Source: Alphaproteobacteria bacterium (GTDB lineage: Bacteria; Pseudomonadota; Alphaproteobacteria; Rickettsiales; JABDBP01). Taken from it: 64,000 nt of DNA. Of the stretch, positions 1 through 64,000 are shown one piece after another (within the stretch, counting starts at the first letter, position 1; every line of letters begins with the position of its first letter). The translations under genes were made by a program, and so were the position numbers. The notes under the pieces are model-generated. The model saw nothing but the letters and a program-made list of their open reading frames with translations, was not told the DNA's origin and did not search any database. The stretch is from assembly GCA_013288565.1 (NCBI GenBank), contig JABDBP010000002.1, positions 17,997 through 81,996 on the forward strand. Reading direction: 5' to 3'.

Positions 1-1
1 C

Positions 2-175
2 GCCAGGACGCTTAAACATTGGCTGTACAGGTTCGAATTGAACAGGGATAAAGTTATTGCGCTCGGGTTTGACGAATCATTCATCCGCCTGTGGCGGTTC
101 TATCTTTCAAGTTGTATCGCTTCTTTCTTAAGCAAGCGCAGCGATGTCATGCAGGCGGAACTGGTGCATTCTTAA
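2..175 (+). CDS. Cyclopropane-fatty-acyl-phospholipid synthase family methyltransferase, C-terminal fragment (5' end outside window)
   Basis: Frame 2 reads ...LGFDESFIRLWRFYLSSCIASFLSKRSDVMQAELVHS*, the typical CFA-synthase C-terminus (F.R.W.YYL..C...F). Stop at 173-175. Confidence 0.7.
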   Translation, partial: ARTLKHWLYRFELNRDKVIALGFDESFIRLWRFYLSSCIASFLSKRSDVMQAELVHS

Positions 176-177
176 AA

Positions 178-666
178 ATGATAACTAGTAAAAAGTCTCC
201 GATTACATGGTTTGCCGTATTAGACAGTAGGCGCGCGCAATTTTACCAGCGCAAACCGATGCATAAGGAACCGGATCAGAGTCTGAGTCATAATGGCCGC
301 AGATTGGAACCGATATTCGACACATCTTTAGTCGCCGAATCGATAGAGGATTATGAAATCGGGCGGCATCAATTAGGCAGAGTTTTCGAGAGCGCCAATC
401 CGCCCCGGCATTCACCGAGTTCCCATACTGGTATCTCAGAAGAGATAAAATTGCGATTTATTAGAAAGATTGTTGAAACTCTTGAGAAATGTCATGCGGC
501 AAAAGCTTTCGATCAGTTGGTTCTGGTGGCACCGGCTAAGATAATAGGAATATTGCGCAAATCCTTAAGTGCCGATATCAAAAAATCGATAATTACGGAA
601 GTCGTCAAAGATCTTACCCATCACCAATCGGAAGCACTATCGGGATTTCTTGCAGCGGTTGCTTAA
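178..666 (+). CDS. Host-attachment-protein family protein
   Basis: ATG at 178 (MITSKKSPITWFAVLDSRRAQFY...). The layout resembles the Host_attach family. The longer ORF from 91 overlaps the upstream CDS. Confidence 0.6.
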   Translation: MITSKKSPITWFAVLDSRRAQFYQRKPMHKEPDQSLSHNGRRLEPIFDTSLVAESIEDYEIGRHQLGRVFESANPPRHSPSSHTGISEEIKLRFIRKIVETLEKCHAAKAFDQLVLVAPAKIIGILRKSLSADIKKSIITEVVKDLTHHQSEALSGFLAAVA

Positions 667-2729
667 GCTTTATTCTCTGGTAATGATTTAAGCAATTGCC
701 CAAGGGTTTCAATGCTGACCGGCTTAACCAGATGATGATCAAAACCCGCTTCGCTTGAGCGTTTCCGATGTTCTTGCTGACCCCATCCGGTATGGGCAAT
801 AAAAATTCTATGCTTTAATGACGGTTCCTCACGCATCTTCCGGCACAATTCATAGCCGCTCACCCCGGAAAGTCCGATATCCAGCATGATTACATCGGGC
901 AGGAAAGATTTAGCGACATCCAACGCTTCCTCAGCCTTACACAAGATTTTTACCTCATATCCTAGCAGCTCTATCATCCAACCAAGAGTTTGTGCCAGTT
1001 CCTTGTTATCTTCGACCACCAACACCCGTAATTTTCTTTCCCGCAGATTTAGCGATGGCGTTTCTGGTACAAACATCTCTGGTTCAGGCACTGAAGTGGA
1101 AGGAGAAGAATCGTGTATTGGTTGCACCGCTGGTGCGGCAACTATCGGCAATTTTACCAGGAATTCGCTGCCCTTATCTTTTCCTTCGCTATGCGCTTCT
1201 ATACTGCCGCCATGCATTTCCACCAGGTTTTTTACCAGCATCAAACCGATTCCAAGCCCTCCGTGCGCTCGCTCTATAGAGCTATCAACTTGCGTGAATA
1301 TATTAAATATGCGCGTCAGCATATTTTCAGGAATACCGATTCCTGTATCCCGCATGCTTACTGTGATAGTTTTTTCATCCGCCTTCGCTTCAATCAGAAT
1401 CCAGCCATCGGCAGGTGTATATTTAATTGCATTATTTAACAGATTGGAAAAAACTTGGGAAAGCCTGGTTAAATCGGCACTCAGCCAGATTGGTTCCGTA
1501 GGCAAATGTACGGAAAGCTGATGGCCTTTTTCTTCTATTAAAGGTTTTGCAGTTTCCAACGCGTTATTTATCACTTCTTCAAGCGTGATGTGATTTTTCT
1601 TGAGTTCTAACTTCCCATGCGAAATCCGCGATATATCGAGTAGATCATCTACTAGCCTGGTTATCTGCTTTACCTGACGCCCCATTATTTCTAGGGAATC
1701 CGAGTAGTGTTTCGTACCGCTATTAGAAGATTGCAGGATTGAGAGTGCATTGCTTAACGGCGCCAGAGGATTACGCAACTCATGCGACAGCGTGGCAATG
1801 AATTCATCCTTTCGCCGGTCCGCCTCTTTCAACGCTTTCTCCGCCCATTTGCGCTCGGTAATAGCTGAGCCCAGCAACAATCCCGTTACCGCCACGACCG
1901 CCATAAAAATCTGAAGGAAGTTTAGACTTTGATCTAGGGATACGGTGGTAAATGGCCCTGATCCGTGCATCGTCGCCCATATCGCTATGATCGATGCAGC
2001 CAAAGTAACGGAAGTAGTTCCATGCTGGCCGAACCTAAGTGCTGCCCATATGGTGAAAGGGAAAATTAAATAGATAAAGACATGGCCGATTATTCCCATG
2101 CTTAAGGGCTCGGTGAAAATTCCAAGGCTGGTGATAATCATTCCCAACGCCAAGGCAAACGCTTCCCACATATTATACTGTCTAAATGAGTCATAGGAAC
2201 GGCGATTGCTCCAGATCAGCAATACAGGAGCGAAAATCAATGCGCCAGTCGCGTCTCCGAGCCACCATATCATCCAAAGTGAGTGATAAGCAGTCCATAG
2301 TTGTACGTGGCCAAGGCACAAGCTGGTCACCCCAATAGTGGCACTGACCATGGTGCTAAAAATCGCGGAAAAAATCACCAGGCTTAAGACATCTTTGACC
2401 CGCGCCAATGAATTGTCGAAACCAACCCGTCTGCATAGATATGCTCCGATTACAACTTCCAGTGTATTGCCAATTGCAATGCCAAGAGCAGTGAGAGTTG
2501 GCTCATGTGCGGTGACGTTAGTTAAAAAGGCGCCAAGCGCAATGCCCGGCCAGGCACGGTAGCCAAAAAACAGAACGGCGGCCAAGGCTATTCCTGTGGG
2601 AGGCCATACCACCGTAACCTGCTCGGCCTCAAACGCCATAAGGAAACCGATTTTCGAGGCTACAAAATAGACAGCGGCCAAGGCTAATACAACTATGACT
2701 GGTTTAATAAAGTTGGCTAAGTTGCGCAC
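663..2729 (-). CDS. Hybrid sensor histidine kinase with N-terminal MASE1-like membrane domain, HisKA, HATPase_c and C-terminal receiver
   Basis: Multi-TM N-terminus; H-box FIATLSHELRNPL; N/G boxes LLNNAIKYT and DTGIGI...GGLGIGL; receiver VLVVEDN...MLDIGL...KP. GTG start. Confidence 0.9.
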   Translation of the reverse strand: MRNLANFIKPVIVVLALAAVYFVASKIGFLMAFEAEQVTVVWPPTGIALAAVLFFGYRAWPGIALGAFLTNVTAHEPTLTALGIAIGNTLEVVIGAYLCRRVGFDNSLARVKDVLSLVIFSAIFSTMVSATIGVTSLCLGHVQLWTAYHSLWMIWWLGDATGALIFAPVLLIWSNRRSYDSFRQYNMWEAFALALGMIITSLGIFTEPLSMGIIGHVFIYLIFPFTIWAALRFGQHGTTSVTLAASIIAIWATMHGSGPFTTVSLDQSLNFLQIFMAVVAVTGLLLGSAITERKWAEKALKEADRRKDEFIATLSHELRNPLAPLSNALSILQSSNSGTKHYSDSLEIMGRQVKQITRLVDDLLDISRISHGKLELKKNHITLEEVINNALETAKPLIEEKGHQLSVHLPTEPIWLSADLTRLSQVFSNLLNNAIKYTPADGWILIEAKADEKTITVSMRDTGIGIPENMLTRIFNIFTQVDSSIERAHGGLGIGLMLVKNLVEMHGGSIEAHSEGKDKGSEFLVKLPIVAAPAVQPIHDSSPSTSVPEPEMFVPETPSLNLRERKLRVLVVEDNKELAQTLGWMIELLGYEVKILCKAEEALDVAKSFLPDVIMLDIGLSGVSGYELCRKMREEPSLKHRIFIAHTGWGQQEHRKRSSEAGFDHHLVKPVSIETLGQLLKSLPENKA

Positions 2730-2820
2730 TGACTTTCCATTTTTTTGTTTTATATAACAGTTCGTATTGTTGCTTTCATAAACTTTCTATAAGTTTTTTT
2801 ACTTATTTTTTATGAACTTT

Positions 2821-2850
2821 CTCGGATTTTCCAATATTTTTCTTATATAG
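2821..2850 (+). promoter_or_regulatory. Possible RpoH (sigma-32)-type promoter for the hsp20 gene
   Basis: CTCG-N17-CTTATATAG lies 55 nt upstream of the ATG. The -10 fits the alpha-proteobacterial heat-shock form CYTATNTNG as I recall it. The -35 matches only 3 of 4 positions. Confidence 0.3.
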
Positions 2851-2904
2851 AACTCCATAATCTCGTCCTGAAATCAACCCAAACAATAGAGAAAGGAGGC
2901 ATAT

Positions 2905-3411
2905 ATGGCTGTTCGCAATTTATTTAGTGCTGATAGGTCGGTTCCGGTAACAAGAGGAGAAAATCCCCTTATCAATCTACAAGAAGAAATGAATCGGCTG
3001 TTCGATAATTTTTTCGGCGGAAGCTTTCTGCCTGCATCGTGGGCGCAATTTCAGCCGATAGAAAGTATAACCGGAATCACCCCTGCCATTGATGTAAAAG
3101 AAAACGATAAAAATATAAAAATCACCGCAGAATTGCCAGGATTGGAAGCAAAGGATGTCCAGATACAGGTAGCGGATCATTATGTGACCATCAAAGGCAA
3201 AAAGGAGGATGAGTCGAAGGAAGAGAAAGACGGTTATTACCGCAAAGAACGCTCTTATGGGGAATTCCAGCGAGTTATCGCTCTCCCAGATTCGGCAAAT
3301 GGTGATAAGGCAGAGGCTTCTTTAAATAAAGGACTGCTTACCATCACAGTCCCGAAAAAACCCGGCACTGAGGCCAAGCCGCGCAACCTAGAAATAAAAC
3401 AAGTAGCTTAA
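2905..3411 (+). CDS. Hsp20/alpha-crystallin family small heat-shock protein
   Basis: Alpha-crystallin core (PAIDVKENDKNIKITAELPGL...FQRVIALP...A.L..GLLTITVPK). Strong SD GAAAGGAGG. Confidence 0.9.
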   Translation: MAVRNLFSADRSVPVTRGENPLINLQEEMNRLFDNFFGGSFLPASWAQFQPIESITGITPAIDVKENDKNIKITAELPGLEAKDVQIQVADHYVTIKGKKEDESKEEKDGYYRKERSYGEFQRVIALPDSANGDKAEASLNKGLLTITVPKKPGTEAKPRNLEIKQVA

Positions 3412-3427
3412 AGTTGTCATGTTATAC

Positions 3428-3466
3428 AAAGGCGGAGACATAGTTGACTGTGCTCTCCGCCTTTGC
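3428..3466 (+). terminator. Rho-independent terminator after hsp20
   Basis: Stem GGCGGAGA (3431-3438) pairs with TCTCCGCC (3454-3461), followed by TTTGCTT. Confidence 0.6.
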
Positions 3467-3583
3467 TTGCAAGTTATATCCCCCTTCCAGCACTTAAATT
3501 GCACCCGCAAGATTTAAGCACCTTCTAATATCTATTGGTGGGCTGGGATTTCCAGATGTATGGAGCTAAGGATACTACAACTT

Positions 3584-3796
3584 TCACCTACCTTGAATCT
3601 TACCCGATTCTAAGCCTAACTTGAAACCAAAAAAGGCAAGTATCGCAGTCACCACCAAGCCAACCCAGCTTACCCACATAGGAATTGCCATGCCCGCCGC
3701 CGTAATATCCCATCCTTGAGTTATCCTGCCAAGATGTGCCAGAGCCACAAGCGCGAATAGGGTGCCGGCTATAATAGAAAACATTTTTTGCATCAT
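3584..3796 (-). CDS. Small two-TM membrane protein, unknown function
   Basis: 70 aa with two hydrophobic helices. SD AAGGAG upstream of the ATG. Confidence 0.55.
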   Translation of the reverse strand: MMQKMFSIIAGTLFALVALAHLGRITQGWDITAAGMAIPMWVSWVGLVVTAILAFFGFKLGLESGKIQGR

Positions 3797-3865
3797 AAAC
3801 TATCTCCTTAAAAATTATTTCATCTGGTATCGGCGTCACCACAAATTGTGTCCAAGGATAGGGAA

Positions 3866-4216
3866 TTATTCTCCATAAGCTGATCTTTTCGCTGGAGAAT
3901 CTGGAGAAGAATTCACCACCCAGCTATTTTCCTCATCTGTATCATGGTTATTGGCAGACAAAGCTCTGCCACTCCCTGATTCGGCCTCACTCTTTTTGTT
4001 GCCTTCGTCGGAAGCAGATATATGTACGTTTTCCTTTTCACTTTTGTTTTTATTATTTTCATTCTCCGGAATACCTGGAGAACCACCTTCCGAAGTCCAG
4101 GCATCCAGAGGCTGCTCCTGCTTGCTTTCAGGGTTTACTCGGTTCTGGTTAAATTTTTTGGACTGCCGATACGCCCATGCTTTCTGTTTTGCTTGTCCGA
4201 GACTGTGACTACCCAT
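3866..4216 (-). CDS. Hypothetical low-complexity (Ser/Asn/Glu/Lys-rich) protein
   Basis: 116-aa ORF with a weak SD (AAAGGA). The composition looks disordered and I recognise no domain. Confidence 0.4.
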   Translation of the reverse strand: MGSHSLGQAKQKAWAYRQSKKFNQNRVNPESKQEQPLDAWTSEGGSPGIPENENNKNKSEKENVHISASDEGNKKSEAESGSGRALSANNHDTDEENSWVVNSSPDSPAKRSAYGE

Positions 4217-4251
4217 TTCTCATTTTCCTTTGATGTTTATAAAGATGAAAG

Positions 4252-4608
4252 TTAATCCGCGCCATTTTGGGAAGTAGGATTTCCATTTTGATTGGCTGTA
4301 GGAGTGCTTTGGTTTGCCGGGCCTGTTGCAGAAGTATTTAAAGCTCTCGCGTTATTTATTTCAGGATTTGGGGCAATATTTCCGCCGATATTCTTGTACC
4401 AGGAATAGCCGATAATTACGGCCATAACGATTACAATTGCAACTAGAAGCCAACCAAGTGCAGAGTTTTCCGGCATTGTACTGCTCACACGACTAGGCCT
4501 ACTTATGCCGGATCTTTCATTGCTGTTGTCGTAATTTCTTTGGTAGGTGCTGGAAGCATCAGAGAGCCGGGGCTCTTCTGTTGGTTTAAAACTCGGATTT
4601 GTAGCCAT
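4252..4608 (-). CDS. Hypothetical single-pass membrane protein
   Basis: SD AGGAG; central TM WLLVAIVIVMAVIIGYSWY; low-complexity tails. Confidence 0.55.
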   Translation of the reverse strand: MATNPSFKPTEEPRLSDASSTYQRNYDNSNERSGISRPSRVSSTMPENSALGWLLVAIVIVMAVIIGYSWYKNIGGNIAPNPEINNARALNTSATGPANQSTPTANQNGNPTSQNGAD

Positions 4609-4781
4609 GATAAATTCTCCTACTTATATTTGAATTAGAATACATGGCGTAGGGTAACGTTGATCGAATAAATTTTCCGTTCCGTATTCCAATTCATTAC
4701 GTCAATTTGCTGTAAATACGCAGCGTAAAACCCGGAAAATCGTAATGGAAAATTTATTCTTGGAAGAATATATCAACAGAT

Positions 4782-5015
4782 ATGAAAAGATTTATGGCAA
4801 TGGCGACACTACTAATGGCCACTACAGGGTGTGTCGCATATCCGCCTCCGCCGCCCGCTGCTGTGGCGACGCAACCAGTTTACCCAGCGAGTACACAGGC
4901 TTACGTATATCCCTACGGATATCCATACTATGGGTATCCGTATTATTATCCTGCGCCGGTCGTCACGTCATTTGGTGTAGGCATAGGAATCGGCGGCGGC
5001 CGGCACTGGAGATAA
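4782..5015 (+). CDS. Small Tyr/Pro-rich lipoprotein
   Basis: Lipobox LLMATTGC, then YVYPYGYPYYGYPYYYPAP and a Gly-rich tail. Confidence 0.55.
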   Translation: MKRFMAMATLLMATTGCVAYPPPPPAAVATQPVYPASTQAYVYPYGYPYYGYPYYYPAPVVTSFGVGIGIGGGRHWR

Positions 5016-5033
5016 CTGACTCCTCTAGCGGAC

Positions 5034-5678
5034 ATGCAAAATATTATCATCTATATATTCGGCCTTTGCGATTCTCAGAAATATACTGTCACCCATGAGA
5101 TAGCCAAACTCGAAAATTTTATCATCGTCAATAATCATCTCATCCATAACCCGATTTTCAGCATTTTGCAGCCGAACGGCAACTCATTGATTCCCTATAA
5201 TACCTGGCGTGAGGTTGAGAAGGTAAGAAGTGCCGTCTATAATTCAATCAAAATGGCAGATAAGAATAGTAATTTCATCATAACCAATGAGTTTTACGCC
5301 GAGGATGAAGTAGACAGTAAAATATTCCGCCAGATACAGGCGGTGGCGAAAGCGCGCAACAGTCAACTCTTCCCAATCAGGATGCTATGTAATAAGGAGG
5401 AAGTATTAAACCGTATAGCGTGGGAAGAAAGAAAGATGCGGATCGAGGCTATGCATCTGGGTACGGCACATAAGAAATTCAGCCATACCATACTCAAACC
5501 TACACATGATAACTTGTTCGAGATTGATGTCACCCAGCGCAGTCCGGAAGATGCAGCACGATATATCATCGAAAAAATCAAGAAAATGATCTGTGAAGAA
5601 AAAGCGGAAAGAGGAAACCAGGATAAGGTAAAACTGCGAATTGAGATGCCTATACAGAGCAATCATTTATCGGGGTAG
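5034..5678 (+). CDS. P-loop kinase-like (AAA_33-like) protein with a degenerate Walker A
   Basis: IIIYIFGLCDSQKYTV aligns to the GxxxxGK[ST] position but reads GxxxxQKY. Overall size and pattern resemble small nucleotide or antibiotic kinases. Confidence 0.4.
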   Translation: MQNIIIYIFGLCDSQKYTVTHEIAKLENFIIVNNHLIHNPIFSILQPNGNSLIPYNTWREVEKVRSAVYNSIKMADKNSNFIITNEFYAEDEVDSKIFRQIQAVAKARNSQLFPIRMLCNKEEVLNRIAWEERKMRIEAMHLGTAHKKFSHTILKPTHDNLFEIDVTQRSPEDAARYIIEKIKKMICEEKAERGNQDKVKLRIEMPIQSNHLSG

Positions 5679-5842
5679 GTATCCAAGTACAAATCAGTTT
5701 GCTTATTACCTTCTTTATGCAGCCTATTGGCTTGGTATTGGCGATACTTACCTGAGAACTTTACCCTATCTAGAAAAACTCCTATTGTTTCTTTATAGAA
5801 GTGCGGTAACATTTTTCCTCATAACATTACAGGAGATAAGTC

Positions 5843-6298
5843 ATGGTTAAAAAAATCCCGGAAGATTTTCACAGCGTTACCCCTAGCCTTGTTGTTAACG
5901 GCGCTGCGAAGGCGATTGAGTTATATAAAAAGGCATTTGGCACACAGGAACTCTACCGTATGGAATGTCCAGGCGGGTCAGGAAAAATCATGCATGCCTG
6001 CATAAAACTTGGCGATTCAAAAATATTTCTCACGGACACTAACCCAGAAATGGGTTGCGGAACGCCTTCAGCTTCAAGTTTTTACGTGTATATAGAAGAT
6101 GTTGATGCCACCTTCAAACAAGCAAAGCAGGCAGGCCTTAATGAACTTTCTCCAGTGCAAGATATGTTCTGGGGCGACCGTACCGGCAATCTGAAAGATA
6201 GCTTCGGCATTGTTTGGACTCTTGCCACCCATGTACGTGATGTGTCGCCGGAAGAAATGGAAGAGGCAAAAAAGAAGTTCGGAGCGAAAGCGGCTTAG
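5843..6298 (+). CDS. VOC (glyoxalase/PhnB-like) family protein
   Basis: SVTPSLVVNGAAKAIELYKKAFG...IMHACIKLGDSKIFLTD...MFWGDRTG.L.D.FG..W is the PhnB/YjdN-like pattern. SD AGGAG. Confidence 0.85.
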   Translation: MVKKIPEDFHSVTPSLVVNGAAKAIELYKKAFGTQELYRMECPGGSGKIMHACIKLGDSKIFLTDTNPEMGCGTPSASSFYVYIEDVDATFKQAKQAGLNELSPVQDMFWGDRTGNLKDSFGIVWTLATHVRDVSPEEMEEAKKKFGAKAA

Positions 6299-6304
6299 GC
6301 TGAA

Positions 6305-6802
6305 ATGACCGGAAATAATCCCGAATTTACCATTAGCCGCACTTTCGCTGCACCGCGCCAGCGCCTGTTCGATGCATGGAGTAAGCCTGAGATTATGGCA
6401 AAATGGTGGGGGCCGAAAGGCCTCACCGTAAAATCATACACGCTAGACCTTAGGCCTGGCGGCATCTATCACTACTGCCTGCAAGCGCCTGACGGCAGCG
6501 ATATGTGGGGTAAATTCGTTTACCGAGAAATCGTCCCACCTTCGCGCCTGGTTTTCGTCAATTGCTTTTCCGATGAAAAGGGAGGCATTACCCGCCATCC
6601 GTGGAGTCCGAACTGGCCGCTCAAAACGCTATCGACGATCACATTCTCCGAGCATGAAGGCGGCACAAAAGTCACCATACAATGGACGCCACTGAATGCG
6701 ACAGAGCTGGAACTAAAGACTTTCGAAGAGGGCAAAGTTGGAATGCAGCAGGGCTGGACCGGAACATTGGACCAGCTGGCCGATTATCTTAAAAATGCAT
6801 AA
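6305..6802 (+). CDS. SRPBCC/AHSA1 (activator of Hsp90 ATPase homolog-like) domain protein
   Basis: FTISRTFAAPRQRLFDAWSKPEIMAKWWGPKG is a typical AHSA1 N-terminus. Confidence 0.85.
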   Translation: MTGNNPEFTISRTFAAPRQRLFDAWSKPEIMAKWWGPKGLTVKSYTLDLRPGGIYHYCLQAPDGSDMWGKFVYREIVPPSRLVFVNCFSDEKGGITRHPWSPNWPLKTLSTITFSEHEGGTKVTIQWTPLNATELELKTFEEGKVGMQQGWTGTLDQLADYLKNA

Positions 6803-6853
6803 TATGTCATTAATAAGTGGTGCCGGGCTTATCGAATTCGCGGGAACGGAATT

Positions 6854-7483
6854 ATGATCAAACCCGGCAAAGTAATTTCAAAGGTGAAGGCATTGACGGC
6901 GCAATTCGCTGCGTCGGGCGATATAAAAAGCGCGGCAACCGCGCCGGATGCTCCTAGCTGGATCGGCCATGTCGCCGTGCTGACGGGAGTGCTCGCGGCA
7001 CTCACAGGTTTTTTAACCGTGCGTTCCACCGTGCTCACCAACGAGGCCATCTATGAAAGCAACCAGGCGATATTATCGCAGACGCAGGCTTCGGATGCAT
7101 GGTCGGAATATCAGGCGAATAGCATAAAAGCGCATATCGTCGAAATGCAATTACTGCCGTCGAACCATTTAAGCGCTGGAGATCGGGAGAATCTGGCCAA
7201 GATGGATAGTGAAATCCGCGGCCGCCAGCCTTTAAGCAAGCAGATGGCCACTGGTAAAATTCAGGAGCGTGAAGACCATTTGGCCCATGGATTAAAACTT
7301 TTGCAGCAAAAGGACATGCTGGGATACGCCAGTATGATAGCACAACTCGGGATTGCTCTAGCCTCAGTTGCAGCCATGGTGCGGAAGCGTATCGCTTTTG
7401 ATATAGGAATAGCAGCAGCCGTGATAGCAGTCGGTATTACGGCTTATGTTTTTATTTTCGGTTATTTGGCCGGCAATATTTAA
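6854..7483 (+). CDS. DUF4337-like membrane protein
   Basis: The [16 protein letters not shown] motif plus N- and C-terminal TM helices resemble DUF4337. Confidence 0.55.
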
Positions 7484-7511
7484 TAAATACAAAACAAGGC
7501 AGAGAAGCGTT

Positions 7512-7919
7512 ATGTGGAAAGAGTTCAAAGATTTTGCAATGAAAGGCAATGTGGTTGATCTTGCGATCGGTGTTATCATCGGTGCGGCATTTGGCCAGAT
7601 CGTGGCATCGCTGGTAACCGATATCATCATGCCACCGATCGGGCTTATTTTAGGTGGAATCGATTTTTCCGAATTTTATATTAATCTCTCCGGCAAAGTG
7701 TATGGCTCGCTTGCGGAGGCCAAGAAAGCCGGTGCGCCCACTATTAATTACGGTATATTTCTCAATCAGGTAATCCATTTCCTTATCGTGGCATTTGCTG
7801 TTTTTCTGCTGGTAAAACAGGTCAATCGTTTTAAAAAAGCGGCAGCGGCAACTCCTATCTTACCAAATGCTCAGGAAGTATTGCTGACCGAGATAAGGGA
7901 CATATTAAAAAATAAATAA
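7512..7919 (+). CDS. mscL: Large-conductance mechanosensitive channel
   Basis: [42 protein letters not shown] is the canonical MscL N-terminus. ATG at 7512. Confidence 0.95.
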
Positions 7920-7990
7920 TTCCTTTCTCTGATCTACCATTTACCATATAATCTTATGGTTTATTCCAACTGGGCTCACTGCTCTTGCTT

Positions 7991-8066
7991 GCAAATTCCC
8001 TGTTCGGTGTTTTAAATTCCCTGATACAATAAAATAATTCCCTGTTACGATTCTTAGGGAATTTGC
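7991..8066. repeat. Cluster of four GCAAATTCCCTG-type motifs (three direct, one inverted) upstream of the orphan gene
   Basis: Direct copies at 7993-8004, 8014-8025 and 8035-8046; inverted AGGGAATTTGC at 8056-8066. Hairpin AATTCCCT-N12-AGGGAATT. Confidence 0.75.
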
Positions 8067-8095
8067 TAAAAATAGAAAGGAATTACAGGCACCCT

Positions 8096-9853
8096 ATGAC
8101 ACCCGAGACAAAAGCATTAGTGGAAGCAGTATCTAAGTATGAGAAAGATGTTTCTGCTGTTCACCGCTGCCTCGATGCAGGGGGTGATCCAACCTATCGA
8201 GACGAGCGCATACCAAGCCTATTACTCACTGCTTGCGGCAGTGAATTGAATCCAGAGGTAGTTACTCTAGTGGCGCACCGGCTCAAGAAAATCCCAGATA
8301 AGGAACTAGTTAAACAAATTGCCAATCAATCCGATTTCTATGGAGAGACGCCGCTTGGCAAATTATGTTGCGGCAATTCCTTTCCTCCGGGTTATGCGGA
8401 TGCCGTGTGCTCTGTGCTTGAAATCGGCGCTGATTCCAATCCGTTGCATCGGCGCGATGGCAAGAAATTACCGATTGAGTTATACAAACATATAGATAAT
8501 CCAGAAGCAGCCAAAACGTTGGGATGGATGCTCGTGTATCTATGTGAGAGTGCTCCTGGCTGGAATAAGCGACGTAGCCAGTCCCTGCGTGATACCGTTC
8601 TGCATGCCAACCGAAAACCAGAAGATTTTCGTGGATTCCTGGAAGTAGGCATCAAAGCCTATACGTTGTGCTTTGGATTTGATTATAGCCATGAAGACCC
8701 GGTATTTCATATCCAATTTGGAAAGTTGATGGTACAATGTGCGCAAAAAGGGCATTGGTCAGAGCAACACAGAAATACTGCATGGTACGCACTTGATTAT
8801 TGCCGTGATGTTCGTGATCTGCTGACTGATGTATCGACACGTCTATTGCTACCTCAGCTATTGCTGACGACAAAATTGCACGATAATAAAGATTTTCTCC
8901 GCAAACTCCCCACCCAGCATCTGGTAAAGAAATTATTGCCTGTAGCGGCAGAACTTATCTATCAAGGAAAAATTGTAGATGGTGTGCTGGGCGTACTCAA
9001 AAACTGGAACGACCGCCGACCCGAATTTCCAAATGAGCTTAATCCTCTTGCCTCCAGCGGGGCCTGGTATTCTCTCACTAAAGAATTTGTTGTGCCTGAA
9101 GGCCAGGCTAAAGGAATGCGTGTCGTATGCATGACAGATAGCGCTGCATTGAAAACGGAAAGCAAGGAATTGAAACATAGTGCCGAAAACCTTATACCTG
9201 ACGCATTGAATGGCCACTCGCATTTCTTTTCCATAAGAAATAGAGCCGGGCAAGTATCCACTTTTGTTATTCGTCGAATAGCAGTAAATGGGCGTTACGA
9301 AGATGTAATTACAGTTCCTGGTGCTTTTAACGATGTGGCTGCCAAACTCTATATGGAACAGCACCGAGGTTTTAGAAATGAGACCATACTGCCGGAAGAA
9401 TCAGTAGCTGCGTATCAAGTATTCAAGCATGCTATTGAGACGAAGGCGTTAGGAGTAGAGTTGGAGAAATCGGGGGAAACAGCTGAGAGTAAGGTTTCCA
9501 AATCCCATATTCCACCTGTATTATTACAAGTTGGTAATTATATCAGCCCGGAAATGGTACAGAGCCGCTTCAAGCATTATGCTGGAGCAAAAGGTGTCGC
9601 CTTTGTACCGAAGGATAATAGTTTTCGCCAGTGTGATACGCATCTCATTTCCGGTGAAGGAATAATTACTGATGTAGATGGCCGCAAACAGACCAGAGCC
9701 TTACGCGATATGACAGCGATAGAATGTTTCAAAGCCAGTGATGTTGATGACGGGATCAGAGGAGTTATTACCCAAGTATATCCTTCGCTGGCGATGCAGC
9801 TAAGTCGTGGCGATACAACGATAGAATTACCGAAGGAAACACGGTTTATATAG
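8096..9853 (+). CDS. Orphan 585-aa protein with degenerate ankyrin-like N-terminal repeats and a possible PcfJ-like central region
   Basis: ATG at 8096 (the track ORF starts at a TTG at 8063). ANK-like VHRCLDAGGDPTYRDE and GETPLGKL...VLEIGADSNP. Central ALKTESKELKHSAENL...GHSHFFSIRNRAGQVSTFVI. Confidence 0.55.
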   Translation: MTPETKALVEAVSKYEKDVSAVHRCLDAGGDPTYRDERIPSLLLTACGSELNPEVVTLVAHRLKKIPDKELVKQIANQSDFYGETPLGKLCCGNSFPPGYADAVCSVLEIGADSNPLHRRDGKKLPIELYKHIDNPEAAKTLGWMLVYLCESAPGWNKRRSQSLRDTVLHANRKPEDFRGFLEVGIKAYTLCFGFDYSHEDPVFHIQFGKLMVQCAQKGHWSEQHRNTAWYALDYCRDVRDLLTDVSTRLLLPQLLLTTKLHDNKDFLRKLPTQHLVKKLLPVAAELIYQGKIVDGVLGVLKNWNDRRPEFPNELNPLASSGAWYSLTKEFVVPEGQAKGMRVVCMTDSAALKTESKELKHSAENLIPDALNGHSHFFSIRNRAGQVSTFVIRRIAVNGRYEDVITVPGAFNDVAAKLYMEQHRGFRNETILPEESVAAYQVFKHAIETKALGVELEKSGETAESKVSKSHIPPVLLQVGNYISPEMVQSRFKHYAGAKGVAFVPKDNSFRQCDTHLISGEGIITDVDGRKQTRALRDMTAIECFKASDVDDGIRGVITQVYPSLAMQLSRGDTTIELPKETRFI

Positions 9854-9909
9854 TACATTTACGAGGTGGTGGAGTTTATTAAGAATGTGGAAGGATGGTA
9901 TGAATAGGG

Positions 9910-9966
9910 CTTTCCCTGCTCTTGATAATAATTCCCTGTAAATACCGCGCATAACAGGGAATTTGA
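9910..9966. repeat. Second cluster of the same TTCCCTG motifs downstream of the orphan gene
   Basis: CTTTCCCTGCT at 9910-9920, TAATTCCCTGTA at 9929-9940, inverted CAGGGAATTT at 9954-9963. Hairpin AATTCCCTG-N16-CAGGGAATT. Confidence 0.7.
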
Positions 9967-10106
9967 CTGCGGAGAGAGACATTCGCGCTAGACTCCCTGC
10001 ACCGCCACCTATAACTCAATGGGTTACTGGTATTTTCAAACAGACTGACCTATCGTATAAAACTATCCGGCAACCATATGGCAACCAGCTGAATCGGTTT
10101 CGTAGC

Positions 10107-10835
10107 TTAATATTCTATATTCTTTCTTGCTTTTTCCTCAAAGGCTATGTTGAAAGCAATTGATATGCGCTCGGTTTTTCCACGGAAAGGGATAACATAG
10201 TGCTCAAGGTGACTGGGGAACATGATCATAGAACCTTCAATCGGAGGCACGTTGACGGTTTCATAATGCCCGCGTATGGGCCATACATGCGCCCGTGACC
10301 TGGGATCGCATAACGCAAGAAAGCCGGCATTTTGTATATCACTTTTTGCCTTTGCTATATCACCGGTGTGAACATAGTAAACACCGCTGACATTGGAATT
10401 TGGATGGATGTGCGGCGCAGAAAAACCGCCCTCCCGGATTAACACTGACCAACCCCACAAATGTATATTGAAAGGCCAGACTTTATCTAATGCTTCGGAA
10501 CTATCATGCTTCCACAGGTCTTTTATATAAATCTTAAAATTATGGTGAATGAGGTTGGCAAGTTGCTTTACCGCCAGGTTTTTGATTTCGAAAAACTTTG
10601 TATCCGAATGGTAGCCGCCTTTTATTGAATTGACTTTTGTGCCCTTGCCAGCCTTCTCCTGTTCAAGAATAAGGCTTCTTAACTTATCATTCATCTTATC
10701 TATTTCCGGCCCTACATGCTCTTTGCGCAGGCAGATGGTAGGAAATAAGTTAAGAGCCCCGCCCCTTTCCTGGAACAAGAACTGCATATTTTCCTGCTTC
10801 TTTTTTCCGGCAGGCTCTAATTTTATGATTTCCAT
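10107..10835 (-). CDS. Putative 2OG-Fe(II) oxygenase (TIGR02466-like family)
   Basis: SAPHIHPNSNVSGVYYV and MFPSHLEHYV.P......RISIAFNI match the family signature as I recall it. Confidence 0.75.
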   Translation of the reverse strand: MEIIKLEPAGKKKQENMQFLFQERGGALNLFPTICLRKEHVGPEIDKMNDKLRSLILEQEKAGKGTKVNSIKGGYHSDTKFFEIKNLAVKQLANLIHHNFKIYIKDLWKHDSSEALDKVWPFNIHLWGWSVLIREGGFSAPHIHPNSNVSGVYYVHTGDIAKAKSDIQNAGFLALCDPRSRAHVWPIRGHYETVNVPPIEGSMIMFPSHLEHYVIPFRGKTERISIAFNIAFEEKARKNIEY

Positions 10836-10920
10836 AATGGCTTCTCTTATATGAATAATATGGCAAAAGTCAAAGGAATTAGGGCTTTACAACAGGCAGA
10901 TATATTTTAATATCACCCAT

Positions 10921-11664
10921 ATGAAATTTTCTGAACTTATAGCTCCTGTAAAAATGCCGGAATTTAAGAAAAAAATTCTGGCAGGTGAAACTTTTGTTAT
11001 CAAAGGCAAGAAGAAAAAATTTTCCCACCTTATCAGCCTCGCTGAAATTGAAGCGGTGCTAAATAACGGCTGTAATACCAACCTACCGGTGGAAATGATA
11101 GTCAAGGGAGGCAGAGGCACGGTAGCGGATACGAACATTTTGTGGGCGCCGGTTTCCTTAAGGAAAAAAGAAATTCTACAGCTGATTAATGAAAAAAACA
11201 GCATGCTGATGCGCAATATGTCGCAGATTACCCCTCGCGTTGCCGCCATGATTGATGAAATTGAAACGGTTTTTGAAGGCGCCCATGCCGATGTGCATCT
11301 TTATATGTCGCTGAAAAAAAGCAGCAGCGGCTATAATGCCCACCGCGACCGCCCCCAGCATAAGCTTTATCTCCAGGTTATCGGCAGCACTATGTGGAAA
11401 GTTTTTTCGCACAGCAACGACCTTGATGACGAAATAGTGTCGGTGAAAGAAGAAGATGAATGGAGATATCTGAAACAGGAGAAGGAATTCACTCTAGAAG
11501 CTGGCGATATGCTTTATATGCCACCGGCAACCTTCCACAAAGTGCGCAACGAGGATGGCCCGCGCATATCGCTCAGTATTCCTTTTTATGTTCCGGAAAA
11601 GCCATATAACCGGATGGACAGAACCTATATTCCGTTTAAGAAAATTTTTGAATCACGCTCATAG
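10921..11664 (+). CDS. JmjC/cupin-4-like Fe(II) oxygenase
   Basis: HxD in YNAHRDRPQHKLYLQVIG, a distal His in MPPATFHKVRN, and the cupin-like LEAGDMLYMPP. Confidence 0.65.
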   Translation: MKFSELIAPVKMPEFKKKILAGETFVIKGKKKKFSHLISLAEIEAVLNNGCNTNLPVEMIVKGGRGTVADTNILWAPVSLRKKEILQLINEKNSMLMRNMSQITPRVAAMIDEIETVFEGAHADVHLYMSLKKSSSGYNAHRDRPQHKLYLQVIGSTMWKVFSHSNDLDDEIVSVKEEDEWRYLKQEKEFTLEAGDMLYMPPATFHKVRNEDGPRISLSIPFYVPEKPYNRMDRTYIPFKKIFESRS

Positions 11665-11696
11665 GCCAGTCGTGCCAGGGTTAAACGGCAAATCCC

Positions 11697-13397
11697 TTAA
11701 AAGTGCCAGGCAAGGCTTGCAAAGACGCGCGCGTCTTTATTGCCTTCAGCTTGCACATTGCGGCTGATAGGCAGGGCAGCCTCAAGGCTGCCGGAGATAT
11801 TATAACCAGCATTAAACCTTACACCCGCGCCTGTATCGGTAAGGCTAGCCTGACTTGGTTGCCCGGCCACAGCATTATTATTCCATACTTTACCGGCATC
11901 ATAGAAGCCATATAGCTGATATGAAGGCAGATATTTGATATCTGTTTGCTGGTTGAACTGCAATTCGCCACGGCCAGCAATACCGCTGTCACCGCTTATT
12001 TCAAAACTATCATAAGCAGAGCCGATGCTAGCACCGCCCACACCGAATTCCTCCGAAGCAAACAGTGTATCATTAGAAGCTTGCCCTGCTGCTTTTAGTT
12101 CCACAGAGAATGGTCCAAAAACATTCTGTATGCGATCAAATTCAAAATTGGCTTTCATGAAATCCTGTTCAGCATTCGCCCTGGAATGAGCAACATTATT
12201 AGTAACGTCAAAATCCAGGCCCTGGCTGCCATGCACTGAAAGCCGGTTAAGGCCAGAAAGCGGATCAGCAAAATCAACGGTGCCGCCAGCGCGCAGCGCC
12301 CTGATGTTGTCCTTATAGCTTGGCACAACCGGTGAGGTTGATCTGACGTTACGGTAATCCAGGCTTGCATCACCTATCAGGTTAACTGAACGGGAGCGGA
12401 TGAAAGGATGTTCCAACCCCACAGTTAATGATCGGCTTATGCCCTCAATACTCAAAGGGGCGAGGCTGGAAGAGGGGTTTGAATCGACATAAGAAGCGGC
12501 AAGATTCAGTTTGGTTCCTTCCGAATCCAACTGCTCCTGGTGATCCAGTTCAAAATATTTCAGTTCATCAGTATCCGCGGTGACGTTGGTGTGGAATGCG
12601 GTTTTATCATAAATGCCAAGAACGTTATTGAATTGCACGTTGAAGTTGCCTTCCCATGGTCCAAGGTATCTGCTGCCACGATTATCAACCCCCACGCTGC
12701 CTTCCACCATTTTATTAGTGGTTTTGATAACCAGGTCAGATGCGCCCGGAGTTGCAGATGGGCTTAGGTACCCGCGCGCTGTCACGCCAGGCAGATCACT
12801 AGCCAGCAAAAGATAACGCTCAAGCGATTGGAAATTCAGCGGCTTTTCATTTTTTATCTTATCGGCATATTCCTCTATAAGCGGGCGGGATTCTTTTTTA
12901 TCGCTTTCGACTTTTACTTTGCCTATATGCCCACCAACAATCCGCACTATTACATGGCCATTGTCTATTTTCTGCGGGGGGATAATAGCGCTGGAGAGGG
13001 CATAACCCTGGTTACGCAGCTTGGCGGTTATTTTATCGGCCATCTCATGCAGGTAAGAGAGCGACACTTCCTTACCGATATATTCTTGATAAATAGACTT
13101 TATATCTGATTTTGAAAAATCCGTGGCACCTTCAACCGAAACCGATTTAAGCACGAATTTCACCTTATCATCACTGCTGCCTTTGCGCTGGGCTTTGCCT
13201 TCCGGTGCAATCAAAGGCTCATTGCTGATATCTGGTTTTTCAATAGGTTTGAAACGCTGGTCCTGGCGGCCGGGATCAACGGTATTGGGGATGACTTGCG
13301 CCGTAGCTGCATTTGCAGAGAATATAAAAACCAGCAGCGCTATTAAAATGGAGAGGCGGCTTATTTTTTCACTTTTTATAATGTGCTGAACATTCAT
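11697..13397 (-). CDS. ShlB/FhaC/HecB-family two-partner-secretion transporter (TpsB)
   Basis: Signal peptide ...LVFIFSANAATAQV, POTRA-like FVLKSVSVEGAT.FS, C-terminal beta-barrel ending ...VFASLAWHF. Start at M11 with SD GGGAAGGG. Confidence 0.9.
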   Translation of the reverse strand: MNVQHIIKSEKISRLSILIALLVFIFSANAATAQVIPNTVDPGRQDQRFKPIEKPDISNEPLIAPEGKAQRKGSSDDKVKFVLKSVSVEGATDFSKSDIKSIYQEYIGKEVSLSYLHEMADKITAKLRNQGYALSSAIIPPQKIDNGHVIVRIVGGHIGKVKVESDKKESRPLIEEYADKIKNEKPLNFQSLERYLLLASDLPGVTARGYLSPSATPGASDLVIKTTNKMVEGSVGVDNRGSRYLGPWEGNFNVQFNNVLGIYDKTAFHTNVTADTDELKYFELDHQEQLDSEGTKLNLAASYVDSNPSSSLAPLSIEGISRSLTVGLEHPFIRSRSVNLIGDASLDYRNVRSTSPVVPSYKDNIRALRAGGTVDFADPLSGLNRLSVHGSQGLDFDVTNNVAHSRANAEQDFMKANFEFDRIQNVFGPFSVELKAAGQASNDTLFASEEFGVGGASIGSAYDSFEISGDSGIAGRGELQFNQQTDIKYLPSYQLYGFYDAGKVWNNNAVAGQPSQASLTDTGAGVRFNAGYNISGSLEAALPISRNVQAEGNKDARVFASLAWHF

Positions 13398-13635
13398 AGC
13401 AACCCTTCCCATATAATATATTGGCATAACTGACTGGCTTATAACGGAGTATTAGTTATACGCAACACAAAGTTATCTCCCCCTTTATTTTTTTAGCATT
13501 TAGTAGTTGCAAAGTTTACCGATTAAGAATAGAACTACCCCCCGTTGTAACAAATTAGCAACAGGTGGGTGGTTAATAAGTTTTCCATTCCGAGTTTGTA
13601 CATATTAATAAAATAATCATAGTGAGAGGTTTTAT

Positions 13636-16600
13636 ATGAAGTCGATTTTCAATCAGAACTGTGGTTCAAAGAAATTCAATACGCAGCTTAAAACAACCTC
13701 TCTTTCCCGAAAATTATTTGCTTCGCTCGCAATTACCAGTGCGCTTGCAGGGGTATCAGCAAAGGCAAACCCGGTTGGCGGCCAAGTTGCAGCTGGCAAT
13801 GCCCAGATCAATCAAACCAACCCAAATGTAACAACGGTTACTGAGACCAGCAACAAAGCCCTGATTAACTGGCAGAGTTTTTCTATAGGCCAAGGCCAGC
13901 TTACTGAGTTTATTCAACCATCATCCAGTTCAATTATTGCTAACCGTGTTGTGGGCGTTGACCCATCCAAGATCCTGGGGGCATTAAAGGCCAATGGCCA
14001 AGTATACCTGATTAATCCGAATGGAATTTTCTTCTCAAAGACAGCAACGGTTGACGTCTCCGGTTTGATTGCCAGCACCGCTGATATAAAGAACAGTGAT
14101 TTCATGGCGGGCAATAGAAACTTTTCTATTGCCGGCAAGCCAGATGCATCGGTTATAAACCGTGGCACCATCACCGCTAGAAATGCCGGCCTGGTTGCCC
14201 TGGTTGCGCCGGGAGTTGAGAATTCCGGGATTATCCAAGCCAATATGGGCGCTGTGGTTCTTGCCGCCGGTGAGACCGCCACATTTGATTTCTATGGCGA
14301 TAAACTAATCAATTTCACCGTTACTTCCCCTGCAACATCAAAAGCTAAAGATGAAAATGGCAACCCGCTTCTTGCTGCTGTTTCCAACTCCGGAACAATA
14401 AATGCAGCCGGTGGCCAGGTATTGATTACCGCCAATGCAGCCAAAGCCATTGTTGATAATGTGGTGAATATGAATGGCATCGTTGACGCAAGTTCCGCCA
14501 CAGTTGTTGGCGGCAGCATTGTGCTTAACGGTGGTGATGCAGGCACAGTTAATGTTGCCGGCAGCATTAATGCGAAAGGCACGACCGGCGGTAATGTTGA
14601 TGTATTGGGCAACGAAGTTGTTCTGGCTTCTGGCTCAATCATTGATGCTTCTGGCATAAATGGCGGCGGCAAAGTCCGCATCGGTGGTGATTTCCACGGC
14701 CAAGGCCCATTAAACCCGGCAAAAACAACCACAGTTGAAAATAATGCCATAATAAGGAATGACGCCGAAGAAAATGGCGATGGCGGCACGGTTGCCATCT
14801 GGTCTGATGAAAAAACCATATTCCAAGGAAATGTTTCGGCAAAAGGCGGCGCGAATTCCGGCAATGGCGGATTCGTTGAAGTTTCCGTTTCCCCGACAAA
14901 TGGTAAAGGTTATTTATTTGATGGCAAGGTTGATTTGAGTGCTGCAAAAGGAACCGTTGGGACATTACTTCTTGATCCGGACAGCGTAACTATTGGAGAT
15001 AACCCCGGTGCTGATGATGGAAGCTATACCGGTAACATTGCATCTGGCGATAATCCGGGTGCTAACATGGTCATCTCACATGGGGCAGTTGAAACTGCAC
15101 TTAGCACGGCAAGTGTTGATATAGAAGCAGTAAACTATGTTAGTGTTACTACTGCGATTGATGTTTCTGGAAGTTCAGGAGCTGCAACCCATAGCCTGAC
15201 GCTTGGCGCAGATACAATAAATGTTAATGCTGGTATAGCACTTAATAACGGCGATCTTAACCTTAACGGCGGCACCGCAGTCAATATCTCCACCAGCGCG
15301 ATAAGTCTTGGTACTGGTAATTTCAATGTGCATAGTGTTGGTGGCTCAGGCAATACCAGTTCTTTCACCTTTGATTCCGCCAGCACAATAAATGCCAATA
15401 GCGTCAACATAAATGCCGATCATTCAACCATCAGCGGCGCTATCACTGCAGGCGGCCTAGTCTCCATAATTGGTGACAGCGTCGCAGGCAGCGTACTCGT
15501 TGATACCGGCACCATCAGTGGCGCCGGTGCAGTTGATATAAGTGCTGGCACTGTAAATATTGCCAGCGGCGGCTCGGTAACCAGCACCGGGGATAACATC
15601 ACCTTAAGCGCTGCCACGGCAACAATCGCTGGTTCAGTGAACGCTAACTCCAACCTTGATATCAGCACCACAACCAGCCTTGACCTCAACAGTACACTAT
15701 CATTTGGCGGTATTCTTACCAGTGCTACCGGCAACCCGCTGGTCAATATTGACAGCAACAGTGCAAGCATAAATCAGGGCATAGCCTTGGTTACCAGCCT
15801 CGGCACGGTAAGCCTTGCTGATAGTACTACCTATAACCAGCAGGTGGATATTAATAAGCAGATAACACTTTCAGGTGCCAGCCAGGCCGGCACGGTAATT
15901 GATGGTGGCGGAAACTCGCCTACATTATTAATTGATGGCGGTGGCACTGGCAGCATCATAAAGAACCTTACTGTGCAGAATTCTGGCCCTACCTCTAATA
16001 ATATATATATTGATCCAAGCGCTACTGGCGTGACTATTGACCATGTGACCGCACAAAATGCCGGCAATGATAATATTTATGTTGGCGGTGATAACGCAAC
16101 CATTACCGGAGTAACTGCAAGCGGTGCAGGTACCGCAAATATAGAGGTAGGGGCGGCCAATGTTTCAATCGACCAGTCAACAGTAGAAGGTGCTGTTCAC
16201 GGTTATGGAATTCTCAATGATGGTGTAACCGGACTTTCCATCACCAACACTACATTCGATAGTAACCAAAACTTCCAATATTTTACCACTGGCAGCGCCA
16301 CCCCTGCGGATCTTGATAACCTGATCAATACCGGCGGCAATACCTTCAAAACCGCGGTGGTTCTTATCGAGCCGGATAATGCAACCCTGCGCACCACAGG
16401 CATATATTCGAAGATACAGAATGCGGTTAATGATGCCCAGACAGGCGCGCCCGGAGATATAGTTAAAGCCTATGCCGGTGATTACAATGAAGGACAGATT
16501 AATGTAAACACTTCTGGAATTACCATAGAGGGCAATAACGTTGGTATAGCTGGCAACTCTCATTCCAATCCTGAAACCAACCTGGTTAATAATACATATT

Positions 16601-19404
16601 TCAATGTAGGTGCAAATAACGTAACCATTGATGGTGTACAAATCAGCAGCAATGGTCAGAATGGCGTTGATATTAACAATAACAGCAGCGGCGTTATAGT
16701 TAGAAACAACATTATCCAGGGTGCTGAGTCAGGTGTTTACGTCAGCGAAGGCGCTTCTGGTATTACCATCGATAGCAATAAATTTGTTGCTACTGGCGGT
16801 GGTCAGGATGGTGTCTATATAGGCAGCAGTAGCGGTAGCAACATTACTATTTCAAACGACCTTTTTGATAGCAATTATAGAGGTGTATACATTGGAAATA
16901 GTGTAAGTGGTGTCACTATATCCGGCAGCACCTTCCAGGAGAGCGGCTATGGCGTTTATATCGATGGGGCATCAAATGTAAACGTTGATAATAATACTTT
17001 CAGTTCCAATGCAACCGGCCTCTACGCTACCAACGCATCCACTCTCGAAATAGGCGGAAACAGCTTCTCAGGCAGTGAATCTGGCATGTATTTCGATAAT
17101 ACAGGCAACGTGACGATCCAGAACAATACCATAGACGGCACTAATGGCTCTGGTGTTTTCATTAGCAACCTCTCACACGATTTTGATCTTGAAGGAAATA
17201 CCTTTACCAATAATCAAACCGGCCTTGATGTGGAAAACACCGCTCATACCATCAACGTTGGTCTAACTAGCGGCAACACTTTCCAGAGCAATGGCACCGG
17301 CATCTATAACAACGGTCAGGATATGCAGCTCGCCAACAACACCTTTACCGGTAATACAAATTACCAACTGCAAGTAGGTGAGAGCGGCACTTTCGTTATC
17401 AGCGGCGAAGGTGGTAATTCAGCTTCACCAAGTGTTTTTGACAATATCGTAGGCAACAATAATTTCACCACAGCTACAATTTCGATTGATACACTAGGTA
17501 ATACTTTTGCCATATACCCAACCATAAATTTAGCAGTAGAAAGTGCTGGTAGTGGTTATACGGTTCGCGCTTATGCCGGCGATTATAATAACGAAGGCAC
17601 CATAAGCATCAATCAGACGGGCATGATAATTGAAGGCGCAAATCAAGGTATAGCTGGTAATGGAACACGTAATCCTGAAACCAACCTGGTTAATGGCACA
17701 TTCAGTATAAGTGCAAATGGCGTTATCATTGATGGATTCAAATTCACTAACACTGGTAACGATGGCGTTGATATTAACAGCGGTACCGGCGTTATAGTTA
17801 GAAACAGCATTATCCAAGGTGCTGAATTAGGTGTTTTTGTAAGTGAAGGCGCCAGCTCGGTTGAAATTGCTAACAACAGTTTCAACAACAACGGAACAGG
17901 TGTTTATCTTAGCGGCAGCAGCGGCAGTAACATCCACGATAACACATTCACTGGCAATTATACTGCTGCATATGCATACTACAGTGATAATGCTACCTTT
18001 GATAACAACACTATAGTTGGTGGTAGTTCATCAGAAACCTTTGGTACCGGTATAGAACTTGATCATTCAAGCAATGCTGGAATTGGTGTTACAACTGGAA
18101 ATACATTCCAATATCTAAATACCGGTATTTTGACTCACAATAACCATGATGTTGAAATTGCCCAAAACACTTTCACTGGAAACAACGTAGCTATTGGTGC
18201 ATATAGCAATACTCTTGGTACCAATGGAACATCAATTCACAACAATGAGTTTGATAATAATCAATATGGCTTTTCAGCAGAAGGTAGTGAAGGCGTACAG
18301 CTAACCAATAATATATTTAGCGGTAATACTACCGGTATCGCCATGTTCACAACCGTTGGTGTTGCTGGTATTCTGATTGATAACAACGTGTTCAATCAGA
18401 ATGCTTCTACAACAGCCATAGCACTTGATGATGCGGCTGGTTCACATGTCACCAATAATACATTCAATGGTGAAAGCGGTGGTTTAGGTGTTGTTATCGG
18501 GAAATATTCATCCAGCGATAACGTGACTATCGCACACAATACCTTCAATACCCTTGATACAGCGGTTAATGTAAATAATAGCCAAGGCGGGATTGTTGAT
18601 TCAGATTTATTTAGTGGCAATAACACCGCTCTTTCCGTAACGGGTGGCGGTGGAGTAACCATAACCAATTCAGTATTTAGCGGTAATTCTGGTACTGGAA
18701 CTGGTATCAGCGTTGATGGTGCAACTTCAACCATTGCCTTTGGTGATAATTTTTCCACCTTCACCGGCCTTACTAATTACATCGTATTCGCAAACAATGC
18801 TCTTAGCGGCACGACGCTCGATGTGAGCAACCTGACATTTGATGGAGTACAGGGCGTTGCTATGAGTGAGGCGCAGACAGATGCAGCTAAGGGTAAAGTA
18901 ACAGACTTTGATAATGATCCGACCCTTGGCGAGATAGCGTTCAACAATGGCATCTTCCCACCTCCTGGTGGCGGTGGCGGCGGTGGCGGCATTCCTCTAG
19001 GCGGCGGCGGTGGTGGTGGCAGTACACCTCCGGGCGATAATAATGGAACTCCAACCCCTCCAGGCAGCGGAAGTAATAACAATGGCGGGAATAACAGCAA
19101 CGGTGCTGGCAATGGCAATAACGGCAATGGCACTGGCAACGGCATCGGTATTGGTTCCGTGGATCACTTCAGCGATGACTCAGGGAATAATAACAACGGC
19201 GCTCCCCCTGGCCCTGGCGATAACCATAATGTAAATCTACTGGCCGGCCCTGGCCCCGGCCCCGGTAACAATAACTTCGGCAACCTTTCACCTGGAGCCC
19301 TTGGCAATCTTGCGCCACAAGCAGGAGGCCCCGGTGGTAACGGTGACGCCTCTTGTGGCAACGCATTCCTTGCAACTGGGTCAGTTCCCGCAGGATGCCA
19401 GTAA
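13636..19404 (+). CDS. TpsA exoprotein: filamentous-haemagglutinin-type TPS domain, long parallel beta-helix (PbH1/NosD-like) repeats, Gly/Asn/Pro-rich tail
   Basis: TPS domain NKALINWQSFSIG...ANGQVYLINPNGIFF; dozens of N.F.GN..G. beta-helix turns; tail GGGGGGGGIPLGGGGGGGSTPPG...GPGPGPGNNNFG. Confidence 0.9.
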   Translation: MKSIFNQNCGSKKFNTQLKTTSLSRKLFASLAITSALAGVSAKANPVGGQVAAGNAQINQTNPNVTTVTETSNKALINWQSFSIGQGQLTEFIQPSSSSIIANRVVGVDPSKILGALKANGQVYLINPNGIFFSKTATVDVSGLIASTADIKNSDFMAGNRNFSIAGKPDASVINRGTITARNAGLVALVAPGVENSGIIQANMGAVVLAAGETATFDFYGDKLINFTVTSPATSKAKDENGNPLLAAVSNSGTINAAGGQVLITANAAKAIVDNVVNMNGIVDASSATVVGGSIVLNGGDAGTVNVAGSINAKGTTGGNVDVLGNEVVLASGSIIDASGINGGGKVRIGGDFHGQGPLNPAKTTTVENNAIIRNDAEENGDGGTVAIWSDEKTIFQGNVSAKGGANSGNGGFVEVSVSPTNGKGYLFDGKVDLSAAKGTVGTLLLDPDSVTIGDNPGADDGSYTGNIASGDNPGANMVISHGAVETALSTASVDIEAVNYVSVTTAIDVSGSSGAATHSLTLGADTINVNAGIALNNGDLNLNGGTAVNISTSAISLGTGNFNVHSVGGSGNTSSFTFDSASTINANSVNINADHSTISGAITAGGLVSIIGDSVAGSVLVDTGTISGAGAVDISAGTVNIASGGSVTSTGDNITLSAATATIAGSVNANSNLDISTTTSLDLNSTLSFGGILTSATGNPLVNIDSNSASINQGIALVTSLGTVSLADSTTYNQQVDINKQITLSGASQAGTVIDGGGNSPTLLIDGGGTGSIIKNLTVQNSGPTSNNIYIDPSATGVTIDHVTAQNAGNDNIYVGGDNATITGVTASGAGTANIEVGAANVSIDQSTVEGAVHGYGILNDGVTGLSITNTTFDSNQNFQYFTTGSATPADLDNLINTGGNTFKTAVVLIEPDNATLRTTGIYSKIQNAVNDAQTGAPGDIVKAYAGDYNEGQINVNTSGITIEGNNVGIAGNSHSNPETNLVNNTYFNVGANNVTIDGVQISSNGQNGVDINNNSSGVIVRNNIIQGAESGVYVSEGASGITIDSNKFVATGGGQDGVYIGSSSGSNITISNDLFDSNYRGVYIGNSVSGVTISGSTFQESGYGVYIDGASNVNVDNNTFSSNATGLYATNASTLEIGGNSFSGSESGMYFDNTGNVTIQNNTIDGTNGSGVFISNLSHDFDLEGNTFTNNQTGLDVENTAHTINVGLTSGNTFQSNGTGIYNNGQDMQLANNTFTGNTNYQLQVGESGTFVISGEGGNSASPSVFDNIVGNNNFTTATISIDTLGNTFAIYPTINLAVESAGSGYTVRAYAGDYNNEGTISINQTGMIIEGANQGIAGNGTRNPETNLVNGTFSISANGVIIDGFKFTNTGNDGVDINSGTGVIVRNSIIQGAELGVFVSEGASSVEIANNSFNNNGTGVYLSGSSGSNIHDNTFTGNYTAAYAYYSDNATFDNNTIVGGSSSETFGTGIELDHSSNAGIGVTTGNTFQYLNTGILTHNNHDVEIAQNTFTGNNVAIGAYSNTLGTNGTSIHNNEFDNNQYGFSAEGSEGVQLTNNIFSGNTTGIAMFTTVGVAGILIDNNVFNQNASTTAIALDDAAGSHVTNNTFNGESGGLGVVIGKYSSSDNVTIAHNTFNTLDTAVNVNNSQGGIVDSDLFSGNNTALSVTGGGGVTITNSVFSGNSGTGTGISVDGATSTIAFGDNFSTFTGLTNYIVFANNALSGTTLDVSNLTFDGVQGVAMSEAQTDAAKGKVTDFDNDPTLGEIAFNNGIFPPPGGGGGGGGIPLGGGGGGGSTPPGDNNGTPTPPGSGSNNNGGNNSNGAGNGNNGNGTGNGIGIGSVDHFSDDSGNNNNGAPPGPGDNHNVNLLAGPGPGPGNNNFGNLSPGALGNLAPQAGGPGGNGDASCGNAFLATGSVPAGCQ
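16462..16785 (+). repeat. Intragenic duplication in tpsA, copy 1 (best-conserved core)
   Basis: VKAYAGDYNEGQINV...NPETNLVNN...GVDIN...GVIVRNNIIQGAESGVYVSEGAS. The 24 nt at 16567-16590 are identical to 17671-17694. Confidence 0.85.
17563..17883 (+). repeat. Intragenic duplication in tpsA, copy 2
   Basis: VRAYAGDYNNEGTISI...NPETNLVNG...GVDINSGTGVIVRNSIIQGAELGVFVSEGAS. Offset about 1.1 kb from copy 1. Confidence 0.85.
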
Positions 19405-19424
19405 CAAGTTAAGTTTTAGCTCAT

Positions 19425-19458
19425 AAAAAAGGGGAGGAAACACCTCCCCTTTTTTTTA
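19425..19458 (+). terminator. Rho-independent terminator after tpsA
   Basis: GGGGAGG (19431-19437), loop AAACA, CCTCCCC (19443-19449), then a T run of 8. Confidence 0.9.
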
Positions 19459-19480
19459 GGTAATTTTAGTGATTTCAATT

Positions 19481-19555
19481 GTCATTGCGAGCGACCAACG
19501 GGAGCGCGGCAATCCAGTCTGGATTGCTTCGTCGGCGTTGCCTCCTCGCAATGAC
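19481..19555. repeat. GC-rich nested palindromic element (GTCATTGCGAG...CTCGCAATGAC)
   Basis: 11-bp terminal inverted repeat (19481-19491 and 19545-19555) plus inner palindrome CAATCCAG-T-CTGGATTG. Resembles small REP/MITE-like palindromes common in host-associated proteobacteria. Confidence 0.7.
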
Positions 19556-19719
19556 GGTTTTAGATTCAAACCGATGAACCACTCCTTTTTATATCAGTGG
19601 TAACGCCACCAGCCAGTTTCGCTAATTGCTTAGAATCTATTGGCTACTGCCATGAGCAGAGAGCGCCTCGTTATTCTATAAGACAATTATCAATTAGTGC
19701 ATGAGAACAGCGTTGAATT

Positions 19720-20100
19720 TCAGTGAAATATAAAGCGGTTCTGACCCTCTTCTTCCTCCCTAACCTTCTCCTTCTTCGCATCCTTCTCTACCTGCTCTTC
19801 TTCCTCGGCCTTTGCCGACTCCCCCGTATTGGTATTGATTAACTTGTCTTCGCATACGATTACTTTAGCGCCGGGAAGCCAGTGCGCCGTGCTTGAATTA
19901 TCTATATTATTTATTTCCCAGATTGAATTATCTTCCAGGATAACGATGTTCCCATCGTCGATCACTTGCTTTACCCGGTGGCCTTTCTCGCAATCGTCAG
20001 CATTGGCGTTGAATGAGAACAGTGCAATCAAGGCTAAAGCGGCAGTTATTGCTGCCGGGAAAAGAACCGCTTTCTTGCTGACGCTACCTTCTATCTTCAC
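19720..20100 (-). CDS. Small secreted protein with acidic C-terminal tail
   Basis: Signal peptide KKAVLFPAAITAALALIALFSFNANA follows a GTG at 20100. The start is uncertain; an ATG at 20138 is possible. Confidence 0.45.
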   Translation of the reverse strand: MKIEGSVSKKAVLFPAAITAALALIALFSFNANADDCEKGHRVKQVIDDGNIVILEDNSIWEINNIDNSSTAHWLPGAKVIVCEDKLINTNTGESAKAEEEEQVEKDAKKEKVREEEEGQNRFIFH

Positions 20101-20335
20101 GGCGCCTATCTTCGTGACCTCTTTTATGATGACCCCCATGCCGATACCTGTAGTCGCCGTAATCATATTGTGCATAGGATGGCTCCACATAGACCGGCGC
20201 TGCATAGACCGGCGCTTCGTAATATGTCGGCAGCGGGATGCCAAAATTTATGGAGATTTCCGCATTGGCTGAAAAAGCGTTGAGCAAACACAGCATGCCG
20301 GCAAAGATAATTATTTTTTTCATATATTTTTCCAT
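20084..20335 (-). CDS. Small secreted Tyr-rich, basic-tailed protein
   Basis: Signal peptide MKKIIIFAGMLCLLNAFSANA, then YYEAPVYAAPVYVEPSYAQYDYGDYRYRHGGHH. Confidence 0.5.
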   Translation of the reverse strand: MEKYMKKIIIFAGMLCLLNAFSANAEISINFGIPLPTYYEAPVYAAPVYVEPSYAQYDYGDYRYRHGGHHKRGHEDRRREDRR

Positions 20336-20351
20336 AAATAATTATCTAGAG

Positions 20352-20783
20352 CTATTGAGCTTTTTCCGCTGCTTTCTGGGCTTTTTCCGCCTTATGCTCT
20401 TTTGTCATGGCTAGAGCCACTGTCTTGCGCTCTTTTTGCGAGAGTTGCGCCACGGCTGAAGCAAAGGCCGCGTCTAGATTCGCTGCCGCTTTATCGTGCA
20501 ATTCCCGTATTTCGTTGCTTTTGGCGACGAAGGCATCTCTATCGAACGTATCCGCAGTGAGAATATTGTGAAGATCTTGATGCAGCCCGTGCATCTGATC
20601 GTAAAGATCCTTATTCTGCTCATGCGCCTGTCTCATCACGGCATGGAATGCCTCGGCTTTATCGTGGGGCAGCCTGGATATTGCTTTCTCCATATAAGAG
20701 TGCGATTCCCGGGAATTTGCCGTTGCGGCAACGGAAAAAGTGAGCGCGAATAATAATGCAGTAATTGAGAGCAGTGCTTTCAT
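20352..20783 (-). CDS. Periplasmic Spy/CpxP/metal-resistance-like helical protein
   Basis: Signal peptide followed by an all-helical His/Gln/Lys-rich sequence with an LSQKE(R) LTxxQ-like motif. SD AGGAG. Confidence 0.5.
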   Translation of the reverse strand: MKALLSITALLFALTFSVAATANSRESHSYMEKAISRLPHDKAEAFHAVMRQAHEQNKDLYDQMHGLHQDLHNILTADTFDRDAFVAKSNEIRELHDKAAANLDAAFASAVAQLSQKERKTVALAMTKEHKAEKAQKAAEKAQ

Positions 20784-20982
20784 ATAGTTTTCTCCTGTTA
20801 GGCATCCTGTTTAGCGGCAAAGAAATAAAGATGTCATACGTTATTTTGGCGATTTCCAGCCAGCCATCGTTTACGGATTCCTTACGCAAACAGCACACTT
20901 ACCACATCGAAAAGCAACGGCAGGGACAATACTGATAAAGGCCTGGCCGATCCTCTAACCCCTTATTGGAAGAAGCAATTGC

Positions 20983-21240
20983 ATGACAAAACAATCCCAA
21001 GGCAAATTCCTACTGATGGTAGGCTTATCAGTTATCGTTGCCGTCATCGGTTATTATCTGCTTACCATGCCGGATCAGCGCAATGGAGTGCAGAAACTCG
21101 GCGATGCTATAGAGCAATTACACAACGGTAACGGTTCCGATAAGGCTGCCCGTGAATTGAAAGACCGCACTCCCGGTGAGCGCATTGGCGATGCTGTCAA
21201 AGACGCAGGCGATAAATTCAAAGGCACTGACAATCAATAA
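20983..21240 (+). CDS. Small membrane-anchored hypothetical protein
   Basis: N-terminal TM FLLMVGLSVIVAVIGYYLL and a charged Gly/Asp/Lys tail. Probably co-transcribed with the OmpA-like gene. Confidence 0.45.
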   Translation: MTKQSQGKFLLMVGLSVIVAVIGYYLLTMPDQRNGVQKLGDAIEQLHNGNGSDKAARELKDRTPGERIGDAVKDAGDKFKGTDNQ

Positions 21241-21275
21241 TTATCCCACTTAACCATTACCTAAAGGAGACCACC

Positions 21276-21854
21276 ATGAAAATCCGGACACTTATTATTA
21301 CTAGCATACTGGGAGCGGGACTCTCATTTAGCCTTACTGCTGCCGCGCAGGATGGGAGGTTTGACAATTATGATGTCGTGCATGATACGGGCAGACACGT
21401 GGTAAGAAACACTTTCGGCAACTGCGTACGCACGAGTTGGGATTCACAGAGTAACGAATGCCGTGACGGGTATCGTCTCGGCGATGAAGAGCTTACGGTA
21501 TATTTTGAATTCAACAAAACCGTGCTTATGGAAAGCCAGCGTCGCAAGCTTAACAGTCTTGCCGATGTGCTGAAGTCAATGAATGACATAAGCGGCGTCA
21601 GCATTGTCGGTTATGCTGACCGCATCGGAACTGTGGACTATAACGAAGACCTGTCCAAGCGTCGCGCCAAAGTAGTCGAGGAATATCTGCGCGAGCGCGG
21701 CTATCTCAACACCACCCTAGCCAAAACGCGCTGGCTGGGTGAATCCGCTCCGATCACGCAATGCAAAGACGGCATGAGCCGCAAGGCGCTAATTGCTTGC
21801 CTGCAAAAAGATCGCCGGGTAACGGTCGAGATTCAATACAAAAACGATCGATAA
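21276..21854 (+). CDS. OmpA-family peptidoglycan-binding protein
   Basis: VYFEFNKTVL......L..LA..L......V.IVGYADRIGT.DYNEDLSKRRA..V..YL. Signal peptide with no lipobox. Confidence 0.9.
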   Translation: MKIRTLIITSILGAGLSFSLTAAAQDGRFDNYDVVHDTGRHVVRNTFGNCVRTSWDSQSNECRDGYRLGDEELTVYFEFNKTVLMESQRRKLNSLADVLKSMNDISGVSIVGYADRIGTVDYNEDLSKRRAKVVEEYLRERGYLNTTLAKTRWLGESAPITQCKDGMSRKALIACLQKDRRVTVEIQYKNDR

Positions 21855-21965
21855 GATGGCGGTATCAATCGCTAACTCTTGATACTGCGAACTTATTCGA
21901 AGCCATCCGACATGCCGACATGGCCTAACTGGCTGAGCTGCCCCTACCAGGGTAGGAAAATTTGG

Positions 21966-22724
21966 ATGTGTGCTTCTTGTGCCATGCTGGCAGCTATTTT
22001 GATGAGCTATGCCGCTCCTAATGTCTTTGCGGAAACAGCCCCTGGTAATATCGATGCCGACCGTGCCGTTAAAGCATCAGCTAATACTGGGACAAACATT
22101 AGTACAGGGCGGACGGCAGATAGTTATGTTGAAGGCAAGTATGGCTATGTGACACTTTCCGGTACGGTTTCCAAAATTCTGGATAATGACCGGTTTATGC
22201 TGGACTATGGAAACGGCGTCACCCAGATAGATTGCGACGATGCGTTGCATGATCTGTTAAAAAGAAGCCCACGTAAGATAAAGACCGGCGATAAGGTAAC
22301 GGTAAGCGGCAAGATAGATAATAACTGGTTTACCAAGCGCGAGATTCTTGTCTCTACCATTATTCATATTACCGATGATTATACCCTGCTCTATAAACGC
22401 CCCGAGGCAGCCGCGGGAGAAAAAGTGCCTGCTGTTATTATCGGAGTTGCCAAGCCATCATTATTTCTGGATGGCCAAGTTGCACTGACGGGAATAGTCA
22501 GCGGAGTCGCAAATGAAGAAAGCTTCACTCTGCGCTATGAGAACGGCACGATTCAAGTGAATGCTTCCGGCATCAAGATTCCGGACAACAACCGCATTGC
22601 CAGAGGTAATGTGGTGACGGTTTATGGAAAGATTGATAATTCTTTTTTTAAGGATCGAACAATTACTGCCGAGACGATTGAGAAAATAGGATTATACAGC
22701 CGTGTCTCGGCAAGCGACCATTAA
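21966..22724 (+). CDS. Secreted protein with two internal OB-fold-like (YgiW/BOF-like) repeats
   Basis: ATG at 21966 with SD AGGAAA. Repeats are YVTLSGTVSKILDNDRFMLDYGNG..QID...VTVSGKIDNNWFTKREI and VALTGIVSGVANEESFTLRYENGTIQVN...VTVYGKIDNSFFKDRTI. Confidence 0.55.
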   Translation: MCASCAMLAAILMSYAAPNVFAETAPGNIDADRAVKASANTGTNISTGRTADSYVEGKYGYVTLSGTVSKILDNDRFMLDYGNGVTQIDCDDALHDLLKRSPRKIKTGDKVTVSGKIDNNWFTKREILVSTIIHITDDYTLLYKRPEAAAGEKVPAVIIGVAKPSLFLDGQVALTGIVSGVANEESFTLRYENGTIQVNASGIKIPDNNRIARGNVVTVYGKIDNSFFKDRTITAETIEKIGLYSRVSASDH

Positions 22725-22744
22725 TACAGTAATACTTGCGAATC

Positions 22745-24316
22745 TCAGAGTTCATTGTCTATAGGCAGCACGGAAAAAAATCCTGACGTAACGTTGCGCC
22801 ATAACCCGGCCTGTGGATCACAGTGGTAACGCACCTCCTGACCCTGCTCCTCAGTAACCCAAACAAGGGAGCCATCGTCGATTATGACATGGTAGCTCAC
22901 TGATGGTGCAGTGGTCATCTCAAACATTGTTGTAACCTGCTCCGCTAGTTCCGGACTGTGAATAACTAATACTTGTTCGGTGTTTAAGTGTATGGACCGT
23001 GGATCAAGGTTGAAAGAACCTATCATCAGATCACGCCGGTCGATGACATAAAGTTTTGCGTGCAGGCCATTTTGCGAAGATGCTTTAAACATGTGATGAA
23101 CACTGGGTTTTGCCCGATCCAATTTGAGTTCATACAATTGGACGCCACCAGCCACTAATGTCCGGCGATAATGGCTGTAACCAGCCTCAGCCGGAACCAT
23201 ATCTGTGGATGCGAGCGAATTGGTGGCTATCCGCACCGAGATACCACGATCTGCCAGTGATGTCAGCCACTCTACGCCACTGTCCAGAGGAACAAAATAA
23301 GGCGTAATTATAATGAACTCACGCTGTGCATTGTTCACCAACTGATCCAGCTTGATTTCCGGCTTGCTGCTGGATGTTTCGCTCGACTGCTCGATCTTAT
23401 TCGGGCTGTCTGCAGCCAGTTCGGCGGTTGCCCAAACCAGCGGCACCTGGCCACTTTTAAGCTGTTTGGTCAATGATGTTTCACGCAGCCGCTTGCCAGC
23501 TTCGGAATGCAATACATCATCCCAATGCTGGCGTAATTCTTCGCGAAGGTGCGCAATCTCCGGCCCATCCGATTCTGGCACATCGAGCGCACCAACCGGA
23601 TAAGATTCGGGGCTGTTCCAATATCTATCAAAGCTTTGTGAAATCTTTCCGGTGATTGGTCCGGCGGTCAGCACATCCATATCCCTGAAATTAACATCGG
23701 CGCTGGCCTCAAAATACTCATCCCCAAGATTCCGTCCGCCCATGATGGCAACTTCATTATCAGCGATCAGCGCTTTATTGTGCATACGCCGAGTAAATTG
23801 GTCGTGGCGTGAGAGCGCGTTTCCGACATATGAAAAAATGGACTGATCATTGGTTTTGTAGGGGTTAAATACCCTGATTTCGATATTTGGATGCGTACTA
23901 AGCGCAGCAACTCCAGCCCTGAAATCGTCAAGATTCCAGTCATCAAGGAGCATCCGTACACGTACTCCGCGATCAGCAGCATGCAACAGTGTTTCTAATA
24001 ATAATTTTCCGGTGGTATCATCCTGAGTACTAAAATACTGGAGGTCAATGCTCCGCTCAGCCGCCTCTACCAACGCGATCCGCATCATGAATGCATCGCT
24101 GCCATTAGGAAGCAGCCGGAATCCTGACTGATCGGGATGCGCCCTGGTGGCTCGCGCCAGCGTCTTACCCAGTTCCGTCTCTTGTGCTGATGTGATGGCA
24201 AAGGATGAGATGCGCGGATAGTCAGATACCGGCGGACGAGTGGTGCAACCTGCCGATAACAACAAAATTATCAGGACAAAAATACGATGGGATCGGTACG
24301 ATAACTCTAATACCAT
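22745..24316 (-). CDS. Phospholipase D family lipoprotein (two HKD motifs)
   Basis: HKD motifs HNKALIADNEVAIMGGRNLGDEY and HAKLYVIDRRDLMIGSFNLDPRS. Lipobox LLLSAGC after the M53 start at 24316. Confidence 0.85.
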   Translation of the reverse strand: MVLELSYRSHRIFVLIILLLSAGCTTRPPVSDYPRISSFAITSAQETELGKTLARATRAHPDQSGFRLLPNGSDAFMMRIALVEAAERSIDLQYFSTQDDTTGKLLLETLLHAADRGVRVRMLLDDWNLDDFRAGVAALSTHPNIEIRVFNPYKTNDQSIFSYVGNALSRHDQFTRRMHNKALIADNEVAIMGGRNLGDEYFEASADVNFRDMDVLTAGPITGKISQSFDRYWNSPESYPVGALDVPESDGPEIAHLREELRQHWDDVLHSEAGKRLRETSLTKQLKSGQVPLVWATAELAADSPNKIEQSSETSSSKPEIKLDQLVNNAQREFIIITPYFVPLDSGVEWLTSLADRGISVRIATNSLASTDMVPAEAGYSHYRRTLVAGGVQLYELKLDRAKPSVHHMFKASSQNGLHAKLYVIDRRDLMIGSFNLDPRSIHLNTEQVLVIHSPELAEQVTTMFEMTTAPSVSYHVIIDDGSLVWVTEEQGQEVRYHCDPQAGLWRNVTSGFFSVLPIDNEL

Positions 24317-24320
24317 ATCC

Positions 24321-24596
24321 TTATAACCCCTTGAAGTCTTTGTTTGTCTCGGGAGAGCCACGTGTTTCGCAAAGTTTGCGGTCTTTGCGAACCGTTCCTT
24401 CAATGACGCGACAATCTTTGCCTGTTGCTGCATCGACCCCGTCTTCTGCCAGTCCTTTGCCATTAACGGCACGAGGCGCTACTTCCGTGAGGAAAATATT
24501 CGGGATCCCAGCTATCAGGGGCGCTCCACAGCTTGTAAGAATAGCCATTAAGAATCCAGCGGCGGTGAAGGCAATTATGAGAGTGAGGATATTCAT
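24321..24596 (-). CDS. Small lipoprotein, unknown function
   Basis: Lipobox MAILTSCG. Ends 5 nt before the PLD start and overlaps the upstream gene by ATGA. Confidence 0.5.
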   Translation of the reverse strand: MNILTLIIAFTAAGFLMAILTSCGAPLIAGIPNIFLTEVAPRAVNGKGLAEDGVDAATGKDCRVIEGTVRKDRKLCETRGSPETNKDFKGL

Positions 24597-24958
24597 TGAT
24601 GCGCCTTCAAATCGGTTAGTTTATTGCGCAGCCATTTTTCCGATTCTATCCTCGTGCCATCCGGCAATTCGACGTAATAGGGTTTTCCGGTTATTGAAGA
24701 GTGGCTTGCAATATTGTTAATAAAATCATCTACGGTCCGGATATTATTTCCAGATCTTTCGAGCTTCATCTCAAGATGCGCCTTTGCCTCCTGACCTGGA
24801 TATTCCACACCGTTACGAACGAAGGTTAATCCGGAAGTGCCAATAACATTAAGCAGGTAAGATATTTTTTCCTGTTCTGATAAATTATTGGTTGAGGCAT
24901 GAGCTAAGGAAGTAGATCCCAGCAATAGCAACGAAAGAAAAACCAAAGCGCGAATCAT
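24593..24958 (-). CDS. DUF5329-like secreted protein
   Basis: Signal peptide plus EKISYLLNVIGTSGLTFVRNGVEYPGQEAKAHLEMK resembles DUF5329. Confidence 0.6.
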   Translation of the reverse strand: MIRALVFLSLLLLGSTSLAHASTNNLSEQEKISYLLNVIGTSGLTFVRNGVEYPGQEAKAHLEMKLERSGNNIRTVDDFINNIASHSSITGKPYYVELPDGTRIESEKWLRNKLTDLKAHQ

Positions 24959-24984
24959 ATGGTCTCTCGTCTATTGGAAGACTC

Positions 24985-25016
24985 AAGAACCGTGGGGCAA
25001 GCTATTGCCCCACCGA
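24985..25016 (-). terminator. Hairpin downstream of the 25058-25399 gene
   Basis: GTGGGGCA (24992-24999) pairs with TGCCCCAC (25006-25013). The T tract on the minus strand is weak. Confidence 0.4.
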
Positions 25017-25057
25017 ACAGGCATTATGAAATCTACTAGCCATTTGGCATTTTCAGA

Positions 25058-25399
25058 TTATGACTTGTCCTCATCCAGCTCTTCTTCATCGTGTTCTAGC
25101 TTTTCTCTATCAATTTTCCTTTCCGCCTTTTTTTCTGCGATAGCACTCAGATCGGCACCAATACGAGCGCTGTCGGCGGCCTGCTTTGCAGCATCTCCAT
25201 TGGCCTTATCTGCGGCCTTCGCGGCCCGATCTGCGCGTAGCATAGCCCGATCTTTTTGTAGAGCGATGTCATCTTTGTTAATGGCATTAATATCCGCTTG
25301 AATATCTTGTTTGTCCTCTTGAACCTCACTTCTGGCAAATGCCGGGGATGAAATAGCGATACCTGCAATTGCAGTAAGCAGTACGATGGTTTTATTCAT
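25058..25399 (-). CDS. Secreted Ala/Asp/Lys-rich helical protein (paralog of 29590-29937)
   Basis: Signal peptide ...SSPAFA. RADRAAKAADKANGDAAKQAADSA matches RRDRAAKAADKSLGNSASQAGDSA in the paralog. SD AAAGGAG. Confidence 0.6.
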   Translation of the reverse strand: MNKTIVLLTAIAGIAISSPAFARSEVQEDKQDIQADINAINKDDIALQKDRAMLRADRAAKAADKANGDAAKQAADSARIGADLSAIAEKKAERKIDREKLEHDEEELDEDKS

Positions 25400-25445
25400 A
25401 AAATTATCTCCTTTGTTGACTTCAACTTGTAAGGGTCAGGAAATC

Positions 25446-25493
25446 AAAATGTCGTATGGTTACTACGGCAATAATGTTCTTTCTGTATAAGTG
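25446..25493 (+). repeat. Conserved intergenic box 1, copy A (contains a 13-codon ORF at 25449-25490)
   Basis: 44 of 48 nt identical to 26906-26953. Reads ATG TCG TAT GGT TAC TAC GGC AAT AAT GTT CTT TCT GTA TAA. Confidence 0.8.
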
Positions 25494-25742
25494 GAATACG
25501 CCTAGTTACCCTTAAAGCTGGATGATGCTTAACCAATTGATTTATAGGGGTGTGCATGCCTTAGTGGACAGGTTGCGAACTGATAATTACCAGGATATTA
25601 CTATTGCCCCGTCATCTGCTGCACAATTCATAAAGCAGGGTTTATTGGCAGCGTAGATAGATGTATTCTGCCCCCCAAATGTGGCAGGCTAAAGGGGACG
25701 GATGTGCGCTCGCACATTCGAAAAAACCCTTAAAAGTAGTTG

Positions 25743-26072
25743 CTACTTACTATCTTTTTTCTTTGAAGTATCATCTTTATCTTTCTTCGAATGTTTCTTG
25801 GATTCTTTATGATTTTTATTCACGGTGCTTTTTGCCTTGCGGTTTTCTAATACTTCTTCCTTGGCATTTTTATTTCCGGGAACCGCCGGAGTAGCGTGAG
25901 TTTCGCCTGCATCAGCTGGTGTGGCAGGAGTAGCGGCATTAGAACTATGATCAGAATCCATATTAAGGCTGCCTGATGTATGACCACCATCACCACCGCC
26001 CCTTGCAAATACCGGCGGTGAAGCAATAACAGCCAGCCCCCAAATTAAAGATGCTAAAACTACTTTTCTCAT
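25743..26072 (-). CDS. Secreted Lys-rich low-complexity protein
   Basis: Signal peptide ...SPPVFA, SD AAGGAG, tail KESKKHSKKDKDDTSKKKDSK. Confidence 0.5.
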   Translation of the reverse strand: MRKVVLASLIWGLAVIASPPVFARGGGDGGHTSGSLNMDSDHSSNAATPATPADAGETHATPAVPGNKNAKEEVLENRKAKSTVNKNHKESKKHSKKDKDDTSKKKDSK

Positions 26073-26108
26073 TTTGTTTTTCTCCTTAGTTATATTGAAT
26101 TTACCAGA

Positions 26109-26480
26109 TTAATCGCGGTCATGCCCATGCCCGTGTCCGTGTTCCTCGTGCTCTTCTTCATGGCCTTTTTGCTTCCACTCACCACGGGCAAAGTGCCACT
26201 TTTCTCCTCTATGCTCCCAATGCTCAGGGGCATAGCCATATCCAGGACGCGCTTCCATCCAGCGTCCACCCATCCAAACATGTCGGCCATCTTCCCAGAC
26301 CCAATATCCCGGAGCCCATATATATCCAACACGCGGCTCCGGGATAACCTCAACCTGGGGAAAAGGAGGCGCTACACCGATATCAACATCAACATTGACT
26401 CTGGCAATAGCAGGTGCGGAAGCACCTAGAATAATAAACAAAAACAACAATAAAATCCGCAAGTATGCACCCATCTCCAT
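26109..26480 (-). CDS. YXWGXW-repeat secreted protein with His-rich tail
   Basis: GYIWAPGYWVWEDGRHVWMGGRW...HWEHRGEKWHFARGEW repeats; tail HEEEHEEHGHGHGHD. Confidence 0.65.
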   Translation of the reverse strand: MEMGAYLRILLLFLFIILGASAPAIARVNVDVDIGVAPPFPQVEVIPEPRVGYIWAPGYWVWEDGRHVWMGGRWMEARPGYGYAPEHWEHRGEKWHFARGEWKQKGHEEEHEEHGHGHGHDRD

Positions 26481-26500
26481 TACTCTCTATAATATTTTAC

Positions 26501-26746
26501 TTAATCAATGGGCCCAAAATTGATCTGTTTCTTGCTAGTAAGCGCCCCGGTCGCGGCGCCAGCACCACCACCAATCAAAGCGCCGACAACAGGGTTACTA
26601 TGAGTCAATACCGCTATTCCCACACCAGCTCCCGCGCCAATAGCGCCGCCGGAGAGAGCCCGCTGCCCTTTCGTATCCCCGCATGCTGACAGAAATAATG
26701 CCAGTACCATCGTTACAATTGTTAACCTTGCACTAATAACAGACAT
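26501..26746 (-). CDS. Glycine-zipper lipoprotein
   Basis: Lipobox LFLSACG; GGAIGAGAGVGIA...GALIGGGAGAATGA. Start at 26746 with SD GGAGGG. Confidence 0.7.
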   Translation of the reverse strand: MSVISARLTIVTMVLALFLSACGDTKGQRALSGGAIGAGAGVGIAVLTHSNPVVGALIGGGAGAATGALTSKKQINFGPID

Positions 26747-26905
26747 AATACCCTCCATTAATGTTCTTAAGGGTTAAGGTACCGCTAAGAATATAAAACC
26801 GTAATAAGGTTAACGCCAAAAATATGTAAGCCTGGTATAAAAAATAAAATTACTACCAAAAATAGGAATGGTTTTATTTTAGGAGTTTATAGCTTTCTCT
26901 AAGTT

Positions 26906-26953
26906 AAAATGCCGTATGGTTACTACGGCAATAGTATTCTCTCTGTATAAGTG
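26906..26953 (+). repeat. Conserved intergenic box 1, copy B (13-codon ORF at 26909-26950)
   Basis: ATG CCG TAT GGT TAC TAC GGC AAT AGT ATT CTC TCT GTA TAA. Contains the palindrome GCCGTA-N7-TACGGC. Confidence 0.8.
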
Positions 26954-27015
26954 AGGAGCGCTTAGCTAAACATCCATCACTAGAACACGCGTACGGGTTA
27001 TTTGCAGGGCATTAA

Positions 27016-27069
27016 AATAAACTTCGGCACATAAACCGCATGCTTTCTTTATAACAATAAGTCTAGGGT
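27016..27069 (+). repeat. Conserved intergenic box 2, copy C (upstream of the hybrid kinase)
   Basis: AATAAACTTCGGCA...CTTTCTTTATAACA.TA.G.YTAGGGT is shared with 29492-29550, with a 5-nt length difference. Confidence 0.65.
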
Positions 27070-27184
27070 ACCTATCGCAGATACCACTAACACTACTAAA
27101 GCGGCTATTCTTAACTTTCCGCACACGGCGAATATGCCGGATTCTTTCTTATGATGACCTCATAATAGGCCAGGTAAAAACCTT

Positions 27185-28741
27185 ATGCTTTCGTTCAAAA
27201 AATTTCTATTGAATTATGGCCTGTATATAATTCTTGGCCTAAGCTTTTCCTGCTTAGTGGTAACTTCCCAGGTGGGTGGCGTATATCGGGGTGATGAATT
27301 GCTCATTGGTGCAGCATCGGTCGGATTTATTCTGATATTCATTTATATACAATGGGACGCAAAAAAAACCGCCACTGCACACGCGCTTGGTCTGACCTAT
27401 GTCGCGCGTGACCTGGCCCAGTCCAATGTGACTATTGCTGAGAAATTAAAATTTAAAACCGATGCAAAACAGGAAGTGGCGGATAGAGGCCGCGAGTCAG
27501 CCGAGGGTGCTACGCAACTTGCAGAAAAAGGCCAGGCATCCGCCGAAATTGCTACTATTGTTGCTGAAAAAGCCAATAAAGCGAAATCTGATTTTCTGAC
27601 CAATATGAGTCATGAGATTAGAACGCCGATGAATGCCATCATAGGGCTAACCCATATTTTACTGACTACCAAGCTTGATGAAAAACAGAAGCAGTGCGTG
27701 GATGTTCTGCAAACTAGCTCACAAGGGTTAATGACGCTTATCAATGATCTGCTGGATATTGATAAAATGGAATCGCATGATATCGATCTGGAGAATGCTC
27801 CTTTCAGCATGACCTCGCTTTTGGACCAGGTGATCAGCGTGATGTCGGTTAGGGCCAAGCAGAAAGGGGTCAATCTTATCGTCCATTATGAATCAGGGCT
27901 TTATAAAACATATATCGGTGATAGCGGGCGTATTCGCCAGATAATGCTGAACTTAGTCGGTAACGCTGTTAAATTTACCGAACTTGGAGGCAGCGTGTCG
28001 GTTTTCTTTGCTAATGTCGGAAAAGGCAATGGGAAAAAGCATGTTACCGTAACTGTAACCGATACCGGGATCGGCATCCCGGAAGATAAAATGGGCGTTA
28101 TCTTCGGTAAATTCATCCAGGCTGATTCCTCCATCACCCGCAAATATGGCGGCACTGGTCTTGGCCTTGCCATCTCCCAGGCCTTGGCAAAACGCATGGG
28201 TGGCTATATTGCGGTTACCAGCGTGATCGGCCAGGGTTCCTCTTTCGTCCTGCATCTCATCCTGCCGGTTGAAGACACAAGCAGTGACAGTGAGAAGCAC
28301 TATCAGGAAAACATTATCTACCTAGATAGACAGGCCAATGCCGAAATATCGCCCATTTTGTTGGTAGAGGATTATGAGGCGAATATCCTCGTTGCCACCA
28401 TGATATTCCAGAATTTCGGTTATCATTACGAGGTGGCACGCAATGGACAGGAGGCGGTGGAACGGTTTTCTCCCGGCAAATACTCCATCGTCCTGATGGA
28501 CGTGGAGATGCCGGTTATGGACGGCTATGAGGCTACGCGCCATATACGTGAGTTTGAAAAAGCGAAAGCTTCCCCGTCCGTGGCTATTATCGCCATGACC
28601 GCTCATGCCATGAAGGGAGACAGGGAAAAATGCATCGCGGCGGGAATGGATGATTACATTGCCAAGCCGTTCAATCCACATCAGTTACAGGCGATACTGC
28701 TTAAGCATCTCAAGAAAGGCGGCACTGGAAAAGCGGCATAA
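27185..28741 (+). CDS. Hybrid sensor histidine kinase/response regulator
   Basis: H-box [38 protein letters not shown]; receiver ILLVEDYE...[11 protein letters not shown]...KP. Confidence 0.9.
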
Positions 28742-28768
28742 AAAAGGAGCCACCCGGCCCCTTTTTTA
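28741..28768. terminator. Probable terminator between the convergent kinase and UPF0391 genes
   Basis: AAAAAGGAGCC-ACCC-GGCCCCTTTTTT. The stem has one mismatch and is flanked by A and T runs. Confidence 0.5.
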
Positions 28769-28790
28769 ACTCAATCATTCGTTTAAGGCT

Positions 28791-28973
28791 TTACAGTGGT
28801 GGATTTGCCCTGCGCCCCGTAAGCAGGCTATAGACCAGACTGGCGACAAAGAGCACAACAAAAATAAGTGCAAGGAACTTTGCGATTCCAGCAAAGTCAG
28901 CGGCAAGGCCGCCGAATCCGAAAATAGCAGCAATCACCGCCAGAATAAAAAAGGTAACGATGTAATTCAGCAT
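28791..28973 (-). CDS. UPF0391/DUF1328 small membrane protein
   Basis: MLNYIVTFFILAVIAAIFGFGGLA....IAK.L..IF..LF is a characteristic family sequence. SD GGGAG. Confidence 0.85.
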   Translation of the reverse strand: MLNYIVTFFILAVIAAIFGFGGLAADFAGIAKFLALIFVVLFVASLVYSLLTGRRANPPL

Positions 28974-29047
28974 AAGTATTCTCCCGCAGTTGAGGTTATT
29001 AGGCTCTGTCCCATCAAGAGACAGAGCCTAAGCAAGCATCAAGCTCT

Positions 29048-29383
29048 CTATGCTGCCGCTTTACTAGCGCCAGTCTTTTCCTGCCATTCCTTAATACCGC
29101 CCTCATAGGCGAAAACATTGGTAAAACCAGCAGCATCAAGTTTACTGGCTGCGTTCTTGGAAGCTTGGCAATCGAAGCTCGCGCAATAAGTAACGATCTT
29201 GGCTGTTTTATCGCCCGCAGCTTTTTCCACGGCTTGAACAAAATCTGGTTGCTCATTGGGTATATTGATTGAGCCAAGAATGTTTGCCCTCTCAAAATCT
29301 CCTTTGGACAACACGTTAATCAAAGTGAATTTCTCATTATTGTTTTTCAATTTCTTCAGTTCGTCATAGGTGATAGTTTTCAT
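29048..29383 (-). CDS. Rhodanese-like domain protein
   Basis: LINVLSKGDFERANILGSINIP...IVTYCASFDCQAS..AA..L...GF.NV..Y.GG...W. Start at 29383 with SD AAGGAG. Confidence 0.85.
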   Translation of the reverse strand: MKTITYDELKKLKNNNEKFTLINVLSKGDFERANILGSINIPNEQPDFVQAVEKAAGDKTAKIVTYCASFDCQASKNAASKLDAAGFTNVFAYEGGIKEWQEKTGASKAAA

Positions 29384-29491
29384 TGCCTTCTCCTTATGTT
29401 TAATAAATGTTAACAGCCACGAAGCTAGTGATGTAAGAATCAAGGTGCGATGTGGATCTGGCCGTATTTTATAAGCGGAGCATCAATTATT

Positions 29492-29550
29492 AATAAACTT
29501 CGGCAAATAGTAAAAAGCACATCCTTTCTTTATAACAGTAGGCTTAGGGT
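29492..29550 (+). repeat. Conserved intergenic box 2, copy D (upstream of 29590)
   Basis: Shares the flanking blocks with 27016-27069. Preceded at 29461-29484 by a collapsed box-1-like GCCGTATTTTATAAGCGGAGC. Confidence 0.65.
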
Positions 29551-29589
29551 CAAGCATCCGTTCAAACTTTTATAAAAAGGAATTTGTAT

Positions 29590-29937
29590 ATGAAAACACT
29601 TATCGCATTAGCTTTTGTCGGTGCTCTTACCGTTAGTTTCGCTGCCATGGCACAGACTGCCATACAGAAAGATGCGCAGAATGTGAGTGCTGATGCCGCT
29701 GCGGTAAAGAAAGATCAACAGGCTCTAGCAAAAGACAAAAGAGCCTTAAGGAGAGATCGTGCGGCAAAGGCAGCAGATAAATCTTTAGGAAATAGCGCAA
29801 GCCAGGCTGGCGATAGCGCGGCTATAGCCGGAGATAAAACCCTCATCAAGGAAAAGAAGGTCGAAAAGAATGCTGATACCAAAATCCTGAAGCATGATGT
29901 GAACACTTTGGATACCGACACCAATACAGATAAATAA
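29590..29937 (+). CDS. Secreted Ala/Asp/Lys-rich helical protein (paralog of 25058-25399)
   Basis: Signal peptide ...SFAAMA with a clear paralogous core. ATG at 29590. Confidence 0.6.
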   Translation: MKTLIALAFVGALTVSFAAMAQTAIQKDAQNVSADAAAVKKDQQALAKDKRALRRDRAAKAADKSLGNSASQAGDSAAIAGDKTLIKEKKVEKNADTKILKHDVNTLDTDTNTDK

Positions 29938-30073
29938 ATTATCGCCCACTGGTGATTTGCGTATCTAGGATGACCGCTACATAACGACAGCTATATGTGA
30001 GAACATTAATTACTTCATGCGCATTGCCGTTATTAGCCGGATGTGCAGGATCTTTTGAGCTTTTTAGGGAATC

Positions 30074-30265
30074 ATGATAAAAATAGAAACCATTATTTTG
30101 TTGGCTGCATTGGCGTTTTTAAGCGCCTGCGAGTGGCAAGGATCGCCGGGATCACCAGCGAAGGGCGGAAATTTCTGCCCGCCGGCACAGGTGAAGAATG
30201 GAAGCTGCACAGCCCGGGATCAGGAGCGTTTCTGCCATGATAATGATCAAGACGAAAATTGTTAA
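30074..30265 (+). CDS. Small Cys-rich lipoprotein
   Basis: Lipobox AFLSAC. The mature part is about 45 aa, with four further Cys residues after the lipobox Cys. Confidence 0.45.
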   Translation: MIKIETIILLAALAFLSACEWQGSPGSPAKGGNFCPPAQVKNGSCTARDQERFCHDNDQDENC

Positions 30266-30520
30266 ATTAAGCTAAATTAAGTCAATAGTTTTGGTACCCT
30301 TTCTAGTAGGGGCTGCGCCAGCGCGTTCGCATGGCGAGAGTTAGGGCTGGTTGCTATAATCTTGCTCATTTTTTATTGCTCACCGGTCGCATTTATGGCG
30401 TGGTTAACAGCGCCTAATATCCGTGAAATAATTTTTTTTAGAGGGCTTTGATGTAAGGCAAAGTATGGGTTTCCATTGGTGCTATAAAGACAGCGATGAT
30501 TTTTTATAGGACAGCTAATT

Positions 30521-30904
30521 ATGGAACCGGCACAAAAAACTAAAGATGCTAAAGAATATGAACAGGTATTTCAGCAATACCTTGAAATCTGTAACCAAGC
30601 CATTGAGAAGAACAGAGACAAATTCCCCTATACGGAAATTTGGGGAGCCAGATTTAAAGAATTGAAAGATGAAACGACACTGCACGCCATTGTCTATGAT
30701 GACCGGCCAAAGGTAGCATTTATGCTGCGGCTGACTCCGGATATGAAAATCGAAATTGTGGAAAAGAAACCTGTGCCAACTGCAGACGAATGGCCTTTCA
30801 CATATCAATATCTCAAACGCGTAGTAGATAACCCGCAAGAATATATAGCAAACCCGGCAAAGCTTGAATGGGGCTGGCTGAAAACCATCTTTGGAGCAGC
30901 TTAA
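30521..30904 (+). CDS. Hypothetical protein immediately upstream of a sensor kinase
   Basis: 127-aa ORF with coding-like composition. I recognise no domain. Confidence 0.45.
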   Translation: MEPAQKTKDAKEYEQVFQQYLEICNQAIEKNRDKFPYTEIWGARFKELKDETTLHAIVYDDRPKVAFMLRLTPDMKIEIVEKKPVPTADEWPFTYQYLKRVVDNPQEYIANPAKLEWGWLKTIFGAA

Positions 30905-30959
30905 TCCTTATCGTATGGGAAAGAGTCATTTGATAGAAACTTTATATAGGAAGGTTCAC

Positions 30960-32198
30960 ATGGGAAAAAGCATGAAAAATCAGCTCGCAGAATCAATGCC
31001 GGTAGTGCCAGTATTGCACGATCAAGAGAAACAGGGGTCAGATAATCTCAGGCAAAATAATAGTATAAGACTGGCTGACTTCATTCATGAAAACACGGAA
31101 CAAATAGTGAATGAATGGGAAATCTTTGCGCAGACACTGAAACCTGCCGCCAATGACATGACGCCACTGGCCCTGCGTAATCATATTCACCAAATACTTA
31201 CTTTCATAGTAAGCGACGTGGAGTCCCCGCAAACCAGCTCAGAACAAATAAAGAAATCGCACGGAGGAAAAGAGAAAAGTTCCACCCCTACCGCAGCAGA
31301 AACTCATGCGGCTTTGCGTTTGGCCGGTGGCTTTAATATTGACCAGATGGTCTCGGAGTATCGGGCTCTACGTGCCAGCGTGATTAAGTTGTGGAGCGTT
31401 GCCAACACTCAGATGAATCATCTAGATATAATAGATCTGACTCGGTTCAACGAGTCCATTGATCAAGAATTAGCGGAATCGGTTAGCCATTACACAGAAA
31501 AAGTCGGTTCTTCAAAAGACCTGTTTATAGCCATATTAGGCCACGATCTCCGCACTCCGCTTGGTGTAATATCAATGGCCACCAAGCTGATATTGAATAT
31601 GGGGGAGCTTAGCGAACGACAAACTATGTTGGCTAACCAGATTGTTGAAAGCACATCCCGTGTTACCGCAATAGCTAATGATCTACTCGATATGACTCGT
31701 GCCAGGTTCGGTGCCGGGCTTTCCGTTGTCAGGGCTTCTATGGATATGGGCTTCGTAAGTAGGCATATGGTTAATGAAATGCGGATTGCTTACCCAAGGC
31801 GCAATATCAATCTTGAAGCCTCGGGAGAGCTGAAAGGCGAATGGGATAAGGCGCGTATCGGCCAGGTCTTCTCAAACCTAATCGGCAACGCGGTACAGTA
31901 TAGCTTCCGGGACTCATCTATTAGCGTGACTATAAAAGGCACCTCAGAGGAAGTGCTATTATCAGTGCATAATGAGGGTGTACCGATTCCCCTCGAAAAA
32001 ATGGGAACCATATTTGATTCCTTAACCCGCGCAGCTACATATGAAGGGGATCATCCGGGAGCAGTTAATCTTGGCTTGGGACTTTATATTACCAAGGAAA
32101 TCGTTGTTTCCCACGGCGGAACGATTGATGTTACTTCCACTGAAGAGGATGGCACAACCTTTACCGCGCGATTTCCAAAGGTCAGTATAAATAACTAA
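30960..32198 (+). CDS. Soluble sensor histidine kinase with an RsbRD_N-like N-terminal sensing domain
   Basis: Start at 30960 with SD AGGAAGG. H-box AILGHDLRTPLGVI, N-box LIGNAVQYS, G-box NLGLGLYI. No TM segment. Confidence 0.85.
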   Translation: MGKSMKNQLAESMPVVPVLHDQEKQGSDNLRQNNSIRLADFIHENTEQIVNEWEIFAQTLKPAANDMTPLALRNHIHQILTFIVSDVESPQTSSEQIKKSHGGKEKSSTPTAAETHAALRLAGGFNIDQMVSEYRALRASVIKLWSVANTQMNHLDIIDLTRFNESIDQELAESVSHYTEKVGSSKDLFIAILGHDLRTPLGVISMATKLILNMGELSERQTMLANQIVESTSRVTAIANDLLDMTRARFGAGLSVVRASMDMGFVSRHMVNEMRIAYPRRNINLEASGELKGEWDKARIGQVFSNLIGNAVQYSFRDSSISVTIKGTSEEVLLSVHNEGVPIPLEKMGTIFDSLTRAATYEGDHPGAVNLGLGLYITKEIVVSHGGTIDVTSTEEDGTTFTARFPKVSINN

Positions 32199-32969
32199 GA
32201 ACCATCTTTGGACAATTCTACCCCCCCACACCCGTAGATGAGAATGCGGATAGCAGCCATTCACAAATTCTAGCAGGCGCTGCATTGAATCAATGACCAC
32301 GCGCGAGCCGGTAATATGGATTCCGGTTTCTTGGCGTAATATATTCAATGCGCGGGAAAATGTCGCACCCTTCATGCCCAGGGTAGAAGCAATTAGCGCT
32401 TTATCATAAGGGAGATCTAACGTCACGCTATCTTTTTGTTCTAGCGTCGGAGAGAGCCCCAGCAAAAAGCATCCGATGCGTTGAGGGGCGCTGTAGAGCA
32501 AGTTCTGTTCAATTTGCATTTCATGGCGGCGTTTGTATTCCGCCATGGAAGCCAGCATATTGAATGCTAGCTGGCTATTAACCCTTAGCTGCTCTTTCAG
32601 AAGAGCAAGGGGAATGCTTAAGATTTCTGCATCCTCTACTACCTGGGCACTGCTGGTAAATTGCCCATGCTCAAAAATGGCACTTTCCCCTGTGATGCCG
32701 TTTCTCGTGAGCATCACTAAGCTAACTTCTTCGCCTTCTTCGGTGGTATGGAACAGTTTTAGCCAGCCGCTGTAAATTATGTAGAAGAAATTGGCCTGCT
32801 CATCTCTCAAATAGAGAAGATGTCCTTTCTTGTAACTCTTCAGTTGGGCCGCATTGGCAAAACGCGCCACATCTTCATCAAGCAGATTGGCGAAGAGCGG
32901 AAGATTTTTGAGAAAAGCTATGGATTTTTGCTGCGTAGAACCGGCCTCCCGTTCCTTTATTGCCATCAT
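32022..32969 (-). CDS. Crp/Fnr (FixK-like) family transcription regulator with an unusually long C-terminal read-through
   Basis: cNMP-binding-like FLKNLPLFANL...FFYIIYSGWLKLF; HTH ALIASTLGMKGATFSRALNILRQ; no N-terminal Cys cluster. The last ~59 codons lie antisense to the kinase CDS. Confidence 0.8.
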   Translation of the reverse strand: MMAIKEREAGSTQQKSIAFLKNLPLFANLLDEDVARFANAAQLKSYKKGHLLYLRDEQANFFYIIYSGWLKLFHTTEEGEEVSLVMLTRNGITGESAIFEHGQFTSSAQVVEDAEILSIPLALLKEQLRVNSQLAFNMLASMAEYKRRHEMQIEQNLLYSAPQRIGCFLLGLSPTLEQKDSVTLDLPYDKALIASTLGMKGATFSRALNILRQETGIHITGSRVVIDSMQRLLEFVNGCYPHSHLRVWGGRIVQRWFLVIYTDLWKSRGKGCAILFSGSNINRSAVGNNDFLGNIKSQAKINCSRMIPFICSCAG

Positions 32970-33023
32970 AGCGTTTACGTACCCCTGGGTAAAATCCGGG
33001 GGACTATACAGCGTTTTCGACTC

Positions 33024-33049
33024 AACTTTTTGACCTAGGTCAAAAAGTT
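33024..33049. promoter_or_regulatory. FNR/FixK-type box 1 within a 26-bp perfect palindrome
   Basis: AACTTTTTGACCTAGGTCAAAAAGTT; core TTGA-CCTAGG-TCAA at 33030-33043. Confidence 0.6.
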
Positions 33050-33066
33050 TATTTTATTTTTAGTTT

Positions 33067-33080
33067 TTGATTTAAATCAA
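33067..33080. promoter_or_regulatory. FNR/FixK-type box 2
   Basis: TTGA-TTTAAA-TCAA is a perfect palindrome whose centre lies 37 bp from that of box 1. Confidence 0.55.
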
Positions 33081-33203
33081 ACATCGCGCACCTGATTTCT
33101 GTACTGTCGCTCACCTTAGCTGGGCAAGTCTCTCTCCAAACCTAGCAGGGGAGAGTAAATTATGCAAGCAATTTTACCCATTCCAGATGATAGGAGTTTT
33201 CCC

Positions 33204-35441
33204 ATGAACCGTATGTTTTTTTTCCTGCTCTTCGCTCTCGCTATCGCAGTTTATTGTCCGCCGGGTTTTGCTGCAAGGCAATCGGCCGTCGGCCCCGGCA
33301 TCACTCCTATAGATTCAGATGGTATAACGAATGGCGTTGATATGACCGGTTCGGCGGGTACAGGCACTTTGAGCGTTGGGACGGTTGGCGGCGTGGAAAC
33401 CGATATCTTTCAAGCAAATAATCCTGTGGGGACTGTTGCCGGGCTTGCCGTTTCCACCGATGCCTCCAGTACGGCTAATATAGTTTTCAATAGCAGCTCT
33501 AATGTATATGGAAACCTAGGCATAACCAACCCGGGAGGGCCATTTTTCCTTAATATCTCCGGCGGTAACAACGGGACTACGGTGAATTTTCTTGGGTCAG
33601 TCTTTGGAACAACGTTGAACGTTACCGGGACTGGTGCAGTGAACTTCAATAACGGGGGCAACAACATAACGGCCACGAATTTTGCCGCTGATGGGCAGAT
33701 CAGCCTTGCTCCGAATACGACGGTCGTAGGCGCTCTTACCACCACGGCCGGGGCAAATACCGGTACGTTGGTGCTCGGCAGTGGGAGTGTTTTGGATGGC
33801 GCAGTCGGCGGTGCGGTTGGGCTTAAGGCCATCAACGTTGTCGGCGGAAATAATATTGCCGGGGTGAGCTCAACAATCACCGGCGCGGTGGACGCCTATT
33901 CCTTTTCTCTTGGAACAAATACGTTGCATGTCAGCGGTGCCCTTACGATCGCCAATAGTGGGGCCGGTGGGGTGATCAATACAACCCTGGCCAGCCCGAC
34001 TGTCTTTGGCAACATCCGTCCGGTGGGAACCACAAACCTTGGGCCAACGCTCGGGATCAATGTGACTGTTCCCGCTACATCTTTCTTCCCGGTTGGAACC
34101 CTGTTCAATATCGTCCAAACTCAGGGCGGGGCTCAAAGCGGCACTGCTGGAAGTGTTTTAGTGATAGTCAATGATCCTACCAATCCGCTTTACACGTTTG
34201 TTCCCGTACCTCTCGCTGGCACCACAGCTGGTCTGGTAGAAATAAAAACGACCAACGTACCGTTGCAGGCCGTGCTACCGCCCCCTGCTGGTAACAATGG
34301 GGGGGGAATCCCTCTACCTCCCGTGGTTGTTCCAATAATACCACCCTTAGTAGCCGTGCTTCCGGTGCTTCCGACCACTATCCTGGGTCCGATCAATGCT
34401 ATCCCCAACGCAGTTCAGCTAGCCAGTAATCTCGCACAGCTTTCCGTATCGGCTCCGGATCTGGCGGCACCACTAGTTACCTTTAAGGGAACCCAAGAGT
34501 TTCAAAATCTTTGGTTGTCTCGCCTGGATACCGTAATGTGTGACTCATCCAGCAAGCCCAATAAAAAGAATTCGACCTGTCAAGGAAACGACCAGAGCAG
34601 TGGTTGGTGGATGAAAGGTTTCGGATATTTTGGCAACCAAGATGCTAAGGATGGCTACGAGGGCTATGACTCCAGCAGTGCCGGCCTTATGGCTGCTTAC
34701 GATTTGCCCCTTGATCGTGAAACGCGCGTAGGCTTAGGGCTTGGTTATGCACGAAGCACAATAGATGGAAAGACGTTCGATACCAACACCGATTTCAATA
34801 CCTACCAAGCAATGGCCTACATCGGCCATGAAAGCGGGCCATGGTTTATTGACGGTAATGCTTCGTTTGGCTGGAATGATTATTCAGGCACGCGGAACAT
34901 TATCTTTCCCGGTACAGCTAGTACGGCGGACGCCAGCTACAGCGGACAGGATTACACTGCTTTTGCGAGCACTGGCTATCACTTGCCCGCTCAAGAATTC
35001 ATGGTCACGCCGTTTGCTTCTCTCCAATACACCCATATGGATCTGGATGGCTATACGGAATCGGGCGCTGGTCCTATAGACTTGCAGGTGGGTTCCCAGA
35101 GCTATGATTTCCTCGAGTCAGGGTTGGGAGTGAAGGTGGAACGTGACTTTGCCTATGAGGGTAATAAGTATGCACCAGAGGCACACTTAAAGTGGCTCCA
35201 TGAGCTGAACAACCCAAGGGTCGAACAGACCGGGGCGTTCACGGTTGCAGGCTCGCCGTCGTTTACAGTTCAAGGGTTAAAGCCAGCTGCCGATACCCTA
35301 AATATCGGCGCTGGCCTTACACTCCTCGGGTGCTCATGTAGTTCGAGAACGTGGTCGCTTGAAGCCGTTTACGATTATTACTGGAGAGATGACGGTTACT
35401 CGGCTAATCAGGGTATGCTAAGGATCACTGATCGTTTTTAA
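33204..35441 (+). CDS. Autotransporter (type Va) with Gly/Thr/Asn-rich passenger, Pro-rich linker and C-terminal beta-barrel
   Basis: Signal peptide MNRMFFFLLFALAIAVYCPPGFA; barrel region GWWMKGFGYFGNQD...GLMAAYD... ending in RF. SD AGGAG. Confidence 0.9.
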   Translation: MNRMFFFLLFALAIAVYCPPGFAARQSAVGPGITPIDSDGITNGVDMTGSAGTGTLSVGTVGGVETDIFQANNPVGTVAGLAVSTDASSTANIVFNSSSNVYGNLGITNPGGPFFLNISGGNNGTTVNFLGSVFGTTLNVTGTGAVNFNNGGNNITATNFAADGQISLAPNTTVVGALTTTAGANTGTLVLGSGSVLDGAVGGAVGLKAINVVGGNNIAGVSSTITGAVDAYSFSLGTNTLHVSGALTIANSGAGGVINTTLASPTVFGNIRPVGTTNLGPTLGINVTVPATSFFPVGTLFNIVQTQGGAQSGTAGSVLVIVNDPTNPLYTFVPVPLAGTTAGLVEIKTTNVPLQAVLPPPAGNNGGGIPLPPVVVPIIPPLVAVLPVLPTTILGPINAIPNAVQLASNLAQLSVSAPDLAAPLVTFKGTQEFQNLWLSRLDTVMCDSSSKPNKKNSTCQGNDQSSGWWMKGFGYFGNQDAKDGYEGYDSSSAGLMAAYDLPLDRETRVGLGLGYARSTIDGKTFDTNTDFNTYQAMAYIGHESGPWFIDGNASFGWNDYSGTRNIIFPGTASTADASYSGQDYTAFASTGYHLPAQEFMVTPFASLQYTHMDLDGYTESGAGPIDLQVGSQSYDFLESGLGVKVERDFAYEGNKYAPEAHLKWLHELNNPRVEQTGAFTVAGSPSFTVQGLKPAADTLNIGAGLTLLGCSCSSRTWSLEAVYDYYWRDDGYSANQGMLRITDRF

Positions 35442-35451
35442 ATTATAAGCC

Positions 35452-36822
35452 CTAAGCCACTATCACGAAATCGCTGGCCGATAATTGGCTTGGCGATATG
35501 CCGCTTAAGCTTATCGTCCCGCCATCGGTCAAATGAATGATTCCTGATGAATCAACAGCTGCCAAGGCTTGAGTGCTGTTGGCAAAGATTCGATGGCTGA
35601 TTTCAAACAAATCCTTGGCCGGATTGAAATTGGTTATGGTATTATTAGGCCCGGTCGGGCCGTTCATGTCCAGAACCATATAAACATTGTTGCCGCCCGA
35701 TCCGCCGGTAACAGTATTGGTTCCTCTCTCCAGGAAAATCGTATCGTTCCCGGCACCACCGACGATGATGTTGGCGCCTTGCCCGCCATGAATTATGCTG
35801 TTGCCGGGCCCGCTGATTATAGTATCGTTCCCTAAGTTGCCCTGTATGAAATCATTCCCCGCGCCGGTTACTATCGAATCACCGAACTGGCCGCCGATGC
35901 CCATGCCCCCGTTGTTAGCGATTATCGTATCATTACCAGCTCCCGTATGAACATTTTGTATATGTGTGCCCCAAGCTATGGCAATCTCTGATGATCCGAC
36001 GCTGCTGAACGCTCCTTGTCTTAAATCAAGGTTTACATTTCCTGTGAAACTCATCGTATTGAATGTATTGATTCCACCGCCGTCCCAGATGGTCTGGGTG
36101 GTCAGTGCCCCGGTGATATAGGTAGTATGCCCGACGCTTTGACCCATGCTCGCGTCGAATAGAGAATTTGTGTTTGCGCCATAGAGATATTGCATCGCTT
36201 CTATATCATATTGCATCGGCGTTTGCGCCGGGGAAGCCGCTGAGGCGTAGTTGCCGTAGCTATAAGACATAACTGTATAATCTTTGCTGCTAGTGGCGGC
36301 AGGAAGAAAAGGCCCTAGGCTATCGGCATCGCCGCCGTAATTCTCAGGATGTTTCAGGCCGAGCGCATGGCCAAGCTCATGGATCATCGTTGATATATCA
36401 TCGCCGTTCTGGTTGGCGCGATCCGGACCCATGGATGTCGGAAGAACACGCACTTCCGCATGATAGAGCTGCGTACTGCCGGCGACGACTGTGGGATAGG
36501 TAACGCCGAGCAGCCCCTGCGACAGCAGCGTATTATCCTCGACCAGTACAACGTTGGCGTTCTGCGCCTGGGAGGTACCGGTTACATTGGTGAAATGCAC
36601 ATTGGCAACATTTTTCCAGCTCTGGATGGCGTAATTCATGTCGGCCACAAAAGTGGCGTCGGGCGATCCTTGGAAGGCGTAGGTTATATTGGTTGCCGGA
36701 CGACCGACCGTCCCCGTCCAGGAATACCCAATCAGCAGCGAATCTATGCTGTTGTTACCGGATAGGAACGCCGTGTTGTCAAATCCGTTATAGCTGGAAT
36801 CCAGGCTTATTTTTTTACTCAC
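35452..36822 (-). CDS. Serralysin-like (M10B) metzincin with C-terminal RTX calcium-binding repeats
   Basis: HELGHALGLKHP (HExxHxxGxxH), Met-turn YTVMSYSY, repeats GAGNDTIIANNGG / GAGNDFIQGNLGNDTI / GGAGNDTIF. No signal peptide. GTG start. Confidence 0.85.
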   Translation of the reverse strand: MSKKISLDSSYNGFDNTAFLSGNNSIDSLLIGYSWTGTVGRPATNITYAFQGSPDATFVADMNYAIQSWKNVANVHFTNVTGTSQAQNANVVLVEDNTLLSQGLLGVTYPTVVAGSTQLYHAEVRVLPTSMGPDRANQNGDDISTMIHELGHALGLKHPENYGGDADSLGPFLPAATSSKDYTVMSYSYGNYASAASPAQTPMQYDIEAMQYLYGANTNSLFDASMGQSVGHTTYITGALTTQTIWDGGGINTFNTMSFTGNVNLDLRQGAFSSVGSSEIAIAWGTHIQNVHTGAGNDTIIANNGGMGIGGQFGDSIVTGAGNDFIQGNLGNDTIISGPGNSIIHGGQGANIIVGGAGNDTIFLERGTNTVTGGSGGNNVYMVLDMNGPTGPNNTITNFNPAKDLFEISHRIFANSTQALAAVDSSGIIHLTDGGTISLSGISPSQLSASDFVIVA

Positions 36823-37139
36823 CTGTTCACTATGACGTATAAATTGTCAATCTACATTATAATCAATTTGCATAAAAAAATTGTTAATTTACCCGCTAAT
36901 TGGTTATTTTATATAACCTATATAATACAATGCATGGCTTGGTTTTTTAACATATGGCACGGAAAATATTATTCCTGCCGAGTGAGGCCATCGTGATAGA
37001 AACCTGCTGGGAAGCCCAAAAAATCATAGATTGGCTTAATGAAAGCCCTGTTCTCTGAATCAATGCATTATTAGCATTGCCTAATATAATTCTAAAGATT
37101 ATGGTTCCTTGTGTTTTAATCAAACTAGGGAGTTATGCT

Positions 37140-37424
37140 ATGAGCGATGTTATGAATAAAAATGAACTTGTTGAAGCTATTGCCAAGGAAGCGGGTCATA
37201 GCAAGGCTGATGCTGAGAGAGCATTGGATGCCTTCAGAACCGTGGTTACCAAAGCCCTCAAGAAAGGCACCAAGGTCAGTATGGTTGGATTCGTGACCAT
37301 CGAAAAAAAGAGGCGGGCGGCACGGACAGGGCGTAACCCGCAAACGGGCAAGCCTATCAAAGTTGCGGCTAAAAATGTTGCTAAGTTCAAAGCTGGAAAA
37401 GCGCTGGCCGACGCTATGAATTGA
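37140..37424 (+). CDS. hup: HU-family nucleoid DNA-binding protein
   Basis: MNKNELVEAIAKEAG.SKADAERALDAF...V..ALKKG..V...GF......RAAR.GRNP.TG..I. Confidence 0.9.
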   Translation: MSDVMNKNELVEAIAKEAGHSKADAERALDAFRTVVTKALKKGTKVSMVGFVTIEKKRRAARTGRNPQTGKPIKVAAKNVAKFKAGKALADAMN

Positions 37425-37435
37425 TTTCCTAAAAG

Positions 37436-37512
37436 TGGCGCACCCGGAGCGATTCGAACGCCCGACCTTTTGATCCGTAGTCAAATGCTCTATCCAGCTG
37501 AGCTACGGGTGC
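37436..37512 (-). tRNA. tRNA-Arg (anticodon ACG)
   Basis: The reverse complement folds as a cloverleaf: acceptor GCACCCG/CGGGTGC, D arm GCTC...GAGC, anticodon loop CTACGGA, T loop TTCGAAT, encoded CCA. 77 nt. Confidence 0.95.
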
Positions 37513-37543
37513 TTGCCTCGGCTTATATATTAAACCTGGGGAG

Positions 37544-37600
37544 AGTTGCAAGTTGCAAGTTGTAGAGGTTGCAAGTAATTCTTTGCAACTTGCAGCAAGC
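37544..37600. repeat. Array of five (G/C)TTGCAA(G/C)T motifs upstream of tRNA-Arg
   Basis: Copies at 37545-37551, 37552-37559, 37568-37576 and 37583-37590, plus a degenerate one at 37590-37597. On the minus strand the proximal TTGCAA-N16-TATATA looks like the tRNA promoter. Confidence 0.6.
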
Positions 37601-37610
37601 TGCCTAAGAG

Positions 37611-38465
37611 TTAAATGGCCGTGTCGAAAGATTTTACCCGGTGCCTTTGCTCACCTAAGGCCATAATGCCTAACCGCACTTCGTCGCCGGGTTTCAGGAA
37701 CCGTTGAGGGTTGAATCCCATCCCGACTCCAGCGGGAGTGCCCGTCAGGATTACATCGCCCGGCGTCAGCGTCATGAACTCACTGATGTAACTCACCAGT
37801 TGCTGCACCGGAAAAATCATATTGGCGATCCTGCCGTTTTGCATCCGTTCGCCATTTACCTCGCAGAAAAGACTAAGAATTTGCAGGTTAGGAATCTCAT
37901 CCTTAGTCACCAGCCATGGCCCGAGCGGCGCGAATGTATCAGCGCTTTTTCCTTTCGACCATTGGCCGCCGCGCTCCGTCTGGAATTCCCGCTCGGAAAC
38001 GTCGTTTGCTACGCAATATCCGGCTACATATTCCATCGCATCGGCTTCCGAAACATATTGCGCTTTTGTCCCGATGATAACACCAAGTTCCACCTCCCAA
38101 TCGGTTTTCTGTGAGGCTTTCGGGATGATTATATCGTCATTCGGGCCACAGATTGCGCTTATCGCTTTCATGAACAATATTGGTTCCTTAGGTATTTTCT
38201 GGCCGGTTTCGCGCGCGTGATCGCTGTAATTCAGGCCAACGCAGATCAGCTTCGGAATGCTACCCACCGGCGCGCCGATTCTTGGATTTCCAGCAACTAT
38301 CGGCAGTTTCGCATGGTCAATCCGGCGGAGTTCGGCGAGCGCTTCCGGTGCCAGCGCCGCTGGTGAAATATCCGGGATGACGGATGATAAATCGCGGACT
38401 CGCCCATCATCGGCCAACATTCCGGGCTTTTCATTTTCCTTCGGGCCATAACGCAATAATTTCAT
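37611..38465 (-). CDS. Fumarylacetoacetate hydrolase (FAH) family protein
   Basis: KLICVGLNYSDHA.E.......P..F.K.......P.D.I..P......DWEVELGVIIG; GD.I.TGTP.GVG. Confidence 0.9.
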   Translation of the reverse strand: MKLLRYGPKENEKPGMLADDGRVRDLSSVIPDISPAALAPEALAELRRIDHAKLPIVAGNPRIGAPVGSIPKLICVGLNYSDHARETGQKIPKEPILFMKAISAICGPNDDIIIPKASQKTDWEVELGVIIGTKAQYVSEADAMEYVAGYCVANDVSEREFQTERGGQWSKGKSADTFAPLGPWLVTKDEIPNLQILSLFCEVNGERMQNGRIANMIFPVQQLVSYISEFMTLTPGDVILTGTPAGVGMGFNPQRFLKPGDEVRLGIMALGEQRHRVKSFDTAI

Positions 38466-38980
38466 GTGCCTTTATTCCTATATTCCCCCGCCAGCTCTAT
38501 ATATCTCTGCTCGGAAGTCTTTATGTAATCGATCTCCTCTTGCCGCATTTCGCGCAGGAATTTCGCGGGGTTTCCGGCCCATATCTGACCTTTCGGGATG
38601 CGTTTATGCGGGGAAACCATCGCTCCAGCTGCAATCATTCCGCCGCTTTCCACCACTGCGCCGTCCAGTATCGTCGAGTGCATCCCAATGAAACAACCGT
38701 CCTCCAGCGTTGCTGCGTGGATCACCACTTGATGCCCGATGGTTATGCCTGCGCCGATGATGGTCGGCCCAGTTTTCCGGGTCACATGCACCACTGAATT
38801 ATCTTGGATGTTGGTTCCAGCACCAATACGTATATGGTTAACATCGCCGCGCACGATACAGCCGAACCAGATACTAGCGTGATCACCGATTTCGACATCG
38901 CCGATGATTACCGCCCCCGGCGCTATGAATGCGCTGTGCGATATTTTCGGGGTTTTGCCTTTGTATGTAAGTATTAGCAT
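38462..38980 (-). CDS. Gamma-carbonic-anhydrase-like (LbH/YrdA-PaaY) protein
   Basis: Start at M18 (38980). FIAPGAVIIGDVEIGD.ASIWFG.V.RGDVN.I.IG..TNIQD. The upstream 17 codons of the track ORF fall in the repeat hairpin. Confidence 0.85.
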   Translation of the reverse strand: MLILTYKGKTPKISHSAFIAPGAVIIGDVEIGDHASIWFGCIVRGDVNHIRIGAGTNIQDNSVVHVTRKTGPTIIGAGITIGHQVVIHAATLEDGCFIGMHSTILDGAVVESGGMIAAGAMVSPHKRIPKGQIWAGNPAKFLREMRQEEIDYIKTSEQRYIELAGEYRNKGT

Positions 38981-38981
38981 A

Positions 38982-39061
38982 GAATCTGAGAGTATGAGAA
39001 TCTGAGAATCTGAGTCAAAGTTTTTCTTCACTCATATTCTCAGATTCTTAAATTCTCAGAC
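38982..39061. repeat. GAATCTGAGA direct and inverted repeat cluster between argC and the gamma-CA gene
   Basis: Three direct copies (38982, 38998, 39006) and two inverted copies (39036-39047, 39051-39061). 12-bp perfect stem GAATCTGAGAAT/ATTCTCAGATTC. Confidence 0.65.
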
Positions 39062-39066
39062 TCTCA

Positions 39067-40113
39067 TCAGGGAAACACCGCCACCTGATTTAAGCCCGTA
39101 TCTTCCGGAAAACCGAACATGATATTGAAATTCTGCACCGCCTGGCCGCTTGCGCCTTTCACCAGATTATCGATTACCGAAACGATGATCGCTCGGCCTG
39201 GCGCGCGATCCTCGAAAACATTTATGAAGCAATGATTGGCACCCCGCACTTCGCGGGTGGAAGGAGCATGCCCCGGCGGCATGATTTTCACGAACGGCTC
39301 ATTTTCATATTGTAATTCCAGAATTTCTCTCAACTCCGTTGCCGCAACCCCCGGCACCATTTTCAAATATATCGTCGAAAGAATCCCGCGGTTCATCGGC
39401 ACAACTTGTGGTGTGAAAGTAACCATCACCTTGGTGCCAAGCGCGGTGGCGGATAACGTCTGCTCAATTTCGGCTACGTGCCGGTGCCCGCCCACCGAAT
39501 ATGCCCGCACGTCCTCGTTTATTTCTGCAAAAAGATTTTCTTGCAAAGCTTTGCGGCCCGCACCGGTGACGCCGGATTTCGCATCGATTATTATGCCGTC
39601 CAGCGAAATTTTTCCACTGTTCATCAACGGCACCAGCGGCAGCAGCGCTGATGTAGGATAACAGCCGGGATTGGCGACGAGCCGGGCGTTTTTTATCGCC
39701 GCACGGTAGATTTCGGAAAGCCCGTAAACCGCTTCTTTTTGCAGCCCAAGCGCCATATGCGGATGGCCATACCATTTTTCGTAGGTGGCGCTGTCATAGA
39801 TGCGGAAGTCGGCGGAAAGATCGATAATCCTTACATTTCGTGGTAATTGCGCGATGATTTCCTGCGAAGCGCCGTGTGGCAGGCAACAGAAAACCGCCTG
39901 GATTTCGTTCCACTTCACCTCCGGCAGGGCTACAATTCTTGGCAAATCCAGTGCCCGTAGATGCGGATAAACCTCGGCCATTTCCTTGCCGGCGTTGGTT
40001 TCGGCGGCGAGAGAAATTATCTCGGCATGCGGATGGTTACTGAGCAACCGCACCAGCTCGGCGCCGGTATAGCCACTGGCGCCGAGGATCGCGACGGGAA
40101 TTCTTTTTGCCAT
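39067..40113 (-). CDS. argC: N-acetyl-gamma-glutamyl-phosphate reductase
   Basis: V.ILGASGYTG.EL.RLL..HP; active-site region ANPGCYPT; full-length similarity pattern. Confidence 0.95.
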   Translation of the reverse strand: MAKRIPVAILGASGYTGAELVRLLSNHPHAEIISLAAETNAGKEMAEVYPHLRALDLPRIVALPEVKWNEIQAVFCCLPHGASQEIIAQLPRNVRIIDLSADFRIYDSATYEKWYGHPHMALGLQKEAVYGLSEIYRAAIKNARLVANPGCYPTSALLPLVPLMNSGKISLDGIIIDAKSGVTGAGRKALQENLFAEINEDVRAYSVGGHRHVAEIEQTLSATALGTKVMVTFTPQVVPMNRGILSTIYLKMVPGVAATELREILELQYENEPFVKIMPPGHAPSTREVRGANHCFINVFEDRAPGRAIIVSVIDNLVKGASGQAVQNFNIMFGFPEDTGLNQVAVFP

Positions 40114-40200
40114 AAAGGAGAATATAATTCATTCTTGTAAAATTGTCATTTTTTGCATCGCAACGCGATTCTTGCGCTTTAAGTGTCGGCAGGATCTAAC

Positions 40201-40695
40201 TTAGAACAGTATAGCAATCAGCCCAATAAAGGCCATTGTGCCCATACCTATATTCTCGATTACACTAACCGTGCTGAGAGGCAAGTCGATTACAGTGCCA
40301 AGACAGGCACAGCGGATGTCCGCCCCGCTTTTTAATGCCTTAATCACGCCGTAGGCGCTCACACCCATTACCAATAATGTGATGAGGTTTGTCAGCAGCG
40401 GATAGAGGCCGCTTAGATAACAAAGGCCAAGCGCCAGCTCGATAAAAGGATAGAGATGGGCATAAGGCGGATATTTTTTTGTGAGCCAATCATACATGGC
40501 AAACCCTTTAGCGAAGCCTGCTAAATCCAGCAGCTTGAACATCGCAAAAATAATGAAAAACAGGCCCATGAAGGTTGCCATCCATGTGGTTTCTGCCCGC
40601 GAATAAGAAGCGATTGAGGCAGCGAGAATGACGGCTAGTATCACAATAAGCGGATAATATTTTCCGAAAGGTTTTTGCATTTCTGGTTTCACCAT
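40201..40695 (-). CDS. MauE/DoxX-like membrane protein
   Basis: Four TM helices. FKLLDLAGFAKGFAMYD and the IRCACLG motif resemble the MauE family. Confidence 0.6.
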   Translation of the reverse strand: MVKPEMQKPFGKYYPLIVILAVILAASIASYSRAETTWMATFMGLFFIIFAMFKLLDLAGFAKGFAMYDWLTKKYPPYAHLYPFIELALGLCYLSGLYPLLTNLITLLVMGVSAYGVIKALKSGADIRCACLGTVIDLPLSTVSVIENIGMGTMAFIGLIAILF

Positions 40696-40707
40696 GTTTT
40701 CCTACTT

Positions 40708-41736
40708 TTACGGTTCCCTTCCAAGCACCTTCAGCATCAGCGCCGCTCTTATCCACATGCCGTTGCGCGCCTGTTCCCAATATTTGGCTCTGCTATCGTT
40801 ATCAACCGCTGTCGCAATTTCCAAACGGCGCGGGAACGGATGCATGATTATCGCGTCTTTTTTTAAGTGTGCCAGATGTCGCTCCTCGAAATGGAATTTG
40901 GCATAATCTATTTTTTTCGATTCCCCATTTTCGTCATATTCGTCTTGGATGCGTGTGCAGTAAATTACGTCGGACTTAGGGATTACTGATTCAAAATCGG
41001 AGGTAAGGCTGAACGGCACACCCCGCTTTTTCAGGTATTCCAAAATATCGTCCTTCATCTGGTATTGCTCCGGAGCGGCGAAAAAAATCTCGACCCCCTT
41101 ATAATTCGCCAGCAATTGCGAGAGCGAGCGGATGGTGCGGCCGCGCTTCAAATCACCGACCATCGCGATTTTCTTGCTGTCGATTTTTCCTAAAGAGCGA
41201 TTGATGGTGTATAAATCTAGTAGCGCCTGGGTCGGATGCTCGTCCTTGCCCGAGCCGCCGTTGATGATGGGAATCGGGCGGCCGGATTGATTCAAAACCC
41301 ATGCTGATTTCTCCGCGAAACCTTCCTCGGCATGGCGGACTATTATCAGATCGACATAACTGGAAAATGTGCGAATGGTATCTTCCGACGATTCGCCCTT
41401 TATTTCCGATGAGGTTGAAGTATCCCGGATTTCTGAGGTTTTTATCCCCAGTATATGGCAAGCATTGAGGAACGAAAGAAATGTGCGGGTTGAAGGCTGG
41501 ACAAAAAATAACATCGCGCGCTTGTCGGATGCTAGGGTTTGCAAGGAATCCATCCCCTTCTTAGTTTTTGCCATATCCCTGATTTTATCGGCGAGCGCGA
41601 AAAGTTCGCCGGTAAACTCACGCGTCAATTGCTGTGCGTAAATCAGGTGATGGATGGTTTTATCATGCGAGAAATATTGGAATTTCTCCGCTTGTGGCTT
41701 CGCTTTAAACTCTTTCCAGCCTTTGAATATTTGCAT
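40708..41736 (-). CDS. Aspartate/ornithine carbamoyltransferase family protein (PyrB-like, variant STRTF motif)
   Basis: FVQPSTRTFLSF, IKGES..DT...., HPTQALLDLYTI, MHPFPR. The second Arg of STRTR is replaced by Phe. Confidence 0.7.
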   Translation of the reverse strand: MQIFKGWKEFKAKPQAEKFQYFSHDKTIHHLIYAQQLTREFTGELFALADKIRDMAKTKKGMDSLQTLASDKRAMLFFVQPSTRTFLSFLNACHILGIKTSEIRDTSTSSEIKGESSEDTIRTFSSYVDLIIVRHAEEGFAEKSAWVLNQSGRPIPIINGGSGKDEHPTQALLDLYTINRSLGKIDSKKIAMVGDLKRGRTIRSLSQLLANYKGVEIFFAAPEQYQMKDDILEYLKKRGVPFSLTSDFESVIPKSDVIYCTRIQDEYDENGESKKIDYAKFHFEERHLAHLKKDAIIMHPFPRRLEIATAVDNDSRAKYWEQARNGMWIRAALMLKVLGREP

Positions 41737-41877
41737 TCTATTCTTGGGATTTAATTTCTATCCTCCCTTATAAAGAAACTTACGCAGTTCATCAACCATG
41801 ATAAGTCGCGGGTGCCCAGGCGCGTCACTTTCTTTTCTGCAATAGGCAGTCAGTCCGTAACCTTTGTTAGCAGCGCC

Positions 41878-42168
41878 CTAACCATCCGTCAATAAACCAC
41901 CGGCAATGATGGAGTTAGATTCCCGGCTGGCACGGACTATTTTATATGGGTTCGCAACCCCGCTTTTTTCCAGCGCTTCCGCCGCGCTCTGGCCTTCCGC
42001 CATCACGAATTCTTTTGCGTCCTTGTAAATCTTATAACCGTTGCTGCCCTGTTCAAGCTTTTTATGCGGAAAATGCAATGCTGCGAATACGCCGTCGGAG
42101 GGGATTTCCGCGCCTTGCGGCAAATCGGCGAATGCCTGTGGAGTCAGGTTGACCAGGTTCTTATCCAT
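41878..42168 (-). CDS. Hypothetical protein
   Basis: 96-aa ORF with no clear SD and no recognised domain. Confidence 0.35.
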   Translation of the reverse strand: MDKNLVNLTPQAFADLPQGAEIPSDGVFAALHFPHKKLEQGSNGYKIYKDAKEFVMAEGQSAAEALEKSGVANPYKIVRASRESNSIIAGGLLTDG

Positions 42169-42276
42169 TGGGTTAAGAAAAATCCTATTAACTTATTTAC
42201 ATATCGGAAACTTAATCCTATTATAGCTTTTTCGCGGATGATTACAACTATCAAGATTAATGTAAAGGGTTGAAAA

Positions 42277-43308
42277 ATGGATAAAAACAAGGCATTAGAA
42301 ACGGCAATCAGCCAGATCGAAAAATCTTTCGGCAAGGGTTCAGTTATGCGTTTGGGCCAGCGCGAGAATATCGAGGTAGAAACGATTTCCACCGGCTCAA
42401 TCGGGATTGATCTGGCGCTTGGTGTTGGCGGGTTGCCGAAAGGCCGGGTGATTGAGATTTTCGGACCGGAATCTTCGGGCAAAACCACGCTGGCGCTGCA
42501 TGTGGTGCATGAGGCCCAGAAAAAGGGCGGTGTTTGCGCGTTTATAGACGCCGAACACGCGCTCGATTCAGGTTACGCGCAGAAGTTAGGCATCAACATT
42601 GCAGATTTATTGATTTCGCAGCCTGATACCGGCGAGCAGGCGTTGGAAATTGCCGATACGCTGGTGAGAAGTGGTGGCGTGGACGTCGTGGTGATAGATT
42701 CGGTCGCGGCGCTGGTGCCAAGGGCGGAACTCGAAGGCGAAATGGGCGATTCGCATATGGGCCTCCAGGCGCGGCTGATGAGCCAGGCCTTACGCAAACT
42801 CACTGGCTCTATCTCAAAAACCAACTGCATGGTGATTTTTATCAACCAAATCCGCAGCAAAATCGGTGTTATGTTCGGTAACCCGGAAACCACCACCGGC
42901 GGCAATGCCTTGAAATTCTATGCCTCGGTGCGGCTCGATATCCGCCGTATCGGTGCGATCAAGGATAAGGAGGAGGTCGTCGGCAATCTCGTCCGGGTGA
43001 AAGTGGTGAAAAACAAAGTCGCCCCGCCATTCAAAGTGGTGGAATTCGATATAATGTACGGTGAGGGAATTTCCCGCACCGGTGAGATAATCGAACTTGG
43101 GGTCAAAGCAAATGTCATCGAAAAATCCGGCGCCTGGTTCTCCTATGATGGTGAGCGCATCGGCCAGGGCAAGGAAAATACCCGGAAATACCTAAAGGAT
43201 AATCCGAAGGTGGCCGATAAAATCGCCCAGGAAATCCGGGAGAAATCAGGGCAACTGATCGCTAACGATATTAGCGCTGATAGCGCGAAGGTGGCGGAAG
43301 AGGCTTAA
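42277..43308 (+). CDS. recA: Recombinase A
   Basis: [12 protein letters not shown] (Walker A), [26 protein letters not shown]. Confidence 0.98.
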
Positions 43309-43324
43309 TCAATTTTGCCAGTGA

Positions 43325-45955
43325 ATGAAATCCCTAAACGACATCCGTGCCGCGTTCCTGGATTTTTTCGCAGAGAATGGCCATAAAATCCTACCATCCG
43401 GGTCTTTGGTGCCGCATAACGACCCGACTTTGATGTTCACCAATGCCGGGATGGTGCAGTTTAAAAACATCTTCACCGGCGTCGAAAAAACCGACCTGAA
43501 ACGTGCCGCCACCAGCCAGAAATGCGTCCGCGCCGGCGGCAAGCATAACGATCTGGAAAATGTCGGCTACACCGCCCGGCATCACACTTTTTTCGAGATG
43601 CTGGGTAACTTCAGCTTCGGCGATTATTTCAAGGAAGGCGCGATAGAGTTGGCATGGAATTTCCTGACTAAGGAATTAAAGCTTCCTAAGGAAAAATTAT
43701 GGGTCACCGTTTATCATACCGATGATGAAGCGGTGAAATATTGGAAGAAAATAGCCGGATTTTCCGATGAACGCATAATCAAAATCGCGACCAACGATAA
43801 TTTCTGGTCTATGGGTGACATCGGTCCGTGTGGGCCGTGTTCCGAAATTTTTTATGATCATGGGCCCGGAGTTGCTGGAGGCCTGCCAGGAAGCAAAGAC
43901 GCTGATGGTGATAGATACATAGAAATCTGGAATCTGGTTTTTATGCAATATGAGCAACTTGCCGATGGAACTAGAGTGAGTCTCCCGAAGCCTAGCATCG
44001 ACACCGGCATGGGCCTGGAGCGTATGGCGGCGATAATGCAGGGAGTGCATAGTAATTATGAGATTGATTTATTCCGCGCTCTGATCGATGCATCGAAAAA
44101 AATCTCCGGGAATAACGGACACGAGGCTTCGCACCGCATCATCGCCGATCACCTGCGCTCGTCCGCATTCCTGATTGCCGATGGCGTGATGCCGGCGAAC
44201 GAGGGGAGGGGATACGTTCTCCGCCGAATTATGCGCCGCGCCATGCGCCACGCGCATCAGTTAGGTTGCAAGGAGCCGCTGATGTACCGGCTGGTTCCAG
44301 CACTCATTGAGCAGATGGGCAAGGCTTATCCTGAATTGGAGCGTGCGCGAAACCTGATCGTCGAAACTTTAAAACTGGAGGAAACCCGGTTCCAGGAAAC
44401 ATTAGGACGTGGATTAAAATTGCTGGAAACTGAAACTTCCGGCCTTACCAAAGGTGGAAAACTGGCGGGAGATATTGCTTTTCGGCTTTATGACACATTC
44501 GGATTCCCATTCGATCTAACCGCCGATATCTTGCGCGGTCAGGGGATTTTGGTTGATGAAAAAGGGTTCCATGCCGCGATGAATCAACAGCGGGAAACGG
44601 CGCGCGCGGCTTGGTCTGGTTCCGGCGGAAAATCCACCGATAAAATCTGGTTTGAGATCCGCGATGAATTCGGCCCCACGGAATTTTTGGGATATGATCG
44701 TCATGAGGCAAGCGGAAATGTTATCGCCTTGCTGAAAGATCACAAAAAAGCGAAAACCGCAAAAACCGGCGAAGAGATAGTGATTATCACCAACCAGACA
44801 CCATTTTACGCCGAATCCGGCGGACAGGCGGGCGATACCGGGAAAATCAGCGATCCGTCGGGCCTGGAAATTGCAGTGCTAGATACCAAAAAACATGGCG
44901 ATCTGCACGCGCATATCGGAAACGTGGTGAAAGGTGAAATTAAGGTTGGCCAGGTGGTGAATCTAACTGTCGATAATAAAAGGCGCGATGCTCTCCGTGC
45001 CAATCACTCGGCAACTCATATTCTTCATGCGGTTTTGCGGAATAAATTAGGCAGCCATGTTACACAGAAAGGTTCATTGGTCTCGGAAGAATATTTGCGG
45101 TTCGATTTCAGCCATCAGAAACAAATTTCGCGTGAGGAGCTGCTGGAAATCGAGCGCGAGACGAACAAAATCATTCGCCAGAATAGCGAAGTCTGTACGA
45201 AATTGATGTCATCCGACGAAGCGGTAAAATCCGGTGCGATGGCGCTATTTGGGGAAAAATATGGCGACGAGGTGCGCGTGGTTTCCATGGGAAAAAATGT
45301 TAATACTGATTTTTCCACCGAGCTTTGCGGTGGAACGCACGTCACCAGAACCGGTGATATCGGGCTTTTCAAGATCACATCGGAGGGTGCTGTGGCGGCG
45401 GGAGTGAGAAGAATCGAAGCGTTCACCGGCGAAGCGGCGATTGAGTATGTCGAGAGCCAGGAGAATAAAGTTCTCGGCATTGCAGCGAAAATAAAAACCG
45501 CGCCGGAAGAAATCGAAAACCGCATTGGAATTTTACTTGAGGAAAGGAAGAATCTTGAAAAAGAAATGATGGATTTGCGGAAGAAGTCAGCCATGGGGGC
45601 TGGCAGTGGGGTAGCCCCCGCTTTTGAAAAAATCGGTAATATACACTTTGTCGGTAAGATTCTGGTTGATTTGCCGCCCCAGGAAATGAAGCCGTTGGCC
45701 GATGAGTTGAAAAAACAGATTGGCTCCGGCGTTGTCGTGGTAATTTCCACGGCGGGTGAAAAAGTTTCGCTGGTCGTTGGCGTGACCGATGATTTGACCG
45801 GTAAATTTGATGCTGTGGAATTGGTGAAGATCGGTGCAGCCACAGTCGGCGGCAAAGGCGGTGGAGGGCGACGGGATATGGCTCAAGCTGGTGGGGCGGA
45901 GGCTCAGAAAGTGAATGAGGCGTTGGAGGCGATTAAAAAAGCGGTGCTAAAGTAA
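43325..45955 (+). CDS. alaS: Alanine--tRNA ligase
   Basis: [24 protein letters not shown]...[18 protein letters not shown], editing-domain motifs HSATHIL and CGGTHV. Confidence 0.98.
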
Positions 45956-46525
45956 ATGAAGTGTGCGGTTATCAGTTTGGTATTGTTGTTTGCTTTCACT
46001 GCGTATGGAGCGGAAAGCATACCGCATTGGCAAGTAATACCTGATAAAAGCAATATTGAATGGACGGCAAGCTATTCCGGTAAACCGATAAAGGGGCAAT
46101 TTCCAGCGTTTGAATCGGATATTGCCTTTGATCCAACGCATCTGGATAAAAGTTATGTGAAGGTGCAACTGGAGCTAGGGAAACTAAAAAGCCAGGACAA
46201 AGATGCAATGCAGAACTTACCGACAAAAGAATGGTTTTTCGTAGATAAATATCCCCTCGCGGTTTTTGCGGTCAAGGAATTTATTCATCTGCAAGGCGAT
46301 AATTATGAGGCGCATGGAATGCTGACGATAAAGGGGAAGGAAATAAAGGTGAATCTGCCTTTTACCGTTAAATTTCTTAATGATAATAGTGATGCGGTTA
46401 TTAATGGCGAAACTACCATAAAACGCCTGGATTTTGGCATCGGCGAAGGCGAATGGGCAACGACAAATCCGCTGGCTGATGAAGTAAAATTGGCGATTCA
46501 TATTGAAGCAAAACAAATGCAATAG
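45956..46525 (+). CDS. YceI-family periplasmic protein
   Basis: Signal peptide; S.IEW.....G....G.F..F...I.FDP.....S.V.V...G...S; HG.LTIKG....V..PF. Confidence 0.85.
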   Translation: MKCAVISLVLLFAFTAYGAESIPHWQVIPDKSNIEWTASYSGKPIKGQFPAFESDIAFDPTHLDKSYVKVQLELGKLKSQDKDAMQNLPTKEWFFVDKYPLAVFAVKEFIHLQGDNYEAHGMLTIKGKEIKVNLPFTVKFLNDNSDAVINGETTIKRLDFGIGEGEWATTNPLADEVKLAIHIEAKQMQ

Positions 46526-46550
46526 TTGTAACTTTAATTGGGAGAAAAAA

Positions 46551-47324
46551 ATGCTCAAAAATAAAACTGCAATCGTTACTGGGTCAACCAGCGGGATTGG
46601 TCTGGGAATTGCGCAAAAGTTGGCAGAGGAAGGGTGTAACATCGTCATTAATGGCTTCGGCGATAAGGACGCGATAGAAAAAGAGCGCTCTTCAATTGAA
46701 AAAAATTGTGGCGTCAAGTGCATCTATTTGGGTGCGGATATCAGCAAGCCTACGGAAGTCGAAAAGATGATTAAAGACGCGGGAGATGTCGATATTCTGG
46801 TGAACAACGCTGGAATCCAGTTCGTTGCCCCCATTGAGGATTTCCCACTGGAAAAATGGGATGCGGTAATTTCCACCAACCTTTCCGCCTCTTTTTACAC
46901 GATGAAATATGCGCTTCCCGGAATGAAAAAGCGGAAATCCGGTAGGATAATAAATATCGCTTCGGCGCATGGATTGGTGGCAAGCAGCGGAAAAGCCGCA
47001 TACGTTGCGGCGAAGCATGGGCTAGTGGGTTTAACGAAAGTTGTGGCACTGGAAGCGGCGAACAACGGTAACATCACCTGCAACGCAATCTGCCCGGGCT
47101 GGGTTTTAACGCCGCTGGTGGAAAAACAAATCAAGGATAACGCCGCAAAGGAAGGCAAAAGCGAGGCCGAGGCCAAGGAAGAAATGCTGAAGGAAAAGCA
47201 GGCAAATTTTGAGTTCGCGACTCCAGAGCAAATCGCCGGATTAGTGGTTTATCTATGCGGCGAATCGGCAAAATCCATCACCGGCGCCGCGCTCTCCATA
47301 GATAATGGCTGGACTTGCCAGTAG
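46551..47324 (+). CDS. bdhA: 3-hydroxybutyrate dehydrogenase (SDR family)
   Basis: LKNKTAIVTGSTSGIGLGIA, NNAGIQFVAPIEDFP, SAHGLVAS..KAAYVAAKHG, NAICPGWV.TPLV. Confidence 0.85.
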   Translation: MLKNKTAIVTGSTSGIGLGIAQKLAEEGCNIVINGFGDKDAIEKERSSIEKNCGVKCIYLGADISKPTEVEKMIKDAGDVDILVNNAGIQFVAPIEDFPLEKWDAVISTNLSASFYTMKYALPGMKKRKSGRIINIASAHGLVASSGKAAYVAAKHGLVGLTKVVALEAANNGNITCNAICPGWVLTPLVEKQIKDNAAKEGKSEAEAKEEMLKEKQANFEFATPEQIAGLVVYLCGESAKSITGAALSIDNGWTCQ

Positions 47325-47329
47325 GATAA

Positions 47330-48580
47330 TTATTGTTCGCTAACGGCTGGTAACCGTACGACCACTTCTTCTGCCTCGCCTTCGATTACTTTCGTTTTTG
47401 CCCCAAGAAATTCCAGGTTGGTTGTAGGAAATTTTGCCGGGAGGTCGAGTCCATCCCTTTCTATTTCCCGGGCTTTATCTAGGAATTTTCCGTTGAAGCG
47501 TTGGATGAAATCGTTGTAATTCTTTGTCGCGCTTTCCAGTCCGCTACCGAGTTTACGCACCGATTCGTATAGGTCGCCAAGCGAGCTGATCATCGTCCGG
47601 ATTTTTGCGATTATCTCGTCATTGAAACGGCTTTGTCTTTCGCGCATTATGCTGAACCGTGAATTTATCAGGATGTTTTTCAGGCCACTTGGTCCGCAGG
47701 GGAAAATTTCTTTCCTGAAAGCATTTTCCATGAAAAGAGGATCGGCCTTGTTAACTTTATCCCAGGCGGGGTCGGTGGGCAAAAACATAACGGTGACGAT
47801 ATTGTTTATTTGCCGGCCGTGGGTTTTTTCCAGGCTAGACTTTATGCCCTCCCGATAATCCCGGCTTTCCAGGGATTTTAGGTGTTTACCCATAGTGGCC
47901 TTCAATCTTTGCAACAGGTCTTTCTCATCCGCGGCCTCGGTTTCCAATTCGAGGAAAATGCTGGAAGATTTGCTATCTATAATCAAGACGTCATCATCTG
48001 GCAGGAATACGATAGCATCAGGGCGGCCGATCTTTTCGTTATCTTTTATGACGTATTGCAGCAGGTAATCCCGCCCATCCTCTAGGTTCGAGCCTTTGAA
48101 GATATTTTCCAGTATAAGTTCGGCCATGGAACCTGCGCCACCGGGCGTAAGCAGGGAGCGGCGAATCATATCCACGCTTTCCACTTTCTGGTTTAGGCTG
48201 TGGATATTCCGGAAAATCTCGGCAAATTGCCCGGTTAATTTTTCCGTTGCGTTTTTTATTCTCTCCTCGGATTCTTTCCTGGAGGTTTCGCTCTCTTTTT
48301 TATGGTCGGAAATTAGGATTTTGCTGGCCTCCAACAGCGATTCCTTGTTGCCTTTGATGAATTGTTCCTTGATCTGCTCCAGGCTTGCCGTTTTCTCAGA
48401 CTCGGACTTCAACCTCTCTCCTAGCTGGCGATTTTCTTGTTCCAGCATCCATGTGGTTTTTTCGTTTTCGGAAATTTTTTCTTGGCAGTTTTTCAGCTTC
48501 CTACTCACCTTTAATGCCCAGCAAACACTGGCCGCCAGGCCTAAGCCCAGAATTATAATTGCAATTATATAGCCTGCCAT
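47330..48580 (-). CDS. rmuC: DNA recombination protein RmuC
   Basis: N-terminal TM plus coiled coil, then RPDAIVFLPDDDVLIIDSK and MFLP.D. Start at 48580, which avoids overlap with the glmU start. Confidence 0.85.
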   Translation of the reverse strand: MAGYIIAIIILGLGLAASVCWALKVSRKLKNCQEKISENEKTTWMLEQENRQLGERLKSESEKTASLEQIKEQFIKGNKESLLEASKILISDHKKESETSRKESEERIKNATEKLTGQFAEIFRNIHSLNQKVESVDMIRRSLLTPGGAGSMAELILENIFKGSNLEDGRDYLLQYVIKDNEKIGRPDAIVFLPDDDVLIIDSKSSSIFLELETEAADEKDLLQRLKATMGKHLKSLESRDYREGIKSSLEKTHGRQINNIVTVMFLPTDPAWDKVNKADPLFMENAFRKEIFPCGPSGLKNILINSRFSIMRERQSRFNDEIIAKIRTMISSLGDLYESVRKLGSGLESATKNYNDFIQRFNGKFLDKAREIERDGLDLPAKFPTTNLEFLGAKTKVIEGEAEEVVVRLPAVSEQ

Positions 48581-48638
48581 ACGAACTCTCTGGAAATTGC
48601 CAGGAAAAAGAGGTAAATCATACTGGAGAGAGGTCGAA

Positions 48639-49943
48639 ATGTCAAAATTTACCGGGCTGATATTGGCGGCGGGGAATGGCACCAGGATGCGTTCCGGGCT
48701 GCCGAAAGTTCTGCATGAAATTGCTGGCAGGCCGATGGTGAATTACCTGGTGGCGATGGTTTCTAGGCTGAAGCCGGAAAGGCTTATAGCCGTAATCGCG
48801 CCCGGGATGAATGACGTGAAAACCGCCATTCTTGCAGAGAACGATAAGGTGAAATTCGCTATCCAGAAACAGCAGCGTGGCACCGGCGATGCCGTCATTT
48901 CGGCGCTTTCGCAACTGAAAGGCACTGAGGGTGATGTGGTGGTGCTTTACGGCGACCATCCGTTCATTTCCCCGGAAACCATAGAGAATATGCTCTCGGC
49001 GCTTAAGTCGAACGAGAATAACGCGATAGTGGTTCTCGGGTTCACCCCCGCCGACCCGGCGGAATATGGGCGGCTGGTAATGAATAGCCGTGGCGAATTG
49101 GAAGCAATAGTGGAATATAAGGATGCAGACGCCGATATAAGAGAGATAAGCCTCTGCAATTCCGGCGTGATGGCGGTTCGCCATGGATTATTGCCGAAAC
49201 TGCTGAAACAGTTGAAAAATTCCAATGCCAACCGGGAATTTTACCTGACCGATCTGGTGGCCATCGCCAATGCCGAAGGGTTTGCCTGCCTTGCGGTTAG
49301 GGCCGAGGAGGAAGAGGTGATGGGGATAAATTCACGCGCGCAATTGGCCGCCGCCGAAAGCATCATGCAGGGAAAACTCCGTCGGGCTGCTATGGGCGTG
49401 GGTGCAACGCTGTTTGCGCCAGAGACGGTTTTTTTCAGTTGGGATACTATCATTAGCAAAGACACGGTGATCCATCCGTTCGTGGTGATCGGCAAAGGAA
49501 CGGCGATTGACGAGGGCGTGGAAATCCGCTCTTTCAGCCATATCGAAGGGGCAAGGATCGGGAAGAATTCCATAGTTGGGCCGTTTGCGCGACTACGTCC
49601 TGGTGTGCACCTGGCGGATGATGTGCATATCGGCAATTTCGTCGAAATAAAAAAATCAAAGATCGGAAAAGGCTCGCAGATTGGGCATCTCAGCTATATT
49701 GGCGATGCGACACTCGGCAGTGACGTAAATATCGGCGCGGGGACGATAACTTGCAATTACGATGGCAAGAAAAAATATGAAACGAACATCGGCAAGGGCG
49801 CGTTCATCGGCTCCAATACTTCGCTGGTGGCACCGGTAAAAATAGGTGAGGGGGCGGTTATCGGCGCCGGGGCGACCATTGTAAAAGATGTAAAAAAAGG
49901 GGCGAAAGTGGTGAATGTAATGCCGCAGAAAGAGTTGGGCTAG
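48639..49943 (+). CDS. glmU: Bifunctional UDP-N-acetylglucosamine pyrophosphorylase/GlcN-1-P acetyltransferase
   Basis: LILAAGNGTRM.S.LPKVLH.IAG.PM; C-terminal LbH hexapeptides. SD GGAGAGAGG. Confidence 0.95.
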   Translation: MSKFTGLILAAGNGTRMRSGLPKVLHEIAGRPMVNYLVAMVSRLKPERLIAVIAPGMNDVKTAILAENDKVKFAIQKQQRGTGDAVISALSQLKGTEGDVVVLYGDHPFISPETIENMLSALKSNENNAIVVLGFTPADPAEYGRLVMNSRGELEAIVEYKDADADIREISLCNSGVMAVRHGLLPKLLKQLKNSNANREFYLTDLVAIANAEGFACLAVRAEEEEVMGINSRAQLAAAESIMQGKLRRAAMGVGATLFAPETVFFSWDTIISKDTVIHPFVVIGKGTAIDEGVEIRSFSHIEGARIGKNSIVGPFARLRPGVHLADDVHIGNFVEIKKSKIGKGSQIGHLSYIGDATLGSDVNIGAGTITCNYDGKKKYETNIGKGAFIGSNTSLVAPVKIGEGAVIGAGATIVKDVKKGAKVVNVMPQKELG

Positions 49944-50038
49944 TATATAATTCTAGTGTCACTGATTATCGAACAGCAAAACCGCTACCTGATAAATTAC
50001 TGTCCGTCAGATCAAATTTGAAGTTCTACAATTTATAT

Positions 50039-51190
50039 TTAGTTGCCGGGTAGCGGGGGAATGTCATTTTTTTGCTTCAGGTTATTAGCATGAGAGGGTG
50101 TGATAGGGGAAGATGTGTCATTTTTCATTTGAACACCACTATTATTGAGGTCAGTAACTATTCTCCCTAGAGATTCTGATAGAGAATCTCTTCCGGCTTC
50201 TAGCTCTAGCCCTCTAAGGTGTTCACGTATTAATTCCACCCTTTCCAGCACCGGTGCAATTAACTGACCTTTATTAAATTCTACATTGAGATTATTACTA
50301 CGAATATATTCGACTATCATTCCTTCGTAGTGGTCGGTAAGTTTTTGAATTTCTTCCAGAGGAATATCGGTAATTTCTCTGAATGTTTGTAGCAACTCTT
50401 TTGGGTTAGCCATTGCTTCCGGAAATGGAAAAATAATCGTATCGGAGTGAGGTATCATGCCGGGTTTTACCCTACCGGAACCTTCCAAATGAGTATTATT
50501 AAACCTATCAGCAATCTGAAGTTCTTTTTCCGGTGTCAAGCCTTCCAATAACTCACGAAATATAAAAAGCCAGGTCGGGGCTTTAGGCTCGGTTATTATT
50601 TGAGAAAAATTAACAACTTCATCGGGTTTGGAACTATGAATATATGCGATTTCCGGCTTCTGAAATGCTTTGCCAAAATCAATTGATCCTACCTGTATAG
50701 ATTCTCCTAGGTCTTTATAACCAATATTTTGCATATTGGCAAAATCATAATCTCCAATCAGAGTGCGTATAGCAACAACCTTATTTAGGTTTACTACTGG
50801 TTTGCTATCCAATGATGGGGAATTATTATTGCTGTCGGGGATTTGGACTCTTTTTCCACCATTTACTATTGATTCTTCTATCCCGGCGTAGCCTTCTACG
50901 AGCTGGGATGCTACTTTATATTTCGCATGCCCATTATCTTCTTTATGAATAAGGGCATCTACAATGTTTTTGTCGTCGGCAAGCAATCTATATAGTGATG
51001 CAGCATAAACTTCGACGATTGCCCCTATGCTGCGCGAATATTCTGCTGGATTACCGTCTTTGGTAACGGCATTTTTAGCTTCACCTTCCTTCACATACCA
51101 AATATACGGAGAATCTTCCAATCTGACCCAGCCGCCAGGATTAGAGCCTTTTTTATAGATAACTCTTTTTTCATCGACAATTTCGAACAT
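50039..51190 (-). CDS. AT-rich orphan protein with a kinase-like motif arrangement
   Basis: In order: KKGSNPGGWV, IWYVKEG, EVYAASLYRLL, LIGDYDFANMQNIGY (D-x4-N), GSIDFGKAF (DFG). Confidence 0.5.
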   Translation of the reverse strand: MFEIVDEKRVIYKKGSNPGGWVRLEDSPYIWYVKEGEAKNAVTKDGNPAEYSRSIGAIVEVYAASLYRLLADDKNIVDALIHKEDNGHAKYKVASQLVEGYAGIEESIVNGGKRVQIPDSNNNSPSLDSKPVVNLNKVVAIRTLIGDYDFANMQNIGYKDLGESIQVGSIDFGKAFQKPEIAYIHSSKPDEVVNFSQIITEPKAPTWLFIFRELLEGLTPEKELQIADRFNNTHLEGSGRVKPGMIPHSDTIIFPFPEAMANPKELLQTFREITDIPLEEIQKLTDHYEGMIVEYIRSNNLNVEFNKGQLIAPVLERVELIREHLRGLELEAGRDSLSESLGRIVTDLNNSGVQMKNDTSSPITPSHANNLKQKNDIPPLPGN

Positions 51191-51277
51191 TAATACAGTA
51201 TAAAAGAGAAAAGTTAATTTTTCGTTAACGTTCAGGATTGTTTTGCTATTTTATTGGATTATAAGGCTTTTATGCTC

Positions 51278-52675
51278 TCACTCCCCGGTCATAATCCTAT
51301 CGACCAGTTGCTGCACCGTGGGGATGAAACCGTTCGCATAAAACGGGTCTTCGGAGAATTTATAGGCGTTATGCCCGGAGAACATCAGTTGGTTCTCCAC
51401 ATCATTACCATGTACGACTTTCTGCAAGGTTTTCTGGATGCAGTAACTGCGCGGATCGGTCTTTTTGCCGGTAGAAAAATTTTCGTTCGTTGACCAATTG
51501 CTGAACCGGCAGGCGGATAGGCAGCCCATGCAGTCGATCTGGTCGAAGCGAATCTGCTCGGACTTGTCTTTTGTCACGAAAATCAGCGTAGAATCCGGGG
51601 TTTTCATCGCCTCGTCGAAGCCTTTGGCCAACCAGAATTCGGCCTTTTCCTTATCCTCCGCCGTCACATATACCGGTCGCTTGCGCGGTCCTACCGGAAA
51701 AGGCACAACTAATTCGCCATGCGGTTCGATGAGATAAGGAATTTGCCGCTCCTCGCGTCCCTGCAATTCACGGATAAAATCATTCTCCACCGCTGATGAA
51801 TAAAACCCGGTGGGGGAGAATCGGTTCAAATAAACGTCACCGTTTTTCAGCGTCAGCAGTTTCTTTTTCCATTCGTCAGAAACCGGGCTTTCCTTGGTGA
51901 GGATCGGCCGGGTGCCAAACTGGAATGCAATAGGCCCGATTTCCGGGTTGTCCAGCCAATTTTCCCAATCTTTGAGCGCCCAAACGCCGCCCGCCATTAT
52001 TATCGGAATGTGTGATAGGCCAACCTCGTTCATGAACCGGCGCAGCTCGCTCACGCGCGGGAACGGATCCTCCGGTTTAGCCGGATCCTCGCTGTTGGAA
52101 AGTCCGTTATGCCCGCCTGCCAGCCACGGGTCTTCATAAACCACCGCACCTAAGAAGTTGCTCATTTTGTGATACGCCCGTTTCCACAATGCCCGGAAAG
52201 CGCGCATCGAGGAGACTATCGGATAATAATAAACCTTGTAATGCTCAGCTATTTCGGCGATGCGGTAAGGCATCCCAGCGCCGCAGGTGACGCCGTTGAT
52301 CATGCCCTTGGCTTTTTCCAATACCCCGTGCAGAACGCGTTCAGCGCCACCCATTTCCCATAATATATTCATATGGATGCGCCCTTTTCCGCCTGATATT
52401 TCATAGGCAGTTTTCGCCTGATAGAGTGCGCCCTTGATGCTCAAATCTATCAATTCCTCATGCCGCTCTTTCCGTGTAGCGCCTTTATATACGTAATCGA
52501 CCAGGTTGCCGTTTTCATCCATCGAATCGGCGTTGACGCCGGAAAACGTCCCTACTGCCCCGGCCGCTGCGAACGCGCCGGAGGTTACTCCGCTGGTCAC
52601 GCCGATACCTTTGCCGCCCTCGACTATGGGCAGCACTTCCCGACCGGAAATGACGACTGGTTTGATTTTGAGCAA
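51278..52675 (-). CDS. Nitronate monooxygenase (NMO/2-nitropropane dioxygenase) family flavoprotein, long form
   Basis: VEGGKGIGVT, VTCGAGMP, AGGHNG, PIIMAGGV. Confidence 0.75.
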   Translation of the reverse strand: MLKIKPVVISGREVLPIVEGGKGIGVTSGVTSGAFAAAGAVGTFSGVNADSMDENGNLVDYVYKGATRKERHEELIDLSIKGALYQAKTAYEISGGKGRIHMNILWEMGGAERVLHGVLEKAKGMINGVTCGAGMPYRIAEIAEHYKVYYYPIVSSMRAFRALWKRAYHKMSNFLGAVVYEDPWLAGGHNGLSNSEDPAKPEDPFPRVSELRRFMNEVGLSHIPIIMAGGVWALKDWENWLDNPEIGPIAFQFGTRPILTKESPVSDEWKKKLLTLKNGDVYLNRFSPTGFYSSAVENDFIRELQGREERQIPYLIEPHGELVVPFPVGPRKRPVYVTAEDKEKAEFWLAKGFDEAMKTPDSTLIFVTKDKSEQIRFDQIDCMGCLSACRFSNWSTNENFSTGKKTDPRSYCIQKTLQKVVHGNDVENQLMFSGHNAYKFSEDPFYANGFIPTVQQLVDRIMTGE

Positions 52676-52796
52676 TTTATTTACCAGGTGGAATTACCAT
52701 TGACTCTTTATTATAGAGCCAAATGGCGAGCAATAGCAAATAAGTTTGTGATAAGTGCTGCAATGAAGGAAGTAGCTTAAAGTTATTTTTGTGGGC

Positions 52797-53864
52797 CTAA
52801 AACTCTAAATAATTCACATGGCCCATTTTGCGGCCTTTTTTTGCTTCGGATTTTCCGTATAAATGCAGCTTTGCCCCAGGGTTTCTCAGGATTTCCGGCC
52901 ATTTCTCCACGTCACGCCCGAGTAGATTCACCATCCGGGTTTTTTTCGCCGTCAGTCCCACCGGGCCGAAAGGTAGCCCACAAACCGCACGCACGAATTG
53001 CTCAAACTGGCTGGTTTCGCAGCCGTCCATTGTCCAATGCCCGGAATTGTGCGGGCGTGGCGCAATCTCATTAACCAGCAATTGATTATTTTTCGTTACG
53101 AAAAACTCAACCGCAAGCAAGCCAACCAAGCCAAGGTTTTCAGCTATTTTTATGGCGATTCTCTGTGCATTTTTTTCCAGGCCTAAACTGATGTTCGCTG
53201 GGGCACGTGATGCGCACAATATACCATTTTCATGAACATTTTCCGCTAGCGGAAAACACAAGGTTTTACCGTAGGAATTCCTTGCAACTATCACCGAAAT
53301 TTCCTTTTTGAAATCAACCAATTCTTCGAGAATCGCCGTTTTTAGGCGGGATTCCTTCCATATTTTTTTCAAATCCGCGTGCGCAAAAACTTTATGCTGT
53401 CCCTTGCCGTCATAGCCAAATTCCGCGGATTTTAGAATGCCGGGCTTGCCGCATTTCGCTGCCGCTTTTTCTAATTCCTTAAGAGTTCTTACCGCAAAAA
53501 ACTGGGCCGTTGACACATCGATTTCGTTTAAATATTTCTTCTCGCGTAGCCGGTTTTGCGAAACGTGGAGTGCCAGGTTTCCCGGCCTGACCGGGCAGAA
53601 TTTTTCAAGATATTGAATACTTTCAGCCGGAATGTTTTCGAATTCAAAAGTTATTACATCAATGCTTTTTGCGAAAGCTTTCAAGCTAGGTTTATCGCCA
53701 TAATCCGCGATAGTTGTAAAAGCGGAAACTTGTGCGGCGGGGGAATGTTTTTCTGGCGTATATATGTGAATTTTATATCCGAGATTGGCCGCGGCCAGAG
53801 CCGTCATCCGGCCAAGTTGCCCACCACCAATAATACCAATTATCGAGCCGGGTGGGATAATCAT
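52797..53864 (-). CDS. purK: 5-(carboxyamino)imidazole ribonucleotide synthase
   Basis: [12 protein letters not shown]; ATP-grasp GYDGKGQ; [12 protein letters not shown]; KMGH. Confidence 0.95.
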
Positions 53865-54352
53865 TTAGGAGTAAGTGCGACCGAATCGGTCTGGTTTTTC
53901 CGCCATTTCTTTAATTTTGCGGCGATGGTCTTATCAAACAGCGCAAGAACCTGAACCGCCAGAAGTGCCGCATTTTCCGCGCCCGCCTTGCCGATCGCGG
54001 TCGTCGCAACCGGAATGCCGGAAGGCATCTGCGCTATCGAAAGTAGGCTGTCCAAACCCTTCAAGGCCTTGCTCTCCACCGGCACGCCGAAGACGGGTAA
54101 TGTGGTGAGCGCCGCTGTCATTCCTGGCAGATGCGCAGCACCCCCAGCCCCGGCAATGATGATTTTCAGCCCGTTTGCCTCGGCTTTGCGTGCGAAATCA
54201 TAAAGTCTATCCGGCGTACGATGCGCGGAAATTATTTTTACTTCATGCGGGATAGCGAATTTCTTCAGCATTTCGACGGCATGAGACATGGTTTCTGAGT
54301 CCGATTTACTGCCCATTATCACCGCGACTAGAGGTTTTTTCTTAGTAGGCAT
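53861..54352 (-). CDS. purE: 5-(carboxyamino)imidazole ribonucleotide mutase
   Basis: V.VIMGS.SD...M..A...L..F.I..E..I.SAHRTP; [11 protein letters not shown]; GVPV. Confidence 0.95.
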
Positions 54353-54537
54353 CAGGCTATTATATCAGGGTGGAGCTGGCCTTCCAGCCTAGCTAACTGG
54401 TCTTTTATCATCAATTTGCGCTTTTTTAGGCGCTGGAGCTGCAACTGATCAAAAGCGTTTTCTATCAACGAATCCAGGGATTGATGCTCCCTGCGCAGCG
54501 TTTCTATTTCTTCCAGCAGTCTTTCTTCTTCGCCCAT
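54352..54537 (-). CDS. DUF465 (YdcH-like) small protein
   Basis: L..E...LRREH..LD..I........[13 protein letters not shown]. Confidence 0.75.
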
Positions 54538-54590
54538 AGAAACCTATAAATTGAGCTAGACATTATACAGATTTTGCGGTGAATTTCAAC

Positions 54591-55178
54591 TCAAGTATTT
54601 TTATTTTTATGCCGGGGTTTTAGGCCTTTCCACCTCTCGACCAGGGAGTTTTCTACCTCAAAAAGATCAAGGATTCTGCCGATATTGTGGTTTATCAGCG
54701 TGTCGATATTTTCTGGTTTCGGGTAGAAGGCGGGGAGGGGAGGGGCTATCACGGCGCCCATTTCTGCCAAAGCTGCCATCGTCCGCAAATGGCCGAGATG
54801 CAGCGGCGATTCGCGCACCATTAGCACAAGTTTCCGCCGCTCTTTCAAGCAAACGTCGGCGGCGCGGGAGATGAGCCCGGAAGTGACGCCAGTGGCAATT
54901 TCTGACATGGTTTTCACCGAGCAGGGCGCGACGATCATCCCTTCAGCTCGGAACGAGCCGCTGGCTATGGATGCGCCGATGTCAACCGGTTGATAATTAT
55001 AATCAGCCAGTTTTTGCAGATCGGTAGCTTTAAGCGAAGTTTCCTGCGAAAGTGTCAACTGCGCGGCTTTCGATACTACTAAGTGCGTCTCAATGCCAGT
55101 ACTTTTCAATGCTTCCAGCAGCCTGACGCCATAAACCACCCCGGAAGCGCCGGTTATACCAACGATGATTTTTTTCAT
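54591..55178 (-). CDS. ubiX: Flavin prenyltransferase UbiX
   Basis: KIIVGITGASG..YG.RLLE.L; APCS.KT...IA.G; L.ERR.LVL..RE.PL. Confidence 0.95.
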   Translation of the reverse strand: MKKIIVGITGASGVVYGVRLLEALKSTGIETHLVVSKAAQLTLSQETSLKATDLQKLADYNYQPVDIGASIASGSFRAEGMIVAPCSVKTMSEIATGVTSGLISRAADVCLKERRKLVLMVRESPLHLGHLRTMAALAEMGAVIAPPLPAFYPKPENIDTLINHNIGRILDLFEVENSLVERWKGLKPRHKNKNT

Positions 55179-56299
55179 ATCTTTATCATGTGCTGCATCC
55201 GGCGGGACTTAGTTTTCAGGTATTTCCGCACATGCTCATGCGTTTCCGTCGGCGCCTGGATATAGCTGTAAACCTTGATTCCCAGCCGCTCCATCTCAGA
55301 TATTTTCTTAGGATTATTGGTCATCAGCGAAATTTTTTTCACGCCGATTTTTTTTAGGATTTCCGCCGCTAGCCCAAAAGGCCTTTCATCTTCGTCGAAG
55401 CCCAGGAATTTATTGGCGTCCACCGTATCAAAACCTTGCTCATATTGCATCTTGTAGGTACGCAGCTTGTTTACCAGCCCGATGCCACGGCCTTCTTGCA
55501 TCAAGTAAACCACCACCCCGCCACCGATTCTGGCAAAGTATTTGATAGCGTCATGTAGCTGGTCGCGGCAATCACAGCGTAGGCTTGCTAGCAAATCACC
55601 GGTATAGCAGGATGAATGGATTCTGACCGGAACTACGCCGGATTTATCTATTTTTCCGACGATTATCGCATGATGTTCCTTACCGCCGAGTGCCGGGCGA
55701 AATGATATTATCCTGGCATTCGGTGCGTGTTCCAATTTCAGTGGTGCATTGCTGACTTCGGAAAGATCTACGATTTCTGATTTTCCATAAGAATCGATAT
55801 TTTCCGGTGTAACCGCGAGAAAATCATTTTTCTTGGCAATAGCCTCGGGATTTCTGACTTTCGCTATTATCAGCGCCGGTAAAAGCTCGGCCTGTTTGGC
55901 AAGGTTTATCGCGGAAATTATGGCCGGATCGTTCGATGATAGGGCATTTTGCATCAGCGCACCGAAATCTGCCATGTCCTGGCGCGCGGCGGCGATTTCC
56001 TCAAGCAGAGCCCGGCTCAGCTTTTTATCTATTTTTATCAGGGAAAGATGTGTCGATACTTTGGCTTTACCGCCGATAATCCTCGCCCGGTTCGCAGTTA
56101 TCGCCAGGAAAAGGCCGTTTTCCGCAAGTCTTACCAATTTTTGATAAGTTTCCGGATGCAGGTTTTCCGGCGATGCGACCAATAATCCGCTTCCTGCCTT
56201 TGTTTTTACCGCGATAATCTGCCCGCGCCGCAACTCGGAAATCGCCCGCTCCACTTCGGTTATAGTCTGTGCATTTATTTTGTTTTTCGTTTTTCGCAT
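55175..56299 (-). CDS. ribA: GTP cyclohydrolase II with an N-terminal DHBP-synthase-like (probably degenerate) domain
   Basis: VRIHSSCYTGDLL.SLRCDCRDQL; YL.QEGRGIGL.NK...Y..Q..G.DTV.AN; L.TNNP.K. Confidence 0.9.
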   Translation of the reverse strand: MRKTKNKINAQTITEVERAISELRRGQIIAVKTKAGSGLLVASPENLHPETYQKLVRLAENGLFLAITANRARIIGGKAKVSTHLSLIKIDKKLSRALLEEIAAARQDMADFGALMQNALSSNDPAIISAINLAKQAELLPALIIAKVRNPEAIAKKNDFLAVTPENIDSYGKSEIVDLSEVSNAPLKLEHAPNARIISFRPALGGKEHHAIIVGKIDKSGVVPVRIHSSCYTGDLLASLRCDCRDQLHDAIKYFARIGGGVVVYLMQEGRGIGLVNKLRTYKMQYEQGFDTVDANKFLGFDEDERPFGLAAEILKKIGVKKISLMTNNPKKISEMERLGIKVYSYIQAPTETHEHVRKYLKTKSRRMQHMIKI

Positions 56300-56307
56300 A
56301 TGTGCTT

Positions 56308-56383
56308 ATATAGTCATTCCAACTAATGTTTACTCATTTCCTCCTCCTGCAAATCATGTAAATATTAGTTGGAATGACTATAT
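56308..56383. repeat. 20-bp perfect inverted repeat with a 36-nt loop in the ribA/tsaB divergent intergenic region
   Basis: ATATAGTCATTCCAACTAAT (56308-56327) is the exact reverse complement of 56364-56383. The loop carries CCTCCTCC (plus strand) = GGAGGAGG (minus strand). Confidence 0.85.
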
Positions 56384-56413
56384 GGGCAAATTGCTTCAAA
56401 ATTGCAAGGAACA

Positions 56414-56986
56414 ATGAAAATACTGGCGTTTGATACCTGCATCAGCGGCTGCTCGGCGGCGCTGCTGGAGGATGGGAAAATCACTTGCGCCAAAAAGGAA
56501 TACAAGCCGTCACAACAGGCCGAAACCCTGATGATTTTGCTGGAGGAGGCTTTGCGCGCTAAGGGATTGGAATATAAAAATCTCGATTTGATAGCCGTCA
56601 CCAACGGGCCGGGAAGTTTCACGGGAACGCGCATCGGACTTATGGCGGCGAAGGGGATTGCGCTGGTTACCGGTGTGCCGATTTTTGCAGCATCGACGCT
56701 GGAAGTAGCGGCTTTTGCGGCTGCGAAAACTGAAAAAATCACAATAATCCAGGATGCCGGACGCGGCATGATTTATATGCAAGAATTTCCTGGGAAAAAT
56801 GGTTTTCCCACCCTCATCAGTCGCGCCGATGTTCTGGCATCTGGGGTGATTGAAGTTAAGGAAATTCGTGCGGAAAGTCTGGCACGCCTGGCTGCGGCAA
56901 ATATAAACCGCGCCTCTAGCGGGGAGGAAATTTTGCCATTATACATCCGCCCGCCTGATGCGAAACTTCCCGGAAAATGCGCCTAA
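56414..56986 (+). CDS. tsaB: tRNA t6A biosynthesis protein TsaB
   Basis: MKILAFDT......AL........................L.........L..IAVT.GPGSFTG.RIG....KG.A. Confidence 0.85.
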   Translation: MKILAFDTCISGCSAALLEDGKITCAKKEYKPSQQAETLMILLEEALRAKGLEYKNLDLIAVTNGPGSFTGTRIGLMAAKGIALVTGVPIFAASTLEVAAFAAAKTEKITIIQDAGRGMIYMQEFPGKNGFPTLISRADVLASGVIEVKEIRAESLARLAAANINRASSGEEILPLYIRPPDAKLPGKCA

Positions 56987-57408
56987 TTTCCCATCCCGCG
57001 GCAGAAGAGGATTTAAAATCCATTGCCGATTTATATTTAAAATCATTCGGAAAACCTTGGGAAATTGGCTTGATTCGGGAAAGTTTTGCGATTCCCGGAA
57101 CGTTTGCGTTTCTTAAAAAGAACGGATTATGCATATTCAGGATTGCGGCCGACGAAGCCGAGATTTATTATATAGGTGTTACGGAAAATATCAGGCGGCA
57201 AGGGATTGCAACTTTGATATTAGATGCCGCGAAAAAATTTCTGACGGAAAAAAATATCAAAAAAATATTTCTCGAAGTTTCTGAGGAAAATTTTCCGGCA
57301 ATAAGTTTTTACAAAAAATCCGGATTTGAGATCATCGGCCGCCGCCCGGATTATTATAGCGAAAACGATAGAAAAATCGCGGCGGCTAATATGGCCTTTT
57401 ATTTGTAA
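56977..57408 (+). CDS. rimI: GNAT acetyltransferase, RimI-like (follows tsaB)
   Basis: I.V....RRQGIAT.LL; LEV.E.N..AI.FY.K.GF. The tsaB-rimI synteny is typical. Confidence 0.75.
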   Translation: MRLISHPAAEEDLKSIADLYLKSFGKPWEIGLIRESFAIPGTFAFLKKNGLCIFRIAADEAEIYYIGVTENIRRQGIATLILDAAKKFLTEKNIKKIFLEVSEENFPAISFYKKSGFEIIGRRPDYYSENDRKIAAANMAFYL

Positions 57409-57872
57409 CTTACCTTCAGCACCTCATAAGACTTGAATCCCTTCGGCGTTTGCACTTCGGCGAAATCACCCGCAGATTTGCCGATGAGTGCTCGGGCAAG
57501 CGGCGAAACTATTGAAATTTTTCGCAGTTTTATGTCTGCCTCATATTCGCCAACTATGTGATATTCGGTTTCCTCGTCGCTATCGGCATCGATGATTTTC
57601 ACATGCGCCCCGAATTTTACGGTTTTCCCAGAGAGCTTGGAAATATCTATTACCTCGGCGCGGGCGGTCTTATCCTCCAATTCTTTTATCCGGCCTTCAA
57701 TAAAGCTCTGCTTTTCGCGCGCGGCGTGATATTCTGCGTTTTCCGATAAATCGCCATGTGCCCGCGCCTCGGCGATCTGCTGTATCACCGCCGGACGCTC
57801 GATAGTTTTTAAGCGTTTCAATTCTTGCTCAATGCGGCCCCAGCCTTCCAGCGTTATCGGAAATTTTTCCAT
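57399..57872 (-). CDS. greA: Transcription elongation factor GreA
   Basis: MEKFPIT..G...I..EL..LK..ERP.V...I.EAR.HGDLSENAEYHAA.E.Q. Confidence 0.95.
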   Translation of the reverse strand: MEKFPITLEGWGRIEQELKRLKTIERPAVIQQIAEARAHGDLSENAEYHAAREKQSFIEGRIKELEDKTARAEVIDISKLSGKTVKFGAHVKIIDADSDEETEYHIVGEYEADIKLRKISIVSPLARALIGKSAGDFAEVQTPKGFKSYEVLKVSYK

Positions 57873-57882
57873 ACTAATAATT

Positions 57883-57976
57883 GTCATACTCGGGCTTGAC
57901 CTGAGTATCCATTAAATATAAAAGATTAGTCATTATTAGTAACGATGGATTCTCTAAGTCAAGCTAAGAGAATGAC
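57883..57976. repeat. Pair of inverted GTCAT-stem-GCTTGAC-stem-ATCC hairpin elements
   Basis: GTCATACTCGGGCTTGACCTGAGTATCC (57883-57910) and, inverted, GGATTCTCTAAGTCAAGCTAAGAGAATGAC (57947-57976). Confidence 0.7.
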
Positions 57977-58009
57977 ATTACAGCACTGGAATCACAAAAT
58001 AACCAAATT

Positions 58010-58759
58010 ATGTCACCCACACCAGCAGTAAAAGCTACCGAAGTCGCGGGAAATATAGCGGCGCACGATATGAGCATGGCCGGGCTGTTTGCCCAGTCGG
58101 ATTTTATCGTAAAATTCGTGATAATCGCTCTGTTTCTTGCCTCGATTTTTTCTTGGGCGATAATTTTCGATAAGTTTATCCGTTTTCGCTACATCAACTA
58201 CAAAACCGGGCAGTTTGAGGAATTATTCTGGTCTGGCAGCCTGCTTGAGCAGCTATATGAAAAGCTGAAAACCGCCGCCGATCACCCGATGGTGATGGTT
58301 TTTGCCGCAGCCATGCATGAATGGAAACGTGAGTATGTAAAGAAAGCCACGGTCGGCGATCAGACATTGAAAGCTGGCCTGAAAGAGCGGGTTTTTCAGG
58401 CGATGAACGTTGCCAGAAATCGTGGACTGGAAGGGTTAGAGAAGAATCTAGGGTTCTTGGCAACCGTGGGTTCCACCGCGCCGTTTGTTGGCCTTTTTGG
58501 CACTGTGTGGGGGATAATGGACAGCTTCCAGAACATCGCTGCAACGAAAAATACAACACTCGCTGTAGTCGCACCCGGCATCGCCGAGGCGCTTTTTGCC
58601 ACGGCGGTTGGCCTTTTTGCTGCGATTCCAGCAGTAATTTTCTATAATAAATTCTCTGGCGATTTGAATAAAATCTCCGGCCGGGTCGATGATTTTTCCA
58701 TCGAATTTTCCTCAATAATTTCCCGAGAGTTGGATTCCGGAGGCAGGATTGGCCGCTAG
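58010..58759 (+). CDS. tolQ: Tol-Pal system protein TolQ
   Basis: MotA/TolQ/ExbB pattern: three TMs, LATVGSTAPFVGLFGTVWGIM.SF; precedes tolR. Confidence 0.9.
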   Translation: MSPTPAVKATEVAGNIAAHDMSMAGLFAQSDFIVKFVIIALFLASIFSWAIIFDKFIRFRYINYKTGQFEELFWSGSLLEQLYEKLKTAADHPMVMVFAAAMHEWKREYVKKATVGDQTLKAGLKERVFQAMNVARNRGLEGLEKNLGFLATVGSTAPFVGLFGTVWGIMDSFQNIAATKNTTLAVVAPGIAEALFATAVGLFAAIPAVIFYNKFSGDLNKISGRVDDFSIEFSSIISRELDSGGRIGR

Positions 58760-59189
58760 TTTTCAGCAAAGTTATTTTGGCCGCAGCCGGAAGAAGCGTG
58801 CGCCTATAGCTGAGATAAACATCACGCCGTTTGTCGATGTGATGCTGGTGCTGCTGATAATTTTCATGGTCACCGCGCCGCTACTCACCGCTGGGGTACA
58901 TGTCGATCTGCCGGAGGCCTCCGCCTCGCCACTCTCCGGCCAGGATGAGCCGTTGGCGGTAACTGTCGGTGCTGATGGAGGCATTTACTTGCAGAAAAAC
59001 CCTATCAAGTTCGAGGATTTGACCGCGAAACTGGAAGCGATCACCAAGGCGAAAAAGGATACGCGCATTTTCGTGCGCGGCGATAAAAAAGTGCCATATG
59101 GCCGGATTATGCAGGTTGTAGGTGCGATAAGCGCAGCGGGGTTCAATAAAGTTGCGTTCGTAACCGAGAATCCTCAGGGGAAATCTTAG
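58749..59189 (+). CDS. tolR: Tol-Pal system protein TolR (ExbD/TolR family)
   Basis: AEINITPFVDVMLVLLIIFMVTAP; I.L..D....Y..IM.V. Confidence 0.9.
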   Translation: MAASFQQSYFGRSRKKRAPIAEINITPFVDVMLVLLIIFMVTAPLLTAGVHVDLPEASASPLSGQDEPLAVTVGADGGIYLQKNPIKFEDLTAKLEAITKAKKDTRIFVRGDKKVPYGRIMQVVGAISAAGFNKVAFVTENPQGKS

Positions 59190-59198
59190 AGTGGGTTT

Positions 59199-59957
59199 AT
59201 GAAGGGCATAACGAGCACAGAAGAAATTTTAACCGGAGAGGGGGAGACGGAATTGCCAGATCATGAGCCGGAGGACGGTTATTTTGGTTGCAGCGATTCG
59301 CGTCTTAGAATCGAAGAGGTTATGCTCCAGGAAAGAGTTGAGGATGAGTTAAAGCACTTAATAGAAAGCGGCATCGCGCCTGATGAACAAACAAGAGAAA
59401 GGATAGAGGAGGAGCAAAGAGAAGAACTGAAAGATGTTCAGGTTTTCATCATGCGTAATACTGGTGCGGTGGCGCTAAAAGATGATCGGAATACTCAAGT
59501 TTGGCTGGAATATTTTTTGATAGTGCTTCCATATAAAGATAATAAGCCGAAAAAAATTTACTTAAGCGGCCATACCCATTGCGGTATGGCAAGAACGCTA
59601 CTGGATTATGGTGATGATCCAAAGAAAATACTACTTGAAACGCCTGCCATTGCGAGTTTGGTAAAAGATCTTGGCGAATTGCGTACTAGAGTCTTGGAAA
59701 GGGCGAAGGCCGATGGCTTGGATATAGAAACTGACAGGGAAACTATTCTCCGGCGGATGGAAATGGCATTGGTGCATCTGGGGGTAGAAAATCTGCTTGG
59801 CTACAAAGTTGTCAAAGATGCTATGGCAAATAGCAAACTGGAGGTTTACGGCCAGATATTGGATACTGAAAAAAAACGAATAGCTTATAGAAAAACCGCC
59901 GGGGAAATTCTTGGGACTGAAAAAGCGAACGGCGGCGTCACTACTCGGTTCCGCTAA
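59199..59957 (+). CDS. Divergent beta-carbonic-anhydrase-like protein with a ~35-aa acidic insertion, encoded between tolR and tolA
   Basis: FGCSDSR (CxDxR), FIMRNTGAV, SGHTHCGMA (HxxC). A ~48-aa acidic stretch separates CSDSR from the RNxG block, against ~15 aa as I recall for canonical enzymes. Confidence 0.55.
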   Translation: MKGITSTEEILTGEGETELPDHEPEDGYFGCSDSRLRIEEVMLQERVEDELKHLIESGIAPDEQTRERIEEEQREELKDVQVFIMRNTGAVALKDDRNTQVWLEYFLIVLPYKDNKPKKIYLSGHTHCGMARTLLDYGDDPKKILLETPAIASLVKDLGELRTRVLERAKADGLDIETDRETILRRMEMALVHLGVENLLGYKVVKDAMANSKLEVYGQILDTEKKRIAYRKTAGEILGTEKANGGVTTRFR

Positions 59958-60000
59958 CCCCATGCTTTTCTAAAGCCGCGATTTCCCTTATGTTGTAAGC

Positions 60001-60792
60001 ATGAAACGTGGCACAATATTTTCTCTTATCCTCCACGCGCTCATCCTAATTATCGTATATTTTGGGTTGCCCTCCTTATTTTCCCGTAAACCGCCGGAGG
60101 AACAGGTGGTGAGCGTCGAGCTTTTGCCGGTGCAGGCGATGACCAATGTACGTCCGCAAAGGCTTGAGCAACAGGAGGAAAAGAAAGAGGAAAAAAAGCC
60201 CGAGCCGCCCAAGGAACAACCTAAGCCGGAACCAAAACCTGAGCCGAAACCAGTCGAGGAAAAAAAGCCCGCGCCGGTAAAGCCTAAGGAGCTAGAAAAA
60301 ATGCCGGAGGAAAAAAAGCCCGAGCCGAAAAAGGAAAAGCCTGCAGACGATTTCGAGTCAGTTTTGAAGGACGTATCAAAAATAAAGCCGAAACAGGATT
60401 TTTCAAAAATCGAGAAAGCATTTGCTGAGGATGCCAAAACCACCAGGAAAGGCAGCAGTAATTACGATCCGACCAAGCCGCTTTCGGCGAGTGAGATAGA
60501 TGCGATAAAAGAGCAAATCCATAAATGCTGGAACATCCCGTCGGGCGCGAAGGACGCGAAAGATATGCAGGTTAGAGTGCGAGTTTCGTTAGCTCAGGAC
60601 GGCAGTGTAATTAATGTTTCCATTGCCGATACCAGCCGTTATAATGGCGGCGATCCGTTTTACGTTTCTTTCGCCGACAGCGCGGTGCGCGCGGTGCGGC
60701 TATGCAGTCCATTAAAGGATTTGCCGAAGGAAAAGTATTCAACATGGCGCGATATAGAATTGAATTTTGACCCGAAGGAGATGATTTATTAA
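60001..60792 (+). CDS. tolA: Cell-envelope integrity protein TolA
   Basis: N-terminal TM, Pro/Glu/Lys-rich linker ([19 protein letters not shown]), C-terminal TolA-like I..HKCWNIP...V.V.V.L..DG.V. Confidence 0.85.
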
Positions 60793-60794
60793 TT

Positions 60795-62099
60795 ATGAAA
60801 AACATTATCCGATTCTTTGCGTTCATTATCCTCATTTTTGCCGCAGTCCCCGCCCATGCGGTGCTGCAAATCGATATTACCAAGGGTAGCGTCAGCCCGA
60901 TGCCGATTGCGTTGCCCGACCTAGTGGGCGATCCGGCAGGGGTGCAGATAATGCAGTTGGTGGCCGCGGATTTGGAGCGCTCTGGACTGTTCAAACCCAT
61001 TGATAAAAAATCATTCATCCAGCAAATCACCGCACAAAACGTGGCAAACCCGGCCTTCGCCGACTGGCGGCAGATAAACGCCCAGGCGCTTGCCACTGGC
61101 ACAGTCGTTAATTCCGGGGGCAAATTGCAGGTGGAATTCCGGCTGTTCGACGTATTGGCCGGGCATCAGATCGCCGGAAAATCCTTTGGTACCGAGGTGG
61201 TAAACTGGCGGCGCGTCTCGCATTTAATTGCCGATGAAATATATAAGCGCCTGACCGGCGAGGACGGCTATTTCGATTCGCGCATCATTTATGTTTCCGA
61301 ATCCGGTCCGGGGAAAAACCGCATAAAGCGCCTGGCAATAATGGATCAGGATGGCGCGAACCATAAATTTTTAACCGATGGCCGGGAGTTGGTGTTGACG
61401 CCGCGCTTCTCACCCAGTTCCCAGAAAATTGCCTATCTTGCCTATCACAACAAGCGTCCGCGCGTTTATACCCGCGATATAGAAACCGGCCGCGAAGAAG
61501 TGCTTGGTGATTTCCCGGGGATGAGCTTTGCGCCCAGATTCTCGCCGGATGGGGCGAAAGTTTTAATGTCGGTGTCAGCCAACGGCGACAGTGATGTTTA
61601 CATAATGGATTTGGCCACCCGCGCCAAGCGTAGGCTCACCAGCAACGCTGCCATCAACACCTCGCCTTCTTTCTCCCCGGATGAGAAGAAAATCACGTTC
61701 AATTCCGATCGTGGTGGCTCGCAGCAATTATATACGATGCATTCTGATGGCTCGAACGTTCAGCGCATTAGCTTCGGCGAGGGAAAATACGGCACGCCGG
61801 TCTGGTCGCCGCGTGGCGACTTGATTGCATTCACAAAAATGCACGGCGGAAAATTTTATATCGGTGTCATGCGCCCGGACGGCAGCGGCGAACGGCTTTT
61901 GACCGAAAGTTATCTCGACGAAGGGCCAACCTGGAGCCCGAACGGTCGCGTCATAATCTTCACCAGGCAAACCCCGTCATATGGTGGCGGGCACGGCAGT
62001 TCCAAACTGTTTTCTATCGACTTGACTGGGTATAACGAGCGGGAAATCCTAACCCCGACGGATGCCAGCGACCCGGCCTGGAGCCCGTTGTTGAAATAG
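60795..62099 (+). CDS. tolB: Tol-Pal system beta-propeller protein TolB
   Basis: Signal peptide; I.I.KG....PIA.P.F; repeated P.FSPDG..I.F.S.R.G...IY propeller blades. Confidence 0.95.
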
Positions 62100-62166
62100 G
62101 GTTTTCATAATCTCTATCAGCCCGCCTTCGTTGCTTCGCAACTACGGCGCGGCATCCGTTTCGCAC

Positions 62167-62202
62167 GCTACAGCGCTAAGAATCGCGCTGTAGCTAAATT
62201 TT
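62167..62202 (+). terminator. Hairpin downstream of tolB
   Basis: 10-bp perfect stem GCTACAGCGC (62167-62176) with GCGCTGTAGC (62185-62194), followed by TAAATTTT. Confidence 0.45.
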
Positions 62203-62222
62203 GGCGAGAGCCAAAATTAGCG
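62199..62222 (-). terminator. Hairpin downstream of tRNA-Leu
   Basis: TTTTGGC-GAGA-GCCAAAA (62199-62216), followed on the minus strand by TTT. Confidence 0.4.
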
Positions 62223-62230
62223 AAAGCGGA

Positions 62231-62314
62231 TGGTGCGGTCGAGAAGACTTGAACTTCCATGGGTTGCCCCACAACGACCTCAACGTTGCGCGTATACCAT
62301 TCCGCCACGACCGC
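62231..62314 (-). tRNA. tRNA-Leu (anticodon GAG)
   Basis: The reverse complement gives acceptor GCGGTCG/CGACCGC, D arm GCG-GAATGGTATA-CGC, anticodon stem CAACG/CGTTG with loop TTGAGGT, long variable arm, T loop TTCAAGT, encoded CCA. 84 nt. Confidence 0.95.
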
Positions 62315-62325
62315 ACGGAAGCGGA

Positions 62326-62354
62326 AATATAATGGGAAATGCTATTTATTCAAG
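62326..62354 (-). promoter_or_regulatory. Probable sigma-70 promoter of tRNA-Leu
   Basis: Minus strand reads CTTGAA-N17-TATATT, ending 11 nt before the mature tRNA 5' end. Confidence 0.4.
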
Positions 62355-62583
62355 TTGCGAGTTTCTAGGCGCTACTTTTGGACACTGTATATACCTGTCA
62401 ATACAGATTTCTGGGGTTATGTCCTAGAAATTTTATATCTTGACTTCAAATTTATTTCTATAAATCAAAGTATTATTGAAAAGCGCAAAATACGAAAATG
62501 TTTGAAAACAATATTGTTGAGGAGTATATTGTCTGGATAGTCACATAAATATAACTTCAAACAATTCTTCAGGAGGAAAAGCT

Positions 62584-62757
62584 ATGTCGGCAGCCGCGCA
62601 TATTGACCACCTTACAGAAAAACACTCTAAAATCGAACACGAAATCCACGATGCTTACCTGAACTTCCTACCGGACAATATGGTGCAGGAACTGAAAAAG
62701 AAGAAATTGGTGATAAAGCAGCAAATTGAAATGCTCAAAATGAGGAGCGCTGCGTAA
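62584..62757 (+). CDS. DUF465 (YdcH-like) small protein, 57 codons (below the ORF-track cutoff)
   Basis: Strong SD CAGGAGGAAAAGCT-ATG. MSAAAHIDHLTEKHSKIEHEIHDAY...MVQELKKKKLVIKQQIEML has the DUF465 pattern. A terminator follows. Confidence 0.7.
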   Translation: MSAAAHIDHLTEKHSKIEHEIHDAYLNFLPDNMVQELKKKKLVIKQQIEMLKMRSAA

Positions 62758-62794
62758 GTAAGTCGCCATGGTCTCGCGCATTTGAATTAGCGCA

Positions 62795-62832
62795 GGCAAA
62801 AAAAAAGGCCCCGAATGGGGCCTTTTCTTTTT
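62795..62832. terminator. Bidirectional rho-independent terminator
   Basis: A run of 9, GGCCCC (62807-62812), loop GAAT, GGGGCC (62817-62822), then TTTTCTTTTT. Confidence 0.8.
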
Positions 62833-62970
62833 GGGAATTGAGTCATACCAATTCCATTTCAATCGTTCCGCTAGGAGCGCAAGGCGAGGCGGAGAGAGTG
62901 TATACTTAGATACATGACCGACGGCGAGACCGAAGCGCGACACCGCGGGCGATTAGAAAGGGGATTGGTA

Positions 62971-64000
62971 TTATATATGAATCACCCTTCCATCCACTGC
63001 CAGCGCAGCTTCTTTCACCGCCTCGTTTAACGTCGGATGCGCATGGCAGGTGCGGGCGATATCTTCCGCCGATCCGCCGAATTCCATCACCGCGACAGCT
63101 TCGGCGATCAACGTACCGGCATCCGGGCCGATGATGTGAACTCCGAGAACCCTGTCACTTTTCGTATCAGCCAAAATCTTCACGAATCCTTCGGTATCGC
63201 CGACAGCGCGCGCGCGGCTGTTGGCCATGAATGGGAATTTTCCGGCTTTGTAATTAACTCCGGCGTTTTTGAGTTCCTCCTCGGTTTTGCCTACGCTCGC
63301 CACTTCCGGCCAGGTATAAACCACGTTCGGCACGGTATTATAATCCACATGCCCTGCTTGCCCTGCCATGGTTTCCACCGCGGCGATGCCATCTTCTTCG
63401 GCCTTGTGCGCCAGCATCGGCCCATGAATCACATCGCCGATGGCATATATTCCCTTCACATTCGTGGCGAAATGCGAATCGACTTTTATCCGGCCTTTTT
63501 CATCGAGCGCCACACCTGCTTCTTTCAGGCCTAAATTGGCGGTATATGGCCTGCGGCCTATTGCGACCAATACATAATCGGCTTTTAATTCCTGTTTATC
63601 TCCACCCTTCGCTGGCTCGGTTGTAACGGTTACGCTCTTGCCGGAAACTTTCGCCGCCGTCACTTTTGTTCCCAGGATGAATTTCACCCCCTGTTTTTCC
63701 AGTGTTTTCTGGAATGATTTTGCCAGTTCGCCATCCAGCCCTGGAGTGATGCGATCTAAAAATTCGATGACGGTTACTTCGCTGCCCAGCCGCCGCCAGA
63801 CCGATCCCATTTCGAGGCCAATGATTCCGCCGCCGATGATAATTAATTTGCCAGGAATTTCGGTAAGTTCCAGCGCGCCGGTGGAGGAAACGATGCGTTT
63901 TTCGTCGATTTCAATGCCCGGCAGCGGCGTCACTTCCGATCCGGTGGCGATTAAAATATTTTTTGTGTGGATCGATTCCGCATTGCCGTCATTCAGCTTT
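62971..64000 (-). CDS. lpdA: Dihydrolipoyl dehydrogenase, C-terminal two-thirds (N-terminus beyond the window)
   Basis: ILIATGSEVTPLPGI, IIGGGIIGLEMGSVW..LG, AIGD...GPMLAHKAE.EG, E.....HAHPTL.EA. The reading frame stays open to position 64000. Confidence 0.95.
   Translation of the reverse strand, partial: KLNDGNAESIHTKNILIATGSEVTPLPGIEIDEKRIVSSTGALELTEIPGKLIIIGGGIIGLEMGSVWRRLGSEVTVIEFLDRITPGLDGELAKSFQKTLEKQGVKFILGTKVTAAKVSGKSVTVTTEPAKGGDKQELKADYVLVAIGRRPYTANLGLKEAGVALDEKGRIKVDSHFATNVKGIYAIGDVIHGPMLAHKAEEDGIAAVETMAGQAGHVDYNTVPNVVYTWPEVASVGKTEEELKNAGVNYKAGKFPFMANSRARAVGDTEGFVKILADTKSDRVLGVHIIGPDAGTLIAEAVAVMEFGGSAEDIARTCHAHPTLNEAVKEAALAVDGRVIHI

Follow-up and report, generated by a model that had tools for sequence, protein, structure and literature searches.

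What does a 48-bp segment that recurs among the genes of a small stress-protein cluster do, given that its edges fit a 13-codon open reading frame (ORF) almost exactly? In the window, i.e., the whole 64,000-nucleotide (64-kb) stretch of DNA that was analysed, positions 25446-25493 and 26906-26953 are identical at 44 of 48 positions, in agreement with the original prediction, which had read this repeat (hereafter the box) as a possible micro-gene. A degenerate 48-mer matched the window exactly twice, both times on the plus strand, and not once in 100 shuffles, and neither blastn-short nor nhmmer found a copy beyond these two in the 64 kb. The flanks had been described as unrelated, but they are not entirely so: a weaker similarity extends to 25441-25508 and 26901-26968 (81% over 68 nt), and a TAYAAR hexamer lies at the same offset from the box, towards the lower coordinates, in both copies. 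Copy B sits in the divergent intergenic region common to the Gly-zipper operon and a hybrid histidine kinase gene. The copies and the genes that adjoin them are as follows.

25446..25493, minus strand: box copy A, ancestral; gene-strand sequence CACTTATACAGAAAGAACATTATTGCCGTAGTAACCATACGACATTTT; separated by 46 nt from the ATG of the 113-aa gene downstream
26906..26953, minus strand: box copy B, the younger duplicate; the Gly-zipper lipoprotein operon begins ~160 nt downstream
25494..25508, minus strand: weakly similar distal flank; 12/18 matches against 26954-26971, counting three extra bases
25058..25399, minus strand: gene for a 113-aa secreted coiled-coil protein, downstream of copy A and followed by the DUF5329 gene and a PLD-family gene
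24593-24958, minus strand: DUF5329 gene, after the 113-aa gene
26501..26758, minus strand: Gly-zipper lipoprotein gene, which opens the unit downstream of copy B
26109-26480, minus strand: WXXGXW gene, after the Gly-zipper gene
25743-26072, minus strand: gene for a 109-aa protein, after the WXXGXW gene

The search of relatives that had been proposed with the original prediction yielded one more copy, in the closest relative (locus L035, positions 2231-2278; nhmmer E = 1.2e-12), at the same distance upstream of the 113-aa gene ortholog as copy A. The protein encoded by this ortholog is 84% identical, and the 10-kb L035 contig carries a single box copy. Between the window and L035, the box differs at 6 of 48 positions (12.5%) and the segment from the box to the start codon at 10 of 46 (22%), whereas the synonymous sites of the 113-aa and PLD genes give a pS of 0.45, against which six or fewer differences in 48 would be seen with a probability of 1e-6 to 1e-5. 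Judged from this comparison, the box is under constraint at the nucleotide level and is contiguous with the 113-aa gene.

25400..25445, minus strand: stretch between box A and the start codon of the 113-aa gene; 36/46 identical to L035; includes the Shine–Dalgarno (SD) sequence

The similarity to L035 runs unbroken from the distal box edge (25494) through the 113-aa gene and is absent upstream, ending at the distal flank 25494..25508. With different genes upstream in the two loci, the 113-aa gene must carry a promoter of its own, no farther than ~95 nt from its start. Rearrangements set the window and L035 apart, and the sharp distal edge of the box might mark a breakpoint instead of a limit of function.

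Wider scans for exact cores of the box gave no further copy, a negative of little weight. An exact 19-mer core scan of genome contigs gave chance matches in coding regions, a search to which the L035 copy is invisible because it differs within the core; an exact 18-mer core in metagenome contigs and a 16-mer in viral contigs likewise gave only chance coding-region matches, with L035-like copies expected to be missed; and blastn of the box core against a plasmid collection returned only chance matches within coding regions. In a separate locus (L009), PYGYYGN occurs within a His/Met/Gly/Tyr-rich coding sequence that shares 22 identical nt with the box, which was judged a compositional coincidence.

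The 13-codon ORF was the headline of the original prediction, and its two copies in the window are placed as follows.

25449..25490, plus strand: 13-codon ORF of copy A, MSYGYYGNNVLSV; antisense to the box; TAA at 25488-25490; judged fortuitous
26909..26950, plus strand: 13-codon ORF of copy B, MPYGYYGNSILSV; TAA at 26948-26950; without an SD, and with its AUG paired in a hairpin

With the L035 copy, which encodes MSYGYHSNNVLFV with its start and stop positions unchanged, an ATG, 13 sense codons and a TAA stand at matching positions in all three copies. The described fit to the box edges was reproduced, with similarity starting 3 nt before the ATG and stopping 3 nt past the TAA, and ORFs fit the edges in only 0.5% of random 48-nt windows of the sequence when 3 nt of slack are allowed, and in 1.4% with 6 nt; this fit is real but post hoc, and is left as a coincidence. 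The account of the SD was also accurate, in that the SD-like AGGAAA at 25438-25443 precedes the ORF of copy A, and is kept in L035, while none precedes that of copy B; the real genes of the region have strong AAGGAG/GGAGG SDs. A translated ORF with a functional peptide, M(S/P)YGY(Y/H)(G/S)N(N/S)(V/I)L(S/F)V, acting as a micro-protein or a regulatory leader and possibly sharing promoter DNA, would account for the frame kept in three copies, for the edges and for the SD-like sequence, and for the survival of the frame in L035 despite the decay of the palindrome there. The substitutions, however, point elsewhere. Between copies A and B, one of the four differences is synonymous and three are non-synonymous, as had been counted, but their description as conservative was an overstatement, with pN/pS at 0.84 (about 0.9 for copy A versus L035). 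Across the three copies, the eight substitutions comprise six non-synonymous and two synonymous changes, spread 4/2/2 over the codon positions, whereas two or fewer third-position changes in eight have a chance of ~2.5% under a typical coding pattern by our own calculation; 6 of the 13 residues vary, including the radical changes Y6H, G7S and S12F. The proposed micro-gene thus fails the codon-aware test. In addition, the synonymous positions of the ORF are ~4 times more conserved than those of the neighbouring genes (pS ~0.1 versus 0.45), i.e., far more than is seen in real genes, which places the constraint on the DNA rather than on a peptide.

The frame itself adds little. The opposite pattern, in which the frame would be broken while the palindrome was kept, did not appear in L035, where the frame is open and the palindrome decayed; however, the frame is retained by chance with a probability of 0.45-0.59 per copy (0.59 x 0.45), so its being open in L035 carries little weight. 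In the AUG, U and G pair within a stem of -7.5 kcal/mol in copy A and of -10.2 kcal/mol in copy B, the copy that lacks an SD, and downstream of copy A and of the L035 copy there is neither a gene nor a terminator on the plus strand, which leaves the ORF nothing to regulate in cis. The Tyr/Gly richness of the peptide follows from the CCGTA/TACGG dyad being read in the ORF frame, and the ORF would be a by-product whose ATG is the complement of the CAT at the proximal box edge. Leader peptides and other micro-ORFs of comparable size include the trpL- and pheL-type attenuator peptides and the 5-codon biarylitide precursor bytA. The box ORF resembles these in being very short, enriched in one residue (three Tyr) and overlapping a hairpin, but it is accompanied by neither a same-strand operon, nor a terminator/antiterminator pair, nor a nearby modifying enzyme, and it lacks an SD in one copy and codon-aware conservation. 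A literature search for YGYYG-type peptides returned no relevant paper. The ORF is probably fortuitous on this reading of its substitutions, and a functional peptide appears improbable; more doubtful again is a dual use, in which promoter or operator DNA on the minus strand would also carry a translated antisense 13-codon micro-gene whose product or translation feeds back on the stress island. On the minus strand, every reading frame across the box either lacks a start codon or is interrupted by stops, in copy A as in copy B.

We favour, with a probability of about one half, the reading of the box as a duplicated, lineage-specific cis-regulatory promoter/operator cassette for the minus-strand stress genes. 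An operator had been named as an alternative in the original prediction, and it comes close to this reading; the box shows neither a coding signature, nor helix covariation, nor an Rfam match. It would supply the -35 element and the sequence upstream of it to a promoter, in minus-strand orientation, that depends on an activator or is non-canonical in some other way, and copy A would be the original promoter region of the gene for the 113-aa secreted coiled-coil protein. Read on the gene strand, its proposed anatomy begins with an A-rich distal half (box positions 1-23) and continues with a dyad, TGCCGTA-N7-TACGRCA, centred ~41 bp upstream of the predicted start, which would be the likely site of a dimeric regulator; a -35-like ACGACA lies at the proximal dyad end and, after an 18-nt spacer, a -10-like TAYAAR lies just outside the box. 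The start predicted for copy A would give a ~20-nt leader containing the AAGGAG SD. We infer from the sequence which hexamers are used, where transcription starts, that there is a regulator, and whether copy B is active.

25450..25455, minus strand: candidate -35-like hexamer ACGACA of copy A, in the most conserved stretch GTAACCATACGNCAT
25426..25431, minus strand: candidate -10-like hexamer TACAAG of copy A, 18 nt past the -35-like hexamer; transcription start predicted near 25419
26910-26915, minus strand: candidate -35-like hexamer ACGGCA of copy B
26886..26891, minus strand: candidate -10-like hexamer TATAAA of copy B, at the same offset from the box; transcription start predicted near 26879
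25450..25470, no strand assigned: imperfect dyad TGTCGTA-N7-TACGGCA of copy A, 6/7 arm positions
26910..26930, no strand assigned: perfect dyad TGCCGTA-N7-TACGGCA of copy B; terminator-like on the minus strand, where TTTT comes next

The box lies within ~100 nt upstream of the 113-aa gene and is conserved with it beyond neutral sites, and TAYAAR recurs 15-20 nt past the box in all three copies (TACAAG in copy A, TACAAA in L035 and TATAAA in copy B, where the flank is otherwise unrelated to that of copy A), against a background rate of 0.0011-0.0019 per position. The candidate hexamers score 4/6 and 4/6, the last -10 position being G or A rather than T, and a consensus scan for sigma-70 promoters called none in copy A or L035, the -35-like hexamer included. 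The EcfG motif GGAAC-N16-17-CGTT has no match at 20-30 kb of the window and five elsewhere, mostly intragenic; models with sigma-54, RpoH and MerR-type spacing were inspected and did not fit. The palindrome is as described earlier, perfect in copy B and with one mismatch in copy A, but the arm matches fall from 7/7 (B) and 6/7 (A) to ~4/7 in L035, the invariant part of the dyad region being the spacer and one arm, GTAACCATACG, and a palindromic operator is not secure on the strength of these three copies.

Class II sites of the CRP/FNR family place a dyad operator near -41.5, and NtcA sites have the form GTA-N8-TAC. The box dyad likewise contains GTA...TAC half-sites and overlaps a poor -35; its centre is ~41 bp before the inferred start, a -10-like hexamer follows it, and the window encodes a Crp/Fnr-family regulator (32022-32969). 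In contrast to those sites, the box has a spacer of 7 bp rather than 4, 6 or 8, its half-sites match no known consensus, and its dyad is poorly conserved in the ortholog, while its start is predicted from the sequence.

Copy B would be a younger duplicate of ~50-70 bp and probably a second, distal promoter of the Gly-zipper/WXXGXW/109-aa unit. At all four sites where copies A and B differ, L035 agrees with A, i.e., all four changes are derived in B, and at the six sites where A and L035 differ, B agrees with A in every case. Copy B therefore arose after the split from L035, whose contig has one copy, and it alone has changed since the duplication (4 changes versus 0), although this asymmetry is not significant (two-sided 0.125). 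Its divergence of 8% is well under the ~22% per lineage at neutral sites, which fits youth rather than selection. Moreover, between copy B and the Gly-zipper operon lies a promoter for that operon that fits the consensus better, TTGGCG-18-TATATT (26819-26790), and copy B, upstream of it, may be inert. These observations are consistent with copy A alone being functional and copy B being a young neutral duplicate produced by ectopic repair, template switching or the collapse of a larger duplication. This we consider unlikely, if still the alternative to be kept most in view: TATAAA at the offset of A and L035 within an unrelated flank has a chance of only ~0.2-0.6%, and one of the changes in B, the derived G, perfects its dyad.

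Two further explanations assign the dyad a role apart from transcription initiation. The box could act as RNA, either on the minus strand as a terminator, leader attenuator or small-RNA 3′ module, or on the plus strand as an antisense hairpin RNA directed at stress-gene promoters or leaders. Copy B is indeed called terminator-like on the minus strand, with a 7-bp stem (four G-C pairs) followed by TTTTAACTT, a 7-nt loop and an A/U-rich tract before the stem, much as in Rho-independent terminators and Hfq-type small-RNA 3′ modules; the box boundary falls exactly after the T-run, the folding z-scores of copy B are -2.4 to -3.0, two substitutions in L035 leave G-U wobbles on the gene strand, as does the one in copy A on the ORF strand. 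However, hairpin stability varies among the copies on both strands (-3.0, -10.2 and -4.2 kcal/mol on the gene strand and -7.5, -10.2 and -2.5 kcal/mol on the ORF strand for A, B and L035, respectively), and no pair has changed on both sides in the three copies, either strand scoring 19 of 21 paired cells. The perfect stem is the derived state of the youngest copy, and stem and T-run are not conserved in A and L035, where the L035 run is broken (TATT) and no terminator is called; no transcription unit ends at copy B. Longer intergenic folds are unremarkable (z -0.5 to -0.9), the Rfam covariance models have no relevant match to the box, and L035 is GC-rich without a -10-like sequence just upstream of the box, so that a start at the distal box edge is unlikely. 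An RNA function is, on balance, rather unlikely. Readings of the box as the C-terminal end of a decayed gene or as a transcript 5′ end were dropped, L035 having no AT-rich -10 upstream.

The dyad also has the geometry of a recombinase core site, for which 7-bp arms and a 7-bp spacer are usual, and the two direct repeats bracket a three-gene block. The box might then be a 7-7-7 core site of a tyrosine recombinase (att/attC-like) flanking a 1.4-kb three-gene cassette (25494-26905), or a REP/MITE-type repeat, a notion with which the end of synteny with L035 at the distal box edge would agree. Among the window ORFs scanned, however, there is no integrase, transposase or RAYT; the box has neither the attC core GTTRRRY/RYYYAAC, nor terminal inverted repeats, nor a target duplication; and the 64 kb contain no more than two copies, the public scans having given chance matches only. 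An attL/attR insertion model failed, in that neither upstream flank matches that of L035, which also leaves an insertion event impossible to reconstruct, and the L035 copy is stably linked to the same gene. We regard a recombination or mobile-element origin as very improbable.

The promoter-cassette reading is set in context by more distant relatives, in which the ortholog of the 113-aa gene is preceded at this position by repeated promoter cassettes of another kind, made up of TTACG-N6-TTACG direct repeats in an 11-bp phase, with a CCGTA motif at the aligned position; they recur upstream of many stress-island genes. Such OmpR/PhoB-type ("pho-box-like") cassettes share with the box their position upstream of orthologous 116-aa and Gly-zipper genes, a common TACG(G) core with the aligned CCGTA, and duplication before several small stress genes. 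Unlike in the cassettes, the half-sites of the box are inverted and no intact TTACG-N6-TTACG repeat occurs in or beside the boxes, although such repeats are present in the relatives and at window position 20871; nor does an OmpR-family regulator gene adjoin the box in the window. Statistically, no homology is supported between the box and the relatives' "class 1" cassette, a hidden Markov model (HMM) of the cassettes having no match to the box, and any homology is positional only. Homologs of the WXXGXW protein (<=57% identity) are not syntenic, and around the orthologs of the histidine kinase (L030-L034; 80-83% identity) the island is arranged differently, with neither box nor dyad.

The importance of the box beyond its lineage is small, and its biology would be ordinary: a cluster of small secreted stress proteins, in an uncultured and probably alphaproteobacterial organism, appears to have been wired by the copying of short promoter cassettes. 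Should a dedicated regulator bind the box, this would be of help in defining a stress regulon for a group that is known solely through metagenomes. It also carries a caution, namely that a sharply bounded repeat fitting a tiny ORF can be non-coding, and here one orthologous copy sufficed for the codon-aware test. Taken with the cassettes that recur in the relatives, the window's second two-copy intergenic repeat makes the duplication of promoter cassettes, as far as such sequence comparison goes, a theme of this lineage; that second repeat ends at a -10-like TAGGGT before two plus-strand genes.

Our favoured reading of the 48-bp repeat (the box), to which we give roughly even odds (about 0.5), is that it is candidate promoter/operator DNA for minus-strand genes, with copy A (25446-25493) ancestral and copy B (26906-26953) a recent short duplicate; the box would stay within known kinds of regulatory DNA. 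The two copies are identical at 44 of 48 positions, as originally predicted, and a degenerate 48-mer pattern matches only at these two places, both on the plus strand, and in 0 of 100 shuffles. No third copy was found in the 64-kb window by blastn-short or nhmmer. The flanks, held in the original prediction to be unrelated, are only partly so: a weaker ungapped similarity spans 68 nt (25441-25508 and 26901-26968, 81%), and the flank of copy B by its TATAAA hexamer otherwise shares only 15 of 40 bases with that of copy A. Both boxes precede minus-strand transcription units, in agreement with the claimed setting among stress-like genes; box A occupies a 343-nt gap and ends 46 nt before the start of a 113-aa gene, and box B lies in a 426-nt divergent region between a kinase gene and a minus-strand gene run.

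25058-25399, minus: 113-aa secreted coiled-coil protein gene, followed by DUF5329 and then a PLD-family gene
25743-26072, minus: 109-aa low-complexity secreted protein, in the run by box B
26109-26480, minus: WXXGXW-repeat protein, same run
26501-26758, minus: Gly-zipper lipoprotein, same run
27185-28741, plus: hybrid histidine kinase gene

Stress-type genes are abundant across the window (HSP20, MscL, DUF1328, YceI, several sensor kinases, a Crp/Fnr regulator). No integrase or transposase is among the window ORFs scanned, and we regard a recombination site as a very improbable reading of the box.

Proteins of the source contig are singletons at 90% identity. In genome, metagenome and viral collections, exact-core scans gave chance matches within genes only, as did a blastn search of plasmids, and at the kinase orthologs (80-83% identity) the island is arranged differently, without the box. 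The DUF5329 gene led to a third copy: its closest homolog, at 80% identity, is carried by the JGI metagenome contig L035 (L036 being the identical sequence in a Logan assembly), where the gene order is 115-aa ortholog, DUF5329, PLD. An HMM built from the two window boxes matches L035 at 2219-2283 (E=1.2e-12), the one further copy that the search of relatives yielded; it reads CATTTACACAAAAAGAACATTATTGCTGTGGTAACCATACGACATATT on the gene strand and lies at the same distance from the ortholog's ATG as box A. At the more distant orthologs L037, L038 and L039, the box is absent. On another metagenome contig, L009 (~300-340, minus), 22 nt identical to the box core encode PYGYYGN in a His/Met/Gly/Tyr-rich coding region (…HHGNMPDSPYGYYGNMPYRHMHHGYGNM…), a match judged to be coincidence.

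Comparing L035 with the window gives a synonymous-site difference of 0.45 for the 113-aa and PLD genes and 0.22 for DUF5329; the box differs at 6 of 48 positions and the 46 nt from box to ATG at 10. Taking pS as 0.42-0.45, the probability of six or fewer differences in 48 is 1e-6 to 1e-5. By this comparison, purifying selection acts on the nucleotides of the box, which belongs to a ~95-nt conserved block abutting the 113-aa gene. The similarity ends at the distal box edge (window 25494); nothing aligns upstream, and the upstream genes differ. This edge may be a rearrangement breakpoint, because the window and L035 differ by rearrangements: the autotransporter gene abuts PLD in L035 and is ~9 kb off and inverted in the window. 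The rearranged segments are window 22737-24996 and 33192-35440 versus L035 3028-7610, and in L035 the PLD 3′ end occurs a second time, as a 180-bp copy past the autotransporter (7726-7902). Breakpoint or not, the 113-aa gene's own promoter must, on this alignment, fall within the conserved block. L035 carries the copy A base at all four sites where A and B differ, and B carries it at all six where A and L035 differ; therefore, B was duplicated once the L035 lineage had branched off, and all four A/B changes arose in B, one of them completing its dyad. It is rather unlikely that copy B is just an inert recent duplicate.

The original prediction had centred on a 13-codon ORF, and in both copies an ATG, 12 sense codons and a TAA are indeed present (peptides MSYGYYGNNVLSV and MPYGYYGNSILSV). 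The fit of this frame to the box edges is genuine, though chosen post hoc: in this sequence, an ATG-to-stop frame fits the edges of 0.5% of 48-nt windows within 3 nt and 1.4% within 6 nt. The frame also survives in L035 (peptide MSYGYHSNNVLFV), and AGGAAA precedes copy A, with nothing comparable upstream of copy B, as had been noted. However, codon-aware conservation fails: the eight substitutions across the three copies comprise 6 non-synonymous and 2 synonymous changes (codon positions 4/2/2; pN/pS = 0.84-0.9), altering 6 of 13 residues, including Y6H, G7S and S12F, and random substitutions would keep the frame open with a probability of 0.59 (4 changes) or 0.45 (6 changes). Conservation of its synonymous sites is ~four times that in real genes nearby, and its Tyr and Gly codons are nothing more than CCGTA/TACGG in that reading frame. 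Copy B lacks a Shine–Dalgarno sequence and holds its AUG within a −10.2 kcal/mol stem, and downstream of copy A and of the L035 copy there is neither a gene nor a terminator on the plus strand. A functional micro-ORF is quite unlikely; what still speaks for it is the edge fit and its persistence in L035.

The palindrome was correctly described as perfect in B and imperfect in A: the dyad TGCCGTA-N7-TACGGCA is complete in copy B and 6/7 in copy A. Hairpin energies for A, B and L035 are −3.0, −10.2 and −4.2 kcal/mol on the gene strand and −7.5, −10.2 and −2.5 on the ORF strand, with 19 of 21 cells paired on either strand. Copy B resembles a terminator on the minus strand, as an RNA role would allow, but this look is gone in L035 (TTTT to TATT), no pair is altered on both sides on either strand among the three copies, and Rfam gave no match. 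An RNA role is unlikely.

The promoter/operator reading draws on the gene strand, where TATTGC and GTAACCATACG-CAT are invariant in the three copies, and where a TAYAAR hexamer (background rate 0.001-0.002 per position) stands exactly 14 nt past the box in all three.

25426-25431, copy A: −10-like TACAAG
26886-26891, copy B: −10-like TATAAA
L035 copy: −10-like TACAAA

We infer a −35-like element, ACGACA/ACGGCA (box positions 39-44), which would lie at an 18-nt spacer from the −10-like hexamer, with putative starts near 25419 and 26879 and the dyad centre ~41 bp upstream of them. A consensus promoter scan made no call in copy A or L035, the −10-like hexamers end in G or A where T would be expected, and no EcfG-type motif is present; a promoter that depends on an activator or on an alternative sigma factor would suit these features.

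In relatives, repeated cassettes starting with TTACG-N6-TTACG direct repeats (11-bp phase) stand upstream of orthologous 116-aa, Gly-zipper, kinase and response-regulator genes, often adjoining an OmpR-family response-regulator gene. Three "class 1" promoter/leader cassettes of ~100-120 nt precede unrelated genes and share 75-80% identity, whether taken from one genome or from different ones. Many small genes of the stress island have the direct repeats ~100 nt upstream, and these repeats look like a candidate operator serving a conserved two-component stress regulon.

Window 20871-20886, plus: TTACG-N6-TTACG
L030 2517, 10454 (minus) and 13419 (minus): TTACG-N6-TTACG
L037 5344, 8432 and 8402 (minus): TTACG-N6-TTACG
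L030 2507-2625; L037 5333-5450 and 8421-8541: class 1 cassettes

When orthologous upstream regions are aligned, the L037 cassette takes the box's place, with the CCGTA motif aligned. We claim positional equivalence only, because an HMM of the relatives' cassettes does not match the window boxes.

Another intergenic repeat, ~85 nt long and with a 5-nt indel, is also present twice (27002-27085 and 29475-29564, plus); it reads AATAAACTTCGGCA...CTTTCTTTATAACA..CTTAGGGT, ending at a −10-like TAGGGT, and no copy turned up in the relatives' loci. One copy precedes the hybrid histidine kinase gene, the other a 117-aa paralog (29584-29937) of the 113-aa gene. This repeat, too, is probably a duplicated promoter cassette; the copying of short promoter cassettes ahead of stress genes is thus, judged from these arrangements, a habit of the lineage.

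Just downstream of the 109-aa gene, a G+C-rich hairpin (25701-25730, ATGTGCG..CGCACAT) follows a T-run on the minus strand and is followed by an A-run on the plus strand; on neither strand is it a canonical terminator. At its 5′ end, the 575-aa PLD ORF (22745-24472, minus) probably reaches too far; in relatives, PLD has 520-524 aa and a separate 91-aa gene ahead of it (L035 3431-3706), and a matching 91-aa lipoprotein-like ORF overlaps the long ORF at 24321-24596 (minus). A gene for a 1922-aa beta-helix/NosD-type secreted protein (13636-19404) adjoins a ShlB/FhaC-type transporter gene and contains repeats at 16567-16754 and 17671-17852 (plus), ~1.1 kb apart and 76-90% identical.
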